IMG/VR virus record: IMGVR_UViG_3300044213_000107
Coordinates: 1-64,000 of that record
Length of the DNA stretch: 64,000 bases
Strand: one strand, 5' to 3'
Shown here: piece after piece, positions 1-64,000 of the stretch
Layout of the letters: every line of letters begins with the position of its first letter
How positions within the stretch are numbered: the first letter of the stretch is position 1
Notes under the pieces: generated by a model
The model's input: the letters and a program-made list of their open reading frames with translations, nothing else
What the model was told of the DNA's origin: nothing
Databases searched by the model: none
Program-made: the position numbers and the translations under genes

Positions 1-389
1 GACAATGCTTCACAACCCAATGCTGGTAGAATAGTTAGTTTGGCTAACTTGCGTCGTTCCATTTCTTTGTAGAACTCAAGTTCTGGGTCATCTTGGGCAA
101 CTAAGGTAGTATGGTCAAATTGATCTTCTAAAATCTTTTTAAGTTCTTTAAGACCGCCATAGTCTGCGGCCCAGTTGCGAACATCTAAATCGTTGGTACC
201 AAAGTAAAACTTCATACTGAACGAATAGCCATGATTTAAATTACAATGACTATCGGCACGCCATTGACGATAAGCACATGGAAATGCGTCGATGTATTCC
301 TTTGTGCTTGTATATTTGTATGATACGGGTCCGCGGTATGGAAGATTGTTTTCTAAGTGTGCGATCAGTTCAGATGCCGATGATTTCAT
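1..389 (-). CDS. queD: 6-carboxy-5,6,7,8-tetrahydropterin synthase (QueD/PTPS family), 3' end outside window
   Basis: Own translation from ATG at 389 with GGAG RBS: ...STKEYIDAFPCAYRQWRADSHCNLNHGYSFSMKFYF...DYGGLKELKKILEDQFDHTTLV; has the C-x3-H-G-Y and FDH motifs of QueD. Absent from the ORF track because truncated. Confidence 0.85.
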   Translation of the reverse strand, partial: MKSSASELIAHLENNLPYRGPVSYKYTSTKEYIDAFPCAYRQWRADSHCNLNHGYSFSMKFYFGTNDLDVRNWAADYGGLKELKKILEDQFDHTTLVAQDDPELEFYKEMERRKLAKLTILPALGCEAL

Positions 390-426
390 GCTGTTTCTCC
401 TATGTTAAATTTTAGCATAGGCGGCG

Positions 427-462
427 GAGTTTGTATACCGGGACGACGCTCTAAAGTCCGGT
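427..462 (-). ncRNA. preQ1-I-like riboswitch candidate in the queD leader
   Basis: ACCGG-ACUUUAGAGCGUCGUC-CCGGU-AUACAAA-CUC: 5-bp stem, loop ending in C, A-rich tail whose CUC can pair with loop GAG (H-type pseudoknot). Followed by a CCUAUG..CAUAGG hairpin (399-421) overlapping the queD RBS. Confidence 0.5.
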
Positions 463-472
463 TGTGGCTAAG

Positions 473-1021
473 TCAGCAATAACTATAGCCGGGCGTATTG
501 TTTCGCAACCGTTCCCTTAGTGTATCCTTGGATATTTTTAAGGCTTTCGCGGCGTAGTTAGCACATTCAAAAACGCCAATTGGTGTACTAACTTTTTTAG
601 CACGAGGGTTGTTACCTCCTGCTTTTTGTTTTTTATATAAATCAATAGTCTCGGGCCTATGGGTCTTACCATAAAAAGAGTTTTGTTCTTTGATCTTACC
701 CCAATTTGGATTATTTTCTTTTTTCATACCGGGACTTCCGGGCGCCTTGCCATCCTTGCCATTTTCGGGTCTTAAATTTGCCCACTCCTTAGACTCTACA
801 ATATTGTTTTTTTCTGAAAAATCTAAAGCAAATTCTTCACATAACTCTGGATCAGTAAACTCCCACACATTTATGGTGTCAATATCTTTGCCGTGAGTTT
901 TGAGATGACGCCTCCAATATTTTCCAGAACCTAGATAAACATATGGATCTTTTGTAACAGTCATACCAAAATATTTTAATCCTGTGATTTTATGTTGTTT
1001 AACATATAGATAAATTTTCAT
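473..1021 (-). mobile_element. Free-standing GIY-YIG (Seg-like) homing endonuclease with NUMOD3-type motif
   Basis: N-terminal IYLY..KITGLKYFG..YLGSG and E..WANL motifs; NSFYGKTH NUMOD3-like repeat; C-terminal HTH; own TAAATA promoter and AGGAG RBS. Confidence 0.85.
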
Positions 1022-1050
1022 AGATATCTCCTATGTTTATTTATCTAATT

Positions 1051-1077
1051 AGCGGGATGAATGCCGGAAAGGCCGCT
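1051..1077 (-). repeat. Diverged second copy of the queD leader stem-loop, upstream of the endonuclease
   Basis: AGCGG-CCUUUCCGGCAUUCAUC-CCGCU resembles ACCGG-ACUUUAGAGCGUCGUC-CCGGU with compensatory stem changes; both leaders end in AACATAGGAGA. Confidence 0.55.
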
Positions 1078-1088
1078 TGAAAAAATAT

Positions 1089-1424
1089 TTATCCTTCACG
1101 CTCATAGCGATCCATTGTTTCTTGCATGTTGTGCGATTCAACTTGATCCATGAACTTTAATAAGAACATGCTAGCAAGGGAGGCTGCCGAACCGGGGATT
1201 CTTAATAAGATATGACCTGTACCATCCTTCATATGATAACTGGGTTTGGCGCTGCCTAGTTGTACATGCCGAGTTTGTTGTTTACGTCCACGATGATCAT
1301 ACACTTCCGTAAGCCATGCATTTCCACCTTGTAGTACAAACCAATGACCTATGTCATCAGTGAGTTCTCGGACCGTGATGGTTATTTCATAATTAACTCG
1401 GCACCCTGGGGGCAATTGTATCAT
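1089..1424 (-). CDS. Hypothetical protein (start revised to MIQLPPG)
   Basis: ATGA overlap with upstream gene stop. Confidence 0.6.
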   Translation of the reverse strand: MIQLPPGCRVNYEITITVRELTDDIGHWFVLQGGNAWLTEVYDHRGRKQQTRHVQLGSAKPSYHMKDGTGHILLRIPGSAASLASMFLLKFMDQVESHNMQETMDRYEREG

Positions 1425-1876
1425 TGTGCACGAGCCTTTAGATATTCTTCGTGTTGTACCCAACCACTTTTTGTTAAGAAACCCCATTCTCTACGATGTG
1501 GGCCAGGTATAAACAGTGTCCATGTTTCTACTGTGGGATCTAGTTCGATACGATGATAACTGGTAGCACCACAGGTTCTAAAACTACCAGTACCACGCCA
1601 TGTGCAGGTTTCTGTTATTTTGTTGCCTTGGGCATCAAATACTGGCATCCATTCATAGTAGCCACCTTTTAAGATAACAGTGGCATAAGGCCAAGGATGA
1701 TCATGCACGTCATCGGGATCTGACTTAAGAAACTTATGCACAAATATATTAAAAGGGAACCAGGTGCGATCTTTAAGGAATACATAATATCTTTCTAAAT
1801 AGGGTTCATTATCAACCCTGTCCATAATAATACGTTTGCGGCCTAAGCGTTCAAGTAGAGTTAGAAATCGATTCAT
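1421..1876 (-). CDS. Cupin-fold protein
   Basis: HDHPW...ILKGGY.E and YHRIEL motifs; start revised to MNRF after AAGG RBS. Confidence 0.7.
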   Translation of the reverse strand: MNRFLTLLERLGRKRIIMDRVDNEPYLERYYVFLKDRTWFPFNIFVHKFLKSDPDDVHDHPWPYATVILKGGYYEWMPVFDAQGNKITETCTWRGTGSFRTCGATSYHRIELDPTVETWTLFIPGPHRREWGFLTKSGWVQHEEYLKARAQ

Positions 1877-2645
1877 TGCGTACCTTTTGGTTTGCTGTGT
1901 TGACTGCTTCAAAAAGACCCAATGTGGTATTGGTTTTTTGTAGTGTAGCAATTATAGCACATACATCCTTGGGAAAGCAAGCACCACCGTAGCCAAAAGC
2001 GCCATCTGGACCAGGAACCGCAAAATGACTGGAGCCCATGCGGGTATCATGTTGTAAAGCTGCCACAAAATCTGTCCAATTTGCTCCAACCGCTTGACTC
2101 AACTGGAAAAATTGATTCATGAACATTACTTTTGCAGCCAAAAAAGTATTCATAAAGTACTTGATCATGCTGGCGGTTGTAATGTCTGTTATTGTTAATG
2201 GAACCTTGGTGTTCATGGCACTGGCTTCAAACACATGCATAATATCCTGAGCTCCAGCATTTTGTCCAATAACAATAAATTCAGGATTAAGATAATCTTG
2301 TATTGCCCGACTTGCAACTAAAAACTCTGGTACATGATACACGTTTGGTTGTGGGTAATGTTGCCAAAATTCCGGTTCTGCAGTACTTTTGACAATAATA
2401 GGTCCTGTGTAATTTAACTCTAATAGACAATCTACTACTGATTCTACGATACTGGTATTACAAGATCCATCTGAGTTACTAGGTGTTGGTACGCATACAA
2501 AAATTACATCAGCGTTAATCAGATGTTCTATATCAACTCCGCCTGCGATTGCAGGATCGCAGAATAAAACACTGTGACTGGTTCCTAGATAACTGGCCTG
2601 TACTGCTTTTCCAACATAACCTAACCCAACTATGCCTATGTTCAT
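1851..2645 (-). CDS. ugd: UDP-glucose/GDP-mannose dehydrogenase family (short form)
   Basis: GLGYVG Rossmann motif, VCVPTP, KST, PEFL, KY..N.FLA.K, GYGGACFPKD. Confidence 0.9.
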   Translation of the reverse strand: MNIGIVGLGYVGKAVQASYLGTSHSVLFCDPAIAGGVDIEHLINADVIFVCVPTPSNSDGSCNTSIVESVVDCLLELNYTGPIIVKSTAEPEFWQHYPQPNVYHVPEFLVASRAIQDYLNPEFIVIGQNAGAQDIMHVFEASAMNTKVPLTITDITTASMIKYFMNTFLAAKVMFMNQFFQLSQAVGANWTDFVAALQHDTRMGSSHFAVPGPDGAFGYGGACFPKDVCAIIATLQKTNTTLGLFEAVNTANQKVRNESISNST

Positions 2646-2977
2646 TGCGGATCTTTCTTGGCAGGTTCTTCGATAAATCTTGGACTAGGTCCGATATTGC
2701 TAGAGATAGCCCCAAATGCTCGTTTGACTGCATAAAGTGGGAAACTCACAATAGCCAATGAAAAAATTAATATCAAGCCAACAATAGAAACTATGTTCAT
2801 AAATGCAGTAATTAACATTTCGAGCACAATATTCCAAAATCCTTTTATTCCCAATCTCATCAATTGATCGGAATCGTCGCCATCGTTAAAATGTCTGATA
2901 TGATCAATAAATTGATTTTTAGTTGTACCAACAGATCCTTTTAATACGTCTAGTAGTCCGCGATATAGTTTTAACAT
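2642..2977 (-). CDS. Hypothetical membrane protein
   Basis: Long hydrophobic stretch; ATGA coupling. Confidence 0.6.
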   Translation of the reverse strand: MLKLYRGLLDVLKGSVGTTKNQFIDHIRHFNDGDDSDQLMRLGIKGFWNIVLEMLITAFMNIVSIVGLILIFSLAIVSFPLYAVKRAFGAISSNIGPSPRFIEEPAKKDPQ

Positions 2978-2978
2978 T

Positions 2979-3266
2979 TTAGTACCTCAGTGTTTCCATG
3001 GTGATGATTTGCGCGATACGATGTGTGACATCGGGGTCGTCGGCTGGTATTACATGTAATTTTGCATTGTGACGATCGGCCTTGCGATCGTATTCGTTAA
3101 ACTCCAATATGGTGCCACCTGATGCATGGTAAACAGTGAACCGCATACCATCACTGTTAATTCTATCGTTGGCTATGGGTTTTGATGCAGCGATAACGCC
3201 ATTTGACTCAACATCGGCATAGCTGTTGACCCATCGACCGAATTTGTAAAGTAATCTTCTAATCAT
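2979..3266 (-). CDS. Hypothetical protein
   Basis: AAGGA RBS; tight packing. Confidence 0.6.
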   Translation of the reverse strand: MIRRLLYKFGRWVNSYADVESNGVIAASKPIANDRINSDGMRFTVYHASGGTILEFNEYDRKADRHNAKLHVIPADDPDVTHRIAQIITMETLRY

Positions 3267-3275
3267 AATGTTTCC

Positions 3276-4019
3276 TTAGCATGAATATTCTTGTTGCAGT
3301 TTTACGTTATCAAAAAACTCTTTTTTAGTTCCAGCATCGTCTTTAAATGCACCCTTGAGTACAGTAGTTTGCGTAAGACTGCTTTTGGCCATAATGCCAC
3401 GGTTCTCACAACATCCATGTGTCATTTGCATATAAACGCCTACGTCTGCGGCTCCTGTGGCACGTTGGATTTCCCGAGCAATTTCATTACAAAGTTCCTC
3501 CTGGAGAGTACCTCTTCGGGCACACCATTGTGCGATTCTTGAATATTTACTAAGTCCGATAAGTGTTTGTGCGGCAATAATACCAATATAAGCAACACCA
3601 ACCACAGGCTGGTGATGATGGCTGCAAACGCTACGCAACTCGCTGCGAACAACAAGCATGCCTTCGTAACGTTCCGACGAATCATTGGGAAATGCGGTTG
3701 GGTCTGGTCCTGGTTCATATCTTCCACTCATTATTTCTGTTATGTACATTTTAGCAAGACGTCTAGCAGTCCCTCGACTGCTAGGGTCAGTTTCACGATC
3801 AATAAGCAAACGATCAAGCACTAGCTCAAATGCTTCTGCGGCTTCGTTGATTAGACGTTCTTTATCGCCTTCTTTAAGATACTCGCTGATGTTGTCGTTG
3901 GCCCAAAAGCGTTTACCTTCACGGCGCATTTTAAAACGTAAATAATCGCCTAAATATGCTTCTTCGTATCCGCCATCTCCGGCCATGGCGTCTAATCCTG
4001 TTTCTGTTTTATCTGTCAA
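3276..4019 (-). CDS. folE: GTP cyclohydrolase I
   Basis: SVCSHHHQP, GLSKYSRI, LQEEL, HGCCENRG motifs; start revised to TTG at 4019 following GGAG RBS. Confidence 0.95.
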   Translation of the reverse strand: MTDKTETGLDAMAGDGGYEEAYLGDYLRFKMRREGKRFWANDNISEYLKEGDKERLINEAAEAFELVLDRLLIDRETDPSSRGTARRLAKMYITEIMSGRYEPGPDPTAFPNDSSERYEGMLVVRSELRSVCSHHHQPVVGVAYIGIIAAQTLIGLSKYSRIAQWCARRGTLQEELCNEIAREIQRATGAADVGVYMQMTHGCCENRGIMAKSSLTQTTVLKGAFKDDAGTKKEFFDNVKLQQEYSC

Positions 4020-4048
4020 TTTAATTCTCCGAGTTACTGACGTGGATG

Positions 4049-4648
4049 TCATTTTGTGATTGTAATTTGTCGCAAATCTGGGTAAGCAACAAATTGTGGT
4101 TCTGGATTTAGATCTTTAACTCCTTCGAGTAAAGCCAAACCTTGTTCTGCTTCTTCAATAGTAGGCTTGTAGTGATAACCAATTCTAAAAGTTTTCTGCG
4201 ACTCCCATGGACTAACAGTTAAATCTCTACCATCGTATCTCATTTGTAAGATAGCCTTATATGCTTCTGCATCATCTAATAGTATAGCACCACCACGACC
4301 TATGTGTAAAGGTTTTCCATGTCCAAAACTTACACATTGTATTTGTCCTGGTCTGTACATACCACGTTGCAACAATCTGGCACTATCCCAAATTCTAGTT
4401 TTTCTAAAATGATATTCACCCACCCATTGTTTTTCGTCTTTGGTTTCGTAATAAAATTTAATACCTAGTTTATGCATTAACATTGGAATACTTAGGTATG
4501 TAAAAGGTGTAAATGCACAAAATTCTACACGATCGTAGATAAAGCATAATTCAAGCGCATGCGTACAACAATCAGTCATGATTGCGTAAGGTGCTCCTGT
4601 GAATTCTGCTAATGCTTGTTCGAACTTTAATATTTTTTCAAAACTCAT
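4049..4648 (-). CDS. DegT/DnrJ/EryC1/StrS PLP-dependent aminotransferase-like (short, lacks C-terminal small domain)
   Basis: FEQALAEFTGAPYAI..DCCTHALEL, WDSA, SFGHGKPL..GRGGAI. Confidence 0.8.
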   Translation of the reverse strand: MSFEKILKFEQALAEFTGAPYAIMTDCCTHALELCFIYDRVEFCAFTPFTYLSIPMLMHKLGIKFYYETKDEKQWVGEYHFRKTRIWDSARLLQRGMYRPGQIQCVSFGHGKPLHIGRGGAILLDDAEAYKAILQMRYDGRDLTVSPWESQKTFRIGYHYKPTIEEAEQGLALLEGVKDLNPEPQFVAYPDLRQITITK

Positions 4649-5004
4649 TTTTGACTATCACCTTTGCTTATTCTATAGTTATCTTCCACCGAGTCGGGGG
4701 TACTAACTTCAATAACAGTACCGGCGTCAATGCAAACTAGTTGATGAGGTAGTCCGGGAGGATTATGCCAAACTGAACCCACAGCCAACTCTTGTTCGTG
4801 TAGTTCTGCGGTAGCGGTATCTATCCAACGTACAGTAAACCGACCGCTTTGTACATACCAAGTTTCATCTTTGGTTAAGTGAAAATGCATACTAAATCTA
4901 GCACCAGTATCAAAATTCATCATTTTTCCGCAGTAGAGATCATTGGTGGCCCATATAAATTCAGAGCCCCATCCTTTTTTTACTTGTCCTGTTAGTCTTG
5001 TCAT
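4645..5004 (-). CDS. Cupin, sugar-phosphate isomerase-like
   Basis: KGWGSE, SMHFH..KDETWYV, PHQL, EVST. Confidence 0.75.
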   Translation of the reverse strand: MTRLTGQVKKGWGSEFIWATNDLYCGKMMNFDTGARFSMHFHLTKDETWYVQSGRFTVRWIDTATAELHEQELAVGSVWHNPPGLPHQLVCIDAGTVIEVSTPDSVEDNYRISKGDSQK

Positions 5005-5972
5005 TTTTTTGTATACCATTTATATGCACTGTCAATGATGGTAGAAACATCACTGTATACGGGTTTCCACCCTAGCCCTGTGTTGGCTAAATCAGCATTG
5101 GCTATTAACTTTGCTGGGTCTCCTTCACGTGGTGGCCCTACATATGTTTCTAGACCATATTTCTCTTTAACGTAGTTGACTATTTCTAAATTGCTTATTC
5201 CCGAAGTTGTTCCAAGATTGACTCGATAAGCACCATTTTGCGGATAGTCATCTAGTAAAAAATTAGTGGCCGCAATATGTGCCCATGCTAGATCCCACAC
5301 GTGTATATAATCCCTTATGCATGTACCATCTGGTGTTGCATAATTTCCGCCGTTGATAGTAAACGGTTGTTTATTAATACTGGCTTCTAGAGCACGTGCA
5401 ATGATGTGTGTGGCACCAGGTTCTTGTCCGAGATCGAAGTGCTCGGGCTCGGCACCTGCGGCATTAAAATATCTAAAGGCAACACTATGGATGCCGTATG
5501 CGTGATTATAATCGTCGAGAATATATTCAATCATGGCCTTGGTGCGACCATAGGGACTAATAGGGTTTATTGCGGCCTTTTCGTCGATGGGCATCACTTC
5601 GGGTTCACCGTAAACACTAGCACTACTGCTAAACAGTATAACAGGTTTCTTGTCCATGGTTCGTATCATATTCAACATAGCAATGGTTTTTGCTACATTG
5701 TTATGATAGTATTCGCCAGGGTCCATGACACTGGGTCCTACTAAACTTGTGCCTGCACAATGCACAACAACATCAGGTTCTAGTGTATAGATTGTAGCAA
5801 GTCCTTCGGTACTGGCAAAGTCACCAATATGATAACCATCACAATCTTTTAGAGTATGATCTCGTTGAACACGATCAACGATTACAACACTGTCACCGTT
5901 TTGTTTAAATGCACGAGCTACATGACTACCAATGTAGCCACATCCACCTGTTACTACTATCTTACGTGTCAT
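5001..5972 (-). CDS. galE: UDP-glucose 4-epimerase
   Basis: TGGCGYIGSH, FSSSASVYG, YGRTK, RYFNAAGA, DGTCIRDYIHV. Confidence 0.93.
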   Translation of the reverse strand: MTRKIVVTGGCGYIGSHVARAFKQNGDSVVIVDRVQRDHTLKDCDGYHIGDFASTEGLATIYTLEPDVVVHCAGTSLVGPSVMDPGEYYHNNVAKTIAMLNMIRTMDKKPVILFSSSASVYGEPEVMPIDEKAAINPISPYGRTKAMIEYILDDYNHAYGIHSVAFRYFNAAGAEPEHFDLGQEPGATHIIARALEASINKQPFTINGGNYATPDGTCIRDYIHVWDLAWAHIAATNFLLDDYPQNGAYRVNLGTTSGISNLEIVNYVKEKYGLETYVGPPREGDPAKLIANADLANTGLGWKPVYSDVSTIIDSAYKWYTKK

Positions 5973-6148
5973 AGTTTTGTTTTTAATTCAGCGATTTCGT
6001 CTTTTAAACGAAGTTTTTCTTTTTTAAGTGCTACAATCTGCTCATGATTGCCGTATTGATTTTCTTCAGTGATAATCTTACGATCAAGTGCATCATGCTT
6101 TTCTTGTAGGTGCTTAATATGATTTTGAATCTTTTTTGGTGTGATCAT
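5969..6148 (-). CDS. YdcH/DUF465-like small coiled-coil protein (59 aa, below ORF-track cutoff)
   Basis: MITPKKIQNHIKHLQEKHDALDRKI...LKKEKLRLKDEIAELK. Confidence 0.75.
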   Translation of the reverse strand: MITPKKIQNHIKHLQEKHDALDRKIITEENQYGNHEQIVALKKEKLRLKDEIAELKTKL

Positions 6149-6152
6149 TGTA

Positions 6153-6344
6153 TCAACTATCGAGTTCCATTGTGTTCCATTCTCGGACTACAGCCAGCAT
6201 ATCATCTTCTGTATTGCAAAGAACTTTACAGTTTTTCCAATCGTTTTCGTCATCACGCCCGCCTACTTCGACCATAAAGCCGTTATCGTATCGGTTAATG
6301 GTGATAGTTTCGTTTACTTTTTCTAATTTGCTTAATTGTGCCAT
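6153..6344 (-). CDS. Hypothetical protein
   Basis: AGGAG RBS and CTAAATA upstream. Confidence 0.7.
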   Translation of the reverse strand: MAQLSKLEKVNETITINRYDNGFMVEVGGRDDENDWKNCKVLCNTEDDMLAVVREWNTMELDS

Positions 6345-6358
6345 TTTACTCTCCTTGA

Positions 6359-7549
6359 TTAATATTTAGATTCTAATGTGTGTCGACGATAGTCAATAGA
6401 CGTGCGCAACCATTGTTCTCCTGTGCCTTCTATAATATCACAGATGCGATCAATAGTTCCGTCAGTCCAATCACTGATCTGACCTTGATTGGGATGACGA
6501 TCATGTAATAGTGGCCATAACTTATTCATGGCATCAGCAATGCTCCAAGGTATATACAAACGCTCAGGATCATTTGAAAAAGTTTCGGGGAAACTGCGAT
6601 AAGCAGGGTAAAGGACATTACATCCCAAAGTGTCGGCTTCGGATACAGTATTGCTAACCCAATCTTGCAAAGCACAATTAAATAACACACGAGTATCGTT
6701 AAGAAGATTATAGTAGTCATTCTTTTCTAAATCCTCATAAATTGTTAATAGTCCACGTGCTTGTAGATCTCTAGTACGTGCCATGTAACTGTCGTTATTT
6801 GACTTTAGCTTACTACCTGAAAAAACTGCAAACTCCACAGGATAGTTGGGATATACTGCAGCCCAACGTTCAATCAAGTCCATAAAAAAGTCTGGTGACT
6901 TTTCTTGATCCCAACGTGCCGCAAAGCCTACACGCATTTTTCGTTCCATAAATGGCTTTAGTTCTCCAGACACACGACCACGCACTTCTGCTTTGCCAAA
7001 TGCTAGACCAGAGATGTTGTAGATTGGACAATCCCAACCAGCAACCTTCATATGCATGACCATTTCTTCGTTGGATGCTAGTACAGCACCACCTGAATCA
7101 CGAACTAGTTCGCAGACCATTTTCTCATACAAGCCCATCCACTTGCTCATACCCCAAACATGTACAAAATCATCTGGATCAATTGACTGAGCAAGGCAAC
7201 GAACATATATCCTAGGGCGCAGATGGTTAGGAACCTGATTGATAATGTAAGGAAGGCTTTCGATGCCGGGCTGAAACATGTCTTCAAAATATATAATATC
7301 ATCATGCGTGACTTCTCCGGCTTTCATCATACGCACAAGATTCATAAGTTGGCTCATACCAAAGTATGTGCGACCATGTGCGTCCAAGACCTGTCCGGTG
7401 ACAATTGCTTGATCATTACTAAGCGTATCACCGGGCACTAACAAGTAGTCAATGCCGCGACGCCGAAAGACTGCTTCATTCCAGTCTTGTAGTTGTAGAG
7501 TGTAACGAGCCTTGTATGGCTCTAACCCCATGTAATATAGTTTACGCAT
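6359..7549 (-). CDS. GT-B (family 1/4-like) glycosyltransferase
   Basis: Start revised to MRKLYYMGLE; FAARWDQEK, D-W-V-S-N-T-V-S-E-A..LGC..LYP (E-x7-E-like) motifs. Confidence 0.75.
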   Translation of the reverse strand: MRKLYYMGLEPYKARYTLQLQDWNEAVFRRRGIDYLLVPGDTLSNDQAIVTGQVLDAHGRTYFGMSQLMNLVRMMKAGEVTHDDIIYFEDMFQPGIESLPYIINQVPNHLRPRIYVRCLAQSIDPDDFVHVWGMSKWMGLYEKMVCELVRDSGGAVLASNEEMVMHMKVAGWDCPIYNISGLAFGKAEVRGRVSGELKPFMERKMRVGFAARWDQEKSPDFFMDLIERWAAVYPNYPVEFAVFSGSKLKSNNDSYMARTRDLQARGLLTIYEDLEKNDYYNLLNDTRVLFNCALQDWVSNTVSEADTLGCNVLYPAYRSFPETFSNDPERLYIPWSIADAMNKLWPLLHDRHPNQGQISDWTDGTIDRICDIIEGTGEQWLRTSIDYRRHTLESKY

Positions 7550-7550
7550 A

Positions 7551-7829
7551 TTAACGTGTCCGATAGCTGCGGTTGTAAGGTTGATTATTATTTCTTGATT
7601 GCCAAGGGCGCTGTTCTCTGGGTTCTTGTCCCCAATGATTACGAACATGTTTGCCCTGTAGATGACGAACCATGTCTCCATATGGACTACGTTCGTTGTA
7701 TAAGTGTCTTTCGTCAAATGTGTGACCAAAATCACAACAGAATTGTCGATAACGTTCCAAGTCTTCAAAGATATCCGAGACTTCAGGCTTCATACGTAGA
7801 TATTTGTTGAGCCATTCTGATTTTGCCAT
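7551..7829 (-). CDS. Hypothetical protein
   Basis: AAGGA RBS; fits between neighbours. Confidence 0.7.
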   Translation of the reverse strand: MAKSEWLNKYLRMKPEVSDIFEDLERYRQFCCDFGHTFDERHLYNERSPYGDMVRHLQGKHVRNHWGQEPREQRPWQSRNNNQPYNRSYRTR

Positions 7830-7841
7830 TTTTATTTTTCC

Positions 7842-8282
7842 TTAAATGGATACTAGTTGTGGGCGGTGAGTTTCATATTTAATGAGTGCGCCGTTCTCAC
7901 CATCTTCGGCTACCTCAATCCAAACTGTACGGCTTGGATATCTATCAGCGATTTGTAAGTATAAATCGTCTGCAATCATTTCACAACTCTTATAATCGAG
8001 TGCAAGAATATTATCTTTGTATAAGTTTTCTAACCATCTCTTGAACTGTATAAATTCAATATCGCGATCATTATGCACGACACTAATATAGACCCTAAAG
8101 TGGAAAATGTGACGATGCGGAGTGCCAAGAAAACTAACATCATATTCATCTCCAGTGGCTAGTGCGGGGTCAGTTGCGGCTGCCGGATAACAATGAATAC
8201 CTTCTTTTTGGAATGTCACTGAAATCATTCGATCAGCACGTTGCATGATCCTGTCTGCAGTATCTCTTTGTTCTTGATTCAT
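7842..8282 (-). CDS. QueD/PTPS-like T-fold protein
   Basis: GIH.YP, PHRHIFHF, RDIEF, SCEMIA, V.EDGENGA resemble the PTPS metal-binding and C-terminal motifs. Confidence 0.55.
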   Translation of the reverse strand: MNQEQRDTADRIMQRADRMISVTFQKEGIHCYPAAATDPALATGDEYDVSFLGTPHRHIFHFRVYISVVHNDRDIEFIQFKRWLENLYKDNILALDYKSCEMIADDLYLQIADRYPSRTVWIEVAEDGENGALIKYETHRPQLVSI

Positions 8283-8316
8283 AATTAAATGTTGAAGTTG
8301 TGTTGTATTTAGATTG

Positions 8317-8345
8317 ATTATACGACAAAGAAAAATTATTGTCTA
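8317..8345 (-). promoter_or_regulatory. sigma70-type promoter, with CTAAATA late element just downstream
   Basis: TAGACA-17bp-TATAAT. Confidence 0.7.
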
Positions 8346-9505
8346 GTTGCATAGATGTCCGAAAATACTTTTTTACTATCTAGATTCCGAGATAAATCAG
8401 TTTCCTCAAAAAATTTAAATATATCGTGATGTTCAATAACACCAGTCTTTAAAAAATCAATTAGTACCCGAACATTAGTACCAAATCGGTCTTCTCCAGC
8501 ATATCTTTCAGCAATTTCTATAGTATCTTTGATATATGTTTTTGGTAACATCCTCGGATCTAAATACGAAGGGTGGTGACCACCGTTAATATAGTTAACA
8601 TTTAAATTTTCTCTTGTAAATCCTAAAGAAAATAAGTAGTCAACAAAATTAAAAAAACTTTTTGTGTTTAAGGCTAGATATACCATATTAAATGCTATTT
8701 CTTGTGTTTTAGGTATATTATTTTTTAAAAATTTTAAATTAGTATCAAAAGTTGACCATACTCCGGGATATCTAATGTATTCATATCTCTCGTACATGTC
8801 TTCGGCACTAATTAACCACATTACATTCTTAAATTTTAATAACAGATTAAAAATTTTATTATTTTCAATCATTGAAAGATTTGTGTTAACTAATATTTTA
8901 CAATTAGGGTTAACTTCTAATAATCTTTCAAGAATTATTTCATTCTCTTTAATTAATAATGGTTCGCCGCCTGCCATATAAATTTTTTCTAATGTTGCAG
9001 CATTATCGCAAAAATACTGTATTAATTTAGAAATTGCAGCATCGTCGCTAACAGGGAATATCTTTTTTTCTGCAGCCCAAGTTGAGCTTAAATCCTCACT
9101 ACAATATACACATGCATAATTACACGTGTTTCTAAATCTTAAATCTGCGTATCTAAGCTCAAATTTATCAGGATTATCATAAATTGTTTTATCGAGATGC
9201 TTAAAAATGTTAAGCATAATATATCTTAAATAATTGTTGATATTTCCAGCATTATCTCCGATCGCAAGATTTTTTGGCGGATAACATCTACTGCACCCGT
9301 CGACTCGTTTGCCATCTAACATATTTTTACGTATACTGATGTTATAATCGCTGTTAATTATTTCTTCAATGGCATTATTTTTAATATTTCCAAGTCGATT
9401 TCTTGCAATACAACAAGTATCAGTAAGTCCATCTGGTTCTACGTATATGCTGGTCCATGGTAATGGACAAAAGGCATCATTGCCCCAATATTGATCTTCA
9501 GTCAT
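8336..9505 (-). CDS. Radical SAM protein with N-terminal Cys-rich (Twitch/SPASM-like) domain
   Basis: CNYACVYC, GGEPL, N-terminal CPLPW..CC..CSRC. Confidence 0.9.
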   Translation of the reverse strand: MTEDQYWGNDAFCPLPWTSIYVEPDGLTDTCCIARNRLGNIKNNAIEEIINSDYNISIRKNMLDGKRVDGCSRCYPPKNLAIGDNAGNINNYLRYIMLNIFKHLDKTIYDNPDKFELRYADLRFRNTCNYACVYCSEDLSSTWAAEKKIFPVSDDAAISKLIQYFCDNAATLEKIYMAGGEPLLIKENEIILERLLEVNPNCKILVNTNLSMIENNKIFNLLLKFKNVMWLISAEDMYERYEYIRYPGVWSTFDTNLKFLKNNIPKTQEIAFNMVYLALNTKSFFNFVDYLFSLGFTRENLNVNYINGGHHPSYLDPRMLPKTYIKDTIEIAERYAGEDRFGTNVRVLIDFLKTGVIEHHDIFKFFEETDLSRNLDSKKVFSDIYATRQ

Positions 9506-10017
9506 TATATTATTTTATCCTCACTGTATTTACTCCAATCGGTAAACGCAGATCTATTCATTAAACTATGTAGGCTATAACACCACACACCTGGATTAGT
9601 TGCTTGAAAATCTCGATCATCAAGTTTAAGTGTAGCATTATAACCAAATTTATTAATGTAAGGAAGCTTAACACTAATCATTGGAATAAAGTTATTATAC
9701 TCACATAAGGAACAATTAGTAAGTCCTTCGACTAGTGCAACATCAATATCCAAAGTACATAGATAACCTTTATTTAAAAAATACTTAATAGTTTCTTCCC
9801 ATACTGCCCAATCTGCTGTACCAGGCACCGTTGGAAAACTCATATTTGCACCAAAGAATATATGTTCAACAGGATCACTGCCGCAGGTTAAATGCACTGC
9901 AATATCATCTGTAGTTTGTACACCCACAACAAACATAGTATATTTTCCAAATGCAGGAGTATGTTCTACTTCTGTTCCATAGAAGAATTGTGTATTTTCG
10001 TGTCCTTCTCTATTCAT
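9505..10017 (-). CDS. Conserved-looking hypothetical protein directly downstream of the TGT-like gene
   Basis: F.G.EVEH.P, HIFFGAN, KLDD.DF..TNPGVW. Confidence 0.7.
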   Translation of the reverse strand: MNREGHENTQFFYGTEVEHTPAFGKYTMFVVGVQTTDDIAVHLTCGSDPVEHIFFGANMSFPTVPGTADWAVWEETIKYFLNKGYLCTLDIDVALVEGLTNCSLCEYNNFIPMISVKLPYINKFGYNATLKLDDRDFQATNPGVWCYSLHSLMNRSAFTDWSKYSEDKII

Positions 10018-10023
10018 ATAACA

Positions 10024-11595
10024 TTAACCTTGGGCGTGTTGTATTAATTCATTGGCTTTGCTACGACCATTAGTAGTCTTTTTACCTTTAAATCCTCTGG
10101 TGCCAATGATCTGATTCCAGTATCCTGCTGGACCAGAATATCTATGTGTATTGATAATTTCTATGCTGGCTTCACGAGAAGGTGCAGAAAATATACGTTC
10201 CACAATGTCTTCAAAATATTCATATAACCCACCATCGTGCCGCATCATAGCAGGATGCTCACCGGAGTCAAATCTACGATTTGCTTCTTGTACTGCAGTT
10301 ATATGTTGATATACATTATGTCCCATTAGCAACATATAACTAAAACTATCCCAAGATGTTTTGCCCCATTTGCCATTTTTATTTAGATCCGGCAACACAT
10401 CATACATTTCAGGGTCTTTAAAGTTATCCTCTGTTAGTACGACACCAGGCTTAGGAACTCCGGGTTTATAGATACAAATGTCTCGCATTGTTAACATATC
10501 GCTAACGGGAGATTCTTGCCAATTATCGTATACGCGGTCTGCTACTACCCCTTGGCTCCATTTACGAGTGTCTGAGGCGTATTTCTTGTTGTCGGCACTG
10601 GGAGCCATTCTATAACTCCATTTACCATCTTGTGGAAACACGTTTTCGAAGTAAACCTGTCCATTTGCTGTAGCGAGGAATGGGCTGGCACAATCAAAGG
10701 ATATAGTAAACGCCGGATTGGCATATTTTCTAACTGCCCTTTGAATCACGGTGAGTAGCACAGCCCATTCCAACTTTGACGTACCTAAGAAGTGCATCCA
10801 ATCATGTACACCTTCTTGCAACAAATTATCGTATTTTAAACTTATAATTCTTTTTAACACTAACTCAATATCGCACATGTTTTGTCCACCCATGGCCCAG
10901 CCATCAAAGTGTGTGTCCGGATAAACTGCAGGATCACAATAGTGTTTCATAGTCTGGTACCATTCTTCGGCACTGGCATGATTATCACCTTGCAGAACGT
11001 TTAAGATTTTAGTACCGCCATTATTTTTTCCACGGCGATGCTGCATAAAGTATTCATTGTTATACTTTGTTGCTGCTACAGCTTCTGGCAATGTTTTAAT
11101 CTTACATGCATCTGATGCTTTTTTATCATGAATAACCCAAGTTGGAATATCTAAGGTCATGCAGTAATCAGATATATTATCTAACCAATTAAAAACAGCT
11201 GCACGTTTAGCTTCGGCCTTGGGGCATCCTGAGCCGGCACGCCAATCACCTTCCCATAGTCCTTTAGCAATCTGGAATCCACCTGAATCACCTAGCATAA
11301 AAGTTCCGGGTTCGCGATTACGGATCATGTCTTCGCTCCAGTCTTGCTTGCTTAAATCCAAATTGGCATGCCCACCTGAATAAAGACTCCAACGGTAAGG
11401 AAAAAGACCTTTTGACGAATTAAGCCAGTTTAACTGTTCCATGTCTGTTAGGCCTTGCGGAAATCGAGCAGGGTCTACATAAGGATTTTGCGGATCTTGT
11501 CTTTGTTTTCCTATAAATGTAGCATAGAATCCACTGATAGCCGGGAGGTAAACGGCGTAGTCTTTTTGTTTTGCGGTTAAGTCATCTTGTGCCAT
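10024..11595 (-). CDS. Queuine tRNA-ribosyltransferase (TGT)-fold transglycosylase, DpdA-like candidate
   Basis: GDSGGFQ, MTLD, VLQG, GWAMGG, HFLG, SFD motifs in TGT order; start revised to MAQDD. Confidence 0.8.
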   Translation of the reverse strand: MAQDDLTAKQKDYAVYLPAISGFYATFIGKQRQDPQNPYVDPARFPQGLTDMEQLNWLNSSKGLFPYRWSLYSGGHANLDLSKQDWSEDMIRNREPGTFMLGDSGGFQIAKGLWEGDWRAGSGCPKAEAKRAAVFNWLDNISDYCMTLDIPTWVIHDKKASDACKIKTLPEAVAATKYNNEYFMQHRRGKNNGGTKILNVLQGDNHASAEEWYQTMKHYCDPAVYPDTHFDGWAMGGQNMCDIELVLKRIISLKYDNLLQEGVHDWMHFLGTSKLEWAVLLTVIQRAVRKYANPAFTISFDCASPFLATANGQVYFENVFPQDGKWSYRMAPSADNKKYASDTRKWSQGVVADRVYDNWQESPVSDMLTMRDICIYKPGVPKPGVVLTEDNFKDPEMYDVLPDLNKNGKWGKTSWDSFSYMLLMGHNVYQHITAVQEANRRFDSGEHPAMMRHDGGLYEYFEDIVERIFSAPSREASIEIINTHRYSGPAGYWNQIIGTRGFKGKKTTNGRSKANELIQHAQG

Positions 11596-12223
11596 AAAAT
11601 TCAACTTGTTCAATTAATTCGTAGTCTAATTGAAAATAATTTTTCAATTGCCGTTGATATTTAGAATTTTTTTCTAACTCTTGTTTAAAAATATTTTTAA
11701 TTCTTTGTCTTTCGGGACTGTTTTCACTTACATGCTGATAGTCGTATCTATGGTATCCATTTTCGCCTAGGTGTTTAGCAACAAACTCACCAAAGTTTTG
11801 TCTATAATTTTTGTCGCATAGAAAAAATGTAGCACGAGCAGTATCTATACCCGATATAAAGTTTACTTGACGTTCAGTATGGTCGTCAAATGCAATTCTA
11901 TCAAATACCAAATCAAAGAAACCACGACCTAAAAAAGCCAAGTCTATGTTTTTATGATATAAAGTAAAATATTCGCCAATGCCACTTAACCAACGATCAA
12001 CAGGATCTCGTAGAACTATTATGGCATGTTTATAAGGTGATACCATATCCAAGTGGTAGTTGTAAAACTCCCAGCCCCAGTCTTGCAAGTTTGGCTTGGT
12101 CCAGGAGCTGGCATTTTTAGGAATATGGATGTACATAAGGTCAGTGGTGGCGCTGGTCATGCATTCGCCATAACAATGACCTTTATGTTGCCATTGATTT
12201 AAAAAGTCTGCGTTGACAATCAC
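11582..12223 (-). CDS. Sulfotransferase-like protein
   Basis: HIPKNASSW (PAPS 5'-loop like) and LRDPVDRWLS; GTG start overlapping upstream stop. Confidence 0.65.
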   Translation of the reverse strand: MIVNADFLNQWQHKGHCYGECMTSATTDLMYIHIPKNASSWTKPNLQDWGWEFYNYHLDMVSPYKHAIIVLRDPVDRWLSGIGEYFTLYHKNIDLAFLGRGFFDLVFDRIAFDDHTERQVNFISGIDTARATFFLCDKNYRQNFGEFVAKHLGENGYHRYDYQHVSENSPERQRIKNIFKQELEKNSKYQRQLKNYFQLDYELIEQVEFYGTR

Positions 12224-12951
12224 TTGGTTTGTGCAGGAATAATATATGTGTATACACACAGACCTGAATCGACTTCAATCTCTGCAGCACCTTGATCGCT
12301 AAAGCGCATCTTTTTATCACCAGATAGTGCAAGAATATTCATAACAACTGCAACGGGCCAGTTCCATGATTTTGCAATAGTTCCAGCAACATTGCTTTCA
12401 AATGTAAAGTTGCCTGAATGGTTTGCAGGATCACCAAAGTAAAACTTTAAACTACCGTTTTCTGTTTTGGCTGTAAACGTAGTTTCTTCACTGTTTGCAC
12501 TTGCTTGCAAACGCAAACGCTGAATACCGTTTACGCTCGGCGTAAAGTCTACACCCCACTTAACCTGGGCCATGGTAAATGATTTTAGTTTATCATTTAC
12601 TACTTCTGCACTCATGTATCGGTAATCATTTTTAAAGTCACCGGCTTGATTTTCGAAATGAACTCCAACAGGAACATCTACCCCATCTTTATTTTGTAGA
12701 GTTGGAGTAATAGTTGCATTTTCTTTGTATTCTGGAATGTTAAGGATGGTAGTTAATTTTCCTAGATTAGGCATACCAAATGTACCAACAAACTCGGGCA
12801 CTGGATTGGCAAACTTTGCTTTTAAAATAACACTGCGATCTTCGGCAATAGCCGAAATCACAGTTTCAGTATCTGATCCAACAACTTTAACAAGGTCAAT
12901 ACAACCAAGGCGATGCGTATGCTCAACGATATCTAATAGATAATCTTTCAT
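12220..12951 (-). CDS. Probable DNA polymerase sliding clamp (gp45-like)
   Basis: Size, beta-rich two-domain pattern, C-terminal Y.YII.A, near the polymerase; clamp loader also in window. Confidence 0.6.
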   Translation of the reverse strand: MKDYLLDIVEHTHRLGCIDLVKVVGSDTETVISAIAEDRSVILKAKFANPVPEFVGTFGMPNLGKLTTILNIPEYKENATITPTLQNKDGVDVPVGVHFENQAGDFKNDYRYMSAEVVNDKLKSFTMAQVKWGVDFTPSVNGIQRLRLQASANSEETTFTAKTENGSLKFYFGDPANHSGNFTFESNVAGTIAKSWNWPVAVVMNILALSGDKKMRFSDQGAAEIEVDSGLCVYTYIIPAQTK

Positions 12952-12978
12952 TAAAACTCCTAATAATGTAATATGAAT

Positions 12979-13008
12979 AGTTTAACAGATTGTATTTAGA
13001 TCTGTCAA
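12979..13008 (-). promoter_or_regulatory. Nested sigma70 and late promoter inside an inverted repeat
   Basis: TTGACA-18bp-TAAACT containing CTAAATA; TTGACAGAT...ATCTGTTAA can pair. Confidence 0.55.
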
Positions 13009-13961
13009 ATGTTTCTGCGATTAATTGCACCCATTGCTTGGCTGGCTTTTACCGTTTTTAATTCGCCAGGGCGACGAATTTCCAACCAACTAACCGCAGG
13101 TTCTAGATCTTGACCGTGTATGATTTCAAAACCTAGTTGTTCGCACACAGGTACTAACATGCTTCTAGGCACATAACTCATGTAGTAGTTTTCTGCATAA
13201 GCAGCACCGGCGCTGATATCTCCATTATTAAATGTAAATATAAACACGCCACCTGGACGAAGTAGTTCGTATATTTGTACGAGATATTTTTGTATATTTT
13301 CTAAAGTTAGATAGTTAAAAAAGTTCCAGCTAAACACTAGATTAAATTGTTCTTTTGGCAGTCCTACAAGACGATATTCTTTAACACCATCTTCATCGGC
13401 GATTGTTTGTATTAGATACTTGCGTAAACGGTGTTGATATTCACCACTGAATTGACCAGCAGTAGTATCTAAAAATTCTTGATATATGTCGGTGATATAC
13501 AATGGATCTGCAGCAACTAATTGTTGGGTCCATTTACCATCTCGGCATCCAATTTCTAATGCTGGATATCGCCAATCTACCAATTGGTGTACACGATTTA
13601 GCAGTATTTGATCTGCTTCTTCACTGAGATGCAGACGTCTTACTTGACGTATATTATCAGGATTAGTATATTCTAACTCCTTTTGATAGTCGGGAGCAAA
13701 AAAATGTTGACTTTTATCTGCAATATCTTGATCAATTGCATTTGCAATTACATCCACAGTATCTAACGATGAATCTAATAGCTTAACTGTAGATTTATAT
13801 ACCTTTGACAGTTCTAATAACTTTTCTTTGTAAGGGTCGTCAATTTGAAACGCAAGATTTTCCATTCGATCTATAATGGAATTAAGCTCGTGTTCAGCTT
13901 TAGAAAAATCTGCAATAGATTCTAAACGTAATCGAAGAGCAACTAATTCATTGAGTTTCAT
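13005..13961 (-). CDS. Class I SAM-dependent methyltransferase with N-terminal coiled coil
   Basis: LEIGCRDG, FNLVFS, LLRPGG. Confidence 0.8.
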   Translation of the reverse strand: MKLNELVALRLRLESIADFSKAEHELNSIIDRMENLAFQIDDPYKEKLLELSKVYKSTVKLLDSSLDTVDVIANAIDQDIADKSQHFFAPDYQKELEYTNPDNIRQVRRLHLSEEADQILLNRVHQLVDWRYPALEIGCRDGKWTQQLVAADPLYITDIYQEFLDTTAGQFSGEYQHRLRKYLIQTIADEDGVKEYRLVGLPKEQFNLVFSWNFFNYLTLENIQKYLVQIYELLRPGGVFIFTFNNGDISAGAAYAENYYMSYVPRSMLVPVCEQLGFEIIHGQDLEPAVSWLEIRRPGELKTVKASQAMGAINRRNI

Positions 13962-13978
13962 ATAATACCGTTATCTAG

Positions 13979-13986
13979 TATTTATT
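13979..13986 (-). promoter_or_regulatory. T4-like late promoter (AATAAATA)
   Basis: Matches the TAAATA consensus found before many genes; overlaps polymerase stop codon. Confidence 0.55.
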
Positions 13987-16642
13987 CGAAGGTAAACAGT
14001 TGATCAAAAGTTGTTTTTATATCTGTGTGTCCGGGAATATCCCAATCAAGTACACCAAGTAAGTTTTCTACTTTTTGATTTACAATGCCCATTTCCATTA
14101 GATCATCATCAAATGGCAGCTCTTTAAACCAAGCAGGAATATGCGACTCGTCTGTGGGATAGCCAACTGATGTGTATCCTAGTGGATTATCTTTAAGTTT
14201 ACACACAATTGTTTTCATACCATCCACAATCTGCATACTATAGTTGTCGCCGTACATGCGGCGCAGATTATTCCAGTTCATTGCAGCACGCACGTGTCCA
14301 GGCATGTTGGCTTTGCCCAAACGCTGTTCTTCGGCAGTATATTTTGTTAGATTGTTTACACGCTTTGGAGTACCTTTTTCCCAAGCAGGTCTGTCAGCAA
14401 ATGCTATTTTAAATTCACGTACTTTATCATAGATCTGTTCCTTTTCGGCACCAGTCAAGACATCTAACAAGATTTCACTTAAGAATTCCTGCACAATCTT
14501 TGGAGTGTCTGACCGCTTTAGGTCCAAGCCCATGGCTTTTACTTTACCAGGCTTACCACTTTTGTCTTGACGATTGCCTTCTAGATCATAAATCAGCACT
14601 GCATAACGTTTCTTTTTAATAAACAAACTCTTACTTGCAACAAGTTCACGACCGCCTCGAATAATAGCACCCATTTCTCGGGGACAATGACAAGCACGTT
14701 CCATGAATGCCGGAAATGATTCATTTACACTATCAGCAATGGCATCATACATCTGTATGCAAACGTCTTTGTTCCACTCTAAGGTACCCGCTTCAACTTC
14801 CGTTTTAATTGCCGGCCATGCGGAGAAGTAGACAGAATCCGTGTCACCGTAGATGACAGCCTGGCCAACATGATCGTAAGTGCCCGTGATTGCTTCATTG
14901 ACGTGCGAGTCCATATGTTTTGCGATAATGCGGCCTGTAAGCGTTGTACTTTGCCCAATACGTTGATCAAAGAACCTGCACCCGGGGTTAAGGATAGCGC
15001 CGTATAAGGAGTTAAGGTTAATTTTTTTGACGAGTTGTCTTTTATCCCAGAACGCAATGTCTTCAGCAGTTTCTGCGGTCTTCTTTTTTGCTTGCATTTC
15101 TTTTCGTTCTGCATACCATCTCTCCAATAAACCTGGGATTATTCCCTTCATGTCATACTTAAAAATTGTTCCGTTGGCACTAAGTGTCCAAGGCTCTCGC
15201 CCTTCAAAGATTAATCGCCATACATCGGCGGCACTAAGCACATCACTGCCACCAGATTCCCAGTCTATGGTAATTTCTGTGCCGGCTTCTAAATTCATTA
15301 CTGCTTGGTATTCTAAACTACCAAACATGTTTTCCCAGGCATCGGCAAAACTTGCACCGGCGTCCATCTTTTCTTTAATATAGTGGTCAGTCATTACCGG
15401 GCGGAGTTGCCCAACGACTGTTTCTGGTCCCATGTTAAGGGCTCGAATAGCCGAGGGGTAGAGACTGTTGATGTCAATGGCGCCGACCCATTCGTGCATT
15501 CCTTTTTTGGGATAAGCAACATAGGCACCTGCGGCTTGCGTGTTTTCTTTGTCATCTCGGTTTTTCCTATTAGGTACAATCATACCACGTTGATGTGCTT
15601 CATTGATAATAGCTTGTTCTGTAACTGCAACTGCACCCATTGTAGTTGCTAACAGCACAGTATTATCATGTGCAATTTCGTTTGCAAGGTCGATAAAACG
15701 TAGTTTCTTATCAAACTTTGCAATCAACATGGTATCTTGTCGGTTATAGTCAATGAACTTAGGAAAGTCTCGATTATACAATTGATCAAGAGTGCCTTCG
15801 TAGGCAACTTTGCGTTCATCCAGTTCATATTCGCCGATAGCGTCTAGGCTATAACTGTGTCGTTCTTCATATGTGTATTTACGATATAACTGCATATAGT
15901 CCATATGAACACGACCTATTAGGTCAAAGGTTATATTTTCTGCACCAAACCGTTCAAAGGTACGTTGTTTTGGATATTGTCCCCATAAACACATTCTACG
16001 TGTGTCGTCTTTGCTTAACACACGAGTAATGCGCATTGTGGTATATGGAATATCAAAACCTTCTGAGTTCCATCCGCTTAAAATATCTGCATCGTCGATC
16101 AAGTCAAGGAAGGTGTTAAGCATATCCTCTTCACGTTCGAACAAAAAGCAGTTTTCAAATTTACTACAAATTTCTTCGGCGGATTCCCGGGAATAACTCT
16201 TCGGCGGTATAACCAGGGTGACTAATTTATCCATCCAGTCAAGGTACACAGAAATAGCAGTAATTGGATTAAACGGATCTTCAGGTTTAGAATACCCACG
16301 CTCGGGGTCAAAGTCGACCTCAATATCAAAAAACGCTGTATGTAATTTTGGTGAAGTAGCACCCAAGTAGTTGGTTTCTAAACAACGAAAGATAGGATTG
16401 ATGTCAGACTCCCACAAACGTGTACCCGACATTACTTTTAATTCTTTGTGATATTCTTTTGAATTTCTTGTGTTGAATCTTGACACAGGAGTGTCAAAGA
16501 TTGTTCTAAACTTACCGCGAGGATCATCATAGTAAAATATATAATCCGCCGGATATTCGCGATACTCTCTTTGGCCGTTTACACGTTCAACAACGTGAAT
16601 ACGATCCTTTTGACGATCATAGAGTGCATCAACATACGACAC
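13982..16642 (-). CDS. Family B DNA polymerase (gp43-like) with 3'-5' exonuclease
   Basis: FDIEV, GWNSEGFD, YNRQD; DINSLYPS, KINLNSLYG, YGDTDS, KKRY. Confidence 0.97.
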   Translation of the reverse strand: MSYVDALYDRQKDRIHVVERVNGQREYREYPADYIFYYDDPRGKFRTIFDTPVSRFNTRNSKEYHKELKVMSGTRLWESDINPIFRCLETNYLGATSPKLHTAFFDIEVDFDPERGYSKPEDPFNPITAISVYLDWMDKLVTLVIPPKSYSRESAEEICSKFENCFLFEREEDMLNTFLDLIDDADILSGWNSEGFDIPYTTMRITRVLSKDDTRRMCLWGQYPKQRTFERFGAENITFDLIGRVHMDYMQLYRKYTYEERHSYSLDAIGEYELDERKVAYEGTLDQLYNRDFPKFIDYNRQDTMLIAKFDKKLRFIDLANEIAHDNTVLLATTMGAVAVTEQAIINEAHQRGMIVPNRKNRDDKENTQAAGAYVAYPKKGMHEWVGAIDINSLYPSAIRALNMGPETVVGQLRPVMTDHYIKEKMDAGASFADAWENMFGSLEYQAVMNLEAGTEITIDWESGGSDVLSAADVWRLIFEGREPWTLSANGTIFKYDMKGIIPGLLERWYAERKEMQAKKKTAETAEDIAFWDKRQLVKKINLNSLYGAILNPGCRFFDQRIGQSTTLTGRIIAKHMDSHVNEAITGTYDHVGQAVIYGDTDSVYFSAWPAIKTEVEAGTLEWNKDVCIQMYDAIADSVNESFPAFMERACHCPREMGAIIRGGRELVASKSLFIKKKRYAVLIYDLEGNRQDKSGKPGKVKAMGLDLKRSDTPKIVQEFLSEILLDVLTGAEKEQIYDKVREFKIAFADRPAWEKGTPKRVNNLTKYTAEEQRLGKANMPGHVRAAMNWNNLRRMYGDNYSMQIVDGMKTIVCKLKDNPLGYTSVGYPTDESHIPAWFKELPFDDDLMEMGIVNQKVENLLGVLDWDIPGHTDIKTTFDQLFTFE

Positions 16643-16662
16643 TAAAATTACTCCTTTTGTTA

Positions 16663-17931
16663 TTAGTAATAGATACTATAAATTTTCTTAACATCTAAAT
16701 CTGGATGAAAGCGTTGTACTTGGTCTAAACAAAAATGTATTATAGCATAATCATCTGCAAATTTACTAGAGCGTGTTAGTTCTTTCATATAACTATGGGC
16801 AAATCTAATTTTTTCATAGTCTGATCCAGTGAAGTCGCAGTCTAAATTATCGGCAACTTGATCTGCGACTGATTGCGGAACGCTGGCAATACCAAAGTTA
16901 ATGTCTGCGTGCCAGACTAAATTTGGTTCAGCAATACTGAAACGATTTTTGGGATAACGCTTAACCAAGTACCGCCAGAAATCCATAACATGATGAAAGT
17001 TTAAACTTGTAAGTGTAGTAATTACATTTACCTTAACTGACTTACCTAGCAGTTGTTGTTCTAGTTGCCATGCCATGAGTAAATCAACATTAGATTCTAT
17101 GCTAGGCCAATCACTTGGTGTTCTTTGGATGTAGGCTATTTCGTCCATGCCATCTAGGCTTAGATTAAGTTCTATAGTTTGATATTTGCTCAGAGTATCA
17201 AGCAAGCGACGATTAATATTTGTACAGTTGGTACTGGGCCAAACTTTTATCTGTTGACTGTATCCTAGTTCTACTAGTCGTTCTAAAAAATCTATGTTTT
17301 CTTTAACCAGTGTGGGTTCGCCACCTGTGATAAACAAACTGCGAATACTGTTATAATGGTCTGCAAATACCCGTTCTAGTCCAATTGACACGGGCCAATC
17401 AAACACAGTATTAAAATCTGTGTCGTGATTAAGTGGTGGAATGATACCTGGAACAAATGTTAGTTCCTGTGGTGTGTCGACAAAGCGTTTAAAAAACTTA
17501 CCAAAGTTTGTGCTAAATGCAGGATTACACATTTTGCATGCAAGGTTGCAAAGATTCCCTGAACTAACTTGAAAGTCAAATGCTAACTTAGATAAGCGAC
17601 CATTATTTTCTTTGGCTTCTGTGATACGGTCTTGTATAGATTCAACGGGAATTCTATTTAATGTTTTAAGTCGTAGACTATTGCCGGCGGCAGCTTCTTG
17701 TTCCCAACACACACGACATGCTTCGGGCTTTTCTCCGACAATTAAACTTTGTCTAAGGCTTTGTAGCCGATCACTGTTCCAAGCTTCTGTTAGTGTGTGC
17801 GTTGCAATGTTGTAGACATCACCGTTGGCATCCGTGTGCTCGCCGCTTATTGCCGCACAACAATATTTTATTTCACCGTTGGGTTCGATGTCAGTGTGTG
17901 CAAACGGATAAGGACAAATCGTTGAACTCAT
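16663..17931 (-). CDS. Radical SAM protein (Twitch/SPASM-like)
   Basis: CNLACKMC, TGGEPT, SLDG; N-terminal CPYPF..CC..CRVC. Confidence 0.9.
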   Translation of the reverse strand: MSSTICPYPFAHTDIEPNGEIKYCCAAISGEHTDANGDVYNIATHTLTEAWNSDRLQSLRQSLIVGEKPEACRVCWEQEAAAGNSLRLKTLNRIPVESIQDRITEAKENNGRLSKLAFDFQVSSGNLCNLACKMCNPAFSTNFGKFFKRFVDTPQELTFVPGIIPPLNHDTDFNTVFDWPVSIGLERVFADHYNSIRSLFITGGEPTLVKENIDFLERLVELGYSQQIKVWPSTNCTNINRRLLDTLSKYQTIELNLSLDGMDEIAYIQRTPSDWPSIESNVDLLMAWQLEQQLLGKSVKVNVITTLTSLNFHHVMDFWRYLVKRYPKNRFSIAEPNLVWHADINFGIASVPQSVADQVADNLDCDFTGSDYEKIRFAHSYMKELTRSSKFADDYAIIHFCLDQVQRFHPDLDVKKIYSIYY

Positions 17932-18239
17932 TCTAATGCGTGTATGATTAATTTAATTAGGCCAACCATGTCAATGCAGAACAATAGCGCATAGTTAGCC
18001 AGCATGCCAAAACTGCCCCGAGTCCAGGCGGCCCAGGCATACACTAGAGTACTGGCTACCCATATGCAATACAATTGCAATAGTGGTGGATTAGGCAAGA
18101 ATATTGTCATGCCTAATGCACATCCTACGCTACCAAACCAACCTGCGATTTCTAAACAAAATCGCAGAGGCCACTCACGGTAGTCTCTGCGTGCCCAATC
18201 AAGAGTATTATTGTACCATGACGAAATGGTTTGTTTCAC
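17928..18239 (-). CDS. Small three-TM membrane protein
   Basis: Three hydrophobic segments. Confidence 0.65.
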   Translation of the reverse strand: MKQTISSWYNNTLDWARRDYREWPLRFCLEIAGWFGSVGCALGMTIFLPNPPLLQLYCIWVASTLVYAWAAWTRGSFGMLANYALLFCIDMVGLIKLIIHALE

Positions 18240-18496
18240 AGGGTTTTACCTACAGTTTCTAAAATAGTATTTAGATCTTCGTGATCCCTATTTGTCTCGC
18301 CAAGTTTGGCTTTGTGAGCAATACGAATTGCTTTTTTTAGCACAGCAGGCTTAACTTCTAACTCTTCGGCCACTGCTTTGATAGTGTCATTTAACCCTGC
18401 GGTAAGGTCTTCAACTTCACGCATTACCTGCATACCTTCGTTGATGATTTGAGTTAATTTTGCTTTTTGTTCACTTCCAAACATTAATGATGCCAT
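18236..18496 (-). CDS. T4 DsbA-like dsDNA-binding protein/transcriptional regulator
   Basis: KLTQIINEG...IKAVAEELEVKPAVLKKAIRIAHK pattern; 86 aa. Confidence 0.6.
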   Translation of the reverse strand: MASLMFGSEQKAKLTQIINEGMQVMREVEDLTAGLNDTIKAVAEELEVKPAVLKKAIRIAHKAKLGETNRDHEDLNTILETVGKTL

Positions 18497-18532
18497 ATAT
18501 TTCCTTTGTTTTTATGTTGAATAAATATTTTT

Positions 18533-19888
18533 ATGAATATCAATCACAATCAAGTTGCTGTCGTATTGTACGATAACATACTACCCCAATACAAGAGTGT
18601 TAGAGCAAACTTACACGATTTTACTGAATTTAAACTAAATGGTAAACAACAATTTACTATTTTTGAAACAGAAAATGTATCCGATACTTTAACTGAACTC
18701 ACCGATCGAGAATTTGATTGGGCAGTTGTTATTGCAATTGGTACATACCTGCAAGGACAACATACTGTATTTAATACTTTGGATTTTGTCACAAATGAAA
18801 ATAGTCCACTATGTTGTCATATTATAAACAAGAACAACTGTTTTTATATGGATAGCCAATATTTTGCCATAGATTTAAAAACATACAAACAATTAGGTTG
18901 TCCTAGATTCGAAGAAACTGATAACACACAAATTGAAATTCCTGACATTCTAAGAAGTACAGATAATGTACACGATGATTATACTCCGTGGTGGATCAAA
19001 CCCGGTAATGGAACAAAACAACAGTATTCGGGTATGGGCCACTTTGGAATTCAAGCGGTATCAACATATATAGATGCTGGATATCAAATTGTTAACATTC
19101 CGCAATCGGTTCGTAGTCAAAAGAATTATAGTTATCCAAATTGGAATTACAATGATCTAGTAAATTTAATTGCAGATCCCAAATATGCAGTTCCGGAAAA
19201 CACAGGATTATTTTGGTTTAATCGGGATCTGAAAGTATTAACAAATAGTTTGAATCATGGCTATTATGTTATAAACACAGAAACTTTTTCTCGCAGTCCA
19301 CGTTCGGATAAAACACCATTGGATGTATTCATTGGTGTGTGCGGAGGATTTAAACCTGCATGCATAGTAGGTAAAGATAATTTTAGTGAAGATACAAAAG
19401 TATATCTTTATGATATTAGTCAAGCTGCAATTGATTGGCAACGATATTTAAAAACAAATTGGGACGGCGACCTAGACAAATTTGAATCTACGTTCAATTC
19501 TTTTCAGTCACAAAACCCAACTTACATGCCATTGTATTATGCTCATGAACCAATGAAAATAAACATAGATTGGTTTTTACAATCAGCAAACTTATCCGCA
19601 GAAGAATTCACCGCTCGTTGGCAAAAATATTTAAAAATGCCAACGGAGTTTATAAATCTAAATTTATTAGACAATGATGCAGTTGATCAATTAATTGCAA
19701 TATCTAAGAATTGCTCAAAAGGTGCTTACATATGGACCAGTAATGCATTTTTTATGGATTATATAATGTTCTTTAAATCTCGTGCCTGGACAAATCAAAA
19801 ACAACAAGATTTTATCAATGAACTAACATCAAAGGCCACTAAAACTATAGTGTTGGAAAACTGTGGTCAATTGACATTTATCAAGTAG
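18533..19888 (+). CDS. Hypothetical protein (possible nucleotide-sugar or SAM-binding enzyme)
   Basis: 451-aa ORF, AATAAATA late promoter at 18520-18527. Confidence 0.7.
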   Translation: MNINHNQVAVVLYDNILPQYKSVRANLHDFTEFKLNGKQQFTIFETENVSDTLTELTDREFDWAVVIAIGTYLQGQHTVFNTLDFVTNENSPLCCHIINKNNCFYMDSQYFAIDLKTYKQLGCPRFEETDNTQIEIPDILRSTDNVHDDYTPWWIKPGNGTKQQYSGMGHFGIQAVSTYIDAGYQIVNIPQSVRSQKNYSYPNWNYNDLVNLIADPKYAVPENTGLFWFNRDLKVLTNSLNHGYYVINTETFSRSPRSDKTPLDVFIGVCGGFKPACIVGKDNFSEDTKVYLYDISQAAIDWQRYLKTNWDGDLDKFESTFNSFQSQNPTYMPLYYAHEPMKINIDWFLQSANLSAEEFTARWQKYLKMPTEFINLNLLDNDAVDQLIAISKNCSKGAYIWTSNAFFMDYIMFFKSRAWTNQKQQDFINELTSKATKTIVLENCGQLTFIK

Positions 19889-20549
19889 CGTGTATTAGTA
19901 TTACGTCTTTGTGATCAACGACGTTATATTTTCGCCAGTTACTACTTGCATGCACGTATGTGCGATCAAACATACCCAATGAACCTAATTCATAGTTGTA
20001 TATGCCATCTAGTTCTAGGTAATTACAGATAATGCGATTACCTAATACACAGTGGTCAACATCATCGGCATGGCTAAGCTCGGGCAATTGTTGACCTTGT
20101 TCTAATTGAGTATTAATTTCTAGCAGTCCTGCTATTAATTCTTCGTTTGTAAAAAATTCTTGTTTCCAAACTATAGTTTTAAAAATATTGTTGGTATTTT
20201 CATATAGTGGAATTATACAACTTTTACCTATTTGTTTAGCATTTCTGTCGCCAGGTTCGTCAACATGTATCGAATGTGGAAGAATTTGTCTTTGATAAGC
20301 AACATATAATTGCACATGTTGTTTCATTAGAGATCTAAATGTTTTTTCTATGATTTTAAATGCACGATCAGAATGATCTAATACAACTCTTAAATCTAAT
20401 ACATCTGTGTCTACATTGTAGATTTGTTTGGCTTTTTCTCTATCATATGGTCTACTAGTAACACGGTCTGTGGCGAACTTTTCTGCCATGTCAGATCTAA
20501 GCCATTCTATTTGTTCTAGCGTTAAAAAATTTTTAAAACTCTCAACCAT
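19881..20549 (-). CDS. 2OG-Fe(II) oxygenase-like protein
   Basis: H-V-D ... FDR.YVH.S metal-triad pattern. Confidence 0.55.
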   Translation of the reverse strand: MVESFKNFLTLEQIEWLRSDMAEKFATDRVTSRPYDREKAKQIYNVDTDVLDLRVVLDHSDRAFKIIEKTFRSLMKQHVQLYVAYQRQILPHSIHVDEPGDRNAKQIGKSCIIPLYENTNNIFKTIVWKQEFFTNEELIAGLLEINTQLEQGQQLPELSHADDVDHCVLGNRIICNYLELDGIYNYELGSLGMFDRTYVHASSNWRKYNVVDHKDVILIHAT

Positions 20550-21252
20550 TTTGCGCTTTCTTATAACTGTCTAATACTAGTCGGTTCCAATTGGGGTTTT
20601 TAGGTTCGCCGTGTACTATTATATGATACCGAGGGATATCACTATCGTTGTATACTGCATGTGTAATCCCATTGTCAAATAAAAATACACTACCGGTATT
20701 TTTAAATGGTAAACATCCGTCTGTGGTAACCATATTACAACCTTCAGGATGATTTAAACTTATATTAACGGCTGCATGCAAATGCCTTCTTTGATTGTCT
20801 CGATGTGGAGTGATATATCCTCCGGGTTCTAACAACATATATCGTAGTCTATGATATTTGGTGTAGGGAAAGATATTTTTAAAATAGTTTACTGTAACAG
20901 GACAACGATCTTGAATTTCTGTCCAGGTATAAGGTGCAGTATCCCAGGTCATTCCGTAACTTTCTGCACTACCAGTGTGTGTTGCACTTATTCCGTGAAC
21001 ACATAAACTATGCCAGCCTTGATGACTATTTTCGTCACCACGATGTTCAACGAACAGTTCTCTGAGATTTTTAGCCTCCTCTAGCATTTCTGTATATGGA
21101 GCATCGATTAATAATTCTAGCCATGGAGCCATTGATTTTGTATACACCCATTCTGTTTGTTCCCACCAATTGGCAATATCTTCGGGAATATGCGGATACG
21201 TGAATGTATTGTTTTTATTTTCGTCTACAAATTTTTGTGCGGCCGGGTGCAT
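20542..21252 (-). CDS. Aspartyl/asparaginyl beta-hydroxylase-like 2OG-Fe(II) oxygenase
   Basis: LRYMLLEPGGYITPHRD, FD...HAVYN.S..PRYHII; start revised to MHPAAQ after AAGGA. Confidence 0.85.
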   Translation of the reverse strand: MHPAAQKFVDENKNNTFTYPHIPEDIANWWEQTEWVYTKSMAPWLELLIDAPYTEMLEEAKNLRELFVEHRGDENSHQGWHSLCVHGISATHTGSAESYGMTWDTAPYTWTEIQDRCPVTVNYFKNIFPYTKYHRLRYMLLEPGGYITPHRDNQRRHLHAAVNISLNHPEGCNMVTTDGCLPFKNTGSVFLFDNGITHAVYNDSDIPRYHIIVHGEPKNPNWNRLVLDSYKKAQNG

Positions 21253-21265
21253 AGTTAAATCCTTG

Positions 21266-21360
21266 GTGCTCACTTTCGGGATGTTTGGGCACGACTCCTA
21301 CTAATCCCGGGCCAGCAGCCGGCCCACACCTCCGTTACGAATAACGGGTCCTAAGGGTGT
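21266..21360 (-). ncRNA. Structured GC-rich RNA candidate (multi-stem, possible pseudoknot), unassigned
   Basis: ACACC/GGUGU closing CCGUUA-UUCG-UAACGG; GGGCCGG-CUG-CUGGCCC; GGGAU...AUCCC; 3' GUGAGCA can pair with UGCU. Confidence 0.65.
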
Positions 21361-22502
21361 TTTAGTAGCTGATACGCTTCGGGAAATGTATCGGCAAAAT
21401 TCTCTTTACGTAGGGAATCATACCCATCGGTAACACGTTTAAATTCTTGTAATAACTCCGGCGAATTATCGACACCCATCTCAAGCTGTGGAATCAAATG
21501 TTTCACAGCAGTATTGGTTAATTTATTTTTAACAGCTTGTTTCATTGAATCAGGTGCTATACGCATATTTAAGTGCAATGGTCTATGCAGTATATTAAAT
21601 CCACATGTTATTCCACGTTGGTTAAAGTACTGCCATATATCACTGGCATAATATATATTTAACAAACTTACAGTAACACATACACTTAAAACAACATTTG
21701 GATTTTCTGCAGCTAACTGTTGATATTTTGATAAGTTAACTTCAATCTCTGACCATTTTGCAGGATAACGCATATACTCAAATTGTTTGCCAATGCCATC
21801 CATGCTAATACCTATATCAACACTACGAAACTTTTTAAAAATTTCATAGTAATCATCTCTCCATACGGTTCCGTTAGTGTTTATGTGTATATCTACCGTA
21901 TCGGCTAAAGGCAGTTGGCTTGCAGCAGCAAGTAGTGACCAAAGAGGTTCAATTAGCAACGGCTCGGCGCCGTACAGGTCATAATAAACTATATCTTGAG
22001 CCCATTGATTTAATGTAGCCCAGGTTGCACTATCATCGGCAAAACTTTGTTGCGCACCACGAAACTGTTCTAGATAAACGGGATACGATGTTTCATCCGC
22101 TTCCACATGATAGTAATCACGAATCCAACGACTGCTCGTATGAGGGTTACAGTGCCTACAAGCAAGGTTGCACAAATTACCGGGCTTGAGCATAATAACA
22201 CGAGGATGGTCCGTAGGTATAACATTGGCAAACTGTTCATTACTTAATAACCTTTTACTGCGCCTTCCGGCTGCTTCTTCGTCCCAGCAGTCTTGGCAGT
22301 TGTGATGTTGCTGATTTGATTTTAATGCACTGGCAATTTCTTGTCTTGTGGGACTCGCCCATGCGTCTTCTAGCGTATGTTGATCAAGTCGAATAAGTGA
22401 TTGATCGTGATGTTGAAACCAAACACGACTTTGATTACACATTGATGCATAGCCACCATTTTGTGTACTTAGTCCTAGATCGGCTAACACACAATAGGTC
22501 AT
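21351..22502 (-). CDS. Radical SAM protein (Twitch/SPASM-like)
   Basis: CNLACRHC, GAEPL, INTNG, SMDG; start revised to MTYC. Confidence 0.9.
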   Translation of the reverse strand: MTYCVLADLGLSTQNGGYASMCNQSRVWFQHHDQSLIRLDQHTLEDAWASPTRQEIASALKSNQQHHNCQDCWDEEAAGRRSKRLLSNEQFANVIPTDHPRVIMLKPGNLCNLACRHCNPHTSSRWIRDYYHVEADETSYPVYLEQFRGAQQSFADDSATWATLNQWAQDIVYYDLYGAEPLLIEPLWSLLAAASQLPLADTVDIHINTNGTVWRDDYYEIFKKFRSVDIGISMDGIGKQFEYMRYPAKWSEIEVNLSKYQQLAAENPNVVLSVCVTVSLLNIYYASDIWQYFNQRGITCGFNILHRPLHLNMRIAPDSMKQAVKNKLTNTAVKHLIPQLEMGVDNSPELLQEFKRVTDGYDSLRKENFADTFPEAYQLLKHP

Positions 22503-23635
22503 TGAAATTCGGGCCAAAGATCGGCAAATTTTAGTGGACTATCGGGCCAGTATGTGTGTTCTTGTTCTGCATGCCAATCGTATAAGGTTTGAGTTTCTGC
22601 ATCGGGATTGTTGGCCTTAACTAAATTAGCAGCTTGCTCTTTAAAAAATTCTGCGGACTGTGGATTATATTTGATACTTTTAATTAATTCTCGTGCAGAT
22701 TGTTGCATAAATTTGTTAGGCAAACTAAATGCACTCAATCTATGTGGATGTGTTAGTTCTGCCCAACGTATTGGTGGCAGTTGGTTGTCTGCAAAATATT
22801 CATGTATGCTGCTAATATCTAAACAATTATACACACTAAACTGACCAGTTACATTAACACTTTGATGTGGTGCAGCATCTTTTAATGTTTGTATGTTGTG
22901 CAGCATCAACTGCCAGTCTGCCCCATGCCGCACATATTCAAAACGATCTTCTATGGTTTCAAAACTTATATCCCAGGTAACATTGTCAAGCTCGGTTAGT
23001 CTACGAAATATTTTATTTTTTTCTAATGGAACACTAAGATTGGTTATTACATTTATGTGTACTGAATTGTCAATGACATCTAGTAGTAGTTCGTTTTCTT
23101 TTTGTAACAACGGCTCACCACCAAGTAGTCCTAGATTTTTAATTGTGCTGCGATGCTGAACAATATAATCCATTATGCCTTGGATGTCAGCATAGTCTGC
23201 ACGTTCAAGTGGGTGTCCTTTTAATTGAGCCCAAATACTGCTAGCTTCTGACCCACAGTATACACAACTTAAATTACAGGTATTTGACCAACGAATGTCG
23301 AGATTTTGTAGTGGTTGATCTTTTAAACTAACAATAGGTATAGTTCGACGTTCGGCAATATCGTTATACCATGTGCGTTCTGTTACAGGAGTGTGTCGTT
23401 CGCGATCAATGCAAATGCGGCAATTATCATGTTCTTGATTATTAACAATAGCTGTTTTAATTTCATCTAGTAGACTATTGTTAATTGCAGAATCTAAACT
23501 AACTTCTCGCAGATTTCCCAATTCTGTTTGGCCAGCACAACAGGTCTTATAAACACCCAACGGGTTTATATGTATATTTGTCCAAGGAGCATAGCAAAAG
23601 TTTGACCCAATATCCGGGGTTAAATTGATTGTCAT
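22499..23635 (-). CDS. Radical SAM protein (Twitch/SPASM-like)
   Basis: CNLSCVYC, GGEPL; CYAPW..CC..CRIC. Confidence 0.9.
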   Translation of the reverse strand: MTINLTPDIGSNFCYAPWTNIHINPLGVYKTCCAGQTELGNLREVSLDSAINNSLLDEIKTAIVNNQEHDNCRICIDRERHTPVTERTWYNDIAERRTIPIVSLKDQPLQNLDIRWSNTCNLSCVYCGSEASSIWAQLKGHPLERADYADIQGIMDYIVQHRSTIKNLGLLGGEPLLQKENELLLDVIDNSVHINVITNLSVPLEKNKIFRRLTELDNVTWDISFETIEDRFEYVRHGADWQLMLHNIQTLKDAAPHQSVNVTGQFSVYNCLDISSIHEYFADNQLPPIRWAELTHPHRLSAFSLPNKFMQQSARELIKSIKYNPQSAEFFKEQAANLVKANNPDAETQTLYDWHAEQEHTYWPDSPLKFADLWPEFQ

Positions 23636-23649
23636 TGTGTATTTAACTA

Positions 23650-24297
23650 TTATTTTAAAGCATGGGGCAATAAAGTATTCAGCCTTATCTGTATAGTCAG
23701 TAATAATTCATCATAATTTAATGGTTTAGGAGTCTGCATGTGAATACTAAGCCAATTTAACGGTATATCTTCATAAAATATTTCTTGGTCATATCTAATA
23801 GAATTACTTCTGGGATCTTGTAAAATGCTTTCAAGTATAGATTCATCTATAATAGACATGTCTATATCAATAGGAGAATTTTCAACATCAGCATATGCAT
23901 CACGCACTAATTTTTCTTCAGTAGTGTACCACCATATATTTCTTTTTTTAGCAATATACAAACTCTCTATTCTCTCTATTTCATTTTTTCTTTGTAATTT
24001 TATTATATATGCATCACTCATTATTTTTTCTAAAAGTGATCTTGGATATTTAACAGGTTTAGAATGAGTGTCAGGGTAGTCTATTAGATTATGATTTGGT
24101 GTTTTTAAAATATATTGATCGTTGTTTGCGGCAAAATCTAAGAAATCTAAAAATTCAGATGCATTGTGTTCAGGTTCTAAAAATAATCTAAGAGACGGAT
24201 ATAAAGAATGAAGATACGTTGCAAATACATTGCTGCCAGTTCTTGGTCGACAAGCAATGACTATTGGAAATTTGTTTATATTATTGAAGAAGTCCAT
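23650..24297 (-). CDS. Sulfotransferase-like (Stf0-type P-loop) protein
   Basis: PRTGSN, L.RKN....SL, IFYED; very AT-rich. Confidence 0.55.
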   Translation of the reverse strand: MDFFNNINKFPIVIACRPRTGSNVFATYLHSLYPSLRLFLEPEHNASEFLDFLDFAANNDQYILKTPNHNLIDYPDTHSKPVKYPRSLLEKIMSDAYIIKLQRKNEIERIESLYIAKKRNIWWYTTEEKLVRDAYADVENSPIDIDMSIIDESILESILQDPRSNSIRYDQEIFYEDIPLNWLSIHMQTPKPLNYDELLLTIQIRLNTLLPHALK

Positions 24298-24361
24298 ATG
24301 ATAGGTCTACAGATACTGCAGAAATAATTATAATGTATTTAATCTGTAATTTTTACAGACT

Positions 24362-26254
24362 TTACTTTTTTGTGTACTGCTTACGCAATAGTACCTTAAT
24401 AAGATTTTGAACCCTAGGATCAGTAGGTGGCAACATAGTCTTTTCAACGTGCCAATAACCTAGAGTTTTATCTTCCCAGCTGCCAAATTTGACAATTTTG
24501 TTGACTCCTGGGCCAAACTGTGCCTGTGCCATAGCACCCAGAGATTTGACAGAATCTGGTACAAAAGTCATGGTGTAGAATTTATTGACATTTTGACCAT
24601 CAAGTTTAGCTCGAAATTCTTGATTTTGTACTCGAGATACTATGCGAGTTTTGGCCTGAGCATCGCCGGCCTGTATCGAAGAAGCCGTCAACTTGATACC
24701 ATTGTTTTCCAAACCTGCTTTGGCCACTTTGTCAACATCAGATCGACCAGTATACACACTGGCCGTGATCATGGGCGCACCCTTGGTACGCACAAAATCC
24801 AGCACTCGTTCTATGGCAGTGTTTTTTTGTATTTGATCAGTATCAGGGCCTTGCATTAACTTAGCCAACTTGGACTGATACTCTTGACGATAAGCAGCAG
24901 GATCGCTGGCTATGATCATGGCACGCACAAAACGTCCTATCACATTGTACACACCCTGAAAGTCCTGTAGATAGTTGCCACCAGCATGTCTAAAACTAAT
25001 ATACTTGCCGTTGTTGCTGATACTACTGGTATGGCTGCCAGTGGCATTGTTGGCTATGCTCTGCAACATTTTCAAATCTGTATCTTTATTGACTGCGTTC
25101 TTTACCAGGTGTCCCTGCGCACTGCGGGCATAGTCATTGTGCTCGCGACCAAAGTATTTGAGCACATATTGGTCGCCCAGAAATACTGCCAATTTTAACA
25201 AATCCAGTTTCTGCGGAATACTGACATTGATGTGTAGGCCAGTGGTTTTGTTGGTATACAGTCCCTGTTGCTGAGCCAAGGCATAGAAATTCTTGACAGC
25301 ATCTATGGCTTCGGCCACCGGCAAGGGCGGACTCACTATTTCGGCACTGGCATCTTCGTCTTTGTCAGCAGTCAAACTGCCGTCGGGCTCGATGTACCAG
25401 TTTTTTAAATTTTTGTCTTCTTGATGATAGCTGTCAAACACAGTGACCTTGCGTCCCATGACAGACTGTATTATGGGTTTGAGTGCATCGGCCGCTTTTC
25501 TATAGAGTCGGTCATCGTCATCATCGTAGTCATCATCGGCGTAATCTTTGAGATTTAATTCTGCCCATACTGCCGAAGGAGAGTATTGAAAAAATCGGCT
25601 GGTGTGACGGTCTATACCCATGCTAGCACCAGTCAACCATGACAAAAATCCATTCCAGCTTGATGAGTCATCAACGGTACGAACTATCTCTGATCCTACA
25701 GCAAATATTTTTGATTTGTTGTAGTCTGCATACACATATCGACCAAACAGTCTTGCGAATCGCATCTGATCCTGTAGGCTGGTACTGTCAAAGGAAAAAT
25801 CAGGTTTGCTGTCGCGCATCAGCTTTAGAGCTTTTTTGGCACATTTTTCTTTTACATCATCAGGCAGCTTGTTGTAGAGTTCTATGATTTTTGGCAGGTG
25901 GCCCGAATACCAGACTTGATAAGCCTCATTAGCAGTACGGAATCCGCGATAGGGTCTTTTGAATTTGAACAAGGAGTCAAACCATTTGGTAGAAAGTACC
26001 ACACCGTTTTCAAAAGTTGAGCCAACGTTGTTGTCCCAAACATTGGCATAGTACATGGCATCATCTGCTTGCTTGGCAGTGATCGTGGCATCATCTGATG
26101 TTTTTTGAAATACAGCCGGGGGCACATGCACTTCAAATTCAAATCCGATTAATACACCAGCACCCTGCCCTTGCTCAATGGCGTTAGCAAAAGCACTAGG
26201 ATTCATTGGTGCTTCAACAACGCTGCGTGATTCAATGATGTCTTTTATATACAT
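24362..26254 (-). CDS. Putative amidoligase (COOH-NH2 ligase) with capsid-targeting-like N-terminus
   Basis: GFEFE, IEPDGSL, EIVSPP, TGLHINVS, ISFR..GG; N-terminus MYIKDIIES. Confidence 0.8.
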   Translation of the reverse strand: MYIKDIIESRSVVEAPMNPSAFANAIEQGQGAGVLIGFEFEVHVPPAVFQKTSDDATITAKQADDAMYYANVWDNNVGSTFENGVVLSTKWFDSLFKFKRPYRGFRTANEAYQVWYSGHLPKIIELYNKLPDDVKEKCAKKALKLMRDSKPDFSFDSTSLQDQMRFARLFGRYVYADYNKSKIFAVGSEIVRTVDDSSSWNGFLSWLTGASMGIDRHTSRFFQYSPSAVWAELNLKDYADDDYDDDDDRLYRKAADALKPIIQSVMGRKVTVFDSYHQEDKNLKNWYIEPDGSLTADKDEDASAEIVSPPLPVAEAIDAVKNFYALAQQQGLYTNKTTGLHINVSIPQKLDLLKLAVFLGDQYVLKYFGREHNDYARSAQGHLVKNAVNKDTDLKMLQSIANNATGSHTSSISNNGKYISFRHAGGNYLQDFQGVYNVIGRFVRAMIIASDPAAYRQEYQSKLAKLMQGPDTDQIQKNTAIERVLDFVRTKGAPMITASVYTGRSDVDKVAKAGLENNGIKLTASSIQAGDAQAKTRIVSRVQNQEFRAKLDGQNVNKFYTMTFVPDSVKSLGAMAQAQFGPGVNKIVKFGSWEDKTLGYWHVEKTMLPPTDPRVQNLIKVLLRKQYTKK

Positions 26255-26259
26255 ATCAA

Positions 26260-26267
26260 TATTTATC
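26260..26267 (-). promoter_or_regulatory. T4-like late promoter (GATAAATA)
   Basis: 5 bp upstream of the amidoligase ATG. Confidence 0.6.
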
Positions 26268-27795
26268 GTAAACTTAAAGCTTGATCTTGTTGGCTAGCAT
26301 ATGCTTTATGTAGTTTATCAATATAACCCAGGTTTCGTAATATTTTAAATGATAAGTTTTCTACGCCAAACTCGCCATGTTTGTCTAATCCCGATCTGCG
26401 CATTTGTTTTAACTTATATACAATTCGTATAATATCTTCGGGGTCGTTGGCTTGATTTACTGCAACATCTATTTGTTTCATTAGATCACGTGTTTTTGCA
26501 TTTATAGCACGATCATCAATTTGTGGGCGATCAAATTTGGGTTCCTTAATCCACTTTCCGTGTAATAAACTGTAAACACCGGCACTAACAGGAGGATTGT
26601 TAACATCCTCGACATACATTTCTACTTCATGTCCGTATATGGTAATATCATGTTCGGTATTCCAAATACGCTTTTTCGCAGAATAAAATTTTTCTGCTAG
26701 GTCATCACATTTTAAGTCTGCGTATTTGGTTACTACATGTACATCAAAATCACTGTATTTGGTATAGTTGTAGTTAGCCATACTTCCTGTTAATACTACA
26801 TCAATGACACGAAAATCTGGTATGTCTAAACTGTGTGTAAAAAATAGTGCAGTTTTTAATAACTGTAATTGCACCCGTGGATCAATGTCATTATCATGCC
26901 AGACCCGCGGATTTAATGCATCGTGGTAAGCAACATTGTTCTGTACATAACTTTCAGCAACAATAGGTTTATTTTTATAATATTCTGGAAAGCGTCGCCC
27001 AAACTCTCTCATGATAATGCCGGCAACTGCATTAGCTTCATTTTCTTGATCACTGCCAGTTTCGCCGTCACTGTAGTTTAAATTGCCTGTTTGATCCTGG
27101 CGAAAGTGTGTCAACTCATGGCCCATGGTTCTTACAATGTCTAACGGATGACGATTCGCAATACCAAGAACCATTTCACTTTGATCTGCATCATAATAAC
27201 CGAATGTTGGTTGTCCACCTTGTGGCGGTATTTCTCGAACTAGCTTTATTCGAGGTACATGTGTAATACCAATTATCTCTGCGGCCATTGGCAAAAAGTC
27301 CTGCATCATAGCGATAAAATCGTCGTCGCTGGTTTCAAGAAACTCATTGGCAATAGACTGACAAATTTTTCTAATTTTAGGATTAGACGTTTCAACTTCG
27401 GCAAACTGTCGTTGCTCTCCGTGCTGTGTTGGATCCTTATATCCGCAGTAGACTTTTTTAACTGTGCTTTGATTTATTAAATCTGTACAACTTGATTGAT
27501 ATCTATCATCCATGTCTTGATTGCATGGACTTAGTGTTGTGACAATGATACTACCTTCGGGTATATCACCATACTTGTTTTGATAGTTGTCAATTGCTAC
27601 TCTTTCGGCATGCACACGTTGACCATCTGGTCCTGGAGAATTCACACCAACTGCAATACGATGGTCGGGATCTAATACACAGGCTGCAACTAATCCAAAG
27701 TCTTGTTGGCTTTTTTGTCCATTGATGACTGCCTGGCAAAGTTCAATCAATACCGAGTCTAAATGCTGATAGTTACTGACTTCATTGTCTTTCAT
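26263..27795 (-). CDS. Three-domain fusion: Zn-deaminase + HExxH metallopeptidase-like + pol-beta-type nucleotidyltransferase
   Basis: HAE..TLSPC..C; HELTH..E.EANA; LTGS..DFDVH..E.YVE; start revised to MKDNE (ATGA-type coupling). Confidence 0.8.
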   Translation of the reverse strand: MKDNEVSNYQHLDSVLIELCQAVINGQKSQQDFGLVAACVLDPDHRIAVGVNSPGPDGQRVHAERVAIDNYQNKYGDIPEGSIIVTTLSPCNQDMDDRYQSSCTDLINQSTVKKVYCGYKDPTQHGEQRQFAEVETSNPKIRKICQSIANEFLETSDDDFIAMMQDFLPMAAEIIGITHVPRIKLVREIPPQGGQPTFGYYDADQSEMVLGIANRHPLDIVRTMGHELTHFRQDQTGNLNYSDGETGSDQENEANAVAGIIMREFGRRFPEYYKNKPIVAESYVQNNVAYHDALNPRVWHDNDIDPRVQLQLLKTALFFTHSLDIPDFRVIDVVLTGSMANYNYTKYSDFDVHVVTKYADLKCDDLAEKFYSAKKRIWNTEHDITIYGHEVEMYVEDVNNPPVSAGVYSLLHGKWIKEPKFDRPQIDDRAINAKTRDLMKQIDVAVNQANDPEDIIRIVYKLKQMRRSGLDKHGEFGVENLSFKILRNLGYIDKLHKAYASQQDQALSLR

Positions 27796-28226
27796 CTTAG
27801 GCTTGACTTTAACATCCACCCGTGTTTTTCATGTGCATCCATGCGTTCAGCAAGGAAGTTACTAAATCCATGTTTGCCTTCGGCTTCGGCTAAATCATAG
27901 ACTATTTTAAACATACCAATGGCTTTTTGATTGTCTTCAATAAGTTGATGTACCATGGCCATCTGTGGCGGTATTTCTGTTTCATCTTCGATTTGTGTTA
28001 GTACACTAAATCTAGTGTAGCTGGCCGGCACAAATGCTCCTAGACTGCGAATCTTTTCTGCAAAGTCGTCAATCGCATCATAAACTTCTTCGTAGATTTT
28101 ACCAAAAAGACCGTGATACTCATAGAAGTCAGCACCAGTTACATTCCAGTGATAGTTGTGTGCTTTTAGATAAAAGCTGAATTCTGTGGCAAATGCTATT
28201 TTTGCTGCTTTTTGTAGTTCATCCAT
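27792..28226 (-). CDS. dps: Dps/ferritin-like DNA-protection protein
   Basis: HNYHWNVTG..F...H, D..AEKIR.LG, HEKHGWML. Confidence 0.92.
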   Translation of the reverse strand: MDELQKAAKIAFATEFSFYLKAHNYHWNVTGADFYEYHGLFGKIYEEVYDAIDDFAEKIRSLGAFVPASYTRFSVLTQIEDETEIPPQMAMVHQLIEDNQKAIGMFKIVYDLAEAEGKHGFSNFLAERMDAHEKHGWMLKSSLR

Positions 28227-28228
28227 TG

Positions 28229-31207
28229 TTATACCTCATATCCTGCTTGACGCATTTCTAACAACATACTATCAAGTAAGGAATCATAATCTTCTTTAAT
28301 GTGTCCACCTACAGGACTGGTGCTGTCTACTGCCACCGGCATGTTGCTGTCTTCTGTTTGTCGAGCAGGTCTGCAATCAAGTATAGTAGCATTATGTCGT
28401 TCTGCCCAATCACGTGCGGCAGATTCACTGCTAAACACTCGTGTTGCTAATACACGTTGATCTCTACGATTATACACATAATAACGACATTCTACTGCGG
28501 TGTTTTCGGCCAAATGCCATGCCGCTTGGTCCGCATCATGATCTGGTCTTACTGCTTTATTTTTTTGTACTTCGGCAGCACCTAGTCCTAGTTTGGCTCG
28601 ACGCTTTTTTTCTGCCATTTGTGTTTCGTAGTCTTTTATGCCGTGATAAACTTCACCGTGTGGTGGTTGCAAAGGACGATCCTTTGACACTAGATTTTTA
28701 ACATCAGAGTAGTTTATTTTTGGTTTCTTTTTAGGACTTTGAAATCCGAAGATACTTTCTTGTTCAATGTCTTCGTGCCATTGATTGTTGCTGCCGGCCC
28801 AAGCATCTCCTTGATCGCTATGCCATTGGTTGTCAGCGCCTGTCCATGCATCTTCGTCTACACTTTGCTCACGAATAAAATCGTCATCGCCGTAGTGTAA
28901 TTCCCAAGGCTCAATAAAATCATCGTCATCACGTTGTCTTGGTGCTATACCAGTGCCATGACATACTCTGCAACTGGTATTATCAGTAAGTCCTTCGCCA
29001 GTGCCACGACATGTATAACACTCGTTATCAGCATCTTCTGGGCCTTCGGACACTTTTGCTACTGGTGGTTTTTGCTTGGCTATCTCTAATTCATTTGTTG
29101 TAACAACTTTAAATTGTGCGCCGCCACCGCGTGCCAATAGTGTTTTAATTTTATCTGCGGAACCATAGTTATCACCGGCAACTACAACAGTTCCATCGGG
29201 TTGGATTTGTTTTATAACTCTAGTAACAAAAGCATGATCTGTATTAGGATACTGTTTTTGCACTGCCGCTAGTCCACGTTGCAATGCTTGTGAGGCTTGT
29301 TGCATTTGTGGAGTTTGCTGACTATCTTCCGCCACACCTTGCTTACCTCCATGGACGGCATTTAATAATAATTGGTATAGTGCTTTTTTAGCAAGATCAA
29401 ATGATGGGAATACTTGTTTGTTTTTTGTACTTCTGTTTACGTAAATTTTGTATACATTACCTTGTTTTACTAAACGATATTCGTTTCCATTTATTGTTTT
29501 AAGGAATAATAACTTAATATGTGCGGATGGATCATCTGATATTGTAAACTCACCTTCCGCCAATTGTTTACCGGTCAAAGTTATAGTTTTATCCGGATTC
29601 ATTCTAATAATTCTGTCGTTTAATAAACTTGTATAAACATGACGTTGTGCAGGTGTAATACCATTTCTATCTATCTTAAAAGGCAGATTATGATTTTCTG
29701 CTGTTTCAATGGCCTTTATTAATAATATTTTACCATGTCCCAACCCTCTGACGTCGGAATGTATCATGGCATCATTCTCTACATCATTTGTTTCAGGGAA
29801 ATATTGATAGGCAAAAAATCCTGCTTCTCTACCGTCTACGGCCAGTTCAACTTCAAATGATGTTTCGTAGTTATCTCTTGAGAATATGTTAAAAGATGGT
29901 TGTGATTGTTCTGAGCCTTCCGCCACACCTTCTTTGTATGTAACAGGATCAGTTTGTTTTAAAAATTCGTCAGGATCAAAATCTTTTACACTATAGGATT
30001 CGATATAGTCTTTATAATTTGATAATTTTTTAATTATCTCGGGGGAATTGTTAATCCACATAGCACGAGGAACATCTAATACAGTATATTGTCCTTCTGA
30101 CATTAATTTTATATTGTTATAATGTTCAGGAATCCCTGGCATAAATGTAGTAAAATATTTTAATAAACTCATTAGTGATGTATAATTTTTATACAAAGGA
30201 TCTGTTTTGGAAGTAGTAGACATTGACACCGCGGTTGCAATAGCAGGCATTATTGGACCATTTGGGGCAATAACCTCATCGATTAATTGCTGACGCAAAT
30301 TCTCTTTAATTTTTGCATCTTCAGAATTAGTAGTATTTTGATTACTAGTATTATTTTTTGACGGGTTCACTGTAGATTTTTGTGATGCCGGTTCCGTAGG
30401 ATTGATATTATTTTGCCATGAACTTCTAGTATTTTTTTGTTGAAAATTATCTTTTGATTGAACATATTTTTTAATGTAATCGTATACGGCCTCTGCTCCA
30501 GAAAATGCTGCAGTCGCTATTCCTATACTTGCTAAATCGATACCTACTTTCTTTAAAAAATTTCTACGATTGTTATTAGGTGACTGGTTGGGTTGTGCTT
30601 TAGGCGGCTCTTGCGAAGCACGCTCTGCATTCACTGCGTCCAATATTTCTTTTTCGGTAATGTTGTACTTACGCATCAATGCCGATAATTGTCTTTTCAA
30701 TAAATCTGTTTCGTGCTGAGGTTTATTATGACTATTTTGTATTTCTTTATATAATTGAATACAACTATTTAACGCCCCATCTCTTGTACCAGCCTCCGCT
30801 ACACCTTGTAAACTCTTGCGAATAGCAGCAGAAGTTTTATCAATCTGCTTACCAGTGGCCCGCATTACATTGCCCATACGGTCTGTGGCTTGGCGGTGCT
30901 TGCCAGCAGCAGCAAGTTCGTCTGCAGACTTTCGAGCCTTTTGTTTATAACTAGACAATGTGTCTGAACTTAGTTCGTCAACTATTTCATCTTGGCTTTC
31001 ATCTGCAGGTCTTGTATAAACTTGTTGTACATTTTTTGGATCTTTATCAAGGATTACATTCGGCAATGGTGCATTTTTATCTTTTGCAAAATGCTGGCGC
31101 ATGTCTGCAACGCTAGGTGTTGGTTTAGGTGCAGGTTTTTTAGCAGGCTGAAAATGAAAAATTCCTTCTACAGATTTTTCTTTTTCAAATAAATCGCTGA
31201 TAAACAT
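28229..31207 (-). CDS. 992-aa modular polyprotein, putative internal head protein (includes a GNAT module, DnaJ-type Zn finger, Tat-like segment)
   Basis: MFISDLFE N-terminus; modules joined by QGVAEA/EGVAEG/QLAEG/QGVAED/KVSEG; RGLGHGK acetyl-CoA motif; CYTCRGTG/CRVCHGTG. Confidence 0.7.
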   Translation of the reverse strand: MFISDLFEKEKSVEGIFHFQPAKKPAPKPTPSVADMRQHFAKDKNAPLPNVILDKDPKNVQQVYTRPADESQDEIVDELSSDTLSSYKQKARKSADELAAAGKHRQATDRMGNVMRATGKQIDKTSAAIRKSLQGVAEAGTRDGALNSCIQLYKEIQNSHNKPQHETDLLKRQLSALMRKYNITEKEILDAVNAERASQEPPKAQPNQSPNNNRRNFLKKVGIDLASIGIATAAFSGAEAVYDYIKKYVQSKDNFQQKNTRSSWQNNINPTEPASQKSTVNPSKNNTSNQNTTNSEDAKIKENLRQQLIDEVIAPNGPIMPAIATAVSMSTTSKTDPLYKNYTSLMSLLKYFTTFMPGIPEHYNNIKLMSEGQYTVLDVPRAMWINNSPEIIKKLSNYKDYIESYSVKDFDPDEFLKQTDPVTYKEGVAEGSEQSQPSFNIFSRDNYETSFEVELAVDGREAGFFAYQYFPETNDVENDAMIHSDVRGLGHGKILLIKAIETAENHNLPFKIDRNGITPAQRHVYTSLLNDRIIRMNPDKTITLTGKQLAEGEFTISDDPSAHIKLLFLKTINGNEYRLVKQGNVYKIYVNRSTKNKQVFPSFDLAKKALYQLLLNAVHGGKQGVAEDSQQTPQMQQASQALQRGLAAVQKQYPNTDHAFVTRVIKQIQPDGTVVVAGDNYGSADKIKTLLARGGGAQFKVVTTNELEIAKQKPPVAKVSEGPEDADNECYTCRGTGEGLTDNTSCRVCHGTGIAPRQRDDDDFIEPWELHYGDDDFIREQSVDEDAWTGADNQWHSDQGDAWAGSNNQWHEDIEQESIFGFQSPKKKPKINYSDVKNLVSKDRPLQPPHGEVYHGIKDYETQMAEKKRRAKLGLGAAEVQKNKAVRPDHDADQAAWHLAENTAVECRYYVYNRRDQRVLATRVFSSESAARDWAERHNATILDCRPARQTEDSNMPVAVDSTSPVGGHIKEDYDSLLDSMLLEMRQAGYEV
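29326..29340 (-). repeat. GVAE repeat copy 1 (AAGGTGTGGCGGAAG)
   Basis: Exact 15-bp match to copies 2, 4 and 5. Confidence 0.9.
29913..29932 (-). repeat. GVAE repeat copy 2 (GAAGGTGTGGCGGAAGGCTC)
   Basis: 20 bp identical to 32790-32809. Confidence 0.9.
30792..30808 (-). repeat. GVAE repeat copy 3, degenerate (CAAGGTGTAGCGGAGGC)
   Basis: Near match encoding QGVAEA. Confidence 0.75.
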
Positions 31208-32631
31208 TATTTCATTGCTCCTGCAGATTTAACCAAGTTTGCTAATTGTTGTCCTTGGGGACCTTGTAAAATTTTACCTAGTGCTGGCGCCATTTTACTT
31301 ATAGCAGCTTGATCAGCGGTGCTCATAGGTGCACCTGTTTCGGCTTTTTGTAATGCTGGTCCAGTTTTAGCTGGATCTACATCAACACCGGCAGTTTTTA
31401 GAACGCCAAGATTCTTTTGTTGTAATGCTTGTTGTTGTTGTAGTTTTGCAGCATCTTGAGGTTTGTTTGCACCACCAGCGGTTGTTTGTGCCATGGTTGT
31501 TTGTGCAGTGGGTGTGAGATCTTCTGCCATATCCTCATCCATGCTGCCTTTTAATAACCCTGCTTTTTCCATAGCTGCCGACGATTCGGGCCCTAACTTT
31601 TGTACACCACTAGCAACACCTTTAGCATTGATGGCAATATATGGAGCAGGTGTCCTTACCATTCCGTTGTTAGACACAATGTATGTGTTGTTTTGTGTAT
31701 CCAATACCGCTTTAACTGTTTGTCCAGCAAAAGGTACAGTAGTTAAAGTAAATCCATTGCCTAGATCTTGTTGTGCATGTGCACCTAGCGCACCCAATGC
31801 CATGGCCCCGCCAACAACTGCATCTTTCCAGCCTTCCGCCACACCTTCATTAGGCACACAGTTGTTTACACGCACACCACCTTTGATCTTTGTACCTTCT
31901 TTGTGCTTACCAGTCCAGCACTTGGGATCTAGGCGTGTTTTAATTTCGTTTACAGCTGCACCTGTGGGTACAGCACTTTCGCAATTCCACTTGCGTAGTG
32001 CTTTATTGATACGGCTATTTGGATCTCTCTTGGTCTTGGCTCCAGTACGATGTTTCTTCATACCTTTCATACGAGCACAAAAACTCTTACGACGCTTTGA
32101 GGCCTTTGAGCCTTTCTTTAACTTGCTGGGTTTGGTTGTGACTGCAGTTTGTAGTTTGCTACCAGGATGACTACGACGATAACTTGCTACACCTTTTTTA
32201 TTCAAGCCGCCATTTTTATTCTTACCTGATGACTTTTGCCAGGCTTCTGCTTCGGCTAATAATTCTTCATCATCACAGTCATCGAAATCTTCCCAGATTA
32301 GATCTGCGTCAACACCATTTTGTTCAGCAATTGACTCAATCATTTCTTCAATAATGTCAAACTGCGAATTTAACAATTGTTCTTCTACTAGTAGATCCGC
32401 CTGAAACTGTTGCCAAGCTTCACTGATTTCCCGATGAACATTTCGTTCTTTGCTGGTACGATCAAGTTCTGGTAGTACACTTTCGGCGGCACCAACAAGG
32501 CGACCTTTGAACGGATGTTGCTTACCACCAGTCTTGGCTTTTTCAGTTCCACGCACTTGATCGCCGGGTTTTTGTCCTACCGCTTGTCCGGCGAACTTAT
32601 CCATTGATTCTAATAGTTTACGCATGTCCAT
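31207..32631 (-). CDS. Modular polyprotein, putative internal head protein (basic AW..GKN..GGLN module, CW.G...NCV module, signal-peptide-like module)
   Basis: MDMRKLLES start; junctions LLAE, VNE, EGVAEG, MDEDMAED. Confidence 0.7.
   Translation of the reverse strand: MDMRKLLESMDKFAGQAVGQKPGDQVRGTEKAKTGGKQHPFKGRLVGAAESVLPELDRTSKERNVHREISEAWQQFQADLLVEEQLLNSQFDIIEEMIESIAEQNGVDADLIWEDFDDCDDEELLAEAEAWQKSSGKNKNGGLNKKGVASYRRSHPGSKLQTAVTTKPSKLKKGSKASKRRKSFCARMKGMKKHRTGAKTKRDPNSRINKALRKWNCESAVPTGAAVNEIKTRLDPKCWTGKHKEGTKIKGGVRVNNCVPNEGVAEGWKDAVVGGAMALGALGAHAQQDLGNGFTLTTVPFAGQTVKAVLDTQNNTYIVSNNGMVRTPAPYIAINAKGVASGVQKLGPESSAAMEKAGLLKGSMDEDMAEDLTPTAQTTMAQTTAGGANKPQDAAKLQQQQALQQKNLGVLKTAGVDVDPAKTGPALQKAETGAPMSTADQAAISKMAPALGKILQGPQGQQLANLVKSAGAMK
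31831..31848 (-). repeat. GVAE repeat copy 4 (GAAGGTGTGGCGGAAGGC)
   Basis: 18-bp exact match to copies 2 and 5. Confidence 0.9.
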
Positions 32632-32632
32632 A

Positions 32633-33130
32633 TTAATATACACCTTTTCCTACTTGCACCACCTGAGGTCTACGAATAACATTGCTGATCTTTTTTGGTT
32701 TTCCAGTTGGTGGTTTTCCACCTAATTCACCGACCACCGCACCAATGCTGGCTGCACCAGTTGCACCACCAGTTGCATCTTCTTTTAAGGAGCCTTCCGC
32801 CACACCTTCCTCTAACACAGCCGTTAATTGTTGTTGAGCTGACTCCATAGCAAACTCGGGCATGCCTTCGGCTTCTTGGCTTAATTGATCATACTCTAAA
32901 TATTCACGCACAGTTTTTAAATAGTCTGCAGCAATGCTGATCTTTTCACTGACCCATCCATCGAGCCCGTCTAGTTCTGATACTCGTTTTAATAGTTTGT
33001 GCAATTCAATTGCATCTTTTGCAGCGTGATAACATTCTTCACGAGCCATTTGTACTTCGTGGTCTTTGTGCATAGCATGTGCATCATCGCCGATAAATTC
33101 ATTTTCTACGATAAAATCTGTGGTTTTCAT
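32633..33130 (-). CDS. Putative internal head protein
   Basis: MKTTDFIVE closely resembles the T4 capsid-targeting sequence MKTYQEFIAE; contains EEGVAEG. Confidence 0.7.
   Translation of the reverse strand: MKTTDFIVENEFIGDDAHAMHKDHEVQMAREECYHAAKDAIELHKLLKRVSELDGLDGWVSEKISIAADYLKTVREYLEYDQLSQEAEGMPEFAMESAQQQLTAVLEEGVAEGSLKEDATGGATGAASIGAVVGELGGKPPTGKPKKISNVIRRPQVVQVGKGVY
32790..32809 (-). repeat. GVAE repeat copy 5 (GAAGGTGTGGCGGAAGGCTC)
   Basis: 20 bp identical to 29913-29932. Confidence 0.9.
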
Positions 33131-33152
33131 GGTAATTATCCTGGGTATAGTG

Positions 33153-33159
33153 TATTTAG
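33153..33159 (-). promoter_or_regulatory. Late promoter (CTAAATA) for the internal-protein block
   Basis: TAAATA consensus. Confidence 0.55.
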
Positions 33160-33426
33160 TTAGCCGATATTGAACACAGTATCTGAACTTTGACCGTTAA
33201 CCTGTACATTTCTTACACTAAATGTGCCGTTAGCATCGAGTGCTTCTAGTCTTACTGCATGTGTTCCGGGGTCAAGATTACAAATAACTGTTTCTTGCAG
33301 ATATATTTCTGCTGGCGGAAATCTAAAAGTTCTTTCGGTGATTAAATCACGATCAACATAAATCCTGTATGCCGGAGCAGCATCTGCGTAATCACAATAG
33401 ATATCTGCAGAGATCTTAACTTCCAT
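33160..33426 (-). CDS. Hypothetical beta-rich protein
   Basis: ORF track; weak similarity to 34524-34994 (P.Y/F.I.V, L..G...L). Confidence 0.65.
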   Translation of the reverse strand: MEVKISADIYCDYADAAPAYRIYVDRDLITERTFRFPPAEIYLQETVICNLDPGTHAVRLEALDANGTFSVRNVQVNGQSSDTVFNIG

Positions 33427-34492
33427 GTTGTGCTCGCAGTTGTTTTAGTTGATGTTGCAACTTACCTAATGTTTCTACTAAACGAAATGCACGAGCATTT
33501 TTCATTGGTGTATCTGGGTGCACATCCCGGGTTAGGCTCATGCTATAACGTGGGTCTCGCGCCATTTTAGCATTGCTGGCGACAACACCAACTCCGGCTG
33601 CTTCATTAACTGACAAATCTTTTATTAACTTTGATAATTGTTTTATCTGTTGCGCAACACGTTCTAGTTTTTCTTCGGTGCTGTGTTCTTCTTGTTCAAC
33701 ATGATCAACATCACGTTCTTCTTTGTCCAACACATACATCGCTAGTGCTTGATCGTCGGTTTTTGCTATTGGATACATAACACGTGCACGTCTGACTAAA
33801 AGATCAACTTTGGTGTTAGAATGCTCGTGGCTTTCGGCAACTGCTTTAGGTATTTTATCTAGAATTAACCCAATTTCTGGATCTGCACGACCATACAATT
33901 GTTTAATGTATTCTAATCTTGCAGTAGGATCATCCCGTACCATGTTCCAGAGATTCCTGCAGTCTGTACCATGGCTAGCATCGTATGTTTTGCCACCGAT
34001 TACTAAACTGGCCTTTACTTCAGGAACAATAATAACATAGCCATGTTGGTCAGCAGTAGTGGCTTCTTTGATGTTTTTCCAGGTTTTGAAGTAAGTTTCG
34101 TCACCGGCACGTATGCTTTTTGCAGGATTGTCTCGTTTATAAACAGCATCGGGTTGGAGTCTATCTGCATCTGGCGCCCCAACTGCAGTGATAAAAATAG
34201 TATTGGTTTTATCTATGCTGTCTGGTAATGCGTACACATTACTGGTTTCTACAACACGATCCTGCGGAACGCCGGCGGCAGTCATTAGTTGTATTTTATC
34301 GCTAAAATTAAAAGGACTTTTAGCGCCATCAGTTTTGTTGCTGGTTAAAATATACACCGCATCACGGCCAAATTTAGCCTGCAGTTGTTGAAAAACCGCA
34401 GCATGTCCACGGTGAAAAGGTTGAAAGCGGCCAGGATAAGTTACTACTATTCTGGGACCGCTTTCTTTTATAAACATTTCAGCAATAAACAT
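33416..34492 (-). CDS. Cytidylyltransferase-like (HxGH) protein with capsid-targeting-like N-terminus
   Basis: YPGRFQPFHRGH, SPFNFSDK; MFIAEMFIKE N-terminus; VAE/VNE junctions in C-terminal part. Confidence 0.8.
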   Translation of the reverse strand: MFIAEMFIKESGPRIVVTYPGRFQPFHRGHAAVFQQLQAKFGRDAVYILTSNKTDGAKSPFNFSDKIQLMTAAGVPQDRVVETSNVYALPDSIDKTNTIFITAVGAPDADRLQPDAVYKRDNPAKSIRAGDETYFKTWKNIKEATTADQHGYVIIVPEVKASLVIGGKTYDASHGTDCRNLWNMVRDDPTARLEYIKQLYGRADPEIGLILDKIPKAVAESHEHSNTKVDLLVRRARVMYPIAKTDDQALAMYVLDKEERDVDHVEQEEHSTEEKLERVAQQIKQLSKLIKDLSVNEAAGVGVVASNAKMARDPRYSMSLTRDVHPDTPMKNARAFRLVETLGKLQHQLKQLRAQHGS

Positions 34493-34523
34493 AAAAAATC
34501 TCGCCTATTGCTGTATTTAGCAG

Positions 34524-34994
34524 TTACATATTTTCCAGTAACCAGATGTAAAATGGACTTTCAAACGCAATCTTATATGCGCCATTCCACCCTAGATTAA
34601 CACATTCACGCATTGTTGTAATAGTTTTGCCGTTGTTGACTACTGGTGTATCTAATACATATTCACTGGCTTTGTGTCGTAAGTTACCAATATCAATATC
34701 GTCAATTATAATGCTTTCTATGTTTAGTAACATATCTTGCAAAATAGTCCATGTGCCATCTGCATCTGTTTCTGTTACAGTATCGCCATCGGCTTTGTTT
34801 AGCAAAACAACAGCAAGCACCGCAGGACCTTCAGGTAAATCAACAGAAAATTCATGTGTTTCTACTGATCCCGACTCGCCCGATATAGTAGTCCTTACAT
34901 ATTCAGTGTCATTTACCCGAATAGCAAATTCTGGTCGTTTTGACCAGTATGTGCCCGAAACGCCAATTTTAAAATTTAATGCTTCTGTGGTCAT
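34524..34994 (-). CDS. Hypothetical protein
   Basis: ORF track; ATGA coupling. Confidence 0.7.
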   Translation of the reverse strand: MTTEALNFKIGVSGTYWSKRPEFAIRVNDTEYVRTTISGESGSVETHEFSVDLPEGPAVLAVVLLNKADGDTVTETDADGTWTILQDMLLNIESIIIDDIDIGNLRHKASEYVLDTPVVNNGKTITTMRECVNLGWNGAYKIAFESPFYIWLLENM

Positions 34995-35893
34995 GCTGCT
35001 GGAGCCTTGTCGGTTTTTGCAGCCATTTTCATAGCATCACTTAATGCCTGTGGAACTGCTAGTTCTTTGTTGTCTAGTTCTAGTCCTTGTCCAACTGGTT
35101 GTCCAAACTGTGGCATTTTGCTTAAATCACCAGCAAACTCGTAATGTCCAATGTGATTTAACAATACTTTACCGTGCGCCCAAATCTCTCCGCCAATCTT
35201 AGACCAGCGACGGCAAAATAACCAGTCTTCGCTTAGATAATGTCCACGTTCATCAATGTTGCAATCAAAAATTGCATACATCATTGGCTCGTATTGTTTA
35301 CCTAAGCCAACATCGTCGACATATTTTGACTCAGGATGTTCCTGAATCAAACGCTCATAAACACCACGCTTAAACATTAAGAAACCAGTGCCCATTGTGT
35401 CTACAGTAAAGATATCACCTTGTACTTTTGTCTGTTGATTTAAGTTAATAACATAGTTAACCGGCAATGCTTTTTTAGGATACAATCCGCCAATAACATC
35501 TTTATCGCAGGCCATCATTTGCAAAATACTTTCTGGTTGGAAACGAATATCTGCATCAATAAACATAAAGTGAGTTGCTTGTTTATTGGTCATCATTTTA
35601 GCCATTAGATTATTACGTGCTCGTTGTACTAAAGATTCGTTTACCATAGTATCAAGCGACCAGTTAAGTCCTGCTTGCTGAGCCAATAAAATAAAACGTA
35701 AAAAACTAGTCATTGTCGGCTCAGATACCATGCCACCATAGCATGGAATACCAATGTGCAAATGACATTTTGTAAAATCAAACGGCACACCTTGTTGTGG
35801 TGTAGCTGATTGTTGAGCTTGACGTGCGGCAGCAGCTTTGATCATTTCTACTGCGCTTTTTTGATTAACAGGGGTTGGAGTTTTCTTACTCAT
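34991..35893 (-). CDS. GT-A fold glycosyltransferase-like protein
   Basis: IPCYGG, RARN, FIDADI (DxD), GTGFL, LSEDWLFC. Confidence 0.8.
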   Translation of the reverse strand: MSKKTPTPVNQKSAVEMIKAAAARQAQQSATPQQGVPFDFTKCHLHIGIPCYGGMVSEPTMTSFLRFILLAQQAGLNWSLDTMVNESLVQRARNNLMAKMMTNKQATHFMFIDADIRFQPESILQMMACDKDVIGGLYPKKALPVNYVINLNQQTKVQGDIFTVDTMGTGFLMFKRGVYERLIQEHPESKYVDDVGLGKQYEPMMYAIFDCNIDERGHYLSEDWLFCRRWSKIGGEIWAHGKVLLNHIGHYEFAGDLSKMPQFGQPVGQGLELDNKELAVPQALSDAMKMAAKTDKAPAA

Positions 35894-35910
35894 TTGGGTC
35901 TTTCTTTAGG

Positions 35911-36087
35911 TTATGCTTTGCTTATTTCTACAACGACACCTTCGCCGAGCAATTCTTGTGCTACATCTTCTAATGCAGCCAATGTTGTTGCGCTAACAAG
36001 ATCACTGTCAGTTATAGTACCATTTGGATCATTTTTTTGTAGTTTACTTACTGTGATAACAATCACTTCTTCTTGAATACGTGCCAT
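35911..36087 (-). CDS. Small hypothetical protein (58 aa, not in ORF track)
   Basis: AGGAG RBS, AATAAATA promoter; MARIQEEVIVITVSKL...GVVVEISKA. Confidence 0.7.
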   Translation of the reverse strand: MARIQEEVIVITVSKLQKNDPNGTITDSDLVSATTLAALEDVAQELLGEGVVVEISKA

Positions 36088-36114
36088 GTTGGCTCCTTGA
36101 TAATATACTACTAT

Positions 36115-36831
36115 TTATTCAGGCCTATGCACCAGTTCATGAATTTTTCTCACAAACCCGGGACTAATAATAGACAAAAAAGTAGCTATCTTTTCATCGT
36201 TGGCATAAAAAAATGCGCCATAAAGATAATTAAAAATTTGAAATTGGCGTATGGTGCCTGCACTTAGTTTAACATCATCTTGTGAATTTAAATAGTTAAA
36301 AATCGATGATCTTACATCATCGGGATAATATCCATCTCTGATCATGAATTTAAATTTATACTCAGGTTTTTGTTTTCTAATAATTTTGTCGCTACTGAGT
36401 ATTTCTAAATCTTCGTTGTCTTTGGGCCATGTTACACTTTGGATTTTTGACTGTAGAGATTCGTTCATGGCAACAGCAACCTCTCGCAATACCTCTTGGT
36501 CTTCGGTATAAATCTGCACATAAGGATCTTCAATACGAATTTTTATTTTTGATCCAAACGAATCTTTAATGTCTCGAAGATTTTGTAGATCTGCAGAGGA
36601 AAATAAGTCAACATTTCTACGTGGACGCCAACTACCACCAAAATTATAATGCCGAATATTAAAAATCATAGCATCTAACTCGGCGGATATATTGCCAGTC
36701 CTAGCATCTGTTACTACACGACTGCCGTGCACTACTAGTTCCATGCGACAATAAAAACGATTGTAGTATCGTTTTTTTGTAAATAGGTAGTTAATGTTTT
36801 TATTGATCTTGCGCCAAAACGATGAAGCCAT
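36115..36831 (-). CDS. Hypothetical protein (start uncertain)
   Basis: ORF track. Confidence 0.6.
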   Translation of the reverse strand: MASSFWRKINKNINYLFTKKRYYNRFYCRMELVVHGSRVVTDARTGNISAELDAMIFNIRHYNFGGSWRPRRNVDLFSSADLQNLRDIKDSFGSKIKIRIEDPYVQIYTEDQEVLREVAVAMNESLQSKIQSVTWPKDNEDLEILSSDKIIRKQKPEYKFKFMIRDGYYPDDVRSSIFNYLNSQDDVKLSAGTIRQFQIFNYLYGAFFYANDEKIATFLSIISPGFVRKIHELVHRPE

Positions 36832-39088
36832 CGGTGTCTACTCCTGGTGCTGATTCAGATGCCGAAAAGCCAACAACATCAAATTCAATTTTATTATCTC
36901 TATAGTCAACACTGATTATACTGCCATTTACAACATTATCAAAAAGAATCTTTTTACTTAGTGGCACTTTAATTAAGTCTGTGATCTTGCGTTGTACAGG
37001 TCTTGCACCCATCTTAGGATCAAAACTTTCTTTTACTATATACTCGACTGCGGATTCAGTAAGTCTAATTTTTATATCTTTTTCAGACAACAGTTCGTTA
37101 AGTTCTACAATAAACTTAGCAACAATTTTCCTCATGCTTAGATCTGTTAGTCGGTTAAACTTAACAATACCATCTAGCCTATTGCGAAACTCTGGTTTAA
37201 AGAAGTTTTTAACAGCCTTGTCATCCTCGCCTGACTTTTGTAAATCTCTACCAAAGCCAATTGAGTTTTTGTCATTGTCTGCGGCACCTAGATTGCTGGT
37301 TAAAATAACAACAGTATTTCTACAATCAGCTTTCTTACCATTACTGCTAGTTACTACACCTTCGTCCATAAGACTTAACAATAAATTGCTAACATCTGGA
37401 TGTGCTTTTTCAATTTCATCAAACAAAATAATGCTATTGGGATTCTGTTCAATGTCTCTGATCAACATACCACCACCTAAATTACCATCATCGTAGCCTA
37501 CATATCCCGGGGGAGCACCGATTAGTTTAGCAACGGTGTGTTTTTCTTGATATTCGCTCATATCATATCTCAGCAGTTTCATCCCAAGATTTTCTGCTAG
37601 TAGTTTAGCAAGTTCTGTTTTGCCTGTTCCGGTCGGGCCCAGGAATAAAAACGACCCAATTGGTTTATTAATAGATTTAAGTCCGGCCTTGCTGATATAA
37701 ATTTTTTCTAATACATTATCAACTGCTTCGTTTTGGCCAAACAAACGATCTTTAATGTTGTGTTCAAGACTAGAAATATTTTTAACACCGTCTGCACTGC
37801 CCATGATTTGATCAACGGGAATTTTTGTTGATTTACTTATTGCTTCAATAACATGTCCACGCAATACTGTAAAATCTGTTTGACGTATTTTTAATCTTGC
37901 AGCACAGGTATCGATTAAATCAATTGCTTTGTCTGGTAGTTTTTTATCTGCTTGATATCTTACACTTAGATCAACTGCGGCATCAATTGCTTCATCGGAG
38001 ATTTTACCAATGTGAAATTCTTCAAATTTATCACGAAGTCCACGCAAAATATCTTTGGCAACTTTTGGTGTTGGCTCGTCAATAGTAACACGTTGGAAAC
38101 GACGCATCAACGCACGATCTTTATCGAAACTTTGATTGTATTCTTCCCAGGTAGTACTTGCAATAACCTTGATCCTACCTTTTGTTAGTGCTGGTTTGAT
38201 CATATTTGCAAAATCTACACTACTGCCACTACTACCACTGCCAGCACCTTGCATTTGATGTGCTTCGTCAATAAACAAAATACATTTGCCTTTGGCATTA
38301 AGTGATGCCAACACTACTTGTAGTTTTTCTTCAAACTCGCCGCGATATTTACTGCCTGCTAATAAACTGCCAATATCAAGATTATAAACAGTATAGTCTT
38401 TTAGATATTCGGGTACATTTTTGTTAATAATGTTTAACGCCAGGCCTTCGGCAATAGCAGTTTTGCCTACACCAGGATCTCCGACCATTAGAATGTTACT
38501 CTTATTGCGCTTTGCTAAAATTTCTGTAATTTCTTGCAGTTCAGTTTCTCGGCCAATAACAGGATCAATACCACCTTCTTGGGCAACAATATTTAGATTG
38601 TCACAATAGTGTTCTAGAATTTCATCAACTTTACCTGCTGTCACTTTGTTTTTCCCACCAAGATGATCGTATGTTTTATTAAAATGCTCAACTAGTCCTG
38701 CACGATCTAACCCGTACTTGACCATAAAATAATGTGTATAACTATTTTTTTCTGCATGCATGCTCAAAAATAAATCCATGATGGTGATATCACTGCGGGC
38801 ACTAAACAATACTTGAGTTACTGCACGATTAAACACACGTTCTAGTGTATGTGTTTTCTTTGGTTCAACTTCTTCTCGAACCAAATAAGTTTGATTTAAC
38901 AAATATGTATGTACATCAAGAATTAATCCTTCGATGTCGGCACCATAGTTCCGAAGAAACTTGTTAAATGTTTCATATTTTAACATACTTAAAAATAAAT
39001 GCTCGAGCGTTACATACTCGTGTTTGTAGCCTTTGGCGATAGCACTAGATTCAGCAATGATGTGTTCAATTTCGGGAGTTGTGTTCAT
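36800..39088 (-). CDS. clpA: ATP-dependent Clp protease ATP-binding subunit ClpA
   Basis: HEYVTLEHL N-domain, GDPGVGKT, FIDEAH, LPDKAIDL, GPTGTGKT, FDEIEKAHP; no ClpB middle domain. Confidence 0.93.
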   Translation of the reverse strand: MNTTPEIEHIIAESSAIAKGYKHEYVTLEHLFLSMLKYETFNKFLRNYGADIEGLILDVHTYLLNQTYLVREEVEPKKTHTLERVFNRAVTQVLFSARSDITIMDLFLSMHAEKNSYTHYFMVKYGLDRAGLVEHFNKTYDHLGGKNKVTAGKVDEILEHYCDNLNIVAQEGGIDPVIGRETELQEITEILAKRNKSNILMVGDPGVGKTAIAEGLALNIINKNVPEYLKDYTVYNLDIGSLLAGSKYRGEFEEKLQVVLASLNAKGKCILFIDEAHQMQGAGSGSSGSSVDFANMIKPALTKGRIKVIASTTWEEYNQSFDKDRALMRRFQRVTIDEPTPKVAKDILRGLRDKFEEFHIGKISDEAIDAAVDLSVRYQADKKLPDKAIDLIDTCAARLKIRQTDFTVLRGHVIEAISKSTKIPVDQIMGSADGVKNISSLEHNIKDRLFGQNEAVDNVLEKIYISKAGLKSINKPIGSFLFLGPTGTGKTELAKLLAENLGMKLLRYDMSEYQEKHTVAKLIGAPPGYVGYDDGNLGGGMLIRDIEQNPNSIILFDEIEKAHPDVSNLLLSLMDEGVVTSSNGKKADCRNTVVILTSNLGAADNDKNSIGFGRDLQKSGEDDKAVKNFFKPEFRNRLDGIVKFNRLTDLSMRKIVAKFIVELNELLSEKDIKIRLTESAVEYIVKESFDPKMGARPVQRKITDLIKVPLSKKILFDNVVNGSIISVDYRDNKIEFDVVGFSASESAPGVDTDGFIVLAQDQ

Positions 39089-39098
39089 TATAAAATAT

Positions 39099-39950
39099 TT
39101 ATTTGGTTGTTAGATTTCTAATAGTGTCTAGTTGGTCTGGCGTTAAGTCGGTTGGAACTACGATGTTCACTAATAACATTAAATTTCCTCGGTGATTTTG
39201 ATTTAGTGCATATAATCCTTGTTGTGATAATCTTAATTTTGTACCATGTTGCGTACCAGGTGGAATAGTAAATTCGAACATTTTACCATCAATACCTTGC
39301 ACAACTGTTGCAGTACCAATTATAGCATCTAAACAGTTTATGTCAACAGGTTTGACTAAATCTAAATGATCGATAGCATATTCGGTTTGTGGCATTACTA
39401 CAATTACTACATATAAATCACCACGCGGTAAACTTTCGAAAAAATTATCTCCTAGGCCGGGATATTTTATGGTGCTACCAGAATGTACACCTCTCGGGAT
39501 TTGAACTTCAACTGCTTGTCTTTGTCCATTTGTTGTTTGGACACTTACTGTTTTTGTTTGTTGGGTTAATGTACTTGCTAGATCGATTGCAACTTCAACT
39601 CGTAGATCTTTGTTTTTACGGGGTTGCCTAAATGCTGCAAATGGATCACTGCCACCAAAGTTAAAATTAAAATTTCTAAATAACTCGTCCATTCCCGGGG
39701 GCATGCCATTCATTTCTTGGCCATTTACAGTAAAGCGAACTCCGCCAAAATTACCTTGACGTTCAGCGTTGTATTGTGCTCTGCGATTGTCGTCGCTTAA
39801 GGTATCATAGGCCGTTTGAATGCGTTGAAATGTAGCGGTATCTCCACCTTTATCTGGATGGTGTTGACTTGCTAGTTTTCTATAGGCTCGTTTAATTTCG
39901 TCGGGACCGGCTGATTCTGCTACGCCCAACGTTTCGTAGTGATTTTCCAT
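39099..39950 (-). CDS. DnaJ/CbpA-class chaperone
   Basis: HPD J-domain, G/F region, C-terminal GDLYV; no Zn finger. Confidence 0.92.
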   Translation of the reverse strand: MENHYETLGVAESAGPDEIKRAYRKLASQHHPDKGGDTATFQRIQTAYDTLSDDNRRAQYNAERQGNFGGVRFTVNGQEMNGMPPGMDELFRNFNFNFGGSDPFAAFRQPRKNKDLRVEVAIDLASTLTQQTKTVSVQTTNGQRQAVEVQIPRGVHSGSTIKYPGLGDNFFESLPRGDLYVVIVVMPQTEYAIDHLDLVKPVDINCLDAIIGTATVVQGIDGKMFEFTIPPGTQHGTKLRLSQQGLYALNQNHRGNLMLLVNIVVPTDLTPDQLDTIRNLTTK

Positions 39951-39952
39951 TC

Positions 39953-40005
39953 AATAAAAAGCAACTAAAGTAGCTATTATACTACTTATAGTTGCTGGTT
40001 GTCTA
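39953..40005 (-). terminator. Intrinsic-terminator-like hairpin with an embedded sigma70 promoter
   Basis: GCAACTATAAGTAG-TATAATAG-CTACTTTAGTTGC-TTTTTATT; TAGACA-18bp-TATAAT. Confidence 0.6.
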
Positions 40006-40013
40006 TCTGCTAA

Positions 40014-40196
40014 TTACTTTTTAGCAGGTGCGTCAGGAATCGGTGTTGCTTCTGCTTTTTTGTGATGTTTAACCTCGGGCTTGTCTTCGGCTTTTTTAGC
40101 CGGAGCAGCTTTGGGTGTTTCGGCTTTTTTGGGTGTTTCGGCTGCTACCGCAACTCCCAATGACACCGCTAATAAAATTGCTAATAGATTTTTCAT
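40014..40196 (-). CDS. Small secreted Lys/Ala/Pro-rich protein
   Basis: Signal peptide MKNLLAILLAVSLGVAVA; AETPK repeats. Confidence 0.65.
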   Translation of the reverse strand: MKNLLAILLAVSLGVAVAAETPKKAETPKAAPAKKAEDKPEVKHHKKAEATPIPDAPAKK

Positions 40197-40205
40197 TTTG
40201 ATTCC

Positions 40206-40925
40206 TTATAAAATTGGATCTTGTGTTGTAGGAACAACCTTCTGTCCCTTACTATTTAACGCCGGAGCAGTAGAACCTGTTGACGCCGATGGATCAGTTA
40301 TGGAACTGGTTTGTCCAAATCCTGATGATGCTGATGTTGTAGCTGTTGTAGATGTGCTTCCAAACCCACCTCCGCCAAAACTACTTGTTGTTGATGCGGG
40401 CGTTGAACCAAAACCTGAACTGGAAGAGCCGAAGCCTCCTGCCGCAGGTGTGCCAAATGCTGAAGCCCCGCTCGATGATGAACCGAATCCGCCACTGCTT
40501 GATCCTCCGAAACCACCAGACATTCCGCCGCCAAAGCCGCCACCCATTACTGGTTGGTTGCTTACATTAACACTACCTTGTCCTGGTGGAACATAAGTTG
40601 TGCCAGCACCTTGTGGAAACTGCATTGTGGGTCCTGCAGCACCACCTAATTTTTCCTGTGTTCTTCCGTATGCACTAATACCAATAACAGCACCCATGGC
40701 AATATGGAACAAACCTGCACCTTGTAATGTTAGTGGTTGCCATTGGCTACCTACATTACCGTGACTTATCATTTGTAGTAAACTCCATAACACCGGAAAT
40801 CCTACAAAATCCATAGTACATACTAACATGTACATCCAACCCATCATTGGACGCCATTTACTATTCATCCAATCTTCTTTTTTTATTTCACTTTCGCTTG
40901 GTTTGTATTCTTGCTCGTCTGCCAT
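40206..40925 (-). CDS. 3TM holin-like protein (GTA-holin type) with Gly/Ser/FG-repeat tail
   Basis: WRPMMGW, G..AYGRT.EK; located in lysis module. Confidence 0.7.
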   Translation of the reverse strand: MADEQEYKPSESEIKKEDWMNSKWRPMMGWMYMLVCTMDFVGFPVLWSLLQMISHGNVGSQWQPLTLQGAGLFHIAMGAVIGISAYGRTQEKLGGAAGPTMQFPQGAGTTYVPPGQGSVNVSNQPVMGGGFGGGMSGGFGGSSSGGFGSSSSGASAFGTPAAGGFGSSSSGFGSTPASTTSSFGGGGFGSTSTTATTSASSGFGQTSSITDPSASTGSTAPALNSKGQKVVPTTQDPIL

Positions 40926-41015
40926 TATAGCTCCTAATCGATTATATTGTTATTTATGTATTTTTGGACATAATGTGCTATGTATATGTTTTGCAAAGGA
41001 AATTTAAATATTAAA

Positions 41016-41159
41016 ATGAGCGATAAACTAAGTTTTGCAGATTGGCTATTAGAATTACCTGTAAAAGTCTTCCTATGGGGACTTATGGGTGTTTTATTTG
41101 GTTTTTGGCTAATCGCTATGTTAGTTGTGATTTGTTTTGTTTATATTACTAATCACTAG
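41016..41159 (+). CDS. Small divergently oriented membrane protein (47 aa)
   Basis: MSDKLSFADWLLELPVKVFLWGLMGVLFGFWLIAMLVVICFVYITNH; TTAAATA just upstream. Confidence 0.45.
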   Translation: MSDKLSFADWLLELPVKVFLWGLMGVLFGFWLIAMLVVICFVYITNH

Positions 41160-41943
41160 CCATTTCTCGTTCTTGTCGTTCTTGTTGTGCTCGCCACCAC
41201 TCTAATTTTTCACGATGTCTTTGTGCTTTAGCCTCGGGCTCTAATTCAGGCCAGCGTGTTTTTCTATCGTATGTAACATAAGACATCAATAACACAAAAG
41301 TAACAGCAACTATAATCATAAATCCAGCATAAGACAATTCTGTTACATATGTTTTTAGACGTTCGCGGCGACGTCGTGCAGCACGTTCTTCTTGTTGCAT
41401 TTTACGGGCAATAAGAATTTTTTGTTCTTTGCCCATTGACTCCATCATTTCCGACACATCAGTAAACAATGCACCCAATTCGGCCGGGGCATTATAAATC
41501 ATCATTTCACGAATTTCTTTCGTCATTGCTTCTAACTTCTTTTTCATTAGAACACGTTGTAGTGCACGTTTAGCAAGACTAGCGTCTCCAGAATAAACTT
41601 GTGTTCGACTAACACGTTCTTCTTCTTCAAGAACCGCCAAGCACTTGTTCATGTTGTCAAGGTAATCGCCTAATTGGTTACCAATTTCTGTGTAGATGTC
41701 ATCAGTTTCGCCGGCTTTTTTGTTTAATTCGATAACACGATTTTTTTCTTCAATGAATTGGTTGCGTTGCGCAGTCGTAGGTGGATTCTCAGGCGGATGC
41801 GACTTATGAAATTGATCGTCAAGATCTTTAAGTACAGCCTTAACGTCCCCGGCGGCACCCTTTATATCTTTATAAAGTTGGCAACCTTTCTTGATCGCTG
41901 AAACTGCCCCGTTGGCCAGGGCAAATAGTGTAAACGGATCCAC
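41149..41943 (-). CDS. Coiled-coil membrane protein
   Basis: MDPFTLFALA start, single C-terminal TM, AGGAG RBS. Confidence 0.7.
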   Translation of the reverse strand: MDPFTLFALANGAVSAIKKGCQLYKDIKGAAGDVKAVLKDLDDQFHKSHPPENPPTTAQRNQFIEEKNRVIELNKKAGETDDIYTEIGNQLGDYLDNMNKCLAVLEEEERVSRTQVYSGDASLAKRALQRVLMKKKLEAMTKEIREMMIYNAPAELGALFTDVSEMMESMGKEQKILIARKMQQEERAARRRRERLKTYVTELSYAGFMIIVAVTFVLLMSYVTYDRKTRWPELEPEAKAQRHREKLEWWRAQQERQEREMASD

Positions 41944-41955
41944 ACTCCTGGTCCT

Positions 41956-42546
41956 TTAGAACCAGAGGAATACACCTTGTGCTGAAAGTAATAGTCCTAA
42001 TCCTGCGACAAAGAAACTGCCCCAGAACATCTCCATACTTACTGCTAAGATGCTTGCGGATAGAACTACAATTGATAATTGATATAAAGTGCTAGCAAAT
42101 CCAATCCATGGACTTTGCTTTTTAGCATAATCGCGATCTGCTTCAAGTTTTTTGGCCTTTGCCATTAATTCAACTTTGCCTTCGCCTGTTTTTGGGTCGC
42201 TTTCGTAACGAGCGATCTTAGCGTTTAACTGCTCAATTTTCTTTTCGTCTTTGCGAACAATAGCATCATCTAGGCTTTGCTCGGCTAACATTTGCTTGAT
42301 ACTTTTAGCTTCGTAAAAACTCCAAACATCATTTGCTGCAATTGTGTTGTTAAGGGTAATACTACTTAACTTACCTCCGTACCATGAATTGACTGCTAGA
42401 ATAAGTGCAAACACACTAATAACCATACCGGCTTTGTCTTTTAATTTTGCTTCACGTTCACTTCTTGACCCAACAGGTGGTTGTACTGCATTTGGATCTT
42501 TCGGTTTTTTGTTTATTAAATTTAGTACCGAATCAAATAATGCCAT
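41956..42546 (-). CDS. DUF4337-like membrane protein
   Basis: ANDVWSFYEAKSIK, Q.SIVVLSASIL; start revised to MALF after AGGAG. Confidence 0.7.
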   Translation of the reverse strand: MALFDSVLNLINKKPKDPNAVQPPVGSRSEREAKLKDKAGMVISVFALILAVNSWYGGKLSSITLNNTIAANDVWSFYEAKSIKQMLAEQSLDDAIVRKDEKKIEQLNAKIARYESDPKTGEGKVELMAKAKKLEADRDYAKKQSPWIGFASTLYQLSIVVLSASILAVSMEMFWGSFFVAGLGLLLSAQGVFLWF

Positions 42547-42571
42547 TTTATGCTCCTTTTTTTTATTTTTA

Positions 42572-42820
42572 TTATACTGCACCTGAAAGTGCTACTAACG
42601 CATTTAACACTCCATTTATTTTTTCTTTTAGTGCTAAATCTTGTACCGCTGCATTAATATTTTTACTACGAACTAGGTCATTGAGTAGATCTATGTATTC
42701 AGCATTGGTAACATCTCCTCGATCAAACATGCCTTTAATCTGTTCAGCTTGATCGGCCAAGTCCATTAGGAATGGATCACCACTATCTCGCATTGCATGT
42801 AAATCTGTTTCTACGCTCAT
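42572..42820 (-). CDS. Hypothetical protein
   Basis: ORF track. Confidence 0.65.
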   Translation of the reverse strand: MSVETDLHAMRDSGDPFLMDLADQAEQIKGMFDRGDVTNAEYIDLLNDLVRSKNINAAVQDLALKEKINGVLNALVALSGAV

Positions 42821-43218
42821 TTTGGTTTCCTCCCAACAACATTTTGTACAAGAACTGCATTTTTCTCTAAACTACCAAATTTAATTGTGCAGTACGGAGT
42901 ACTGACATTTGGAGTATTGTGATAATGATCACTAAAATTTTTTGCTATTTCAACAAACTCTTTACTAAGTCTTATAACTTCATCGTTGTGAGGAATATAC
43001 TCGGCATAGTTTCTGAATTCCATAGCAGTATGATAAACATCATCTACGGCAACTATAGCTTCAGGTGTACCACATTTTGCAGCACCAAAGTTTGCTTTTG
43101 TACGAATATCATTTATAAGTTTATATTCGTTGTTGTCAAATCGTGCCATAAAGTAAGCATCATACAAAGCACAACCATTTAGTAATAATATAGATGCTAG
43201 TATTATAATCTTTTTCAT
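42817..43218 (-). CDS. Lipoprotein
   Basis: Lipobox LLNGC. Confidence 0.75.
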   Translation of the reverse strand: MKKIIILASILLLNGCALYDAYFMARFDNNEYKLINDIRTKANFGAAKCGTPEAIVAVDDVYHTAMEFRNYAEYIPHNDEVIRLSKEFVEIAKNFSDHYHNTPNVSTPYCTIKFGSLEKNAVLVQNVVGRKPK

Positions 43219-43481
43219 TTGATGCTTTCAAAAATTTTACGTTGACTATCATACCACTCCAACCATCCATCGACTCTTATTTTACAATCATGATATTGTG
43301 TGTAGTTGTCAACTACTACATCTGATACAATACTAATCTTATCAGTATCTTCAGGAATAGTTTTCAAGTCAGGACAAGTTTGTGATAAACTTTCTGGAAT
43401 TTGTGGAAATTTTACAGTAACAGGAACAGTAGTAGAACATCCACTTAATATAACGGCTAATGCAATTATTGATCGTTTCAT
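43215..43481 (-). CDS. o-spanin (Rz1-like) lipoprotein
   Basis: Lipobox LSGC, Pro-rich segment, two further Cys, follows i-spanin. Confidence 0.75.
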   Translation of the reverse strand: MKRSIIALAVILSGCSTTVPVTVKFPQIPESLSQTCPDLKTIPEDTDKISIVSDVVVDNYTQYHDCKIRVDGWLEWYDSQRKIFESIK

Positions 43482-43927
43482 TTACTATCCTTTGATGCTG
43501 TTGCTGCTTTATTTAACGATTTTACTATTTCTGGGTCCACTTTGCATTCAGCATCGGCCTTTGCTGCAATTTCTCGTATGCGTTCTTTCACTACAACCTG
43601 TACATCGTGAACAACTTTAGTTTTAGTTTGTATTTTATTATCTATAGTTACATTTGCAGTTTTACTTTTTTCTTCTGCAACTGCTACTTTGGCCTGCATG
43701 TCTTCTACACGTTTACGCCATGTCATTTCTGTATCGTAGCTGCCGTAAAAATATGCGCCTACTATAGTAAGAACTGTAGCTATAATACGCACAGGTTCTC
43801 TGTATGGACGAGTAGCAGGCCAGAAGTTCATTAATAATCCACCAAGATATAACCCTATACCAGTACATAATGTGCCAAATACAGCCAATTGTAAAATACT
43901 ATCAGGAATAAAACTTAAAATCCACAT
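43478..43927 (-). CDS. i-spanin (Rz-like)
   Basis: N-terminal TMs, coiled coil, C-terminal Cys. Confidence 0.7.
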   Translation of the reverse strand: MWILSFIPDSILQLAVFGTLCTGIGLYLGGLLMNFWPATRPYREPVRIIATVLTIVGAYFYGSYDTEMTWRKRVEDMQAKVAVAEEKSKTANVTIDNKIQTKTKVVHDVQVVVKERIREIAAKADAECKVDPEIVKSLNKAATASKDSK

Positions 43928-43928
43928 A

Positions 43929-45164
43929 TTAAACCTCTAAAAATGGGAACAGTTCTTTCCAGTTTGTTCCACGACGTCGATCTAATTCATCAAAATATGT
44001 TACAAATCTTTTTATTTGAAATTCGTCCCTTTGTTTATTTTCTATAGTTTTAAATAACCCTAGATAATGATCATAATATGCAAGATTATTATTTTTCATA
44101 AAATCTATAATATTTTCAAAATCTTTACGCCAAAAATCTCCGCCCCATATTCCGAGATCTAAAAATGTTTTACAGGGATCTGTGTTAAGTTGAAATTTAA
44201 AATAATGTGGTTTAATATTCCATTGTAGTGCTTTTTCTAACAATGGAACTGTTTCTTTAATAGTAGTAGCAACTAAAGTTTGATTTAACCCAATATCAAT
44301 ATCTACGTTATGATTTAAACAATATTCGATATTACGTTCAAACACGGTTAAGTCTAATCCAAATCTAGTGAATTCGCTCATTGGTCCCCAACCATCAATA
44401 CTTCCTGTAATATGTGGTTTACCTAATAAACCACGTTCAGTAAGATTTGCCAATCGATCTATTTGTTTTTCAAATATTTTTTCTTTTACCATTAGATTAC
44501 TGATAATATTTAAAATTAAATCTGGGCTTGGGTGCTCTTCAAAAAAATCAAATAAAAGATCAATTTCTTTTTCTAAAAATGGTTCTCCACCTAATAAATG
44601 CAATCTTTTTAATGCTTTATGATTATTACCAAGCCAGATAAAAAATTCATCTACATATTGTTCTCTATTAGGCAATTCTGGTTCGTAGTCATTTATCAAG
44701 ATGTCTAATTTTTTATTATAATAGTGACCAAATTTTTGATTTTCTTTTTGAATGCTCGAACTTAACATAGGATCACAGTAAACACACTTTAAATTGCATG
44801 TGTTGTTAACAAATATTTCTACTAATCGCGGTGTAACCGATAATGCAACAGGATTAGTTTCAAATTCTGGCGGAGTCCAATCATCATGGTCTTTGCCTAG
44901 ATGTATCAATCTATCACTGGTTCCCCCGGCTGCTTCTACATCTCTGCAATATTCGCATCCATGCCCTGGCCATTGTCCGTTTAACATTAATGTTCTTTGC
45001 CGTATTTTTTCCGGTGTGTTATTAAAATTTTGAAAATCTTCAATAGGAACAGAGTGTAATTCTACTCTATGACAGTTCGCAGTCTTTCCGTTTGTTAGCC
45101 ATAGTGTGCTCCAGGTCCACTTGTTCAAACACGCGGCTTCATTTCGAATTGGAAATTTTGTCAT
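43929..45164 (-). CDS. Radical SAM protein
   Basis: CNLKCVYC, GGEPF, SIDGWG. Confidence 0.9.
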   Translation of the reverse strand: MTKFPIRNEAACLNKWTWSTLWLTNGKTANCHRVELHSVPIEDFQNFNNTPEKIRQRTLMLNGQWPGHGCEYCRDVEAAGGTSDRLIHLGKDHDDWTPPEFETNPVALSVTPRLVEIFVNNTCNLKCVYCDPMLSSSIQKENQKFGHYYNKKLDILINDYEPELPNREQYVDEFFIWLGNNHKALKRLHLLGGEPFLEKEIDLLFDFFEEHPSPDLILNIISNLMVKEKIFEKQIDRLANLTERGLLGKPHITGSIDGWGPMSEFTRFGLDLTVFERNIEYCLNHNVDIDIGLNQTLVATTIKETVPLLEKALQWNIKPHYFKFQLNTDPCKTFLDLGIWGGDFWRKDFENIIDFMKNNNLAYYDHYLGLFKTIENKQRDEFQIKRFVTYFDELDRRRGTNWKELFPFLEV

Positions 45165-45799
45165 TAGGCACCTAGTACTTGAAGAGCATGTTGGTAATGG
45201 CTTTGACGTTCGGCAAGTCCTAGTGTACCGCCGTTGATTTTTTTAGTTAAGGTTAATACGTCACCTTGGTCTGCCCAACGATTTAAATTATTTGTTTCCC
45301 AGAACCAACAGGCACTTTGAATGCATCCTTCGAAGGTGCATAAAAATTCTGTTATTTCTTCTAGCGGAGTATCGATACTTTCGGCAAAACGTTTATAGTT
45401 GCTTTTACCAGTGAGCTGAATCAATCCACGACCACAAAATCTAAAACCATCGCCTGATGATTCAGGTCCGTTGCCCATGCGATTTGCATATATTCTGTTG
45501 GCAATTGCTTCTTGATTATGTGCAAATTGTTGTGCTTCGGTTAGACCACCAGGAAAATACTTACCAAATATTTTAATTAAACTTTCTGCACGATAGTTTA
45601 AATTTTCTTTAATTGCTTTAAAGCCATTGCTTTCGTGTGCGCATTGACTTACAAATGCCGCAACACGCAATGGTGTGTTAATATCATAGTCGGGTAATAT
45701 CTTGCAAAACCCTTCAAACCAGTGATCAATGTACGGATTTCCTGGTACCATTTGATTAAGTTGATCTTGTGTAAAATTAAATGTAAAACTGTCAGCCAT
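45164..45799 (-). CDS. Glycoside hydrolase family 19 endolysin
   Basis: AF.SQCAHES, ENLNY, GRGLIQLTGKSNY, INGG..GL..R. Confidence 0.92.
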   Translation of the reverse strand: MADSFTFNFTQDQLNQMVPGNPYIDHWFEGFCKILPDYDINTPLRVAAFVSQCAHESNGFKAIKENLNYRAESLIKIFGKYFPGGLTEAQQFAHNQEAIANRIYANRMGNGPESSGDGFRFCGRGLIQLTGKSNYKRFAESIDTPLEEITEFLCTFEGCIQSACWFWETNNLNRWADQGDVLTLTKKINGGTLGLAERQSHYQHALQVLGA

Positions 45800-45819
45800 C
45801 TTGAATGCTCCTTTTATTT

Positions 45820-46383
45820 TTATATTATTCCTGCTAGTGTCCTTAAACTTTCTGTATAATCGTTTTTAGGTGCTTTTGTTTTAACTTCGACACCTGCAGC
45901 ATTACGAAGTTTATCTAGGTCTTCTTTTCCGTAACGACGATCATAGTCCTCTGGCGTCAATGGTAATAAACTAGCAAATGTTTCTTCAGACAAATCGTGA
46001 TCTTTAGTGTTGCTGCGATAACGCACACGCCAATCAGTTAATTTTTGTTCAGTGAGATTCATGATGTCTTCCATCATCTCCATAATCCTTGATGGTAAAT
46101 CTCTATTGCGTTCTATTTCTACAAACACAATGTAATCGCCGTCATCCATTTCGCCCGAACTGGTGTCTGCATCTAGGACCCAATCATAGCCTTTTTCGCA
46201 GAAGTTTACTAAATCTAATGCTGGGTCTTTGCCACGCACTTTGAAACTAACAACTGCAACATCTTTGTCTTCGCCTAGCTTGCTTTTAAATTCATCAAGA
46301 TGCATTTCGGTATGCACTAAACGTTTAAGGTCGCCTTGCTCAAGGCCTTCGTATAGATTAGATTGTTGGTTGTTGAGTTGCAT
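45820..46383 (-). CDS. Hypothetical protein (possibly virion-associated)
   Basis: ORF track; C-terminal LR.LAGI. Confidence 0.7.
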   Translation of the reverse strand: MQLNNQQSNLYEGLEQGDLKRLVHTEMHLDEFKSKLGEDKDVAVVSFKVRGKDPALDLVNFCEKGYDWVLDADTSSGEMDDGDYIVFVEIERNRDLPSRIMEMMEDIMNLTEQKLTDWRVRYRSNTKDHDLSEETFASLLPLTPEDYDRRYGKEDLDKLRNAAGVEVKTKAPKNDYTESLRTLAGII

Positions 46384-46942
46384 TATTACCTGCTCCTGCG
46401 TCTACGGCGGCTGTGCCCTGGGGATTTAACGGTGCAGCTCCACCTTGTTTATACATATTATCGTCTTGGCCTGTTTCGTAACTTTGTTCAATGTCTTCCA
46501 TGTCAATAGTTCCAGATTCTAGTTCCAAACTACCTTGATGTATTTCTTGCATAAGTTTTTTGGGCATGACAACTTTTACTAGCCATATAGGTGCATGTGC
46601 CATTTTAGGCACTTTTGTTCCTGGTTTAAAATCAGATGGGTTTTTTACTTTAACTGGGTATGCAATGTGATCATGCGCATAAGAAACTTCACATCCATAA
46701 TCAACTAAACGTTCTGCACCACGTGGATCAGGCATTTTTTTGTAGGGCCACATAAAAGTACAAGTAACAAAGTACTTTTCGTACACAGGACCTTCTACTA
46801 ATTCACCACTTTTCCAGTTAGAAAATGTGTAAATATCCAATTCGTCAATGACACGTTCAAAATCTAACAAACTGTTTACTGCACTGTCAGTCATGTAAAC
46901 AGATTTTGTATTTTCTATTACGTCTTTAATATCGTGAGCCAT
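46358..46942 (-). CDS. Hypothetical protein
   Basis: ORF track. Confidence 0.7.
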   Translation of the reverse strand: MAHDIKDVIENTKSVYMTDSAVNSLLDFERVIDELDIYTFSNWKSGELVEGPVYEKYFVTCTFMWPYKKMPDPRGAERLVDYGCEVSYAHDHIAYPVKVKNPSDFKPGTKVPKMAHAPIWLVKVVMPKKLMQEIHQGSLELESGTIDMEDIEQSYETGQDDNMYKQGGAAPLNPQGTAAVDAGAGNNATQQPTI

Positions 46943-46945
46943 CTT

Positions 46946-47578
46946 TTATTCCGCTTTTTTATTATTTAGCCCACTTACTCTTCTTACAAGACTATCTAAC
47001 GGTTGGTCAACTGCTGCATGAAAATATTTTGCATTTGGATCTGTTTTTAGTATTTCTTCTATAACTGCAGAGTCTTCGCCAACAGGAAAATCTAAAAGTT
47101 TTGATAAACTACGCACATAATGTTCACGATATAGATATAACAATTCTGTGCTTAAAAATACAGGGTTAAATGACATTAAGTAATCAAGATGTTTTTTAAA
47201 TCTTGGATAGCTGTGGTTATCTCTTACTCGCAGTTGTTGATGTTGTAAAACTGTTTGGTCACGTCCTATGATCGCTAGTTTAACCTTATAGCCAATGTTA
47301 ATCGCAGATTTTATAAATTCTTGATATTTAGGTTCTTGTGTTTGCCCATAATAAGCGTAAGGACAACTAATGCTAGTCACAGCATATTCGTTAAATGTTA
47401 CAGAATCTAATAGAAAAGGATAGTTCCAGGCTTCAGCAAAAGGTTCTTGGTCATGCGCTACCCAATATTCTTTGTTTAGTGCCGACCAGGAAAATACCGC
47501 TGGATGTTGTGCAAATATTTTACTGAACAGGTGATTACCGGACCCTTGTGGCCCGGTAATAATTAACAAAGTTTTCAT
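46946..47578 (-). CDS. Sulfotransferase-like P-loop protein
   Basis: TGPQGSGNH, IIGRD, LSTE. Confidence 0.55.
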   Translation of the reverse strand: MKTLLIITGPQGSGNHLFSKIFAQHPAVFSWSALNKEYWVAHDQEPFAEAWNYPFLLDSVTFNEYAVTSISCPYAYYGQTQEPKYQEFIKSAINIGYKVKLAIIGRDQTVLQHQQLRVRDNHSYPRFKKHLDYLMSFNPVFLSTELLYLYREHYVRSLSKLLDFPVGEDSAVIEEILKTDPNAKYFHAAVDQPLDSLVRRVSGLNNKKAE

Positions 47579-48246
47579 ACTGCTAATGATGTAGAGTTTT
47601 TAAGTCTAGTTAAAAACTTTCTAGTGTCGGGGGTTTTAACCCCAGTTAATTGAAAAGTTGCCCGTGGACGATGACCGGCATTTGCAGTACTGTGCGGAAC
47701 GTTCGCCCAATCAAATGTTGTTACATCACCCGCACGCCACCCAGAGTACATGTAGTTTCCATAACTCCAAAAGTGACCTTGTTCCCAATCAGTCAGCGCA
47801 ATAAACACACGCAAGACTTTGCCGGGATCTTCAGGATTCCATTTGTATAATTTGTCGATGTGCAGATTCCAAACTTCTCCGGGCATCTGAACATGAATAC
47901 GATTCATACAATCATCTAAGGCAAAAGCATCACTAATACGTTGCAGTGATTCTGGGATAGTCCAGTTTAAGTGAGTGATAACATAGTCTTTGCCATAGCC
48001 GGTCTGCTCTAGATCGTATTCTTCTTTGGCAAGTTCTTCGCTAGGTGCTTGAACATCTTGACCTTTGTAACCTCGTGTTGCCCATGTTGCCGGCCTACTG
48101 TTTACTAATATATCCTGTAAATCACTGGCCCAAGTTGGTTTTAAGTGACCTAAGGTTGTTACACCATCATATCGCGGATCTATTTTAAAGTTGTCAAAGT
48201 GATACTCACTGCGTGCTCGGCTTTCTTCCCAGTTGCTGGTTGTCAT
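47575..48246 (-). CDS. 2OG-Fe(II) oxygenase-like protein
   Basis: Q.PG...LHID, PHSTAN.G..PR. Confidence 0.7.
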   Translation of the reverse strand: MTTSNWEESRARSEYHFDNFKIDPRYDGVTTLGHLKPTWASDLQDILVNSRPATWATRGYKGQDVQAPSEELAKEEYDLEQTGYGKDYVITHLNWTIPESLQRISDAFALDDCMNRIHVQMPGEVWNLHIDKLYKWNPEDPGKVLRVFIALTDWEQGHFWSYGNYMYSGWRAGDVTTFDWANVPHSTANAGHRPRATFQLTGVKTPDTRKFLTRLKNSTSLAV

Positions 48247-48875
48247 AATAATACCCTTACTTCTATGTCGTGTTCGATGTAACTTTGTTGATATTCTGCT
48301 GGTGGCAGTTCTAGATCCAGTATCTTTGCTAGTCCAACATTAGAATAAACTCTATGTGGTTTCATTCTTTCCATAGCATCTTGTATAGCAGAATTTTGTC
48401 GTTTAATCAACTTGGCCATGTGTTTAAAATCTTTAAAGTATTCATGGTAGTCTGGGTATGTAATATCAAAGTGACCACACTTTACCCACCATCCTAGACA
48501 AGCATCGTCGCCACGACGAACAAGAACAACAGGGGTATCGGGAAACATTTTACGCAGTAACGGAATATGTTCGCTAAAGATATGACTTTTGATGATACGA
48601 TATGCCAGGTTATTGGGTCCAGAAGTAAAGGGAGCATTGAATATTTCCTCTAATTGTTCTCTTGTTAGACTTTCTAAGTCCTCGGGTAAATTACACTCCA
48701 TGCCAGGATCAAAGTAAGCACCGAGATGCATTAGTTGCCGTGTACCACTTGCATCGTGATAGTAAGTCCACGCATCACGGTAATCACTACTATCAACACT
48801 AGGACTATAGTAAATGTTTTTAACAACGCTGCTCCACTTTGAGCCAGGAGCACCTGCTACGAAAATATACTTCAT
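48243..48875 (-). CDS. Sulfotransferase-like P-loop protein
   Basis: FVAGAPGSKWS, IKSH, VLVRR. Confidence 0.55.
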   Translation of the reverse strand: MKYIFVAGAPGSKWSSVVKNIYYSPSVDSSDYRDAWTYYHDASGTRQLMHLGAYFDPGMECNLPEDLESLTREQLEEIFNAPFTSGPNNLAYRIIKSHIFSEHIPLLRKMFPDTPVVLVRRGDDACLGWWVKCGHFDITYPDYHEYFKDFKHMAKLIKRQNSAIQDAMERMKPHRVYSNVGLAKILDLELPPAEYQQSYIEHDIEVRVLL

Positions 48876-49850
48876 TTATTCCTTTGACAAGTCAAGTTTA
48901 TTTAACACTGGCAGGAATGTGGCACGCAGTTCTTCCATGTGCCTGTGCAACCCTGCAGGAGTTAATTCACTTTCTTCGTAGAATACAACATTTGCTCTAC
49001 GCCATTCTTTGTATTCTTCACTACGCACAGCATCACCAAAAGTTTTAACATACCAATCTACAACATCTTTGGCGGTGTTTACTGGTAACTCAATGGACCA
49101 AGCGGCATAAACATTGATACCTGGTGCTACTGTACTCAACATAGCAACATCTGGATACTGCGGCATTTTGTGTGTGCCAGTGAATCCAATGATTTTAACC
49201 TTACCTGCTTCTACTAACGGTCTAGCAACTGCAATTGGCATGATACCAAACTCTGTGCCAGTGATTCCATCATATTGCGCTACACTTTGTACTGCTGGTG
49301 CAGGACCGTTAAACTTAATTGGTTTAATCAAATCTCTGTTGCCGTGTCCGCGATCCATTAGGTACTCAAATGCTGTTCTATGAGCCCCGCCGCCCACTGC
49401 TACATTGATTGGTTTAGTGGTTGTGCTGATTAGTCGTACAAAGTCTTGCGGAGTATTTACGGTACTCTTTGGCCATGCTACAAGTGTTAGCGGACTTTTG
49501 CCAATGGTCATAACATCAATGAAACTATCCCACTGAAACCGTTTAATATTCTTTTCCCATACATCATTTGTAACATAGGAACTCATGTGACTGGGTAAGT
49601 TTAATGTGTAGCCATCTGGTGCGGCATCTAAGAACTTATTATTAGCAATAACCGAATCTGCACCAGGAATGTTCTGGACAACATATGTAAAGTTTGGATG
49701 TGTGTGTTGCACAATCTCTGCTAATTTTCTAAATGCTATTTCATTACCTGCCCCGGGTGTATTGCCTACATATACTGTAACTGGCTTAGTGGGTTCCCAT
49801 GCAAATGCTAAAATAGGTAATAGTAATAATAGGGCTAATAATTTTTTCAT
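48876..49850 (-). CDS. Bug/TctC tripartite tricarboxylate transporter substrate-binding protein
   Basis: Signal peptide, W.P.KPV.V.VG..PG, V.N.PGA, PDGYTL, PDV. Confidence 0.85.
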   Translation of the reverse strand: MKKLLALLLLLPILAFAWEPTKPVTVYVGNTPGAGNEIAFRKLAEIVQHTHPNFTYVVQNIPGADSVIANNKFLDAAPDGYTLNLPSHMSSYVTNDVWEKNIKRFQWDSFIDVMTIGKSPLTLVAWPKSTVNTPQDFVRLISTTTKPINVAVGGGAHRTAFEYLMDRGHGNRDLIKPIKFNGPAPAVQSVAQYDGITGTEFGIMPIAVARPLVEAGKVKIIGFTGTHKMPQYPDVAMLSTVAPGINVYAAWSIELPVNTAKDVVDWYVKTFGDAVRSEEYKEWRRANVVFYEESELTPAGLHRHMEELRATFLPVLNKLDLSKE

Positions 49851-49920
49851 GTGTGTTCCTTTGTTTAAATACTTATAGAAAATTCAACTAAGATGTAAAA
49901 TTTTTTACATAAAGCAAAAA

Positions 49921-49928
49921 TATTTATA
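49921..49928 (-). promoter_or_regulatory. T4-type late promoter TATAAATA for the TctC operon
   Basis: Exact T4 late consensus; opposite-strand TTAAATA at 49865-49871 could drive the methylase. Confidence 0.6.
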
Positions 49929-50653
49929 TGAATACTAAAATTTTTAAACTAATCACAGAAAATTTGCAAACTGCATTTAATTTACCTAAATATCAAAATA
50001 TTGTCATTGATGCTAACACACAAGTAGATCAACTTCCATGGACTCCTGCTCGTTATCGCAAGTTCAAAGGCGCAGTAGAAGCAGAATTGCACTTACCTTG
50101 TGACTATGTTGGCGCATTGGGCAACATTGTTGCTGATCTGAGCGAACGCTATACACATAGATTTTTTGCTGAAATTTGGAAACCCAGAACTGGCGATTAT
50201 GATTACACTGGTTGGGCGTTAGTAGATGAAATTAATAAACAGAATCCTCAAGCGGTGCTTGACGTTGGCTGTGGATATCATCCTTTTAAAGGACGTATCA
50301 ACAATCTAGTAGGTATTGATCCTTATAATAACTGCGCCGACTTTGAAGTTGATATCTTAGACTACCGAGTCAAACAAAAATATGATCACATTTTAGCACT
50401 AGGATCAATTAACTTTAACAGCCAAGATGAAATTGAAGCACGTTTCAGTCATTGCGTAGACTTGCTTGCAGATAGAGGTAAGTTTTATCTACGTGCTAAT
50501 CCAGGTATTCCACATAAGACTGGTCCGTATGTGGATATTTTTCCGTGGACTTTTGAAATCGTAAACAAGTTTGCTGAAAAGTACGATCTTAAATTATTAG
50601 AATTCAAACGGGACGGCAACGAACGTTTGTATTTTTCCTATCAAAAATTTTGA
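49928..50653 (+). CDS. Class I SAM-dependent methyltransferase
   Basis: VLDVGCG, VGIDP, YDHILALGS. Confidence 0.85.
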   Translation: MNTKIFKLITENLQTAFNLPKYQNIVIDANTQVDQLPWTPARYRKFKGAVEAELHLPCDYVGALGNIVADLSERYTHRFFAEIWKPRTGDYDYTGWALVDEINKQNPQAVLDVGCGYHPFKGRINNLVGIDPYNNCADFEVDILDYRVKQKYDHILALGSINFNSQDEIEARFSHCVDLLADRGKFYLRANPGIPHKTGPYVDIFPWTFEIVNKFAEKYDLKLLEFKRDGNERLYFSYQKF

Positions 50654-51879
50654 TCCAGCCAAGGGAATAATTCGCGCCAGTTAGTTCCACGGCGGCGATC
50701 CATTTCATCTAAATATACCCGTAGTTGATGAATACGATTAAGATCTCTGGGATGATTAGCAATTTTCATTTTAATGCCTAACATATGTTCTTTGTGTCCG
50801 CGTTGCCTAAATGTGTCGTCGGGCATTAAAGCAAGTATCCGATCAAAATCTTCGTCAAATACCCCAGCACCAAACACTTCGGGGTTTAGCAAATTTGGAT
50901 CAGTTACATTCATAAAACTGTGATGAATTTCGTGTTGCTCTTGCCACACATTCATTCTTTCTATTAGATCTGGTAATGTTTTGATAGTTAAACTACTAAT
51001 GGCGTGATTAATAGCCAACATAGCCCAGTCTTGTTTTAATAAATAATTCCAGTTTTTTTGCCAATCATCTAAATTTAGTCCCCAACGTGCGTATTCCTGT
51101 TGTGGGCCCCAGGCATCTAAACTGGCAGTTATCTGTAATCGTTTAATTTTATTGTTATCTATTAGATTATGAAAGCGATCAATAATTTCTACAAACTTTG
51201 CATACGGTACTTTTAAATTACTAACAATATTAAACGCTAGATCCGGATTTGGATGAGCATCCCAAAAATCTATACTTTGTTCTAGTTCGGGCTGAAAAAA
51301 TGGCTCTCCGCCCAGCACATGATAAAAATGTAGTTTACGACCGTGTTCTTCTAACCAGCGCCAAAGACCTGCAACCATTTCATCATAATGCGGTGCAGGC
51401 TCCCAGGAGCCTTCGATTCTTACACCATCCTTTTCAAATCGGCCAAACCGACGATTTTCTTCTTCCCATTTACTGCTAAACCACGGGCCGCAGTATAAAC
51501 AGCTCATGTTGCAGACATTGTTAAAATACACCTCCAGTAGTCTCGGTGTAATTTCTGTAGAAGTTATATCACCTTGTTCAACTTCGTCGGGAATCATCTC
51601 TTCAGCAAACATCAGTTGCATTTTGCGATCGCTGGTTCCACCTGCGGCTTCGATATCTCTACAGTATTCGCACCCGTTGCCAGGCCACTCACCTTGCAAC
51701 ATTTTGGCTCTCGCAGCCATCTTGGCGTCAGTATTGTGAAATCTATGAATAGTATCTTTGTTTATAGGATCTTGGTCTACACGATGGCAACTACTTGTAG
51801 TACCACGGCTTAAGAATACTGTGCTCCAAGACCATTTTAATACACAAGCAGTATCGGTTTTGATTGGAAATGTTTTCAT
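50641..51879 (-). CDS. Radical SAM protein (close paralog of 43929-45164)
   Basis: CNMSCLYC, GGEPF; shared FPI...AC..KW.WST, CHRV, WPG.GCEYCRD.EAAGGTSDR. Confidence 0.9.
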   Translation of the reverse strand: MKTFPIKTDTACVLKWSWSTVFLSRGTTSSCHRVDQDPINKDTIHRFHNTDAKMAARAKMLQGEWPGNGCEYCRDIEAAGGTSDRKMQLMFAEEMIPDEVEQGDITSTEITPRLLEVYFNNVCNMSCLYCGPWFSSKWEEENRRFGRFEKDGVRIEGSWEPAPHYDEMVAGLWRWLEEHGRKLHFYHVLGGEPFFQPELEQSIDFWDAHPNPDLAFNIVSNLKVPYAKFVEIIDRFHNLIDNNKIKRLQITASLDAWGPQQEYARWGLNLDDWQKNWNYLLKQDWAMLAINHAISSLTIKTLPDLIERMNVWQEQHEIHHSFMNVTDPNLLNPEVFGAGVFDEDFDRILALMPDDTFRQRGHKEHMLGIKMKIANHPRDLNRIHQLRVYLDEMDRRRGTNWRELFPWLDQNF

Positions 51880-52042
51880 TTTATTTTGAGGCTAGCCTAA
51901 TATTTAGTTTTTAGTTTTGTGTAATATAGCATATGTTTGTCAGAGAAAGCAACCATCTAAATACATTGTGGGCTTAATAAAACAAGTCCGAAAGGGCAGG
52001 GTTATGCGAGACCACATATTTGAGACAGAAAAGGAGTACCAC

Positions 52043-52792
52043 TTGTCCAAACAGCGTAGAAATCGATCAGCTGCATTACCTGCAGCACAAGCAACAAATT
52101 TTAACAATAACACAATAGACTTTAATTCATATGCAAAATCACGAAGACCAATTAATCTAATACCCAAAACACTAAAACAAGAAACTTATATCGATTTACT
52201 AACTGACCCAGAAAAAATAATTGTATTTGCCACAGGCCCAGCTGGAACTGGAAAAACCATGCTAGCAGTATTGGCTGCGTTAAAAGCATATAGAGAAGGC
52301 GAATGCAGCAAGATTGTTATTACACGCCCTGCAGTTGGCGTCGATGACGAAAAACACGGATTCCTCCCCGGCGACTTAAATGCTAAAATGGAACCTTGGA
52401 CTAGACCTATAATAGACTACATGCAAGAATATTATAGACCAGTTGAAATCACCCGAATGCTAGAAGAACAACACCTTGAGATATCTCCACTAGCATTCAT
52501 GCGCGGACGGACATTTAAAAACTCGTGGATTATTGCAGATGAAATGCAAAACGCGACTCCAAGCCAAATGAAAATGCTGTTAACACGTATAGGTGAAGGT
52601 TCTAAAATTGTAGTCACCGGAGACACACAACAGGCCGACAGAAAAGCTGCCGACAACGGTCTGTTGGATTTTAAACGACTAGTAGACGGTTACCAAGACA
52701 GCAAGTATGTTAATGGTGTCGAGTTTACTGGTCGTGATATACAAAGACATCCAGCAGTATCGGAGATCCTAAAGATATATAAAGAAATCTAA
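52043..52792 (+). CDS. phoH: PhoH-like ATPase
   Basis: GPAGTGKT, GFLPG, MRGRT, DEMQN, GD..Q.D, RHP; start revised to TTG after AAGGAG. Confidence 0.93.
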   Translation: MSKQRRNRSAALPAAQATNFNNNTIDFNSYAKSRRPINLIPKTLKQETYIDLLTDPEKIIVFATGPAGTGKTMLAVLAALKAYREGECSKIVITRPAVGVDDEKHGFLPGDLNAKMEPWTRPIIDYMQEYYRPVEITRMLEEQHLEISPLAFMRGRTFKNSWIIADEMQNATPSQMKMLLTRIGEGSKIVVTGDTQQADRKAADNGLLDFKRLVDGYQDSKYVNGVEFTGRDIQRHPAVSEILKIYKEI

Positions 52793-52801
52793 AATTTCAA
52801 C

Positions 52802-52809
52802 TATAAATA
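52802..52809 (+). promoter_or_regulatory. T4-type late promoter TATAAATA
   Basis: Exact consensus 4 bp before ATG of 52814 gene. Confidence 0.7.
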
Positions 52810-52813
52810 CTTA

Positions 52814-53869
52814 ATGATCAAATACAAAGATATAAGAAGTATTCAATTTGAAATTTCTACTAGATGTAATGCGGTATGCCCGATGTGTCCGAGGAACGCA
52901 TCGGGTTATCAAACTGACACAGGATTTCCTTTAACAGAACTAACATTAACTGACGTAAAAAAGATTTTGCCAATTGAGTTCATACTGCAGTTAAATCATA
53001 TACTGTTTAATGGTAATTTTGGAGATTTTATCGCCGCACGTGATGCTTTAGAAATTGTCAGATATATAACTGAATCAAACAAAAATTTATCAATAATGAT
53101 AAACACCAATGGATCAGCAAGATCAACAAAATGGTGGCAAGAACTTGGAAGTTTAAAAAATATACAAGTGGGATTTGATTTAGATGGCCTAAAAGATACT
53201 CACCATTTGTATAGAAGAAATACCAATTGGGACACAATTATAAAAAATGCTCAGGCATTTATGTCTGCTGGTGGTCATGCAATATGGAGGTTTATACATT
53301 TTAAACATAACGAACATCAAATAGATGACTGTAAAAAATTAGCAAAAGAACTAGGATTTGCACGCTTTGATATATTGTACGGTGGGAGAACTGATTCTCC
53401 TGTGTACAATATAAAAACAGGCAAGTATGAATATACCATTGGTATAGAAATGGCCGATATACCAAAAACTGCGTTAGATCATCAATTACATAAATTTAAT
53501 TATAGATCACCAGAGAAAAGAATAGAATTTTATAAAACAGTTAAAGTATCAGAATCTATTGATTGCCTTGCTAAAAAACAAAAAGAAATATATATTACTG
53601 CCACAGGTGATGTGTATCCGTGCTGTTATTTTGGGCACTATCCAACTATACCTGAATATAAACAATATTGGCAAATGGATAATTTTGCTATTACACCATT
53701 AATAAAAAACAATAATGCATTAGAATATGGAATAGAAGAAGCAATTAAATGGTTTAATTCTGTTGAAGAATCGTGGAGTAAACAATCTTATCTAGAAGGA
53801 AGATTGTATAAATGTGATGAGTTCTGCGGAGTGAACTCGGTGATTGATACTAAACGTCATCGGTTATAA
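52814..53869 (+). CDS. Radical SAM protein with C-terminal SPASM/Twitch
   Basis: CNAVCPMC, NTNG, DGL, C...I...G.V.PCC. Confidence 0.9.
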   Translation: MIKYKDIRSIQFEISTRCNAVCPMCPRNASGYQTDTGFPLTELTLTDVKKILPIEFILQLNHILFNGNFGDFIAARDALEIVRYITESNKNLSIMINTNGSARSTKWWQELGSLKNIQVGFDLDGLKDTHHLYRRNTNWDTIIKNAQAFMSAGGHAIWRFIHFKHNEHQIDDCKKLAKELGFARFDILYGGRTDSPVYNIKTGKYEYTIGIEMADIPKTALDHQLHKFNYRSPEKRIEFYKTVKVSESIDCLAKKQKEIYITATGDVYPCCYFGHYPTIPEYKQYWQMDNFAITPLIKNNNALEYGIEEAIKWFNSVEESWSKQSYLEGRLYKCDEFCGVNSVIDTKRHRL

Positions 53870-54440
53870 TATTAAAAACATCACGCCAATTTTTAACTGT
53901 GGTAATACTATCGTGATAATGATGCATATTGTGACCATGTTCCATTAACAGTGCTCGCAATCCTAAGTTATATCCTACTAGGGCATTTTCGGGTTTGTCT
54001 TCGATCCACCAACATCCTGTATCGCGATATGGTTCAAGTGCGTTATCTTTGTTGGCACCAGTTTCCAAACACACTACTCGAGAAAATGCAGTTTTGCCAA
54101 ATAGTTTTGCTAGATTCATTTCACGTAGCTTCACAGCGTTTGGATCAGTACTTAAACTTGTGATGCAATGGAATGTATATCCGTATTCCTCATGTAAGCG
54201 TTTAACATAATACATAGCATCACGCAACGGGGGCAAAAACCCAATGGCAGCAGATTCGTTAAAGATTTTAATTAACTTTCGCCCTTGCTCGTAATCAATG
54301 CCATATCGTTCTCCGATATCATAATTAAATTCACCACCGGGTACTCGTGTAAATCCGTGTTGTTCCATCCATACTGCGAAAGCATATTCCCAGTTTAACA
54401 ACACACCATCTGCATCAACTAAAATTACTGAATCTTTCAT
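53850..54440 (-). CDS. HAD-family 5'(3')-deoxyribonucleotidase-like
   Basis: DADGVL, ITS, IEDK. Confidence 0.8.
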   Translation of the reverse strand: MKDSVILVDADGVLLNWEYAFAVWMEQHGFTRVPGGEFNYDIGERYGIDYEQGRKLIKIFNESAAIGFLPPLRDAMYYVKRLHEEYGYTFHCITSLSTDPNAVKLREMNLAKLFGKTAFSRVVCLETGANKDNALEPYRDTGCWWIEDKPENALVGYNLGLRALLMEHGHNMHHYHDSITTVKNWRDVFNIITDDV

Positions 54441-54457
54441 TAATTTATAATTCCTTT

Positions 54458-54865
54458 TTAAAAAAACTCTAATGCATTTTCTAATTGATCTAGAGGAACA
54501 CCGTGCACTTGATATCCTTCGACTAACATATCTAAATAACCTTGAGACGGTAACCGATCACTGTTTCCTGGATTCATATAGTATGCGATTGCAGAAACTA
54601 TTTGGCCTTGGTGTTCGACTTGAAATTCTTTTCTAGCGTAATAAAAAGGATACCCTTCTAAAGCGTCTAAACTTTTTAGATGTTGGTCGTTAATATCCCA
54701 TAACACACCATCTGTGTCCGCACCATCACATTCTACAATGTCAGCATGTTGTGCAAATCTAAAATAACAATTTAATAAACGTGCAGCACCAAGACTAACA
54801 GCACCCGGGCATCTGTACGACATTTCGTTGATATTTGTATTCATTCCGTACGCAAAATATAACAT
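54458..54865 (-). CDS. Gamma-glutamylcyclotransferase family
   Basis: YFAYGMN, GVLW, LD.LEGYP. Confidence 0.88.
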   Translation of the reverse strand: MLYFAYGMNTNINEMSYRCPGAVSLGAARLLNCYFRFAQHADIVECDGADTDGVLWDINDQHLKSLDALEGYPFYYARKEFQVEHQGQIVSAIAYYMNPGNSDRLPSQGYLDMLVEGYQVHGVPLDQLENALEFF

Positions 54866-55515
54866 TAAGCAGCCTTTACAAAATTAAGTTGAGTGACTCG
54901 TGCGTTGTTGCGATATGAGTCGTTTATGTGACTTTTAACTTTACCAGTAAGATTAAATTCTCCGGCTGTAAGTGATTCATGGTTAGTTAAAAAACTTAAT
55001 AAGTTGCCATTCTCGTCGTGGCCACTTACTGCCCATCTTTCAAATTTTCTAATCCAACGACATTCTATTACTGAAAACTTACACGCAATTTTTTCTTTGG
55101 GTTTTCCGATGTGCTTACTGCTAGAAATATATTGATAAGTTTCTTCTTGTGCAGATTCTCGTAGTTTTATATCTAAAACAACTTTTGGTAACCATACTGC
55201 TATTCCAAATTCACGGGTGTCTAACATTGGTTTATTGATTGCAGAATGTACTGTTCTAGCAAAACTGTTAACTGGTTTACTTGTTAACTCGCCCATTGTT
55301 ACCGCATGGCCAAGGTGTTGTATTAGTTTTTCTGCGTTGTCTAGTTGCTCGGTGGTTAGTTCAACAGGATTGGTTGCGTGATCAAAAAGATAAGTTTTAT
55401 TTGGTATATAAGTTATATCATTTTCAACAAACCTGTCTCGGACTATTCGATCTCGGTTTTTTGTGTAAGCTATAACTGCAACAGCAACTGCTTCGACGGT
55501 TTTAATCTTAGACAT
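54865..55515 (-). CDS. Hypothetical early protein with C-terminal OB-fold-like region
   Basis: GKVK.H...TQLN.VK; sigma70 promoter upstream. Confidence 0.65.
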   Translation of the reverse strand: MSKIKTVEAVAVAVIAYTKNRDRIVRDRFVENDITYIPNKTYLFDHATNPVELTTEQLDNAEKLIQHLGHAVTMGELTSKPVNSFARTVHSAINKPMLDTREFGIAVWLPKVVLDIKLRESAQEETYQYISSSKHIGKPKEKIACKFSVIECRWIRKFERWAVSGHDENGNLLSFLTNHESLTAGEFNLTGKVKSHINDSYRNNARVTQLNFVKAA

Positions 55516-55536
55516 AATATATCCTGTTAAAAATAT

Positions 55537-55565
55537 ATTATACTATATAAACGGCATTTTGTCTA
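55537..55565 (-). promoter_or_regulatory. sigma70-type early promoter
   Basis: TAGACA-17bp-TATAAT. Confidence 0.75.
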
Positions 55566-55570
55566 CCAAT

Positions 55571-55813
55571 TTACTTGTTACTGTAGATTCTTTGTGTAAG
55601 TGCTTGAATATAATCCGTTTGTCTATTGAGTTTACTGCGTAATTCTGTGATTTCGTTTTGTAGTCTAAAAACAACATGTTGTAAATCTGCAACAGACTGC
55701 ATTTGTTCACGCAATCGAACTTCGTGCGTCATTAGATTAGGTCGTGGGGGAGCATTTGGGTCTACTGCACGTTTTTTCTTTGGACGCATAGCACGAAGCA
55801 TTTTTGGGTTCAT
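55571..55813 (-). CDS. Hypothetical coiled-coil protein
   Basis: ORF track. Confidence 0.6.
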   Translation of the reverse strand: MNPKMLRAMRPKKKRAVDPNAPPRPNLMTHEVRLREQMQSVADLQHVVFRLQNEITELRSKLNRQTDYIQALTQRIYSNK

Positions 55814-56130
55814 AATAGATATTTATCGTTAGGCCCACTAGGAAATTTAACACACACAGTATCAGTTTCTTCTAAAAATTCTAGTTGTCCAATATCCCCG
55901 GGCTCTAGTATACATATATCCCCGGCTTCAAAAATAACACCATTAACCAGCATTCGGCCACGAGTGACTAATTGTATTTCGGTTACTATTTTGTGTAGGT
56001 GTGTGGGACTGTGGCCACGTGCATTGGTTTGCCAATTTACTTCAAACTCTTTTGTACGGTAAACGGCTTCATCAAAATCCCCAATGAACCATCCACGTGC
56101 ACCGGCATCACTCAGTCGTTTCTTTTGCAT
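55810..56130 (-). CDS. Cupin-fold protein
   Basis: GWFIGDF, H.HK...E, GDI..L.PG. Confidence 0.7.
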   Translation of the reverse strand: MQKKRLSDAGARGWFIGDFDEAVYRTKEFEVNWQTNARGHSPTHLHKIVTEIQLVTRGRMLVNGVIFEAGDICILEPGDIGQLEFLEETDTVCVKFPSGPNDKYLL

Positions 56131-56485
56131 TTTCTGTTGCTGATTTTTCTTTAGGCAGGAATTGTGCTAGGTATTCGGGGTCAAGTTCTTGCATGACTTT
56201 AACTACATACTGAGGATATCCTTCTAGAAAATACTTAAACAAGTGATCAAAATCACTGTTTTGTTTTGTTATATCGTATCTATTGGTGACCACAGTTTTT
56301 TTGTTTAGATTTAAGATTACTGCGGCATAGATTTGATCTTTTGGAGACAATCCTCTAGTGAATTCCACACGTTCATCATATTGATGGTTAGCAGGATCAC
56401 TCATGTAACCTTTTTGTGAGGTCATTTTAGGATCTCGTGGTTTAACAACATAAAATGCCAGTAGGTGTAGGTCTTTGATTTTCAT
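56108..56485 (-). CDS. Hypothetical protein
   Basis: ORF track. Confidence 0.65.
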   Translation of the reverse strand: MKIKDLHLLAFYVVKPRDPKMTSQKGYMSDPANHQYDERVEFTRGLSPKDQIYAAVILNLNKKTVVTNRYDITKQNSDFDHLFKYFLEGYPQYVVKVMQELDPEYLAQFLPKEKSATENAKETTE

Positions 56486-57402
56486 TATAGTCTTGAGAGT
56501 TCGATTAGTGTTGACGAAAGATTGATTTCGGGATCGGCAATCATACTATGATTTACCAATCCTTGCTTGATGATAATAACAGCATCATCTTGTTTTTCTT
56601 GGGTGTCGCCCCAGAGTTCTAGGTTGTTGTATAACCAAGTAAATACTTCTTCCATTTCTTCGGGCCGAGCTTGACTGCAAATAAGTTGGCGTGCTTCTAT
56701 TAGTCTACGTTGTTTAAATAAATCAACTGCAGCTAGTTTATAGTCTGCAGTCCCAGAATCTGTTTCGCTGGGAGGTGCCAATTGTCCGCCCTTACTATTT
56801 GGTTGTAAAAGTTGCAGACATTTACGGAGATCTGGGTATGTGGCTTTTACATAACTGTCTAAGGTATCTAGATCAAACTCAACGCCTTCGGTTACTAATA
56901 CTGTGGCAGCACGGGCAGTAAATTCTGTTTGATCAGATTTATCAATTTGTAATTCTACACAACGACTTTTTAAAGGAGTAATAATCCTGTGTGCAAAATT
57001 ACAGGTAAAAATAAACCTAGCTTGACTTTGATATGTTTCCATTAGGCCACGCATAATTGCCTGTGCGTTTGGACTTAGATAATCTGCCTCGTCTAGCAAT
57101 ACAACTTTGAAACTGCCAAACGGCATAGTCTGCACAAAGCCTTCGACCTTGCCTTTAATAAAGTCAACACCATTGTCTCGACTTGCGTTAATATGCAAAA
57201 AGTCATAGCCGTCAATTTTTAATTCATTAACCAATACTTTGGCCAATGTTGTTTTACCAGTACCTGCACCGCCGTATAACAACAAATGCGGAATACTGCC
57301 CTCGGCAATCCATGTTTTTATTTGATCTTCAGTTTTCGGATTAGTGAATACATATTCACCGACTGTTTTGGGCCTATACTTTTCCGTCCAAAGTTCTATC
57401 AT
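56485..57402 (-). CDS. Clamp loader AAA+ subunit (gp44/RFC-like)
   Basis: WTEKYRP, GGAGTGKT, INAS, LDEAD, SRC. Confidence 0.93.
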   Translation of the reverse strand: MIELWTEKYRPKTVGEYVFTNPKTEDQIKTWIAEGSIPHLLLYGGAGTGKTTLAKVLVNELKIDGYDFLHINASRDNGVDFIKGKVEGFVQTMPFGSFKVVLLDEADYLSPNAQAIMRGLMETYQSQARFIFTCNFAHRIITPLKSRCVELQIDKSDQTEFTARAATVLVTEGVEFDLDTLDSYVKATYPDLRKCLQLLQPNSKGGQLAPPSETDSGTADYKLAAVDLFKQRRLIEARQLICSQARPEEMEEVFTWLYNNLELWGDTQEKQDDAVIIIKQGLVNHSMIADPEINLSSTLIELSRL

Positions 57403-57749
57403 TCGTATCTCGATCCTGGTTGGCCTGACTCATTGCTGTTAGTACAGGCTAGGTTGTGGTCTGTGGCATGCGGACATCTTTTATTGCCGCATTCGGGACA
57501 AACAATAAATGTGTAAGCGGTCACGGGCAATCCGTTGTTGCCTACTTTATCTTTGTTACAATTATAACACCAGCACTGCATTTTTGCTTGACTATTTTTG
57601 CCAATTGCAGCAAATGCTTCATCCTCAAGCAGTTGGTCTTCGACTTCACGAGGAGTCTTTTTGCCAAAAATCTTCTCCCAGTTGGCCGCAAATTCTTCCT
57701 GACTTACAGAGAAAGGTCTGGCACTGGATCCTTTTCCACCGTCACCCAT
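57399..57749 (-). CDS. Hypothetical Cys-rich (Zn-binding) protein
   Basis: CWCYNC, CPECGNKRCPHA.DH..AC. Confidence 0.65.
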   Translation of the reverse strand: MGDGGKGSSARPFSVSQEEFAANWEKIFGKKTPREVEDQLLEDEAFAAIGKNSQAKMQCWCYNCNKDKVGNNGLPVTAYTFIVCPECGNKRCPHATDHNLACTNSNESGQPGSRYE

Positions 57750-57761
57750 GGCGATCTCCTA

Positions 57762-58181
57762 TTATTCGTATTGTGTGCGTTCTTTGCGCTCTGCGTGTAC
57801 AGCAGTGCTGATTGTTTCGAAATCTGGCTCATCGTCTTGAATACCAATAACGCATTCGGGATCTACCCTGCGTAAGGTTAAGTCTTCACCATTGATTCTA
57901 ACTTCTATACCACGACTCCAACGCCCGTGTTCGACTAGTATCCATTGTCCGACAGCAATATCTTCCTGTTCCGGGCCAACATGTGTTACCTTACCCCAAC
58001 GTGGACGAATACCGTCGGTCTTTTTATCATCGCCCAACAGTATAATTCCACTGTTTAGTGTGCGTTGGCTAAACTGCATGTCGGTGACAATTACATGATC
58101 CTTGATTGCACGTATACCTGCGACTTCGTTGGTAAATTTGAATTTGTTGCTTGCTTGAAATAATTGTTCGTCTTTTGCCAT
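57762..58181 (-). CDS. GroES-like co-chaperonin
   Basis: D.VIV, SGIIL, G.V..VGP, VG..IL. Confidence 0.8.
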   Translation of the reverse strand: MAKDEQLFQASNKFKFTNEVAGIRAIKDHVIVTDMQFSQRTLNSGIILLGDDKKTDGIRPRWGKVTHVGPEQEDIAVGQWILVEHGRWSRGIEVRINGEDLTLRRVDPECVIGIQDDEPDFETISTAVHAERKERTQYE

Positions 58182-58190
58182 TGTTGTCTC

Positions 58191-58652
58191 TTAGATACGT
58201 TGTGGGCCCCGAGCCTTGGCCTGTTGTTTTGGAGTTTTCATTAACTCTTGCGTTACTGTCTGTGGTTTACTTGCAACTGCTGCTGCTAGCGTTCCACGCA
58301 TCGATGGAGTTGCAGATTCAAGTGCCGAAGGTGGTGGCTCTGCCGATGTTGGCACAGGTACAGTCTGAGGCACAGGTGGGTCAACCCACTCATCTTCTAA
58401 TGCTTGATTGTTTGTTGTGTTTGTCACCATAGTATCCTCCTGTATAGTAGGTTGCGTAATAGTTGGAGTATTTAACGCATAGTATTCGGACATTATCTGT
58501 TCTTTGGTTTTAACGACCCGTCCGCCGTGACCTAATTCATCGCCGCGAGCATTTACTTTCATGTTGCCAACTGCAATTGTACTTTCATTGCTGGCCATGA
58601 TTGTATCTAAATTGATTGCTTTTCCCATAGCGGTCTTATAAGTTCTCGCCAT
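58191..58652 (-). CDS. Hypothetical protein
   Basis: AGGAG RBS; GATAAATA promoter at 58672-58679. Confidence 0.7.
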   Translation of the reverse strand: MARTYKTAMGKAINLDTIMASNESTIAVGNMKVNARGDELGHGGRVVKTKEQIMSEYYALNTPTITQPTIQEDTMVTNTTNNQALEDEWVDPPVPQTVPVPTSAEPPPSALESATPSMRGTLAAAVASKPQTVTQELMKTPKQQAKARGPQRI

Positions 58653-58674
58653 ATTTTTCTCCTTGATAGGGTAT

Positions 58675-59193
58675 TTATCGTAAAAATTCTTCTATGTTTA
58701 AATCATAGTATATACTGTTGATTTTATGTACACCAATAAGATATAAACAATAACTTGCTACGCTAGAGCCTCTTCCTACACCCCAGACTACCGAATTTGC
58801 TCGCATAGTGTCCACAAAATATTTTAAGTATCTAAGTAAATCAAATAGATCACGTTCTTGATACAATAGTAGTTCCTTGCCAACACGTTGCAATTCTTCT
58901 TGTTGTTTGCATTGATCTAACAACCATTTGGCTATGTCTAATTTCTTATATTCATCGGGCATGTGCCAACAACTTTGTTGAGTCCGGTGAAATGTATCAA
59001 CATCATAATCTGGCGGTAACTGATGATATTCCTGAACTTTTGGGAAATCACTGTAGGTTAGTCGCACGCTGGTATTATACCGATCCCAATCTTCTACTAA
59101 AAATTTAGACAGGTCTAACTCAGGATCTTGGTAAAGTAGATCACAAAGTTCCTGAGTTGTTGTATACGTTTGACCAAGGTGATCGTGCTTCAT
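58675..59193 (-). CDS. DNA polymerase III alpha (DnaE)-like fragment
   Basis: RV..EL, VWGVGRGSSVAS..LYLIGV..IN.I.YDL..E.FLR. Confidence 0.8.
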   Translation of the reverse strand: MKHDHLGQTYTTTQELCDLLYQDPELDLSKFLVEDWDRYNTSVRLTYSDFPKVQEYHQLPPDYDVDTFHRTQQSCWHMPDEYKKLDIAKWLLDQCKQQEELQRVGKELLLYQERDLFDLLRYLKYFVDTMRANSVVWGVGRGSSVASYCLYLIGVHKINSIYYDLNIEEFLR

Positions 59194-59438
59194 CCGATAT
59201 CGTAAGACCCGCCTGAGTCCTTGTCTTTCTTTACTTTTTCCATCATGTCCGACATAATCTTTTCTTGCCTACGTGCAATTTCGGACTGGTAGCTAGAAAT
59301 CATCATTTGCAATTGTGGCACAGCACTACTAGGACCAGATTGATATGCTTGACCTAGTCGCTTCATTAGATCATTGTACTTCTTATACAAATCTTCTTGA
59401 CTAACTTCTGATAAATCTGGTGCTAGTGGGTGGAACAT
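59190..59438 (-). CDS. Hypothetical protein
   Basis: ORF track. Confidence 0.65.
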   Translation of the reverse strand: MFHPLAPDLSEVSQEDLYKKYNDLMKRLGQAYQSGPSSAVPQLQMMISSYQSEIARRQEKIMSDMMEKVKKDKDSGGSYDIG

Positions 59439-59845
59439 TATAAGTCTCCTGCTTGACGATTCTCACTATAGTATGCGTCGAATTCTCCGCCGGGATAACG
59501 AGTTTTTAATTTATTTACATTCTCGGCAATAACCTCGTTAGGGTCTAGGTTCAAAGCTCGACAAGCATTGATCCAGTACCACATGATATCACCTAACTCA
59601 CGCTTCATGTGAAATAAATTTTCTTCATTAACTGGTTTGCCTTGAAAGAAAATTTTCTTAGGTATCTCAGTAAATTCCCCAGCCTCGGCCGCAAGCCCAA
59701 GACAAGCAGTTAATAACAATGCAGGATTTACTGTGGTGTTGGTGTTAACATCCTCTAACCGTTCGATCATTACATCTGTAAAATTAGATTCTTTACTTGT
59801 TACTTCACGGACAAAATCTGTGTATTTGTTTAAATCAATTTGCAT
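59438..59845 (-). CDS. MazG-like NTP pyrophosphohydrolase
   Basis: GLAAEAGE..E..KK, ELGDIMWY, N..KL..RYP. Confidence 0.88.
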   Translation of the reverse strand: MQIDLNKYTDFVREVTSKESNFTDVMIERLEDVNTNTTVNPALLLTACLGLAAEAGEFTEIPKKIFFQGKPVNEENLFHMKRELGDIMWYWINACRALNLDPNEVIAENVNKLKTRYPGGEFDAYYSENRQAGDL

Positions 59846-59853
59846 AAAAGGCA

Positions 59854-59897
59854 ACTCCTAATAGTCTAAGTATACACTTTCAACTATTAGGAGTCAA
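59854..59897 (-). promoter_or_regulatory. sigma70 promoter embedded in a 12-bp inverted repeat whose downstream arm holds the mazG RBS
   Basis: TTGACT-17bp-TATACT; arms ACTCCTAATAGT (59883-59894) and ACTATTAGGAGT (59854-59865). Confidence 0.75.
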
Positions 59898-59914
59898 TGA
59901 TTTAGATTAAACTT

Positions 59915-60823
59915 TTAGCTCTTTAACCAAACGTTTGCGGCAAGGTCGTAAGTGAGTTTTACGGTTACATTACCTGAACTAAATGCAGAATTAGCAACCC
60001 ATTTAACTGGTACATTAATTGGAGAATGTACATAAAATGTAGTCACTGGCGCTAAACTAGTTATGCGCATTTCTCGTCCATTTTCTGGATTAGTGGGTAA
60101 GTTAAACCATATATTCGAAACTGTTGCGCTGTTGACGCTATCGACAATAAATGCATTATAATTTAAGTTGCCTTGGATACTAGTTCCGGTGGCTTGATTT
60201 GCTAGATAGATATGATACGGATTTACACCAGGATCCAACGAAGTCGCTAGATCAACGATCCAAAAGTTAGTTCCGTCTACGGTGATAAACTCAAACAAGT
60301 AATCACCGGTTCTCACAGACGACGGAGTGAATACCGGTACACCACCAGAAATTTGCATACCTTCGATATTAGTAACATCACCAATTGCTACAGTACTTGG
60401 CAAAGTCAGTGTGTACCCAGGGTTTGTTGCATTGACCCATAACTTAATGCTGCTTTTTCCAGCAGTTGGAAAGTTAATAAAGTTTATAGTAGTTGGACCA
60501 CTTAGCGTAATCTTTTGGAAATTACCATATTGAAAGTCAATAGTATAACTTCCAGTTTGTGTTCCATTGTCCTGGAAACTTTCGCTCCAACTAGTTAATG
60601 TTGGGTTTACAACTGCATTACCTGCAAAGTTATTGTTTAGTGTTGTATTTAATAAAGCAGATTTAAGAACTGCTTTGTTTTGAATATCTTCAATTTCTGC
60701 TTTAACATAAGCAAAATTATTGCGAATGTTTGTAAAATTAGTACGGAAACCTTCGCTGTCATTGTCTTGACCGGCTACTGGATATGCTCCGTTGATAATA
60801 TTTGGGTTAACTTGTGATGTCAT
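59915..60823 (-). CDS. Virion structural protein (baseplate/tail-fibre associated)
   Basis: YPVAGQDNDSEGFRTNF N-terminus, coiled coil then Asn/Thr-rich beta region. Confidence 0.65.
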   Translation of the reverse strand: MTSQVNPNIINGAYPVAGQDNDSEGFRTNFTNIRNNFAYVKAEIEDIQNKAVLKSALLNTTLNNNFAGNAVVNPTLTSWSESFQDNGTQTGSYTIDFQYGNFQKITLSGPTTINFINFPTAGKSSIKLWVNATNPGYTLTLPSTVAIGDVTNIEGMQISGGVPVFTPSSVRTGDYLFEFITVDGTNFWIVDLATSLDPGVNPYHIYLANQATGTSIQGNLNYNAFIVDSVNSATVSNIWFNLPTNPENGREMRITSLAPVTTFYVHSPINVPVKWVANSAFSSGNVTVKLTYDLAANVWLKS

Positions 60824-63800
60824 TATCTAAAAACTCCGATTTGTGGAAACTTAATATATTTATCCAATGCGCCTGGTGCTGCATAACTATCTCTGTGGCT
60901 GATAAATTTAGTGCCATTACCATCAAAAGTTGTTTTAGCAGCAACCTTGGCAACAACAATACTATACGCAGGAACTGTGCGTGTTTCACCTAAGCTTATG
61001 TCATAGAATAATGTTGTCTGTGGATAGTTAACGCCACTTTGTACAATAACCTGCTGACCTACGATTATTTCTTGCACAAAAGTTAATGTAACAACTTGGT
61101 CAATCCCGGTTCCGGTAAAATCAATTCTCCAGACACCTGCTTGTTGATTAACAGCGTTAGCTCCCGACAATTTATCTAGATATCCAGGAACAGTGTTGGT
61201 TTGGCTATATTCAACTGCATCAAAATTATTACTATCAAAAGGATCACGATAATTGTTCCAGCCGTTGTTTCCACCATAGGTCAATTCAAAATTTTCCTGC
61301 TGGGCAAATATTAATGTTTGTCCAGGGAAGAATGAACTTTGGCCGTCAATCCGTAGATTTTTTCTAAGCTCCGATACTAATCGGCCGTTGATGTTTTCAA
61401 AGCTTTCAGTGACTGCATAGTTAACTGTTGCAGACCCTGATATTTCTATTTTGGCACCTGTAACCGCTGTTATATTTGCATTAACAGTTATGGCTGTTCC
61501 ATTAACTGCGATTACTGTAGTACCATCTGGTATTGATGAATTTGTATCTACACTTGTAACCGACCAACCGTAGCCAATGTTTAAACTTGTTGTTATATTA
61601 AATGTAGTGGTTCCGCCAGTGCCAACAACCGAATTAGTAATATAATCTGTAAATGTATCTAGTGCAGCATCTTTAAGTAAGTTATCAAATGTGGTTTGAC
61701 TTCCAAGACTAAATGTTGTGGCAGCTATTACTACATTGGTTGTGGCATTTGCTTTATTATAAAATGAATTTGTTGCTAGATTGTAATTTGTTGATAAACC
61801 ATTATCCCATTGATATCTATCTGCTACAAAGTTAATTTCATTAAATGTTACATTTTTATTTTTTAATCGATAAGCAATTAAATTACCAGCACCTGGCACA
61901 ACATAGGCCAATACAACCGCTCGTGTTAATCCTAAAATTTTTCCATTTGTCTGTGGACTAGTCATCCATCCAGGCAATGCTCCTCGATTTGTATATCCAA
62001 TACTTTCCAATCTAGTCTGCATATTCGGAAAACTATTTGGATAAAATGCATTGTAAGAATTAAGGCCATACAGGTACGGGTTATTCTTCATAAAGATTTC
62101 TAATCCCGGTCCCATGTCGTTTATGCTTTGATCGTCTATAACATTAACATAAACAACTTCGTATTTTACATTAAAGTTAGCATCAACAGCTCGTGCTACA
62201 TTTATATCTCCAAAGTTGATTCGTTTGTTATAATGATTTTTTTGTATAGCATCGATAAATGTTGCAGCAGTACTAGGATGCAATCCTGCTAAAAATAAAA
62301 ACTTAATTTCTTTTGCAATACCAAACCAAGGATCATCTGGACGATATATTAACTCTCTAGGGAAAATATCATTGTCTGTAACAATATTTTGAAATTGTTG
62401 ACGTTGGTCAGCAGTAGTTAGTGCTTTTAAATAAACATTTTCGTAAGGACCCAGATTGTAATTTTGTACTGTTAAGGTAAAATTATTTGTAGTAGATATT
62501 GCACCATCTGCGGTAACCGCCTGCACGCCAAATCGATATGTGTTATCAAATGTAGTCGCACCACCATCTATTGTGGTACTTTGAGAATTGGAAACAACTG
62601 TTACTGTATACTGATTGCCGTTGGTGTTGCTTATTACTAATTCTGTACCTTGAGCCACAAAAATACTTGGACTAACAACAATAATGTCATTGACTTGATC
62701 AATAGCAATAATAGTACATCCAGATGCAACACCAGGGCCAGTGACCGACATGCCATTAGATAAATTTAAAACAGAACTTACTGTAATTTTTGCCGAAGTA
62801 CTGTCTAAACTGAAGTATTCAAAACTAGCACGACCAACAAGTCTTCCCGAAGGTAATAGTTTTATGCCATTAGGTAATCTTGCGTAAGGTTCATCAATTA
62901 ATGAATAAACTAAATTAGTTTCGCCATTACTGCGTACTGCACTCACTGATAATTCACTAACTGCACCATTTTGTATAGTTCCAATGTTGGCAGGAGAAGT
63001 CCATGTAACTATATCGTTGGCATTCTTGAAAACCGTGATTGAAAAATTCTTTGGCAAACTGCTATAATTTTTATTATATGTAATAGGTTGGTTAGGAGTT
63101 ATATGTACAGGACTGTTTACTTCGATTACTTCGTATTGACTGGTATTTAAAATGTCATTTTTATAAAATGCAATAGCATTAACTGGGGGAGTAATACCAG
63201 TTAGTAAATCGCCCACTGACAAATTACTAGGAATTCTAGAAACTAAAATGTTTGCATTTGAAGTAGTAATATTTGCGGTAATAAAACTATATTCTACAGT
63301 TTTGCTAGCAACTACACTAAAGTCATAAGATTTTTGTGTTTCAGTTTGACTTGGTAGTATCCCAGTTAACCAACCTGTGTTAGGATTGATGCTTACATTG
63401 GCAGGTAAACTCTGGAGTCCTTGGTCAAATTTATAAACTACACCATTTGTATCTGTATAGTCAAATGGTATTTGGTCAAACCCGTAGACATCCTGCACCA
63501 ATAATTCCCATGTTAGTGGATAACCTTCGATGTCATATCCTTGGAACTTATATGCAAAATTGCTATTCTGTACTAGATTTGGTATTGCGGCAGGATTACT
63601 TGTAATAATCGGTACATAAACATTGTCGGTATCAACTGGTATGTAGGTGTTATTGACATTTGTTAGATTATTATCAGCACTAAATCTTGCCTTGCTAATA
63701 ATCCATATTTTTACATCTTTGGTTGTGTAGTTGTTGCCATCAAATAACTGTACAGTAAAATTAAAATATTTGTCTACGCTCAATTGAACTGGGTCGTACT

Positions 63801-64000
63801 GTGTTATATCGCTAAGATTTGTGTCAAACCCATCACTGTTAATTGTGCTTGCTATTGGATCTGCATACCCAGATAATACCCCATCTGAACTAAGACTTAG
63901 CCCCGGCGGTAGTTCTCCTGCGGCCACAGACCAAACTAATACAGCGTTTGAGTTTGTCTGACTGCTGTTAAATTTATATTCAATATAAGTGCCGTCAAAA
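60823..64000 (-). CDS. Large baseplate wedge/tail structural protein with Ig-like repeats; 5' end outside window
   Basis: G.LPPGLSL...G.LSG repeats, TTFD motifs, KYIKFP end; frame stays open from 63927 to the window edge. Confidence 0.75.
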   Translation of the reverse strand, partial: FDGTYIEYKFNSSQTNSNAVLVWSVAAGELPPGLSLSSDGVLSGYADPIASTINSDGFDTNLSDITQYDPVQLSVDKYFNFTVQLFDGNNYTTKDVKIWIISKARFSADNNLTNVNNTYIPVDTDNVYVPIITSNPAAIPNLVQNSNFAYKFQGYDIEGYPLTWELLVQDVYGFDQIPFDYTDTNGVVYKFDQGLQSLPANVSINPNTGWLTGILPSQTETQKSYDFSVVASKTVEYSFITANITTSNANILVSRIPSNLSVGDLLTGITPPVNAIAFYKNDILNTSQYEVIEVNSPVHITPNQPITYNKNYSSLPKNFSITVFKNANDIVTWTSPANIGTIQNGAVSELSVSAVRSNGETNLVYSLIDEPYARLPNGIKLLPSGRLVGRASFEYFSLDSTSAKITVSSVLNLSNGMSVTGPGVASGCTIIAIDQVNDIIVVSPSIFVAQGTELVISNTNGNQYTVTVVSNSQSTTIDGGATTFDNTYRFGVQAVTADGAISTTNNFTLTVQNYNLGPYENVYLKALTTADQRQQFQNIVTDNDIFPRELIYRPDDPWFGIAKEIKFLFLAGLHPSTAATFIDAIQKNHYNKRINFGDINVARAVDANFNVKYEVVYVNVIDDQSINDMGPGLEIFMKNNPYLYGLNSYNAFYPNSFPNMQTRLESIGYTNRGALPGWMTSPQTNGKILGLTRAVVLAYVVPGAGNLIAYRLKNKNVTFNEINFVADRYQWDNGLSTNYNLATNSFYNKANATTNVVIAATTFSLGSQTTFDNLLKDAALDTFTDYITNSVVGTGGTTTFNITTSLNIGYGWSVTSVDTNSSIPDGTTVIAVNGTAITVNANITAVTGAKIEISGSATVNYAVTESFENINGRLVSELRKNLRIDGQSSFFPGQTLIFAQQENFELTYGGNNGWNNYRDPFDSNNFDAVEYSQTNTVPGYLDKLSGANAVNQQAGVWRIDFTGTGIDQVVTLTFVQEIIVGQQVIVQSGVNYPQTTLFYDISLGETRTVPAYSIVVAKVAAKTTFDGNGTKFISHRDSYAAPGALDKYIKFPQIGVFR

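What the first reader, a model, noticed from the sequence alone, without database searches (positions are those of the whole stretch)
1..11595. Deazaguanine pathway interleaved with nucleotide-sugar enzymes: candidate glycosylated 7-deazaguanine DNA hypermodification
Seen in one co-oriented block: QueD, FolE, TGT-fold transglycosylase, GT-B glycosyltransferase, Ugd, GalE, DegT-like aminotransferase and two cupins, adjacent to the clamp and polymerase genes. Known: FolE/QueD/QueE(/QueC) plus DpdA insert 7-deazaguanines into phage DNA. Inference: the inserted base is further decorated with a uronic or amino sugar. Alternatively the sugar genes serve surface or virion glycosylation, or the TGT acts on tRNA. 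QueE and QueC are not seen in this window.
Basis: partly seen in the sequence, partly recalled or inferred. Interest (0 to 1): 0.65.

Follow-up and report, generated by a model that had tools for sequence, protein, structure and literature searches.

The report
Deazaguanine DNA module with dedicated glycosyltransferase
A jumbo phage carries the genes that replace guanine in its DNA with a 7-deazaguanine, and in at least eight phage lineages these genes sit beside one glycosyltransferase family, so the swapped base may also carry a sugar, which has never been reported for a DNA purine.

Summary
The gene block is real. Window 1-11.6 kb (minus strand) of a 260-kb jumbo-phage contig encodes QueD (cut by the contig end), FolE, a TGT-fold protein (VIA-align Z 17.4 to tRNA-guanine transglycosylases, with DSGGFQ and FDC motifs), a GT-B/GT4 glycosyltransferase (Z about 20, EX7E-like motif), GalE, a short Ugd, a mini DegT and two cupins, next to a clamp-like gene and PolB.

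7842-8282 is DpdL (motif LxxxHRHxF), the QueD paralog proposed to decarboxylate CDG to 7-deazaguanine. Absence of QueC is therefore the known DpdL-type design. QueE lies 0.4-3.5 kb beyond QueD in relatives, just off this contig.

The new point is the GT4 family. Every detectable member sits beside dpdL/dpdA/queE: PA5oct, Phosso, ACP17, BUDD/X1, BCSR5, BUCT-ZZ01 and two metagenomic sub-lineages (68/68 and 58/58 loci). It accompanies three DpdA types, and in most relatives it overlaps GalE by 4 nt. phiST, whose DNA is proven dDG, lacks it.

A deazaguanine DNA modification is likely (about 0.85). Glycosylation of that base is plausible but unproven (about 0.45). Peripheral sugar genes vary, and the phage has another sugar island elsewhere.

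The parts
10024..11613 (-). DpdA-like TGT-fold transglycosylase (PA5oct type). The likely start is the ATG at 11592. Proposed to exchange guanine in phage DNA for a 7-deazaguanine base.
   Evidence: Invariant DSGGFQ, LDxP, GWxMGG, HxLG and SFDCASP motifs. The AF2 model (pLDDT 79) matches only TGTs, at Z 17.4. hhalign to the DpdA2 type gives E 2.4e-5. Homologs lie beside que genes in PA5oct and Vibrio phage 2.275.O.
9505..10017 (-). Conserved 170-aa protein of unknown fold that always follows the DpdA-like gene.
   Evidence: Present in 58/58 loci of the sister lineage. A homolog, ACP17 gp122, sits directly upstream of DpdA2 (E 6e-21). No Pfam, PDB or Atlas lead.
8336..9505 (-). N-terminal-twitch radical SAM protein. 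A variable insert, probably not part of the module.
   Evidence: NF033640 at 258 bits. Present in only 4/28 relatives. One of 12 paralogs on the contig, with GC 0.30.
7842..8282 (-). DpdL, a QueD paralog proposed to be the CDG decarboxylase that yields 7-deazaguanine.
   Evidence: Motif LxxxHRHxF, with invariant H30, H56 and H58, as defined in PMC10516641. Homologous to phiST CGPG_00067 (tblastn 2e-9, HMM 1e-23).
7551..7829 (-). Small conserved ORF (92 aa) between dpdL and the GT gene; function unknown.
   Evidence: Found in 24/29 relatives that carry the GT, and in the sister lineage.
6359..7549 (-). GT-B/GT4 glycosyltransferase dedicated to the DpdL-type module.
   Evidence: The AF2 model (pLDDT 75) matches GT4 enzymes BshA, MshA and BGluT at Z 19-20.6. 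Invariant D295-x7-E303. The BCSR5 homolog passes Pfam Glycos_transf_1. Linkage to the module is shown.
5001..5972 (-). UDP-glucose 4-epimerase GalE, the probable supplier of the GT donor sugar.
   Evidence: TIGR01179 at 300 bits, above the cut-off. Present in 26/29 relatives, starting within -75 to +2 nt of the GT stop in 23 of them, mostly as a 4-nt overlap.
4645..5019 (-). Cupin A, a small cupin that is nearly unique to this phage.
   Evidence: Pfam Cupin_2. Found in 0/80 relatives. Overlaps GalE by 19 nt and mini-DegT by 4 nt.
4049..4648 (-). Mini DegT-like protein (199 aa) that keeps the PLP Asp and Lys.
   Evidence: Pfam DegT. The family is conserved at 192-234 aa, with invariant D88 and K112. 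Overlaps FolE by 4 nt.
3276..4052 (-). GTP cyclohydrolase I (FolE), the first step of the pathway.
   Evidence: Pfam E 1e-35; NCBIfam FolE models.
1851..2645 (-). Ugd-short: a nucleotide-sugar dehydrogenase homolog without the C-terminal UDP-binding domain.
   Evidence: Pfam N-terminal and central domains only. TIGR03026 positions 71-300 of 413. The family of 31 sequences keeps GxGxxG, K162, N166, C223 and D227. A homolog of the same short length lies in the G001 module.
1421..1951 (-). Cupin B (phrog_4786, labelled 'cysteine dioxygenase'-like). Near-universal in the sister lineage's module.
   Evidence: PHROG E 6e-37. Present in 57/58 loci.
473..1021 (-). I-TevI-like homing endonuclease; a mobile insert, not part of the pathway.
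   Evidence: Pfam I-TevI DNA-binding domain and NUMOD1 (both weak, below the cut-off), and NCBIfam group I intron endonuclease (also below the cut-off). Found in 1/80 relatives.
3..389 (-). QueD (CPH4 synthase), with its C-terminus cut by the contig end.
   Evidence: Pfam PTPS. Full-length relatives are 184 aa. The CxxxHGY variant is shared with the phiST and ACP17 QueD.
12220..16642 (-). Context: clamp-like gene (12220-12951), SAM methyltransferase (13005-13961) and family B DNA polymerase (13982-16642).

Best explanation
The block is a DpdL-type (QueC-less) 7-deazaguanine DNA-modification module of an uncultured jumbo phage, extended by a dedicated GT4 glycosyltransferase.

Proposed route:
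1. FolE, QueD and QueE turn GTP into 7-carboxy-7-deazaguanine (CDG). QueE lies just off the contig.
2. DpdL converts CDG to 7-deazaguanine or a close derivative.
3. The TGT-fold DpdA-like enzyme exchanges this base for guanine in replicated phage DNA.
4. The GT4 enzyme then transfers a sugar to the deazaguanine, either on DNA or on the free base before insertion. The donor is a UDP-hexose supplied by the translationally coupled GalE and possibly tailored by mini-DegT, Ugd-short and the cupins.

The product would shield G-containing sites from host nucleases.

Shown here: gene identities, folds, motifs and conserved linkage. Inferred: every chemical step, the DNA target and the sugar. My confidence that the module modifies DNA with a deazaguanine is about 0.85. 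My confidence that the GT glycosylates that base is about 0.45. The figure below is for the whole statement.
For: TGT fold and motifs
- VIA-align Z 17.4, 301 aligned residues. The catalytic-type DSGGFQ and FDC motifs are invariant.

Link to deazaguanine genes
- Homologs sit with QueF/QueC/YhhQ/FolE in Vibrio phage 2.275.O, and with QueE in PA5oct.
- Iyer et al. list a deazaguanine synthesis/incorporation system in PA5oct.

DpdL and the QueC-less design
- The DpdL motif is present, and the protein is homologous to phiST DpdL.
- QueE lies downstream of QueD in relatives, and no QueC is found anywhere.

GT fold and motif
- GT4 fold with an EX7E-like motif.

GT linkage to the module
- Every GT-family member found in 50,697 phage records lies within 3 kb of dpdL.
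- It accompanies three DpdA types: PA5oct type, DpdA2 in ACP17/ZZ01, and BUDD.
- In metagenomic contigs, DpdL is present in 68/68 loci, and DpdA plus p170 in 58/58.
- In the sister sub-lineage the GT has been replaced in place by a distant homolog (22% identity) while DpdL stays 69% identical.

Link between the GT and sugar genes
- GT and GalE overlap or abut in 23 of 26 relatives.
- In the window, GalE, cupin A, mini-DegT and FolE overlap by 19, 4 and 4 nt.

Other points
- No thymidylate-synthase-family hydroxymethylase is present that could supply an hmC or hmU acceptor.
- Chemical precedent: the glycosyltransferase HuiG (its BGC family carries PF13439 GTs) glycosylates a 7-deazapurine base in huimycin biosynthesis.
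Against: - No chemistry was measured.
- 7-deazaguanine itself offers no obvious hydroxyl for O-glycosylation. The sugar would have to sit on N2, or on a C7 side chain that DpdL-type chemistry is not known to leave.
- phiST makes plain dDG without any GT. Five DpdL lineages have no GT within 8 kb.
- The closest structural neighbours of the GT act on small molecules (BshA, MshA, BGluT, SenB, LmbT), not DNA.
- The window's own GT and DpdA-like proteins fail the Pfam thresholds.
- Ugd and DegT are truncated forms of unknown activity.
- The phage has other sugar and GT genes elsewhere.
- The metagenomic loci are related phages, so the large counts are not independent. Independence rests on about eight lineages.
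Confidence: 0.45

Rival explanations
1. Plain dDG system. The module only installs unsubstituted 7-deazaguanine (or dCDG) in DNA, as in phiST. The GT4 and the sugar genes serve something else, such as glycosylation of a virion or host structure, or a non-catalytic or auxiliary role for DpdA/DpdL.
For: - phiST DNA is fully dDG with DpdA3, DpdL and FolE/QueD/QueE and no GT.
- DG has no evident sugar acceptor.
- Jumbo phages often carry sugar genes, and this one has a second island with 4,6-dehydratase, GT17, GT34 and a sugar C-methyltransferase, plus GT1 genes.
- Cupin A, the methyltransferase and p225 are not conserved.
Against: - It does not explain why this GT family is found only next to dpdL, in about eight lineages and with three DpdA types.
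- It does not explain why a distant homolog replaced the GT at the same position.
- Co-expression of dpdL and dpdA from ACP17, a phage that carries this GT, gave no dDG in E. coli, and the authors suggested a missing enzyme.
Confidence: 0.27
2. Small-molecule product. The GT glycosylates a free pterin or deazapurine, in the way BGluT makes biopterin glucoside or HuiG makes huimycin. The glycoside is a metabolite, or a soluble intermediate, rather than a DNA base.
For: - Tetrahydrobiopterin glucosyltransferases are among the tied top structural matches at Z 19.4 (5zes, 9v0l).
- The nearest solved neighbours use small acceptors.
- FolE and a PTPS-family enzyme also begin pterin synthesis.
- HuiG is a precedent.
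Against: - QueE, DpdL and a TGT-fold enzyme are not needed for pterin glycosides.
- The module sits among replication genes in six lineages.
- All GT4 structures score alike (Z 18-20.6), so the BGluT match does not discriminate.
Confidence: 0.13
3. tRNA target. The TGT-fold enzyme inserts the deazaguanine into tRNA, and the GT glycosylates it there, as vertebrate enzymes do for queuosine.
For: - The contig encodes 25 tRNAs, including His-GUG, Tyr-GUA, Asn-GUU and Asp-GUC.
- The best structural matches are tRNA enzymes.
- Glycosylated queuosine exists in tRNA (my own knowledge; see also the abstract of PMC10690763).
Against: - The protein fails the Pfam TGT model and is only remotely like tRNA TGTs, at 11-18% identity.
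- DNA of PA5oct, which carries a homolog, shows G-specific restriction resistance.
- All characterised phage TGT paralogs with que genes act on DNA.
- DpdL-type clusters give dDG in DNA.
Confidence: 0.07

Closest known systems
DpdA3/DpdL dDG system of Cellulophaga phage phiST (Cui et al. 2023, PMC10516641)
   Same: FolE, QueD (the same CxxxHGY variant) and QueE, no QueC, DpdL with the LxxxHRHxF motif, a TGT-fold transglycosylase, and a position next to the polymerase.
   Different: The transglycosylase here is the 520-545-aa PA5oct type, not the 259-aa DpdA3. The module also carries a GT4 glycosyltransferase, a 170-aa partner and sugar-nucleotide genes, all absent from phiST.
Uncharacterised clusters of Acidovorax phage ACP17 (gp122-gp126), Xanthomonas phages BUDD/X1, Burkholderia phage BCSR5, Pseudomonas phage PA5oct (gp168-gp162), Sinorhizobium phage Phosso and Synechococcus phage BUCT-ZZ01
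   Same: The same core of DpdA, GT4, DpdL, QueE and FolE. ACP17 also has the 170-aa protein. PA5oct and Phosso share the DpdA-like type and a related PolB.
   Different: Those phages lack GalE, mini-DegT, Ugd-short and the cupins. Some add a phosphoribosyltransferase. Their DNA chemistry is unknown, apart from the restriction resistance of PA5oct.
HuiG of huimycin biosynthesis and the tetrahydrobiopterin glucosyltransferase BGluT
   Same: GT enzymes of the GT-B/GT4 kind that put a sugar on a 7-deazapurine or a pterin made from GTP through FolE.
   Different: They act on free small molecules in bacteria. No TGT-fold enzyme or DpdL is involved. No sequence-level relation was shown here.
T4 alpha- and beta-glucosyltransferases (DNA hmC glucosylation)
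   Same: Phage GT-B enzymes that decorate a non-canonical base in DNA after replication (my own knowledge; see also PMC13216743, listed).
   Different: Their acceptor is a pyrimidine hydroxymethyl group made by a thymidylate-synthase-family enzyme, which this contig lacks. They belong to different GT families.

Membership tests
TGT/DpdA superfamily | TGT (beta/alpha)8 barrel fold | tested here: met
   The top 50 Foldseek hits are all TGT at prob 1.0. VIA-align gives Z 17.4, rmsd 4.5 A, 301 residues, spanning model residues 13-459.
TGT/DpdA superfamily | Conserved DSGG(F/Y/L)Q substrate Asp and a catalytic Asp in an FDC/YDS motif | tested here: met
   D109-Q114 and D307 are invariant in 8 and 20 sequences. 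They align with the DSGGLQ and YDS motifs of the DpdA2 type. That these Asp residues are the catalytic ones rests on my knowledge of bacterial TGT.
TGT/DpdA superfamily | Passes the Pfam PF01702 (TGT) threshold, or matches a named DpdA1-4 subfamily | tested here: not met
   No Pfam or NCBIfam hit. Only a remote profile match to the DpdA2 type (prob 75%, E 2.4e-5). No BLAST hit to nt-1, phiST or CP220. It is best treated as a separate PA5oct-type branch.
TGT/DpdA superfamily | Exchanges guanine in DNA, not tRNA | not testable with these tools
   Indirect evidence only: the restriction resistance of PA5oct DNA and the position among replication genes.
DpdL (proposed CDG decarboxylase) | QueD paralog in which CxxxHGH is replaced by LxxxHRHxF | tested here: met
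   L52-x3-H56-R-H58-x-F60, invariant or nearly so in 15 sequences. The definition is in PMC10516641.
DpdL (proposed CDG decarboxylase) | Homology to phiST CGPG_00067, and a context of DpdA, FolE, QueD and QueE without QueC | tested here: met
   tblastn 2e-9 and HMM 1e-23 to phiST. Context.
DpdL (proposed CDG decarboxylase) | Decarboxylase activity | not testable with these tools
   The activity is also unproven in the literature.
GT-B / GT4 glycosyltransferases | Two-Rossmann GT-B fold | tested here: met
   Z 19-20.6 over 290-330 residues to BshA, MshA, PimA and sucrose-phosphate synthase.
GT-B / GT4 glycosyltransferases | EX7E motif in the C-terminal domain | tested here: met
   The second Glu is invariant across 8 distant members, and the first position is E or D (D295-x7-E303 here). 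The motif definition comes from my own knowledge.
GT-B / GT4 glycosyltransferases | Passes the Pfam Glycos_transf_1 threshold | tested here: inconclusive
   The window protein gives no hit. The BCSR5 family member scores 42 bits against a cut-off of 26.4. PA5oct gp167 matches only weakly.
QueE (CDG synthase) | Present in the window or contig | tested here: not met
   Absent from the contig. Found 0.4-3.5 kb past QueD in relatives, and in 43/63 and 54/58 loci. Those proteins hit only QueE models, below the cut-offs.
UDP-glucose 6-dehydrogenase (Ugd) | Three domains, including the C-terminal UDP-sugar-binding domain | tested here: not met
   Only the N-terminal and central domains are present. 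TIGR03026 scores 155 bits against a cut-off of 190, covering positions 71-300 of 413. The short form is conserved and keeps the catalytic K, N, C and D.
DegT/DnrJ/EryC1 aminotransferases | Full fold-type I PLP enzyme of about 360 aa | tested here: not met
   The protein is 199 aa, and only profile positions 163-241 match. The PLP Asp and Lys are kept.
GalE | Equivalog model above its cut-off | tested here: met
   TIGR01179 at 300.4 bits against a cut-off of 262.3.
T4-type hmC/hmU DNA glycosylation | Thymidylate-synthase-family hydroxymethylase supplying the acceptor | tested here: not met
   PF00303 is absent from the contig, which is 74% complete.

The most novel reading that the evidence does not exclude
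These phages carry a glycosylated 7-deazaguanine in their DNA, which would be the first sugar-bearing purine in any genome. It would be made by DpdA, DpdL and a dedicated GT4. The sugar would vary by lineage: GalE and mini-DegT in one sub-lineage, and Ugd-short and cupin B in another. Ugd-short has lost its UDP-binding domain and might oxidise the sugar after transfer. Because the module is abundant in metagenomes (each of the three searches saturated: two protein word searches with more than 7,000 relatives each, and a contig scan at its 600-stretch limit), this would be a common but unseen DNA chemistry.
Probability: 0.4. Interest if true: 0.85.

Novelty: new variant of a known kind. Interest (0 to 1): 0.68.

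Why it matters
Phage 7-deazaguanine DNA modifications are known in eight forms, none carrying a sugar. Sugars on DNA are known only on pyrimidine-derived bases: hmC in T-even phages and base J.

A GT4 family that occurs only beside dpdL and dpdA, in cultured phages of Pseudomonas, Acidovorax, Xanthomonas, Burkholderia, Sinorhizobium and Synechococcus and in a very abundant uncultured jumbo-phage group, points to an undescribed step in this chemistry. It may also be the 'missing enzyme' that prevented reconstitution of the ACP17 pathway.

The question can be tested directly by mass spectrometry on phages that are already in culture. The answer bears on restriction and CRISPR evasion, on defence systems that sense hypermodified DNA (END nucleases target PA5oct), and on tools for making nuclease-resistant DNA.

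Tried and rejected
- **Sequence-only identification of the TGT-like and GT proteins** failed. Pfam, NCBIfam, PHROGs, phmmer against PDB, and a profile against PDB gave nothing. Structure prediction was needed.
- **The 170-aa protein** gave no lead from Pfam, NCBIfam, the Atlas (scores about 0.82, which is noise) or a PDB profile.
- **A near-identical phage record**: none found.
I used a single protein instead.
- **A first whole-record search with the GT profile** missed the divergent GT in G001. Direct inspection then found it.
- **Rejected: Ugd and DegT as decayed pseudogenes.** Both short forms are conserved in length and in catalytic residues.
- **Rejected: 13005-13961 as a clamp loader.** It is a methyltransferase.
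- **Rejected: the twitch radical SAM as a QueE substitute.** It is present in only 4/28 relatives and is one of 12 scattered paralogs.
- **Rejected: hmC or hmU as the GT acceptor.** No hydroxymethylase is present.
- **Rejected: QueD being inactive** because of its His-to-Tyr changes. phiST, which makes dDG, has the same variant.
- **Considered: a cyanopterin-like glycosylated pterin pathway.** I kept it only as a minor rival, because QueE, DpdL and the TGT-fold enzyme are not explained by it.
- **Not used:** Read laying, the look-up of sequencing runs, complex prediction and the large representative search. None could decide the chemistry.

Full report
**What the window is.** The window is the first 64 kb of a 260,723-bp linear IMG/VR viral contig with GC 38.5% and a CheckV completeness estimate of 74%. 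Its family B polymerase is closest to those of jumbo phages: Sinorhizobium phage Phosso (52%), Agrobacterium phage Atu_ph07 (48%), Vibrio phage 2.275.O (44%) and the 121Q/PBECO4 group (43%). Related contigs reach 330-374 kb. This is therefore an uncultured jumbo phage, not a T4-like phage. All genes from 1 to 16.6 kb lie on the minus strand.

**Checking the observation.**
- QueD/PTPS at 3-389, cut by the contig end.
- FolE at 3276-4052.
- GalE at 5001-5972, above the TIGR01179 equivalog cut-off.
- Two cupins, at 4645-5019 and 1421-1951.
- A Ugd homolog at 1851-2645 and a DegT homolog at 4049-4648.
- A clamp-like gene and PolB next door.

The two central proteins have no Pfam, NCBIfam, PHROG or PDB sequence match, so I folded them from alignments of relatives.
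- **The 529-aa protein (10024-11613).** The model has pLDDT 79 and pTM 0.83. Its 50 best Foldseek matches are all tRNA-guanine transglycosylases. VIA-align gives Z 17.4 over 301 residues. DSGGFQ, LDxP, GWxMGG, HxLG and SFDCASP are invariant across homologs down to 31% identity.
- **The 396-aa protein (6359-7549).** The longer 469-aa ORF is an artefact of an upstream TTG, since relatives are 386-412 aa. The fold is GT-B/GT4, with Z 19-20.6 to BshA, MshA, PimA, sucrose-phosphate synthase and tetrahydrobiopterin glucosyltransferase. It has an invariant D-x7-E, which reads E-x7-E in distant family members.

- **DpdL.** The 146-aa gene at 7842-8282 carries L-x3-HRH-x-F and three invariant histidines. 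This is exactly the signature by which Cui et al. defined DpdL. They describe it as a QueD paralog found in phages with DpdA, FolE, QueD and QueE but no QueC, and propose that it decarboxylates CDG to 7-deazaguanine. Cellulophaga phage phiST DNA is fully dDG (PMC10516641). The window protein is homologous to phiST DpdL.
- **QueC.** Its absence from the contig and from 160 related loci is therefore the expected design, not a gap.
- **QueE.** It is also absent from the contig. In relatives a QueE of the PA5oct/BUCT-ZZ01 type lies 0.4-3.5 kb beyond QueD, which is just past the end of this contig.
- **QueD variant.** It reads CxxxHGY rather than CxxxHGH. The phiST and ACP17 QueD share this variant, so it is not evidence of inactivity.

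**Is the TGT-fold protein a DNA enzyme?**
- Its homolog in Vibrio phage 2.275.O lies beside QueF, a YhhQ-type transporter, QueC, an amidotransferase and FolE. Hutinet et al. had listed that phage among those with que genes but no DpdA.
- In PA5oct the homolog gp168 lies near QueE-like gp162. Iyer et al. noted a deazaguanine synthesis/incorporation system there.
- A profile-profile comparison links the family remotely to the DpdA2-type proteins of ACP17, BUDD, BCSR5 and BUCT-ZZ01, with E 2.4e-5 and the motifs aligned.
- It fails the Pfam TGT model and matches none of the named subfamilies by BLAST.

I treat it as a PA5oct-type branch of the DpdA/TGT superfamily. The DNA target is inferred, not shown. 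The contig encodes 25 tRNAs, including all four GUN species, so a tRNA role is not excluded.

**The glycosyltransferase link.** This is the new point.
- tBLASTn of the GT against 50,697 phage records found only five records. A profile search of fetched loci added PA5oct gp167, Phosso and BCSR5. In every case the GT lies within 3 kb of dpdL, and usually next to dpdA and queE.
  - ACP17: gp122 (the 170-aa family), gp123 (DpdA2), gp124 (GT), gp125 (DpdL), gp126 (QueE).
  - BUDD: GT, then an annotated queuine tRNA-ribosyltransferase, DpdL and QueE.
  - PA5oct: gp168, gp167, gp166.
  - Phosso: clamp, DpdL, GT, FolE, QueE.
  - BCSR5.
  - BUCT-ZZ01: QueE, phosphoribosyltransferase, QueD, FolE, a second GT, DpdA2, DpdL, GT.
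- The GT thus accompanies three different DpdA types in phages of six host genera.
- In metagenomic contigs centred on a second GT branch, DpdL was present in 68 of 68 loci with enough flank. DpdA-like and the 170-aa gene were present in 58 of 58.
- In that sister sub-lineage the GT is only 22% identical to the window's GT and is 41% identical to PA5oct gp167. The flanking DpdL is 69% identical. The GT was therefore exchanged for a distant homolog at the same position, which argues that the function is needed there.
- Conversely, five DpdL lineages have no GT within 8 kb: the phiST group, which has proven dDG, and RHph_I1_18, Ahp1, Bakedbeans and D479. The GT is an addition to the DpdL pathway, not a requirement for it.
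- The metagenomic loci are related phages, so the large counts are not independent. Independence rests on about eight lineages.

**The sugar genes.**
- In the window's sub-lineage, GalE is present in 26 of 29 GT-bearing loci. In 23 of these it starts within -75 to +2 nt of the GT stop, mostly as a 4-nt overlap.
- In the window, two small ORFs separate GT and GalE. GalE, cupin A, mini-DegT and FolE overlap by 19, 4 and 4 nt, so sugar genes and pathway genes are translationally coupled.
- Mini-DegT is a conserved protein of about 200 aa that keeps the PLP Asp and Lys.
- Ugd-short is a conserved protein of about 265 aa with GxGxxG and the catalytic K, N, C and D, but without the UDP-binding domain.
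- Ugd-short (22/58) and cupin B (57/58) belong mainly to the sister sub-lineage's module, which has no GalE or mini-DegT. The accessory set thus changes with the GT type.
- None of these accessories occurs in the cultured phages' modules. Cupin A, the methyltransferase and the 225-aa gene are not conserved.
- The contig also holds a separate sugar island at 179.6-187.6 kb (sugar C-methyltransferase, 4,6-dehydratase, GT17, GT34, epimerases, split transketolase) and GT1 genes near 113-116 kb. A general glycan role for some of the block's sugar genes therefore cannot be dismissed.
- No thymidylate-synthase-family hydroxymethylase is present, so an hmC or hmU acceptor is unlikely.

**Mechanism proposed.**
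1. FolE, QueD and QueE convert GTP to CDG.
2. DpdL gives 7-deazaguanine or a derivative.
3. The DpdA-like enzyme swaps it for G in DNA.
4. The GT4 adds a sugar from a UDP-hexose provided by GalE. This happens either on DNA, as the T4 glucosyltransferases do, or on the free base before insertion, as HuiG does on a deazapurine.

Gene identities, folds, motifs and linkage are shown. All the chemistry is inferred. The weakest point is the acceptor atom, because 7-deazaguanine has no hydroxyl. N2, or a retained C7 substituent, would be required.

I put the deazaguanine DNA modification at about 0.85 and glycosylation of that base at about 0.45. The rivals are:
- plain dDG, with the GT serving another purpose (0.27);
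- a small-molecule glycoside (0.13);
- a tRNA target (0.07).

**Novelty.** DpdA and DpdL systems are known. In the paper library I could search, nothing describes a glycosyltransferase as part of them, or a glycosylated deazaguanine in DNA. I rate this a new variant of a known kind. Cultured phages carry the same core, so nucleoside mass spectrometry can settle the question.

Noticed in passing
window 8336-9505, 16663-17931, 21351-22517, 22499-23635, 43929-45164, 50641-51879, 52814-53869; plus seven more on the contig: The 260-kb contig carries fourteen radical-SAM genes. Twelve are divergent paralogs (22-38% identity) of the N-terminal-twitch radical SAM family NF033640, and most have GC about 0.30 against 0.385 for the genome. 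Such an expansion in a phage is unusual and unexplained.
   Followed up: partly
contig 179.6-187.6 kb (L186) and 113-116 kb (L187), outside the window: A second sugar island: sugar C-methyltransferase, 4,6-dehydratase, GT17, GT34, two more epimerases/reductases, a methyltransferase and a split transketolase. GT1 genes lie elsewhere. The phage probably builds a glycan unrelated to the deazaguanine block.
   Followed up: partly
contig 195.7-204.2 kb, outside the window: A cluster of 25 tRNA genes that includes His-GUG, Tyr-GUA, Asn-GUU and Asp-GUC, the four queuosine-family anticodons.
   Followed up: no
window 1851-2645; L102 13287-14099: A conserved family of 'Ugd-short' proteins, about 265 aa long. 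They keep the NAD motif and the catalytic K, N, C and D of UDP-glucose dehydrogenase but lack the whole UDP-binding domain, which suggests a substrate that is not a nucleotide sugar.
   Followed up: partly
L102 12010-13290 versus window 6359-7549: In a sister sub-lineage the GT between dpdL and folE is a PA5oct-type homolog, only 22% identical to the window's GT, while the neighbouring DpdL is 69% identical. This is an in-place displacement of the GT.
   Followed up: yes
window 473-1021: An I-TevI-like homing endonuclease inserted between QueD and the rest of the block. It is present in only 1 of 80 relatives.
   Followed up: partly
window 13005-13961: A class I SAM-dependent methyltransferase sits between the clamp-like gene and PolB. 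Several relatives lack it at that position, and its target is unknown.
   Followed up: no
window 11582-12259: A 225-aa ORF overlaps the start of the DpdA-like gene. It has no family hit and no homolog in 80 related loci. Its sequence has a sulfotransferase-like look, but I did not verify this.
   Followed up: no
L097 7212-8363 (Vibrio phage Bakedbeans gp176): DpdL is fused to an uncharacterised N-terminal domain of about 260 aa in this phage, which has no GT nearby.
   Followed up: no
L009 12946-13380, L012 7090-7551, and 37/58 loci of the sister lineage: A small phosphoribosyltransferase often accompanies the module but is absent from this contig. It could salvage the guanine released by base exchange, or make a deazapurine nucleotide.
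   Followed up: partly
window 3-389 and A8: The QueD of this phage, phiST, ACP17 and BUCT-ZZ01 has CxxxHGY, plus a Tyr or other residue in place of the first zinc-ligand His. This marks a distinct phage QueD subtype.
   Followed up: partly

Follow-up and report, generated by a model that had tools for sequence, protein, structure and literature searches.

The leader of a QueD-like gene at one end of an uncultured phage contig carries one copy of a strongly conserved, covarying RNA pseudoknot, of which we found 191 instances in IMG/VR phage contigs, every one at a QueD-type (7-deazaguanine pathway) gene. The element resembles a preQ1-I riboswitch in outline, but it was not detectable as a member of that or any other Rfam family, and on present evidence it is best regarded as a candidate for a new, phage-specific riboswitch class whose ligand and direction of regulation are inferred from sequence alone (probability roughly 0.58). 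The analysis began with a 64,000-nucleotide stretch (hereafter the window), which is the first 64 kb of the 260,723-bp IMG/VR virus contig IMGVR_UViG_3300044213_000107, rated about 74% complete; the same sequence is present in freshwater metagenomes. Genes at this end run on the minus strand, and the element lies in the 83-nt spacer between a 182-aa ORF and a QueD-like ORF that runs off the contig end at base 1. An initial annotation had described a preQ1-I-like hairpin, an A-rich tail and a hairpin covering the ribosome-binding site here, and had proposed a variant aptamer, possibly sensing preQ0 or another deazaguanine or guanine derivative, for feedback control of the supply of a DNA-modifying base. 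When read on the minus strand, these described elements are indeed present in the sequence. The features of the locus are as follows.

416 to 464, minus strand: complete aptamer-like pseudoknot, matching positions 1-48 of a covariance model built from leaders of other phages
458 to 462, minus strand: P1 5' strand, ACCGG, pairing with 441-437
442 to 457, minus strand: 16-nt loop enclosed by P1
450 to 457, minus strand: L1, with a variable first base followed by an invariant C-U
444 to 449, minus strand: P2 5' strand, GCGUCG, in which U446 lies opposite C424 (the conserved U.C mismatch)
442 to 443, minus strand: L2, UC, in which C442 is the invariant C next to the P1 3' strand
437 to 441, minus strand: P1 3' strand, CCGGU
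427 to 436, minus strand: L3 (the tail), AUACAAACUC, an A-rich linker with invariant U, A, A, A and a terminal UC
421 to 426, minus strand: P2 3' strand, CGCCGC
399 to 421, minus strand: RBS-sequestering hairpin, in which CCUAUG (421-416) pairs with CAUAGG (404-399); it shares C421 with P2, and its loop holds an extended -10-like TGCTAAAAT
397 to 401, minus strand: Shine-Dalgarno sequence (SD) AGGAG of the QueD-like gene, whose first bases are covered by the 3' arm of the hairpin
1 to 389, minus strand: QueD-like ORF (PTPS family, HGY subtype), AUG at 389-387, truncated by the contig end
473 to 1021, minus strand: predicted free-standing homing endonuclease gene (182 aa) inserted inside the motif
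1050 to 1077, minus strand: truncated aptamer remnant (P1, loop and P1 3' strand only), upstream of the endonuclease gene
3276 to 4052, minus strand: GTP cyclohydrolase I (FolE), the first enzyme of the same pathway, 3 kb upstream on the same strand

As a single sequence, the leader did not fold better than its shuffles (z = -0.73), and the significance of the structure comes from comparison. At least 587 IMG/VR stretches encode a relative of the QueD-like protein, and nearly all of the best 80 carry the same leader directly upstream. A degenerate pattern scan that fixed only two of the five P1 pairs returned at least 120 further loci, of which 113 have a fully paired P1. P1 covaries, occurring as ACCGG/CCGGU, AGCGG/CCGCU, AGUGG/CCACU, AGAGG/CCUCU, UGCGG/CCGCA and AUCGG/CCGAU. 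The 3' part of the loop pairs with the sequence that follows the A-rich linker, for example GGUG..CA with UG.CACC, GGCG..CA with UG.CGCC, and GACUU.CA with UG.AAGUC, while a CG...CG variant covaries with the tail CCGC; a U.C mismatch is always kept. In the window this pairing joins 449-444 with 426-421.

On an ungapped alignment of 44 distinct leaders, the two-helix pseudoknot was 90.3% paired, as compared with 32-50% when the partners were slid, and the covariation score was 0.422, as compared with <=0.078 for the slid versions. Nine of 12 pairs showed changes on both sides; within P2, 6 of 7 pairs covaried and 84% were paired. G.U pairs occur in P2, so the signal is RNA and strand-specific. 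A second alignment, made with the covariance model, misplaced insertions in long loops and was therefore used for P1 only; on its 88 distinct sequences P1 was 98.6% paired, with changes on both sides at 4 of its 5 pairs. The five variable P2 positions paired 4.17 of 5 with their own tail, whereas tails swapped among sequences gave a mean of 2.69 and a maximum of 3.02 over 200 permutations. Fifteen columns of the 44-sequence alignment are invariant: the two G-C pairs that close P1 (G6, G7, C23 and C24), C9 and T10 in L1, the C that ends L2 (column 22), T29, A30, A32, A34, T36 and C37 in L3, and G-C at the start of the P2 3' strand. Column 8, the first base of L1, varies among A, C and U. A covariance model built from these 44 sequences, all from other phages and without the window, scored 416-464 on the minus strand at 47.3 bits (E 7e-15). 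The only other hit in the 260-kb genome was 1050-1077 on the minus strand, at 18 bits, matching model positions 3-28 only. The initial annotation had taken this site for a second copy; it has no tail and is a truncated remnant. The annotation had also proposed a GAG/CUC tail-loop pairing. This pairing uses the same loop bases as the supported helix but showed no change on both sides, and it was rejected for lack of covariation.

We next asked which genes the motif accompanies. Of the 191 instances, 188 are directly followed by a QueD-type ORF and the other three have it as the second gene, across many different gene neighbourhoods. The window's truncated ORF matches Pfam PF01242 (E 5e-10) but represents a distinct subtype, which carries SHCxxxHGY and (F/Y)RQW in place of the canonical CxxxHGH zinc/catalytic motif and scores only 29.5-32.5 bits against the NCBIfam QueD equivalog model TIGR03367 (29.5 bits for the window ORF), far below the 89.25-bit cutoff for 6-carboxytetrahydropterin synthase. 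A full-length relative nonetheless matches PHROG 2389, annotated QueD-like, at E 2e-35, and homologues in cultured phages (47-51% identity) occupy the QueD slot in full 7-deazaguanine clusters, such as QueE-QueC-x-QueD-FolE-TGT in Microcystis phage Me-ZS1. Four such cultured-phage loci lack both leader and motif, their genes overlapping the upstream ORFs. In the uncultured clade, the neighbours include a QueE-like radical SAM gene (PHROG 2076, E 1.5e-53) and a YhhQ preQ0/preQ1 transporter that scores above its cutoff, as well as methyltransferases and a B12-radical-SAM methyltransferase. The same RNA also precedes a second, canonical HGH QueD lineage, which scores 80 bits against TIGR03367 and is only 32% identical over 79 aa to the window type; the motif was found in 10 of 80 loci of that lineage. 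The RNA therefore follows the function rather than one protein lineage. The window's FolE matches Pfam PF01227 (E 1e-35), although it scored below the cutoffs of the NCBIfam FolE models. No QueC, TGT/DpdA, QueE-like, YhhQ or cluster-1 protein was found on the 260-kb contig, but this is uninformative since the incomplete contig ends inside queD.

The motif appears essentially restricted to phages, uncultured and mostly from freshwater. A pattern scan of 185,579 species' genomes gave mostly chance-like matches, with at least two real instances, on MAG contigs that carry the motif plus queD and look phage-derived; they come from a Bacteroidetes bin and, as a 183-kb contig, from a Haliscomenobacter bin. 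A megablast of the first 3 kb of the window against cultured phages gave no match, and blastn of a leader against cultured phages gave only chance hits. In 37 of 146 unique upstream regions, a sigma-70 promoter matching at >=10/12 positions has a -10 box that ends 6-9 nt (mode 7) before P1, as compared with 1 of 146 in a control window; in the other regions the aptamer follows the stop codon of the previous gene.

At least three unrelated expression platform sequences were found downstream of the pseudoknot. Type 1, which includes the window, has CCUAUG...CAUAGGAG; type 2 has UGUCRUC...GAUGGCA with an inner anti-SD helix; and type 3 has GUCAUUGUUA...UAACAAUGGC. A covarying variant of the type-1 hairpin, CCUAUA/UAUAGG, occurs in one relative (L170). 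In each type, the distal part of the P2 3' strand is also the 5' arm of a hairpin that covers the SD and/or the AUG, with the SD lying 20-45 nt downstream. In folding calculations, locking P1 and P2 lowered the stability of that hairpin from about -10 to about -4 kcal/mol, and in 143 of 145 unique leaders at least 3 of the P2 3' nucleotides pair with the RBS/AUG window when the aptamer is left out. Stabilizing the pseudoknot should therefore open the ribosome-binding site, which suggests a translational ON switch rather than the feedback-OFF logic initially proposed. This inference is strong for types 2 and 3, where 4-7 nt are shared. It is weak for type 1, where 2 nt are shared in most relatives, and weaker still for the window, where only C421 is shared and the two helices could stack rather than compete. 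Moreover, an ON switch on a biosynthetic gene is unusual. In addition, the type-1 hairpin loop contains an extended -10-like TGCTAWAAT and L3 resembles a -35 box, and an internal promoter could therefore bypass the aptamer. The idea that the hairpin is a terminator was rejected, as there is no U-tract.

Since preQ1-I was the identity first proposed, we compared the element with that class in detail. The preQ1-I model RF00522 (gathering score 39 bits) gave no hit at the leader even at E<=10 on stretches of 96-900 nt, and none at the leader of an AGAGG-type relative. Over the whole 260-kb genome it gave only three chance hits elsewhere, at <=15 bits, while control genomes were positive. At gathering thresholds, no Rfam 15 family, including preQ1-II, preQ1-III, SAM-II, SAM-V, fluoride, guanidine-III and THF-II, matched the 64-kb window or 114 kb from 16 relatives, and no family matched the window's leader even at E<=10. 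In preQ1-I, the ligand pairs with C15, is read by A29 and U6, and stacks on the G5-C16 pair, and mutation of U6 and A29 abolishes activity in the Tte riboswitch (PMC8222354). The present element shares with preQ1-I an H-type pseudoknot topology, a 5-bp P1 whose top pair is a conserved G-C, an A-rich L3 of about the length needed to cross a 5-bp P1, and placement before a queuosine/7-deazaguanine pathway gene with apparent control at the level of translation. An invariant C (C442 in the window) abuts the P1 3' strand at the position of C15/C17, although its pairing with a ligand would be by analogy only. However, the equivalents of U6 and A29 are not conserved, the first L1 base being variable and L3 ending in an invariant UC. 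P2 is 6-12 bp rather than 3-4 bp and contains the conserved U.C mismatch, L1 is longer and L2 is shorter. The SD is not part of P2 but sits in a separate hairpin predicted to compete with it. In outline the element resembles a small purine-type pseudoknot riboswitch.

Among other small riboswitches, the H-type pseudoknots of preQ1-II, preQ1-III, SAM-II, SAM-V, fluoride and guanidine-III and the THF-II (folE motif) element are likewise pseudoknotted or compact leaders that regulate translation, but their conserved nucleotides differ. THF-II also senses a pterin and controls folE, which belongs to the same GTP-derived pathway. Translational ON riboswitches such as the adenine add riboswitch likewise share nucleotides between the aptamer's 3' strand and an SD/AUG-sequestering hairpin, but with a different fold. 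Full-text literature searches found no description of the motif.

Taken together, these data partly support the initial interpretation: a conserved, structured leader RNA with a pseudoknot, a preQ1-like P1, junction C and A-rich L3, and an RBS-occluding hairpin is real and precedes a QueD-type gene, whereas assignment to preQ1-I, the specific tail-loop pairing, the OFF logic and the second copy were not supported. We regard the following as established by the comparative analysis: an H-type pseudoknot with a 5-bp P1 closed by two invariant G-C pairs, an L1 beginning N-C-U, a P2 of 6-12 bp whose U.C mismatch lies next to conserved C-G and A-U (or G-C) pairs, an L2 of 2-3 nt ending in an invariant C, a 10-nt A-rich L3 ending in UC, and a distal P2 3' strand that doubles as the 5' arm of the sequestering hairpin. 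The element shows features expected of riboswitches in general, namely a covarying 5' leader with highly conserved unpaired nucleotides, association with one metabolic function across divergent genes and genomes, and a platform sharing nucleotides with the aptamer. What we infer, rather than demonstrate, is ligand binding and regulation: a small molecule would bind at the P1/P2 junction, probably one with a guanine-like Watson-Crick face read by the invariant C, candidates being a 7-deazaguanine intermediate such as CDG, preQ0 or preQ1, or a pterin such as H2NTP or CPH4. Binding would stabilize P2, pull its nucleotides out of the sequestering hairpin and open the ribosome-binding site of queD.

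Several alternatives were weighed against this model. The most credible, although still unlikely, is that the pseudoknot is a translational operator recognized by a protein or sRNA, in the manner of the T4 gene 32 leader pseudoknot, with no small-molecule ligand. Conserved single-stranded nucleotides with covarying helices are also typical of protein operators, the element appears confined to phages, and no known ligand class can be assigned; this reading cannot be excluded. However, the motif follows the enzymatic function across two divergent QueD lineages and many neighbourhoods, which is the pattern of metabolite riboswitches, no candidate binding protein is consistently co-located, and the compact junction with an invariant C resembles purine-type pockets. 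A divergent but true preQ1-I riboswitch that binds preQ1 or preQ0 and shuts off QueD as end-product feedback is less likely still; the shared topology and pathway favor it, and the AGAGG.../CCUCU variants look superficially like the B. subtilis aptamer, but the covariance-model results, the pocket residues, the long P2 lacking the SD and the platform overlaps all speak against it.

A constitutive structure that only stabilizes the mRNA 5' end or tunes translation at a fixed level appears improbable. A quarter of the leaders begin right at P1, a position where 5' structures protect mRNAs, and the overlap in the window's platform type is minimal, yet fifteen invariant positions in loops and at the junction exceed what a stabilizing hairpin needs, and the same overlap is rebuilt with unrelated sequences in several platform types. 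Least likely is conservation at the DNA level, as a promoter and/or endonuclease recognition site. A promoter-like TATACA-17-TAAAAT with an upstream TG does lie inside the leader, and a homing endonuclease family always inserts in this sequence. However, promoter-like sites in the region are not above chance (4 found against 3.2 expected), platform types 2 and 3 lack the -10-like box but keep L3, compensatory changes in both helices, including G.U pairs, only make sense in the sense-strand RNA, and the endonuclease is rare, with only 10 related loci found and low depth over its gene.

Riboswitches are rare in phages, and the few known ones are copies of bacterial classes, such as the glutamine riboswitch (PMC9004378). 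A class that exists essentially only in phages, with hundreds of covarying representatives tied to the 7-deazaguanine DNA-hypermodification pathway, would show that phages evolve their own metabolite sensors, would give a direct handle on how they regulate anti-restriction base modification, and would supply a compact aptamer of about 50 nt, possibly for a pathway intermediate for which no sensor is known. Comparison with preQ1-I, which has a similar scaffold outline but different pocket residues, a shorter P2 and apparently opposite logic, would be useful for RNA structure-function work. A more extended and tentative reading is that the class senses a guanine-faced metabolite of the GTP-to-7-deazaguanine route, such as CDG, preQ0 or a pterin intermediate like H2NTP or CPH4, and switches QueD translation ON during infection to time the supply of a DNA-modifying base, and that, because its sequence is so conserved, it has also become the dedicated homing site of an I-TevI-like endonuclease family whose cassette carries a spare intact aptamer. 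Homing into a regulatory RNA element would be a new kind of target for selfish elements.

The 182-aa ORF upstream of the window's aptamer matches PHROG 314, homing endonuclease (E 1.7e-11), with weak NUMOD1 and I-TevI DNA-binding hits in Pfam, the latter below its cutoff (20 against 27 bits); cleavage by its product is inferred. Like the free-standing GIY-YIG/I-TevI-like endonucleases of T4-like phages (seg and mob genes), it is an intergenic ORF with an I-TevI-type DNA-binding region, the same insertion point in every carrier, and a start codon in a small hairpin, but its apparent homing site lies inside a regulatory RNA element rather than a protein gene, and the cassette is flanked by a truncated and an intact copy of that element. 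All ten IMG/VR relatives of the endonuclease (70-92% identity) sit at the same junction, immediately after the P1 3' strand (after CCCGCU-A), whereas most relatives of the locus lack the gene. Each of the ten is preceded by a remnant that matches model positions 3-28 or less, and followed within about 10 nt by a complete aptamer and queD. In freshwater runs, the summed contig depth is high over queD and the leader and low over the endonuclease gene, and one contig joins 408 to 1070, although this evidence is weak as it comes from contigs only. In the window, insertion just after the P1 3' strand has disrupted the normal promoter-proximal arrangement, leaving a truncated remnant upstream and an intact aptamer 10 nt downstream of the endonuclease stop codon. 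The window's remnant is identical in P1 and loop to endonuclease-free relatives such as L143, while its intact copy resembles that of the closest endonuclease carrier, L340; the cassette therefore seems to travel with its own aptamer.

We examined the locus at window 473-1077 (minus strand) together with L340-L349, the loci of relatives of the endonuclease. This comparison revealed a family of I-TevI-like free-standing homing endonuclease genes that always inserts right after the P1 3' strand of the RNA motif, leaving a truncated aptamer upstream and an intact one about 10 nt downstream of its stop codon. The endonuclease's own start codon sits in a small hairpin (CAUAG-gagauau-CUAUG). In freshwater metagenome assemblies (window 1-2000, runs X1-X4), the summed contig depth over queD and the leader was 10-100 times that over the endonuclease gene, and one contig joined 408 to 1070, which is consistent with many endonuclease-free relatives in the same waters. 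One Logan contig extended 95 nt beyond the window's left end. One relative, locus L099 (6-53 and 68-997, plus strand), has a second, degenerate aptamer copy. In this copy P1 is ACCAG/CUGGU, such that the invariant GG/CC is changed in a compensatory way, and the tail reads CUUCGC. It sits in front of a 309-aa SAM-methyltransferase-like ORF that is inserted upstream of the normal aptamer-queD unit.

Within the leader itself, a promoter-like site was located at window 409-437 (minus strand), consisting of TATACA, 17 nt, and TAAAAT with an upstream TG. The -35-like box falls in L3, while the extended -10 box falls in the loop of the RBS hairpin, and TGCTAWAAT is conserved in type-1 platforms. This site could be an internal promoter that bypasses the aptamer. 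The QueD-like proteins encoded behind the motif (window 1-389, minus strand, and relatives, grouped as cluster 0) carry SHCxxxHGY and (F/Y)RQW instead of the canonical CxxxHGH and AAH motifs, so that one zinc-ligand His is replaced by Tyr. The same subtype fills the QueD slot in cultured-phage deazaguanine clusters, and its chemistry may differ from that of bacterial QueD. In the cellular-genome collection, the only real motif instances found were L285, a 183-kb contig in a Haliscomenobacter MAG, and L254, a 5.5-kb contig in a Bacteroidetes MAG, both of which carry the QueD-like gene. These are likely phage contigs that were binned with the MAGs, and they may hint at Bacteroidota hosts.

Upstream of queD, several genes lie on the same strand between window positions 1089 and 5972, as follows:
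1424-1951, minus strand, a cysteine-dioxygenase-like ORF
1854-2645, minus strand, UDP-glucose/GDP-mannose dehydrogenase
3279-4052, minus strand, FolE
4052-4648, minus strand, a DegT-type aminotransferase fragment
5004-5972, minus strand, an NAD-dependent sugar epimerase/dehydratase
These genes suggest a nucleotide-sugar module next to the deazaguanine genes. Just downstream of the regulated queD, relatives carry isocitrate lyase, a YhhQ queuosine-precursor transporter, KDO-8-phosphate synthase and a UvdE endonuclease (L016:4745-5950 and 5980-6600; L052:4689-5528; L034:4652-5662). Finally, the whole 260-kb phage contig was found to encode 14 radical-SAM-domain ORFs of 349-523 aa, which is an unusually large number for a phage; those within the window lie at about 8675-9130, 17131-17349, 21783-22184, 22868-23290, 44301-44810, 51169-51528 and 52850-53320.

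Follow-up and report, generated by a model that had tools for sequence, protein, structure and literature searches.

Several described kinds of structured element are close to the one considered here. Promoter-early stem-loop (PeSL) cassettes of T4-type phages occupy intergenic positions in hyperplastic regions of T4-superfamily genomes, where a simple terminator-like hairpin with no conserved loops is directly followed by a sigma70-type early promoter, and many copies per genome lie at the borders of inserted, deleted or swapped gene cassettes (PMC2839356, PMC4122927). The processive-antitermination RNAs HK022 put and Bacillus EAR are reported to be conserved multi-stem RNAs, with a pseudoknot in EAR, that lie after or between ORFs and not in a 5' leader, are single-copy, are co-oriented with a long downstream operon, and make RNA polymerase resistant to terminators (Irnov and Winkler 2010; King et al. 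1996). Small self-cleaving ribozymes common in phage metagenomes (twister, pistol, hatchet, HDV-like and hammerhead) combine small size and a pseudoknotted fold with conserved unpaired nucleotides and an intercistronic location. [quoted passage not shown] 2023, PMC10690425).

The locus under study is a GC-rich spacer of 95 nt at 21360-21266 on the minus strand of a 64,000-nt window, which comprises the first 64 kb of the 260,723-bp IMG/VR virus record IMGVR_UViG_3300044213_000107. It resembles PeSLs in its intergenic position at the border of exchanged cassettes and, in about a third of family members, in being followed by a sigma70-type promoter, but it is single-copy and about 100 nt long, with three covarying stems, a pseudoknot and about 40 invariant nucleotides, and the window's copy has no promoter after it. 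It resembles put and EAR in its multi-stem fold, position after or between ORFs, copy number and orientation relative to a long operon, but has no sequence or model similarity to them in an Rfam scan at E<=10, and in the common arrangement the downstream operon has its own promoter. It resembles the small ribozymes in size, pseudoknotted fold, conserved unpaired nucleotides and phage intercistronic location, but has a different helix topology and matches no Rfam ribozyme model.

The earlier note described a compact multi-stem RNA between a radical-SAM gene and a hydroxylase gene, and this observation is confirmed. In the P1 domain (21360-21326), ACACC (21360-21356) pairs with GGUGU (21330-21326) and encloses the sequence CUUAGGA and an optional hairpin, P1a, capped by UUCG (CCGUUA-UUCG-UAACGG, 21347-21332); the invariant block CCUUAGG spans 21356-21350. 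P2 (21325-21309), given in the note as GGGCCGG pairing with CUGGCCC, is a hairpin in which GGGC pairs with GCCC, a C-G pair closes the loop, and the loop is the invariant GGCUGCU (21320-21314). In the P3 domain (21308-21278), GGGAU (21308-21304) pairs with AUCCC (21282-21278) around GGAGUCGUGCC, and the domain encloses the invariant GGAGUCGUGCCC (21298-21287), whose triloop (P3a) is CGU (21293-21291). The 3' tail AAAGUGAGCAC (21276-21266) is followed by an AAGGA ribosome-binding site (21264-21260) and an ATG (21252-21250). The UAG stop codon of the upstream gene (21353-21351) is the UAG of CCUUAGG and so lies inside the element, as the note had stated. The GC content is 0.53-0.55, compared with about 0.30-0.45 in the flanks. 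The folding energy does not distinguish the element from shuffled sequence (z = -0.16 on the sense strand and -1.17 on the antisense strand), and a single-sequence fold would therefore not have shown it to be real; the case rests on comparison with relatives.

To determine whether the element belongs to a known class, the window was searched with Rfam 15, which gave no match at the gathering score, and the interval 21150-21460 was searched with permissive filters, which gave no match at E<=10. ARAGORN found no tRNA or tmRNA gene in the window, and the fold has no closing acceptor stem. No terminator-like site lies at 21250-21370, where the tail is followed by CCAAGGAUUUAACUAUG. The element is not repeated in the window or the genome, which rules out a MITE or REP-type repeat. 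An exact 22-mer of the window's P2 was not found in IMG/VR, the radical-SAM gene used as an anchor found no relatives in viral contigs, and blastn of the locus and of a consensus-like element against 50,697 GenBank phage records found nothing. Two pattern scans of one genome for each of 185,579 prokaryotic species gave no hits and then two hits, at 13 and 9 bits, in GC-rich MAGs, as chance predicts, so that a host-derived attP or a fragment of a host RNA gene is unlikely. A peptide-coding reading was rejected because indels are not in multiples of three, the stems covary and there is no conserved start codon. Literature searches did not find the family: those for the core sequence returned only unrelated siRNA and miRNA strings, and two 2026 preprints on intergenic elements do not describe it.

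Homologues were first identified at hydroxylase loci. A locus whose hydroxylase is 66% identical (L016) has a homologous 100-nt spacer that shares GGAGUCGUGCC and GUGAGCAC and whose stems differ by compensatory changes, whereas a 97%-identical locus (L015) has a strongly divergent version. Two loci at 57-59% identity have the hydroxylase gene directly abutting the upstream gene with no spacer at all, and distant loci at 39-50% identity have no such spacer. A two-block pattern scan of IMG/VR returned 91 contigs, about 85 of them genuine, and a second pattern that left the P2 loop and tail free returned at least 120, adding about 100 new contigs. In total, at least 181 loci on IMG/VR phage contigs carry the element, representing about 150 distinct sequences. 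Four blocks are invariant: CCUUAGG, CGGCUGCUG, GGAGUCGUGCCC and AGUGAGC. CCUUAGG and CGGCUGCUG are invariant even though the first search pattern did not include them, the former in 54 of 54 sequences. P1a is absent from minimal members of about 80 nt, such as those at loci L044 and L080, and P3 varies from 4 to 10 bp; L116 is another minimal form, whereas L018 carries a major form.

To examine the fold, a covariance model was used to align 56 and then 99 members. The model scores the window's copy at 69.7 bits (E=1.6e-17, match spanning 21262-21369), and this is the only copy in the record. In the 99-sequence alignment, 89.6% of cells are standard pairs, compared with 34-45% when the 3' partners are slid; 28 of 32 pairs show changes on both sides; the covariation score is 0.39 against 0.04-0.08; and no shuffle out of 500 reaches the observed values. 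All five P1 pairs and all ten P3 pairs show compensatory changes, and the outer pairs of P2 are 99.5-100% paired with G-C to C-G swaps. Invariant G.U pairs would be C.A mismatches on the other strand, which identifies the gene-sense strand as the one that folds.

The tail forms a pseudoknot, but not with UGCU next to the ribosome-binding site, as the earlier note had proposed; its partner is GCU of the P2 loop (21319-21317), which pairs with AGC of the tail (21270-21268). This helix, PK1, is 99.5-99.7% paired with double changes at all three pairs: G-C changes to C-G four times and to A-U once, C-G changes to G-C three times, and U-A changes to C-G once. A register in which UGCU pairs with AGCA was rejected, since it fails in the GCCU/AGG variants, whereas GCU pairing with AGC holds. 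In L117 and L187, GGU in the loop is matched by ACC in the tail. The most divergent members carry quite different but still complementary loop and tail sequences: UGCCGCU with AGCGGCA at locus L140, ACCACU with AGUGGU at L164 and L203, GCUGU with ACAGC at L168, GCUAC with GUAGC at L166 and L178, and GACGCUC with GAGCGUC at L015. A second contact, PK2, may form between GUG of the tail (21273-21271) and the P3a triloop CGU. It is 98.7% paired, and two wobble pairs become Watson-Crick pairs when the tail changes to ACG, but the change is on one side only and PK2 remains tentative.

All genes around the element are on the minus strand. The upstream gene (21351-22517, 388 aa) encodes a twitch-domain radical-SAM protein (NF033640, 282 bits), and the downstream gene (20542-21252) encodes a PF05118 Asp/Asn/Pro hydroxylase. 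Automatic ORF calling starts the hydroxylase at a GTG (21273-21271) inside the RNA tail (GUGAGCAC), but the AAGGA site suggests that the ATG at 21252 is the likelier start, although the closest homologue was called 4 aa longer; annotation may therefore hide part of the element inside a CDS. The window holds four radical-SAM paralogues, all on the minus strand (16663-17931, 21351-22517, 22499-23635 and 43929-45164). NF033640 was scored only for 21351-22517 and 22499-23635 (220 bits), which are tandem and overlapping, while the other two match only the PHROG radical-SAM families (phrog_14086, phrog_1802). With the hydroxylase and an amidoligase-like protein (24362-26254) next to them, these genes look like a small-molecule or peptide modification island. 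Elsewhere in the window, four copies of a 22-nt motif (AGCCTTCCGCCACACCTTC..., 77-100% identity) at 29323-32812 lie inside or across the 992-aa and 478-aa ORFs (28229-31207 and 31207-32643) and probably encode a repeated peptide motif; the 478-aa protein matches several PHROGs of unknown function through one domain of about 100 aa. A 762-aa protein (36800-39088, minus strand) with two AAA+-like regions matches phrog_4871, annotated as ATP-dependent protease, at E=5.5e-240. The phage has a T4-type DNA polymerase (phrog_262) whose best isolates are the jumbo phages Phosso, Atu_ph07 and the PBECO4 type, at only 43-52% identity. CheckV completeness of this and related records (31-74% for 112-261 kb) implies genomes of about 350 kb, and the sequencing runs that hold the locus are all freshwater metagenomes, none of them an RNA run.

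The element is single-copy in each of the six large phage records checked (112-261 kb). A same-strand ORF always ends 0-26 nt before it; in 8 of 60 contexts, including the window, the ORF ends at the conserved UAG, and in most others it stops 12-26 nt earlier. No conserved promoter lies between ORF and element: information content is about zero beyond -15, and only 2 of 141 upstream regions look promoter-like, suggesting that the RNA is the 3' extension of the upstream message. Downstream, among 145 unique contexts, a loose sigma70 pattern matches 47, of which about 40 are strong promoters (TTGCxx-N16/17-TATAAT) 8-18 nt after the tail and followed by an AGGAGA ribosome-binding site. In 12 of 145, a strong intrinsic terminator directly follows the tail and is followed, in the cases examined, by a convergent gene. 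Most of the rest have the ribosome-binding site and start codon of the next gene within about 8-40 nt, as in the window, where the only promoter-pattern match is weak and lies inside the hydroxylase coding sequence. The flanking gene families are diverse and occur in mixed combinations, and include radical-SAM proteins, hydroxylase, DesA desaturase, IscA, a TerC/YjbE protein, nucleases and proteins of unknown function; the commonest neighbouring proteins, of about 370 aa and about 215 aa, have no PDB, NCBIfam or PHROG annotation.

Despite this diversity, the DNA polymerase gene lies downstream on the same strand in 77 of 77 loci where it is in range, at 0.4-10 kb and most often about 0.7 kb, within an operon encoding a regulator-like protein, a 102-aa protein and the polymerase. 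The regulator-like gene encodes a conserved 86-aa protein (phrog_12534, with a weaker match to phrog_639, 'transcriptional regulator'; for example L173:644-904 and L116:12690-12950 in two relatives), has its own near-consensus sigma70 promoter and AGGAGA ribosome-binding site, and heads the operon. It follows the element within 80-170 nt in 43 loci and further off in 41 more; it is the commonest immediate downstream neighbour and a candidate partner. In the window, the operon (13985-18610, minus strand) comprises a promoter-like CTCTTGTAT-N18-TACAAT (about 18597-18565), the regulator-like gene (18239-18496), the 102-aa gene (17946-18227; 52% identity by BLASTP), an inserted radical-SAM gene (16663-17931) and the DNA polymerase (13985-16642), and tblastn gave 73-80%, 53% and 84% identity to the genes that follow the element in relatives. 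The promoter-region sequence AACACTCTTG...TACAAT, which directly follows the element in relatives, is retained 2.7 kb further downstream in the window, indicating that a cassette of about 2.7 kb has been inserted between element and promoter. This cassette holds the hydroxylase gene, a 222-aa ORF and a 451-aa ORF (18533-19888) that has no family match and lies on the plus strand, opposite to all its neighbours, so that any read-through from the element would run antisense to it. Cassette variation is also seen in L116, where an S-adenosylmethionine decarboxylase-like gene (12337-12693; phrog_3125, E=3e-21) lies between the regulator gene and the polymerase.

In population data, contig depth rises two- to three-fold over 21304-21370, and contigs from other phages match only 21313-21361, the P1-P2 core, before running into unrelated sequence. 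Variant alleles of this very locus exist, with indels in P1/P1a in one metagenome run and an L015-type P2/P3 in another (contig at window 21323-21426). The L015 allele (L015:1-90), whose hydroxylase is 97% identical in protein, keeps P1 but has a different P2 loop, P3 and tail with its own 7-bp loop/tail complementarity, which looks like a recombinational swap with a breakpoint inside the element and not point-mutation drift.

The sequence comparisons show a selected RNA fold, without a match in Rfam, that is co-transcribed with the upstream gene, as read from DNA sequence alone, and sits at a fixed boundary between a hypervariable island of auxiliary genes and an early replication operon in uncultured freshwater jumbo phages; the reality of the family and its fold is held with high confidence. 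Its mode of action, including any catalysis, ligand binding or effect on RNA polymerase, is inferred. Invariance of about 40 loop and junction nucleotides, while the stems vary freely, points to specific recognition or catalysis over generic hairpin stability. The favoured explanation, which is tentative, is a cis-acting boundary element whose compact fold, held together by the pseudoknot, would be a specific recognition or catalytic site; it would either be cut, by itself or by an RNase, to define the 3' end of the upstream message and the 5' end of what follows, or would modify the transcribing RNA polymerase as put and EAR do. Being conserved, it would also act as a point of homologous exchange where cassettes are swapped, as PeSLs do. 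Against this explanation, a single copy per 350-kb genome is odd for a general punctuation signal, and in about half the contexts, including the window, the next ribosome-binding site follows within 8-26 nt with no promoter, so that a strong terminator or cleavage activity would have to be compatible with expression of that gene. In the ancestral arrangement, moreover, the downstream operon has its own promoter, and polymerases starting there never transcribe the element. The inference rests on DNA contigs, which cannot show transcript ends, cleavage or abundance.

The same facts fit a stable trans-acting RNA cut out of the polycistronic early transcript, as T4 tRNAs and stable RNAs are, although this is less likely. 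Such an RNA would bind a host or phage protein or RNA, for example as a decoy or sponge, perhaps through its invariant CUUAGGA or GGAG loops; CUUAGGA may have the form of a tRNA-Leu(UAG) anticodon loop. The element behaves like a gene in its own right, being single-copy, strongly conserved in its loops, compactly folded and independent of its flanking genes, and in the 12 contexts with a terminator it is placed as a 3'-UTR-derived sRNA would be. However, it has no promoter of its own, which makes a free-standing sRNA unlikely, most copies lack a terminator, and no partner or target was identified. A new class of self-cleaving ribozyme, a sub-case of transcript processing, is more doubtful still. 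The size, pseudoknot, invariant junction and loop nucleotides, intercistronic location and tight 5' boundary at the upstream stop codon are consistent with it, and the element matches none of the known classes, but about 40 invariant positions is more than small ribozymes usually have, and it is single-copy and was not seen near other ribozymes.

The earlier note's interpretation, a novel cis-regulator, ribozyme or sRNA fitting no known tRNA, terminator, riboswitch or ribozyme, is partly supported: the RNA is conserved, structured and unmatched in Rfam, but control of the downstream hydroxylase is not supported. A riboswitch or other cis-regulator of the next gene is favoured by the aptamer-like core of four invariant blocks among covarying stems, by a start codon within 8-40 nt in about half of contexts, and by the many neighbouring genes that encode Fe- or O2-dependent enzymes (radical-SAM, hydroxylase, desaturase and IscA). 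It is very unlikely, however, given that the downstream genes fall into many unrelated clusters, a promoter or terminator intervenes in about 58 of 145 contexts, and two relatives have the same gene pair with no spacer. The sequence after the tail is not conserved, no alternative pairing with a ribosome-binding site or terminator was found, and an apparent complementarity between the tail and the -35 hexamer, considered as a switch, fails in members with TTGACT promoters. A role at the DNA level, as a PeSL-like recombination linker or a single-stranded priming or origin signal, is the least likely, since covariation preserving three helices and a pseudoknot together with invariant loops is not needed for homologous recombination, constant co-orientation with the upstream ORF points to transcription, and PeSLs occur in many copies, even though the flanking families are shuffled, a breakpoint lies inside the L015-type allele, about a third of copies have the PeSL layout and the element lies upstream of the DNA polymerase operon.

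The closest described concept is the PeSL cassette, and even if the element only defines an mRNA end, it would extend that idea from a simple hairpin to a complex folded RNA. Structured RNAs with this many invariant nucleotides and a covariation-supported pseudoknot have often turned out to be ribozymes, riboswitches or polymerase-binding RNAs, and this family, abundant in freshwater viromes and with a well-defined alignment, is a ready candidate for experiment. It is possible, though unlikely on present evidence, that it founds a new functional class of phage RNA, either a self-cleaving ribozyme or an RNA acting directly on the transcribing host RNA polymerase, which jumbo phages would use to set the boundary between a shuffled accessory-gene island and their replication operon. 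The element is a fixed landmark next to the DNA polymerase operon around which auxiliary genes for radical-SAM enzymes, hydroxylase, desaturase and Fe-S assembly are inserted and exchanged, and it therefore provides a handle for studying how jumbo phages organise early transcription and how their hypervariable islands are built.

What the first reader, a model, noticed from the sequence alone, without database searches (positions are those of the whole stretch)
24362..34492. 10-kb late block of enzymes carrying T4-like capsid-targeting N-termini
Seen: N-termini MKTTDFIVE, MFIAEMFIKE, MFISDLFE, MYIKDIIES and MDMRKLLES; TAAATA late promoters at 26260, 33153 and 34514; many L/V/I-x-E junctions. 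Known: T4 internal proteins use MKTYQEFIAE as a cleavable capsid-targeting sequence and are ejected with the DNA. Payloads in the block include an amidoligase, a deaminase/peptidase/nucleotidyltransferase fusion, a GNAT, an HxGH nucleotidyltransferase and Dps (the fusion and Dps lack a clear targeting motif). Inference: a packaged toolkit for immediate host takeover or anti-defence.
Basis: partly seen in the sequence, partly recalled or inferred. Interest (0 to 1): 0.75.

Follow-up and report, generated by a model that had tools for sequence, protein, structure and literature searches.

The report
Capsid-targeted effector polyproteins with shuffling linkers
A giant T4-related freshwater phage carries a late-gene block of enzymes whose short T4-like leaders and repeated "GVAEG" junctions suggest they are loaded into the capsid, cut apart and injected with the DNA; the junctions are also exact breakpoints where modules are swapped between phages.

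Summary
The window is the first 64 kb of a 260.7-kb viral contig from a freshwater metagenome. It belongs to the RaK2/GAP32/PA5oct-like giant T4-related myophages and encodes a T4-type prohead protease and a gp23 capsid protein. The nine block genes, their N-termini, the domain calls and the three TAAATA sites are as described.

A strict CTS-like N-terminal motif occurs in 14 of 333 ORFs against 1.3 expected. This repeats in a 354-kb relative (10 against 1.4). In syntenic orthologues the leaders persist while the payload domains are split, fused and swapped.

New here: leader proteins carry an internal junction, [KE][QE]GVAEG. It is encoded by an almost invariant 15-nt word, GGTGTGGCGGAAGGC, that uses rare codons. 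The word occurs in at least 120 viral contigs. It marks the exact points where homology breaks between module combinations.

The same modules are preceded either by an N-terminal leader or by an internal hydrophobic-x-Glu site. The best reading is late-made, capsid-targeted, protease-processed effector polyproteins with a built-in recombination junction.

Packaging, cleavage and expression timing are inferred, not shown. A Zn-peptidase conserved in the block is a rival cutter. Generic L/V/I-x-E sites are not enriched.

The parts
34514..34520 (-). Late-promoter-like CTAAATA, 28 nt upstream of the 358-aa gene
   Evidence: same motif and spacing before tail sheath and tail tube genes
33416..34492 (-). 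358-aa protein. Leader MFIAEMFIKE|S, then an HxGH nucleotidyltransferase nearest to archaeal NadM-type NMNAT. A VAE|S site at residues 218-221 lies at the end of the domain.
   Evidence: orthologue leaders are MLIFEMFEPQ (L003), MYSFELFEAG (L004) and MYITELSEPQ (G001)
33160..33426 (-). 88-aa protein with no leader and no known family; conserved in G001 and L003
33153..33159 (-). Late-promoter-like CTAAATA, 29 nt upstream of the 165-aa gene. It heads a run of five abutting or overlapping genes: 165 aa, 474 aa, 992 aa, Dps and 518 aa.
   Evidence: the motif and its spacing are conserved upstream of MKTTDFI genes in five other contigs
32633..33130 (-). 165-aa protein. Leader MKTTDFIVE|N, then a helical 'DHEVQMAR...GLDGWV' module, then EGVAEG at residues 108-113, then a Gly-rich basic tail.
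   Evidence: the same module follows GVAEG internally in L130 and L137
32792..32806 (-). Exact 15-nt linker word GGTGTGGCGGAAGGC (GVAEG) in the 165-aa gene
   Evidence: contigs from other lakes lose similarity at 32791 and 32808
31207..32631 (-). 474-aa protein. N-terminus MDMRKLLES, then LLAE|AE, then the basic DUF6321 module (about residues 126-219), a CW...NNCVP knuckle, GVAEG (263-267) and a C-terminal part.
31831..31845 (-). Exact 15-nt linker word (GVAEG) in the 474-aa gene
28229..31207 (-). 992-aa polyprotein. Leader MFISDLFE, then junctions GVAEA (135), GVAEG (427) and GVAED (624). It has a weak GNAT-like segment (444-508) and a CxxCxGxG zinc-ribbon module (about 727-757).
30791..30805 (-). 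Linker variant GGTGTAGCGGAGGCT (GVAEA)
   Evidence: a joint at 30795
29915..29929 (-). Exact 15-nt linker word (GVAEG)
   Evidence: loose ends at 29913 and 29933
29324..29338 (-). Linker variant GGTGTGGCGGAAGAT (GVAED)
   Evidence: loose ends at 29326 and 29343-29345
27792..28226 (-). Dps/ferritin-like protein with no leader. It keeps this position in G001, L003 and L004.
26263..27819 (-). 518-aa fusion (510 aa from the ATG at 27795) with no clear leader: cytidine/dCMP-deaminase-like, HExxH..E minimal Zn-metallopeptidase, IVAE|S junction, Pol-beta NTase (phrog_36119).
   Evidence: In G001 the peptidase is a separate 127-aa gene with the leader MRASDFLIEG. In L004 it is fused with the NTase, deaminase and DUF6321.
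26260..26266 (-). Late-promoter-like ATAAATA, 12 nt upstream of the 630-aa gene; it overlaps the stop codon of the 518-aa gene
24362..26254 (-). 630-aa Amidoligase_2 protein with N-terminus MYIKDIIES. There is a paralogue at G000 95233-97449 (MRYTDIKPLSE) and an orthologue in G001 (MKITEF...).
34524..34994 (-). 156-aa protein upstream of the block, with no leader and a weak CBM-like hit. It is syntenic in G001 and L003.

Best explanation
The block encodes late-expressed cargo for the capsid interior of a giant T4-related phage.

Proposed mechanism:
1. Each cargo chain starts with an 8-10-residue leader resembling the T4 capsid-targeting sequence. The pattern is M-[KR/F]-x-x-[DE]-hydrophobic-hydrophobic-x-E. 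Examples are MKTTDFIVE and MFIAEMFIKE, against MKTYQEFIAE in T4.
2. The leader directs the chain into the scaffolding core.
3. The T4-type prohead protease cuts after the glutamate.
4. Larger chains are polyproteins. Their modules include a NadM-like nucleotidyltransferase, deaminase, Zn-peptidase, Pol-beta NTase, a GNAT-like segment, amidoligase, the basic DUF6321 module and helical modules. The modules are separated by hydrophobic-A-E-[G/S/D] junctions, most often [KE][QE]GVAEG, and are released by cleavage at those junctions.
5. The pieces leave the capsid with the DNA and act before any phage gene is expressed.
6. The GVAEG junction is also a fixed 15-nt DNA word. It serves as an in-frame recombination point, so modules are exchanged between chains and between phages without breaking the reading frame or the cleavage site.

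Shown here: the leaders, the junctions, the protease gene, the promoter motif, nucleotide-level conservation of the junction, and the breakpoints.

Inferred: targeting, cleavage, packaging, ejection, and what each enzyme does in the host.
For: 1. The machinery is present. Peptidase_S77 (E 1.7e-25) and Gp23 (E 1.9e-99) are in the same contig. The capsid protein's own N-terminus, MTTALLE|N, carries four hydrophobic-hydrophobic-E sites ahead of the conserved core.

2. The leader is enriched: 14 against 1.3 in G000 and 10 against 1.4 in G001.

3. The leader is conserved as peptide. MKTTDFI in six contigs uses varied synonymous codons, and one such protein (locus L035) is otherwise only 30% identical. 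Published T4 work gives MKTYQEFIAE as sufficient for packaging foreign proteins (PMC8442874; PMC9026906).

4. In the NTase the leader lies outside the fold. NMNAT structures align from query residue 20 to chain residue 9.

5. GVAEG occurs 5 times and GVAE[AD] twice in G000, all in leader proteins. About 1.5 GVAE are expected in the whole proteome. The eighth GVAE, in the DnaJ-like protein, lies in its N-terminal J-domain-like region.

6. Leader and internal site are interchangeable before the same module.
   - DUF6321: LLAE|AEAWQKSSGKNKNGG in the window, against MKFEEIVTE|TAAWQKKSGKNKNGG in G001.
   - The 165-aa module: MKTTDFIVE|NEFIGDDAHAMH in the window, against GVAEG|FNGEYDDEAGMAH.

7. Junctions lie at domain ends. 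In the peptidase model the residues running into the VAE|S site drop below pLDDT 50. VAE|S also ends the NTase homology.

8. The junction is conserved as DNA. The 15-mer or its GGT variant encodes 52 of 62 distinct GVAEG contexts. Val is GTG in 59 of 62, against 14% genome usage. Ala is GCG in 57 of 62, against 7%. The flanks are unconserved.

9. Among the 102 word occurrences in 80 of the at least 120 IMG/VR loci, 89 are in frame in open frames of at least 150 aa.

10. A two-by-two recombinant set, A|X, A|Y, B|X and C|Y, has homology that ends exactly at the word. Contigs from four other lakes diverge at the window's linkers.

11. The block is syntenic in G001, L003 and L004 with domain fission and fusion. 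NTase, deaminase, DUF6321 and peptidase form one 739-aa chain in L004.

12. The late-type promoter motif is shared with the tail sheath and tail tube genes.

13. PA5oct gp150 (MKINDIITEG, 73 aa, between portal and protease) is flagged as detected in virions by mass spectrometry.
Against: - There is no direct evidence of packaging, cleavage or timing. No RNA run was listed and there is no isolate or virion proteome.
- PA5oct shares the head genes but has no GVAEG and no leader enrichment, so its 93-protein virion list does not transfer.
- T4 gp21 needs little beyond hydrophobic-x-E. That does not explain why G-V-A-E-G is so fixed, and the fixed peptide could be a by-product of the fixed DNA word.
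- Dps, the 518-aa fusion, and the 88- and 156-aa proteins have no leader.
- MDMRKLLES-type N-termini have Q instead of E in one relative (L168).
- The strict leader pattern marks only 14 of 78 GVAEG proteins in the related loci (odds ratio 2.3, p=0.013). Most of the rest look leader-like only by eye.
- One 343-kb relative with four linkers shows no protease, MCP or portal. This is most simply a contig that lacks the head module, but that is not proven.
Confidence: 0.58

Rival explanations
1. The chains are polyvalent effector proteins whose GVAEG junctions are cut by the block's own small Zn-metallopeptidase rather than by the prohead protease. Cutting could happen before packaging or after delivery. 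The N-terminal leaders may still target the capsid.
For: - An HExxH..E module with invariant catalytic residues is conserved in the block in the window, G001 and L004. It occurs in 25 of about 200 linker or DUF6321 loci and is absent from PA5oct, which also lacks GVAEG.
- The module folds confidently as a minimal metallopeptidase. Best matches are abylysin, selecase, CapP, IrrE and Wss1.
- A five-residue fixed site suits a dedicated site-specific protease better than gp21.
- Self-processing by metallopeptidase domains was proposed for polyvalent proteins (PMC5512222).
Against: - Fold matches are weak (best E 6.5e-3, TM about 0.5-0.6).
- The junction shares the hydrophobic-x-Glu logic of the leaders and of capsid-protein sites.
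- The same module can be preceded by a leader or by a junction, which argues for one cutter.
- Many linker-bearing loci show no peptidase, although most are short fragments.
Confidence: 0.2
2. The GVAEG word is only a recombination junction, or another DNA- or RNA-level element, read through as a harmless linker. The proteins are ordinary late cytoplasmic enzymes, for example for DNA or nucleotide modification, that are neither packaged nor cut.
For: - Conservation is at nucleotide level, with rare codons and unconserved flanks.
- Breakpoints coincide with the word.
- Radical-SAM and glycosyltransferase-like genes flank the block.
- Dps and the deaminase fusion lack leaders.
Against: - The word is essentially always in one reading frame (89 of 102).
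- Decayed variants keep V/I-x-E-[G/E/D], for example SVEEG, DIAEG, SVAED and IVAES, at the same module boundaries.
- The junction is confined to proteins with CTS-like leaders in G000.
- Leaders are under peptide-level selection.
Confidence: 0.15
3. The shared N-termini are chance, common descent of paralogues, or another signal such as a degron for the adjacent phage ClpA-like ATPase.
For: - The loose hydrophobic-hydrophobic-(x)-E pattern is common by chance, at about 4% of N-termini.
- ClpA- and DnaJ-like genes lie next to the block.
Against: - The strict motif is tenfold above chance in two genomes.
- Beyond residue 12 the leader proteins are unrelated, apart from the two amidoligases and one weak pair.
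- The motif closely matches the experimentally defined T4 CTS.
Confidence: 0.05

Closest known systems
T4 internal proteins (IPI, IPII, IPIII) and Alt, with the capsid-targeting sequence and gp21 processing
   Same: - A short N-terminal leader ending hydrophobic-x-Glu: MKTTDFIVE here, MKTYQEFIAE in T4.
- A T4-type S77 prohead protease in the genome.
- Diverse, fast-changing payloads behind a conserved leader.
- A late-promoter motif of the TATAAATA type.
   Different: - The payloads are enzymes and multi-module polyproteins of up to 992 aa rather than small basic proteins.
- There are many internal junctions.
- The junction is fixed at DNA level.
- The host phage is a RaK2/PA5oct-like giant phage far from the T-evens.
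- Nothing has been shown experimentally.
Polyvalent proteins of phages and conjugative elements (Iyer, Burroughs, Anand, de Souza and Aravind 2017, PMC5512222)
   Same: - Several effector domains in one chain, including a metallopeptidase, a Pol-beta NTase and a GNAT.
- Predicted packaging and co-delivery with the DNA.
- Predicted proteolytic release.
- Rampant domain shuffling.
   Different: - Here there is a defined N-terminal T4-like leader.
- A defined junction peptide sits between modules.
- A fixed DNA word encodes that junction.
- Amidoligase_2 and DUF6321 do not appear in that paper's text as searched.
Inner-body and ejection proteins of phiKZ, 201phi2-1 and SPN3US, cut by gp21-related proteases at S/A/G-x-E
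   Same: - A giant phage in which many head-internal proteins are cut after Glu at short motifs.
- Multiple sites per chain (PMC9026906).
   Different: - The P3 residue is hydrophobic, as in T4, not small.
- The phiKZ-like systems have no recognised 10-residue N-terminal CTS.
- They have no conserved DNA junction word.
Junction motifs of polymorphic toxins (VENN in CdiA, PxxxxDPxGL in Rhs)
   Same: From general knowledge, not tested here: a short conserved motif marks the border of swappable modules and is thought to serve both processing and recombination.
   Different: - These are bacterial secreted toxins, not phage capsid cargo.
- They have one junction per protein rather than up to seven.
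- The sequences are unrelated.

Membership tests
T4-type CTS / internal-protein system | Phage encodes a T4-type (S77, gp21) prohead protease and a gp23-type capsid protein | tested here: met
   PF03420 at E 1.7e-25 (G000 259479-260117) and PF07068 at E 1.9e-99. Six of the ten largest linker-bearing contigs also have S77. The other four show no capsid-protein or protease gene at all; one of them (G010) ends inside its portal gene.
T4-type CTS / internal-protein system | An N-terminal leader of about 10 residues, hydrophobic at the targeting positions, ending hydrophobic-x-Glu | tested here: met
   Three block proteins and 14 genome ORFs fit a strict pattern against 1.3 expected. The T4 sequence and the roles of its positions come from PMC8442874 and PMC9026906. 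Two of the five cited N-termini fit only a loose pattern.
T4-type CTS / internal-protein system | Leader conserved while the mature parts are unrelated or variable | tested here: met
   Leader proteins are unrelated beyond residue 12. Orthologues keep the leaders while domains are split and fused. MKTTDFI is kept on a protein only 30% identical.
T4-type CTS / internal-protein system | Late expression | tested here: inconclusive
   The [AC]TAAATA motif lies at -28, -29 and -12, as it does before the tail sheath and tail tube genes. No RNA run was listed. A gp55-like late sigma factor was not searched for.
T4-type CTS / internal-protein system | Protein present in virions with the leader removed | not testable with these tools
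   The phage is uncultured. The PA5oct virion list does not cover this system, and its supplementary tables are not held.
Polyvalent proteins (Iyer et al. 2017) | Two or more unrelated effector domains in one chain, encoded by a phage with a portal-terminase packaging system, often including a metallopeptidase | tested here: met
   The 518-aa chain combines deaminase, Zn-peptidase and Pol-beta NTase. The L004 739-aa chain combines NTase, deaminase, DUF6321 and peptidase.
Polyvalent proteins (Iyer et al. 2017) | Delivered into the recipient cell with the DNA | not testable with these tools
   Inference only.
NadM-type NMN adenylyltransferase (the 358-aa protein) | Score above the equivalog cut-off, with the GRFQPxHxGH motif | tested here: not met
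   The motif is present (PGRFQPFHRGH), but TIGR01527 scores 34 bits against a cut-off of 181 and PDB NMNATs match at E 1e-3. It has the same fold class; the substrate is unknown.

The most novel reading that the evidence does not exclude
A fixed 15-21-nt word encoding [KE][QE]GVAEG works as a dual-purpose cassette border in freshwater giant T4-related phages. At the protein level it is the site where capsid-loaded polyproteins are cut into separate effectors. At the DNA level it is the in-frame crossover point that lets effector modules be exchanged between chains and between phages. This would be a phage counterpart of polymorphic-toxin cassette exchange. It may be maintained by gene conversion or by a dedicated enzyme.
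Probability: 0.4. Interest if true: 0.85.

Novelty: new variant of a known kind. Interest (0 to 1): 0.72.

Why it matters
- It would extend the T4 capsid-targeting principle to a distant, environmentally abundant clade of giant phages. So far the principle is known from T4, with CTS-like leaders noted in close relatives such as T2 and T6 (PMC9026906).
- It would show that whole enzyme sets can be carried as pre-made cargo, not only small inhibitor proteins.
- The GVAEG word gives a simple sequence handle for finding such cargo in metagenomes. At least 120 contigs turned up in one scan.
- It offers a concrete, testable case of a motif selected at both peptide and nucleotide level to keep an effector arsenal modular.
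- It may also provide new leaders and cleavable linkers for loading foreign proteins into phage capsids.

Tried and rejected
- **Searches of cultured phages.** Megablast of the block found nothing. tblastn of the 992-aa protein found nothing. The 630-aa and 358-aa proteins found only distant partial hits. Cultured relatives therefore cannot annotate the block.
- **PA5oct virion proteome as a cross-check.** I fetched the whole genome. PA5oct has no GVAEG and only four strict-pattern leaders, of which only gp150 is convincing; no expectation was computed. None of the nine block proteins has a PA5oct homologue; only the flanking ClpA-, DnaJ-like and a 239-aa protein match. Its supplementary tables are not held.
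- **Broader leader pattern.** A looser hydrophobic-hydrophobic-(x)-E pattern is only about twofold enriched in G000 and not enriched in G001 or PA5oct, so I dropped it as evidence.
- **Generic [LIV]xE enrichment.** Not significant.
- **RNA evidence for timing.** No run was listed.
- **AlphaFold model of the DUF6321 module.** Mean pLDDT was 58.7, too low to use, so I ran no fold search on it.
- **G007.** The 343-kb contig with four linkers but no S77, Gp23 or portal first looked like a counter-example. It shares the ClpA/DnaJ synteny. Contigs of this clade repeatedly end at the head module. I therefore read it as a missing module, not a different head type.
- **Joints in the read layout.** The 'joints' skipping 881-3760 nt have sides of only 20-39 nt, which is the linker word itself. 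I did not count them as deletions. Only the loose ends were used.
- **Protease-leader complex prediction.** Not run. A negative result would be uninformative, and the T4 CTS is thought to bind the scaffold core rather than the protease.
- **Literature.** There were no phage-related hits for GVAEG and no hits at all for DUF6321. There were no papers on such polyproteins in T4-like giant phages.

Full report
**What the window is.**
The 64-kb window is the start of a 260,723-bp linear viral contig, rated about 74% complete. It comes from a freshwater metagenome. The contig encodes a gp23-type major capsid protein. That protein is 69% identical to the one in Vibrio phage 2.275.O and 68% identical to the one in Pseudomonas phage PA5oct. 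RaK2-, GAP32- and CBB-like giant myophages follow. A T4-type prohead protease (Peptidase_S77) sits two genes upstream of the capsid gene. Nearly all genes are on the minus strand.

**Check of the observation.**
The nine genes and the five quoted N-termini are in place.
- Amidoligase_2 in the 630-aa protein.
- A cytidine/dCMP-deaminase-like domain and a Pol-beta NTase in the 518-aa protein.
- Ferritin/Dps.
- A weak GNAT hit and a CxxCxGxG zinc ribbon in the 992-aa protein.
- DUF6321 in the 474-aa protein.
- An HxGH nucleotidyltransferase in the 358-aa protein. It is nearest to archaeal NMN adenylyltransferases but far below the family cut-offs.

The peptidase part of the 518-aa protein has invariant H-E-x-x-H and a downstream Glu. 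It folds at pLDDT 88.9 and best matches minimal zinc metallopeptidases.

The three TAAATA sites are at the stated coordinates. ATAAATA and TAAATAC are the most over-represented upstream 7-mers of the genome, 43 and 42 observed against about 3 expected. The motif precedes the tail sheath, tail tube and a virion structural protein at the same distance as in the block. A T4-like late promoter is therefore a fair reading, although no transcript data could be found.

**Are the N-termini more than chance?**
A strict pattern, M-x(2-5)-[DE]-hydrophobic-hydrophobic-x(1-2)-E, hits 14 of 333 ORFs. Shuffled N-termini give 1.3, and internal Met positions match at 0.35%. Three of the hits are in the block. 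The others form further clusters:
- 90-97 kb: MRATEFLLES, MRIKEIILES and an amidoligase paralogue.
- 146-153 kb: MRARDFIVED, MRAREFLIEG and MKVNEVLTEQ.
- Single genes: MKITEIITET and MLLAEIISES.

Beyond residue 12 these proteins are unrelated, apart from the two amidoligases and one weak pair (992-aa and 544-aa, 30% over 113 aa).

A related 354-kb genome, G001, is 98% complete and has S77 and a T4 portal. It repeats the result, 10 against 1.4.

A looser pattern is barely above chance. MYIKDIIES and MDMRKLLES therefore rest only on conservation in orthologues.

MKTTDFI is kept in six contigs with ordinary synonymous variation. In one of them it heads a protein that is otherwise only 30% identical. 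Selection is therefore on the peptide.

The T4 capsid-targeting sequence MKTYQEFIAE is sufficient to load foreign proteins. It is removed by gp21 after the final Glu (PMC8442874; PMC9026906; PMC3012670).

GVAE followed by G, D or A occurs seven times in the G000 proteome. All seven are in leader proteins: the 992-aa protein three times, the 474-aa and 165-aa proteins once each, and a 544-aa protein at 91 kb twice. One further GVAE lies in the N-terminal J-domain-like region of the DnaJ-like protein.

In related viral contigs the motif recurs up to seven times per chain. More generally, [LIVMF]-A-E-[GSDA] is seven-fold enriched in leader proteins, whereas generic [LIV]-x-E is not.

These sites sit at domain ends:
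- IVAE|S lies between the peptidase and the NTase. The peptidase model loses confidence in its last three residues, which run into this site.
- VAE|S lies where NTase homology stops.
- LLAE|A lies before DUF6321.

The same module can be preceded by a leader or by an internal site:
- DUF6321 follows LLAE|AE in the window, but follows the N-terminal MKFEEIVTE|T in G001.
- The helical module of the 165-aa protein follows MKTTDFIVE|N in the window, but follows GVAEG elsewhere.

This equivalence is the main reason to treat both as cleavage borders.

**Nucleotide-level conservation and shuffling.**
All five GVAEG sites of G000 are encoded by the same word, GGTGTGGCGGAAGGC. I then examined 62 distinct GVAEG contexts in loci that had been gathered by protein similarity, so their selection did not depend on the word.
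- 52 use this word or its GGT-ending variant.
- Val is GTG in 59 of 62, against 14% genome usage.
- Ala is GCG in 57 of 62, against 7%.

The preceding codon is almost always CAA or GAA. The flanks of 66 non-redundant contexts carry no information.

Among the 102 word occurrences in 80 of those loci, 89 lie in frame in open frames of at least 150 aa.

Four contigs form a clean recombinant square. L130 is A|X, L184 is A|Y, L137 is B|X and L139 is C|Y. Shared sides are about 85-97% identical, the other sides show no similarity, and the switch falls exactly at the word.

When contigs from four other freshwater metagenomes are laid on the window, their similarity ends at both edges of the linkers at 29324-29338, 29915-29929 and 32792-32806, and at one edge of the linker at 31831-31845.

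The block itself is syntenic in G001, L003 and L004, but its domains are distributed differently over genes. In L004 one 739-aa chain holds NTase, deaminase, DUF6321 and peptidase. In G001 the peptidase is a separate 127-aa gene with the leader MRASDFLIEG.

**Mechanism and its rivals.**
The most economical reading has four parts:
1. The genes are transcribed late.
2. The leader takes the chain into the scaffold core.
3. The prohead protease removes the leader and cuts the junctions.
4. The freed modules travel with the DNA.

The DNA word keeps exchanges in frame and preserves the cut site. I put this at about 0.58.

The main rival (0.2) is that the block's own Zn-peptidase cuts GVAEG. The peptidase occurs in 25 of about 200 related loci and is absent from PA5oct, which also lacks GVAEG. 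A five-residue fixed site also suits a dedicated protease.

A second rival (0.15) is that the word is only a recombination or nucleic-acid element and the proteins are cytoplasmic late enzymes. Three findings count against it. The frame is constant. Decayed variants keep V/I-x-E-[G/E/D]. The junction is restricted to leader proteins.

Chance, paralogy or a ClpA degron are unlikely (0.05).

**What the cargo might do.**
This part is inference from domain content only. A NadM-like adenylyltransferase, a deaminase, a Pol-beta NTase, a GNAT-like module, two amidoligases and a peptidase match the repertoire proposed for injected polyvalent proteins that blunt host defences (PMC5512222).

DUF6321 is strongly basic and up to about 95% identical across contigs. 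It is found only in viruses. In T4-like cyanophages it sits between gp15 and the terminase genes. A DNA-associated internal protein is a reasonable guess, but its model was too poor to test this.

Dps and the 518-aa fusion lack leaders. They may be carried along by other means or may act in the cell.

**Limits.**
- PA5oct has virion mass spectrometry flags in its record. It shows that giant phages of this group pack many proteins, including enzymes. Its gp150, a 73-aa protein starting MKINDIITEG, is virion-associated. Otherwise PA5oct lacks this system.
- A 343-kb relative with four linkers shows no head genes at all. Contigs of this clade often end at the head module, which is the likely reason.
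- No literature on the GVAEG junction or on DUF6321 was found.

**Verdict.**
This is a new variant of the T4 CTS and polyvalent-protein theme. The added and, as far as I could find, undescribed feature is the junction conserved at nucleotide level.

Noticed in passing
window 26260-26266, 39089-39102 region, 52803-52813, 55814-55826; about 25 genes across G000: The [AC]TAAATA motif sits at exactly -11 or -12 from the ATG of many genes. A second class sits at -24 to -31. A T4-type late start about 6-7 nt downstream would make the first class leaderless or nearly leaderless mRNAs.
   Followed up: no
window 21351-23635; G001, many places: Two radical-SAM-like paralogues lie just downstream of the block. 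G001 holds 12 paralogues of this family.
   Followed up: no
window 36800-39950: ClpA-like (762 aa) and DnaJ-like (283 aa) genes lie directly upstream of the block. This is syntenic in PA5oct (EST35_0297 and 0298), G001, G007, L003 and L004. In PA5oct the genes after ClpA (0299-0306, except 0301) are large proteins detected in virions by mass spectrometry.
   Followed up: partly
L240 1955-2770 (P-SSM2 gp114); L241 1481-2764 (P-TIM68): DUF6321 is widespread in T4-like cyanophages (285 phage records). There it lies between the tail sheath stabiliser gp15 and the terminase genes, without a CTS-like leader or GVAEG. It also occurs in Pelagibacter podophages.
   Followed up: partly
G000 257146-260640; G010 166565-167578; G007 whole contig: Contigs of this clade tend to end in or next to the head-gene module. 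G007 is rated 99% complete yet has no portal, protease or capsid gene. This may reflect long terminal repeats or strain variation there.
   Followed up: partly
G000 90038-97449 and 145802-153089: Two further clusters of leader-bearing genes lie outside the window. They include a second amidoligase and a 544-aa polyprotein with two GVAEG words. Most have no recognisable family.
   Followed up: partly
window 8001-10000 and 52001-54000: There is a GC dip to 0.32 at 8-10 kb. A short plus-strand island at 52-54 kb has reversed AT and GC skew.
   Followed up: no
L092 32921-33142 (PA5oct EST35_0150): A 73-aa protein starting MKINDIITEG lies between the portal and protease genes and is flagged as detected by ESI-MS/MS. 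It is in the position of T4 core proteins gp67 and gp68. It is the only convincing CTS-like N-terminus found in PA5oct.
   Followed up: partly
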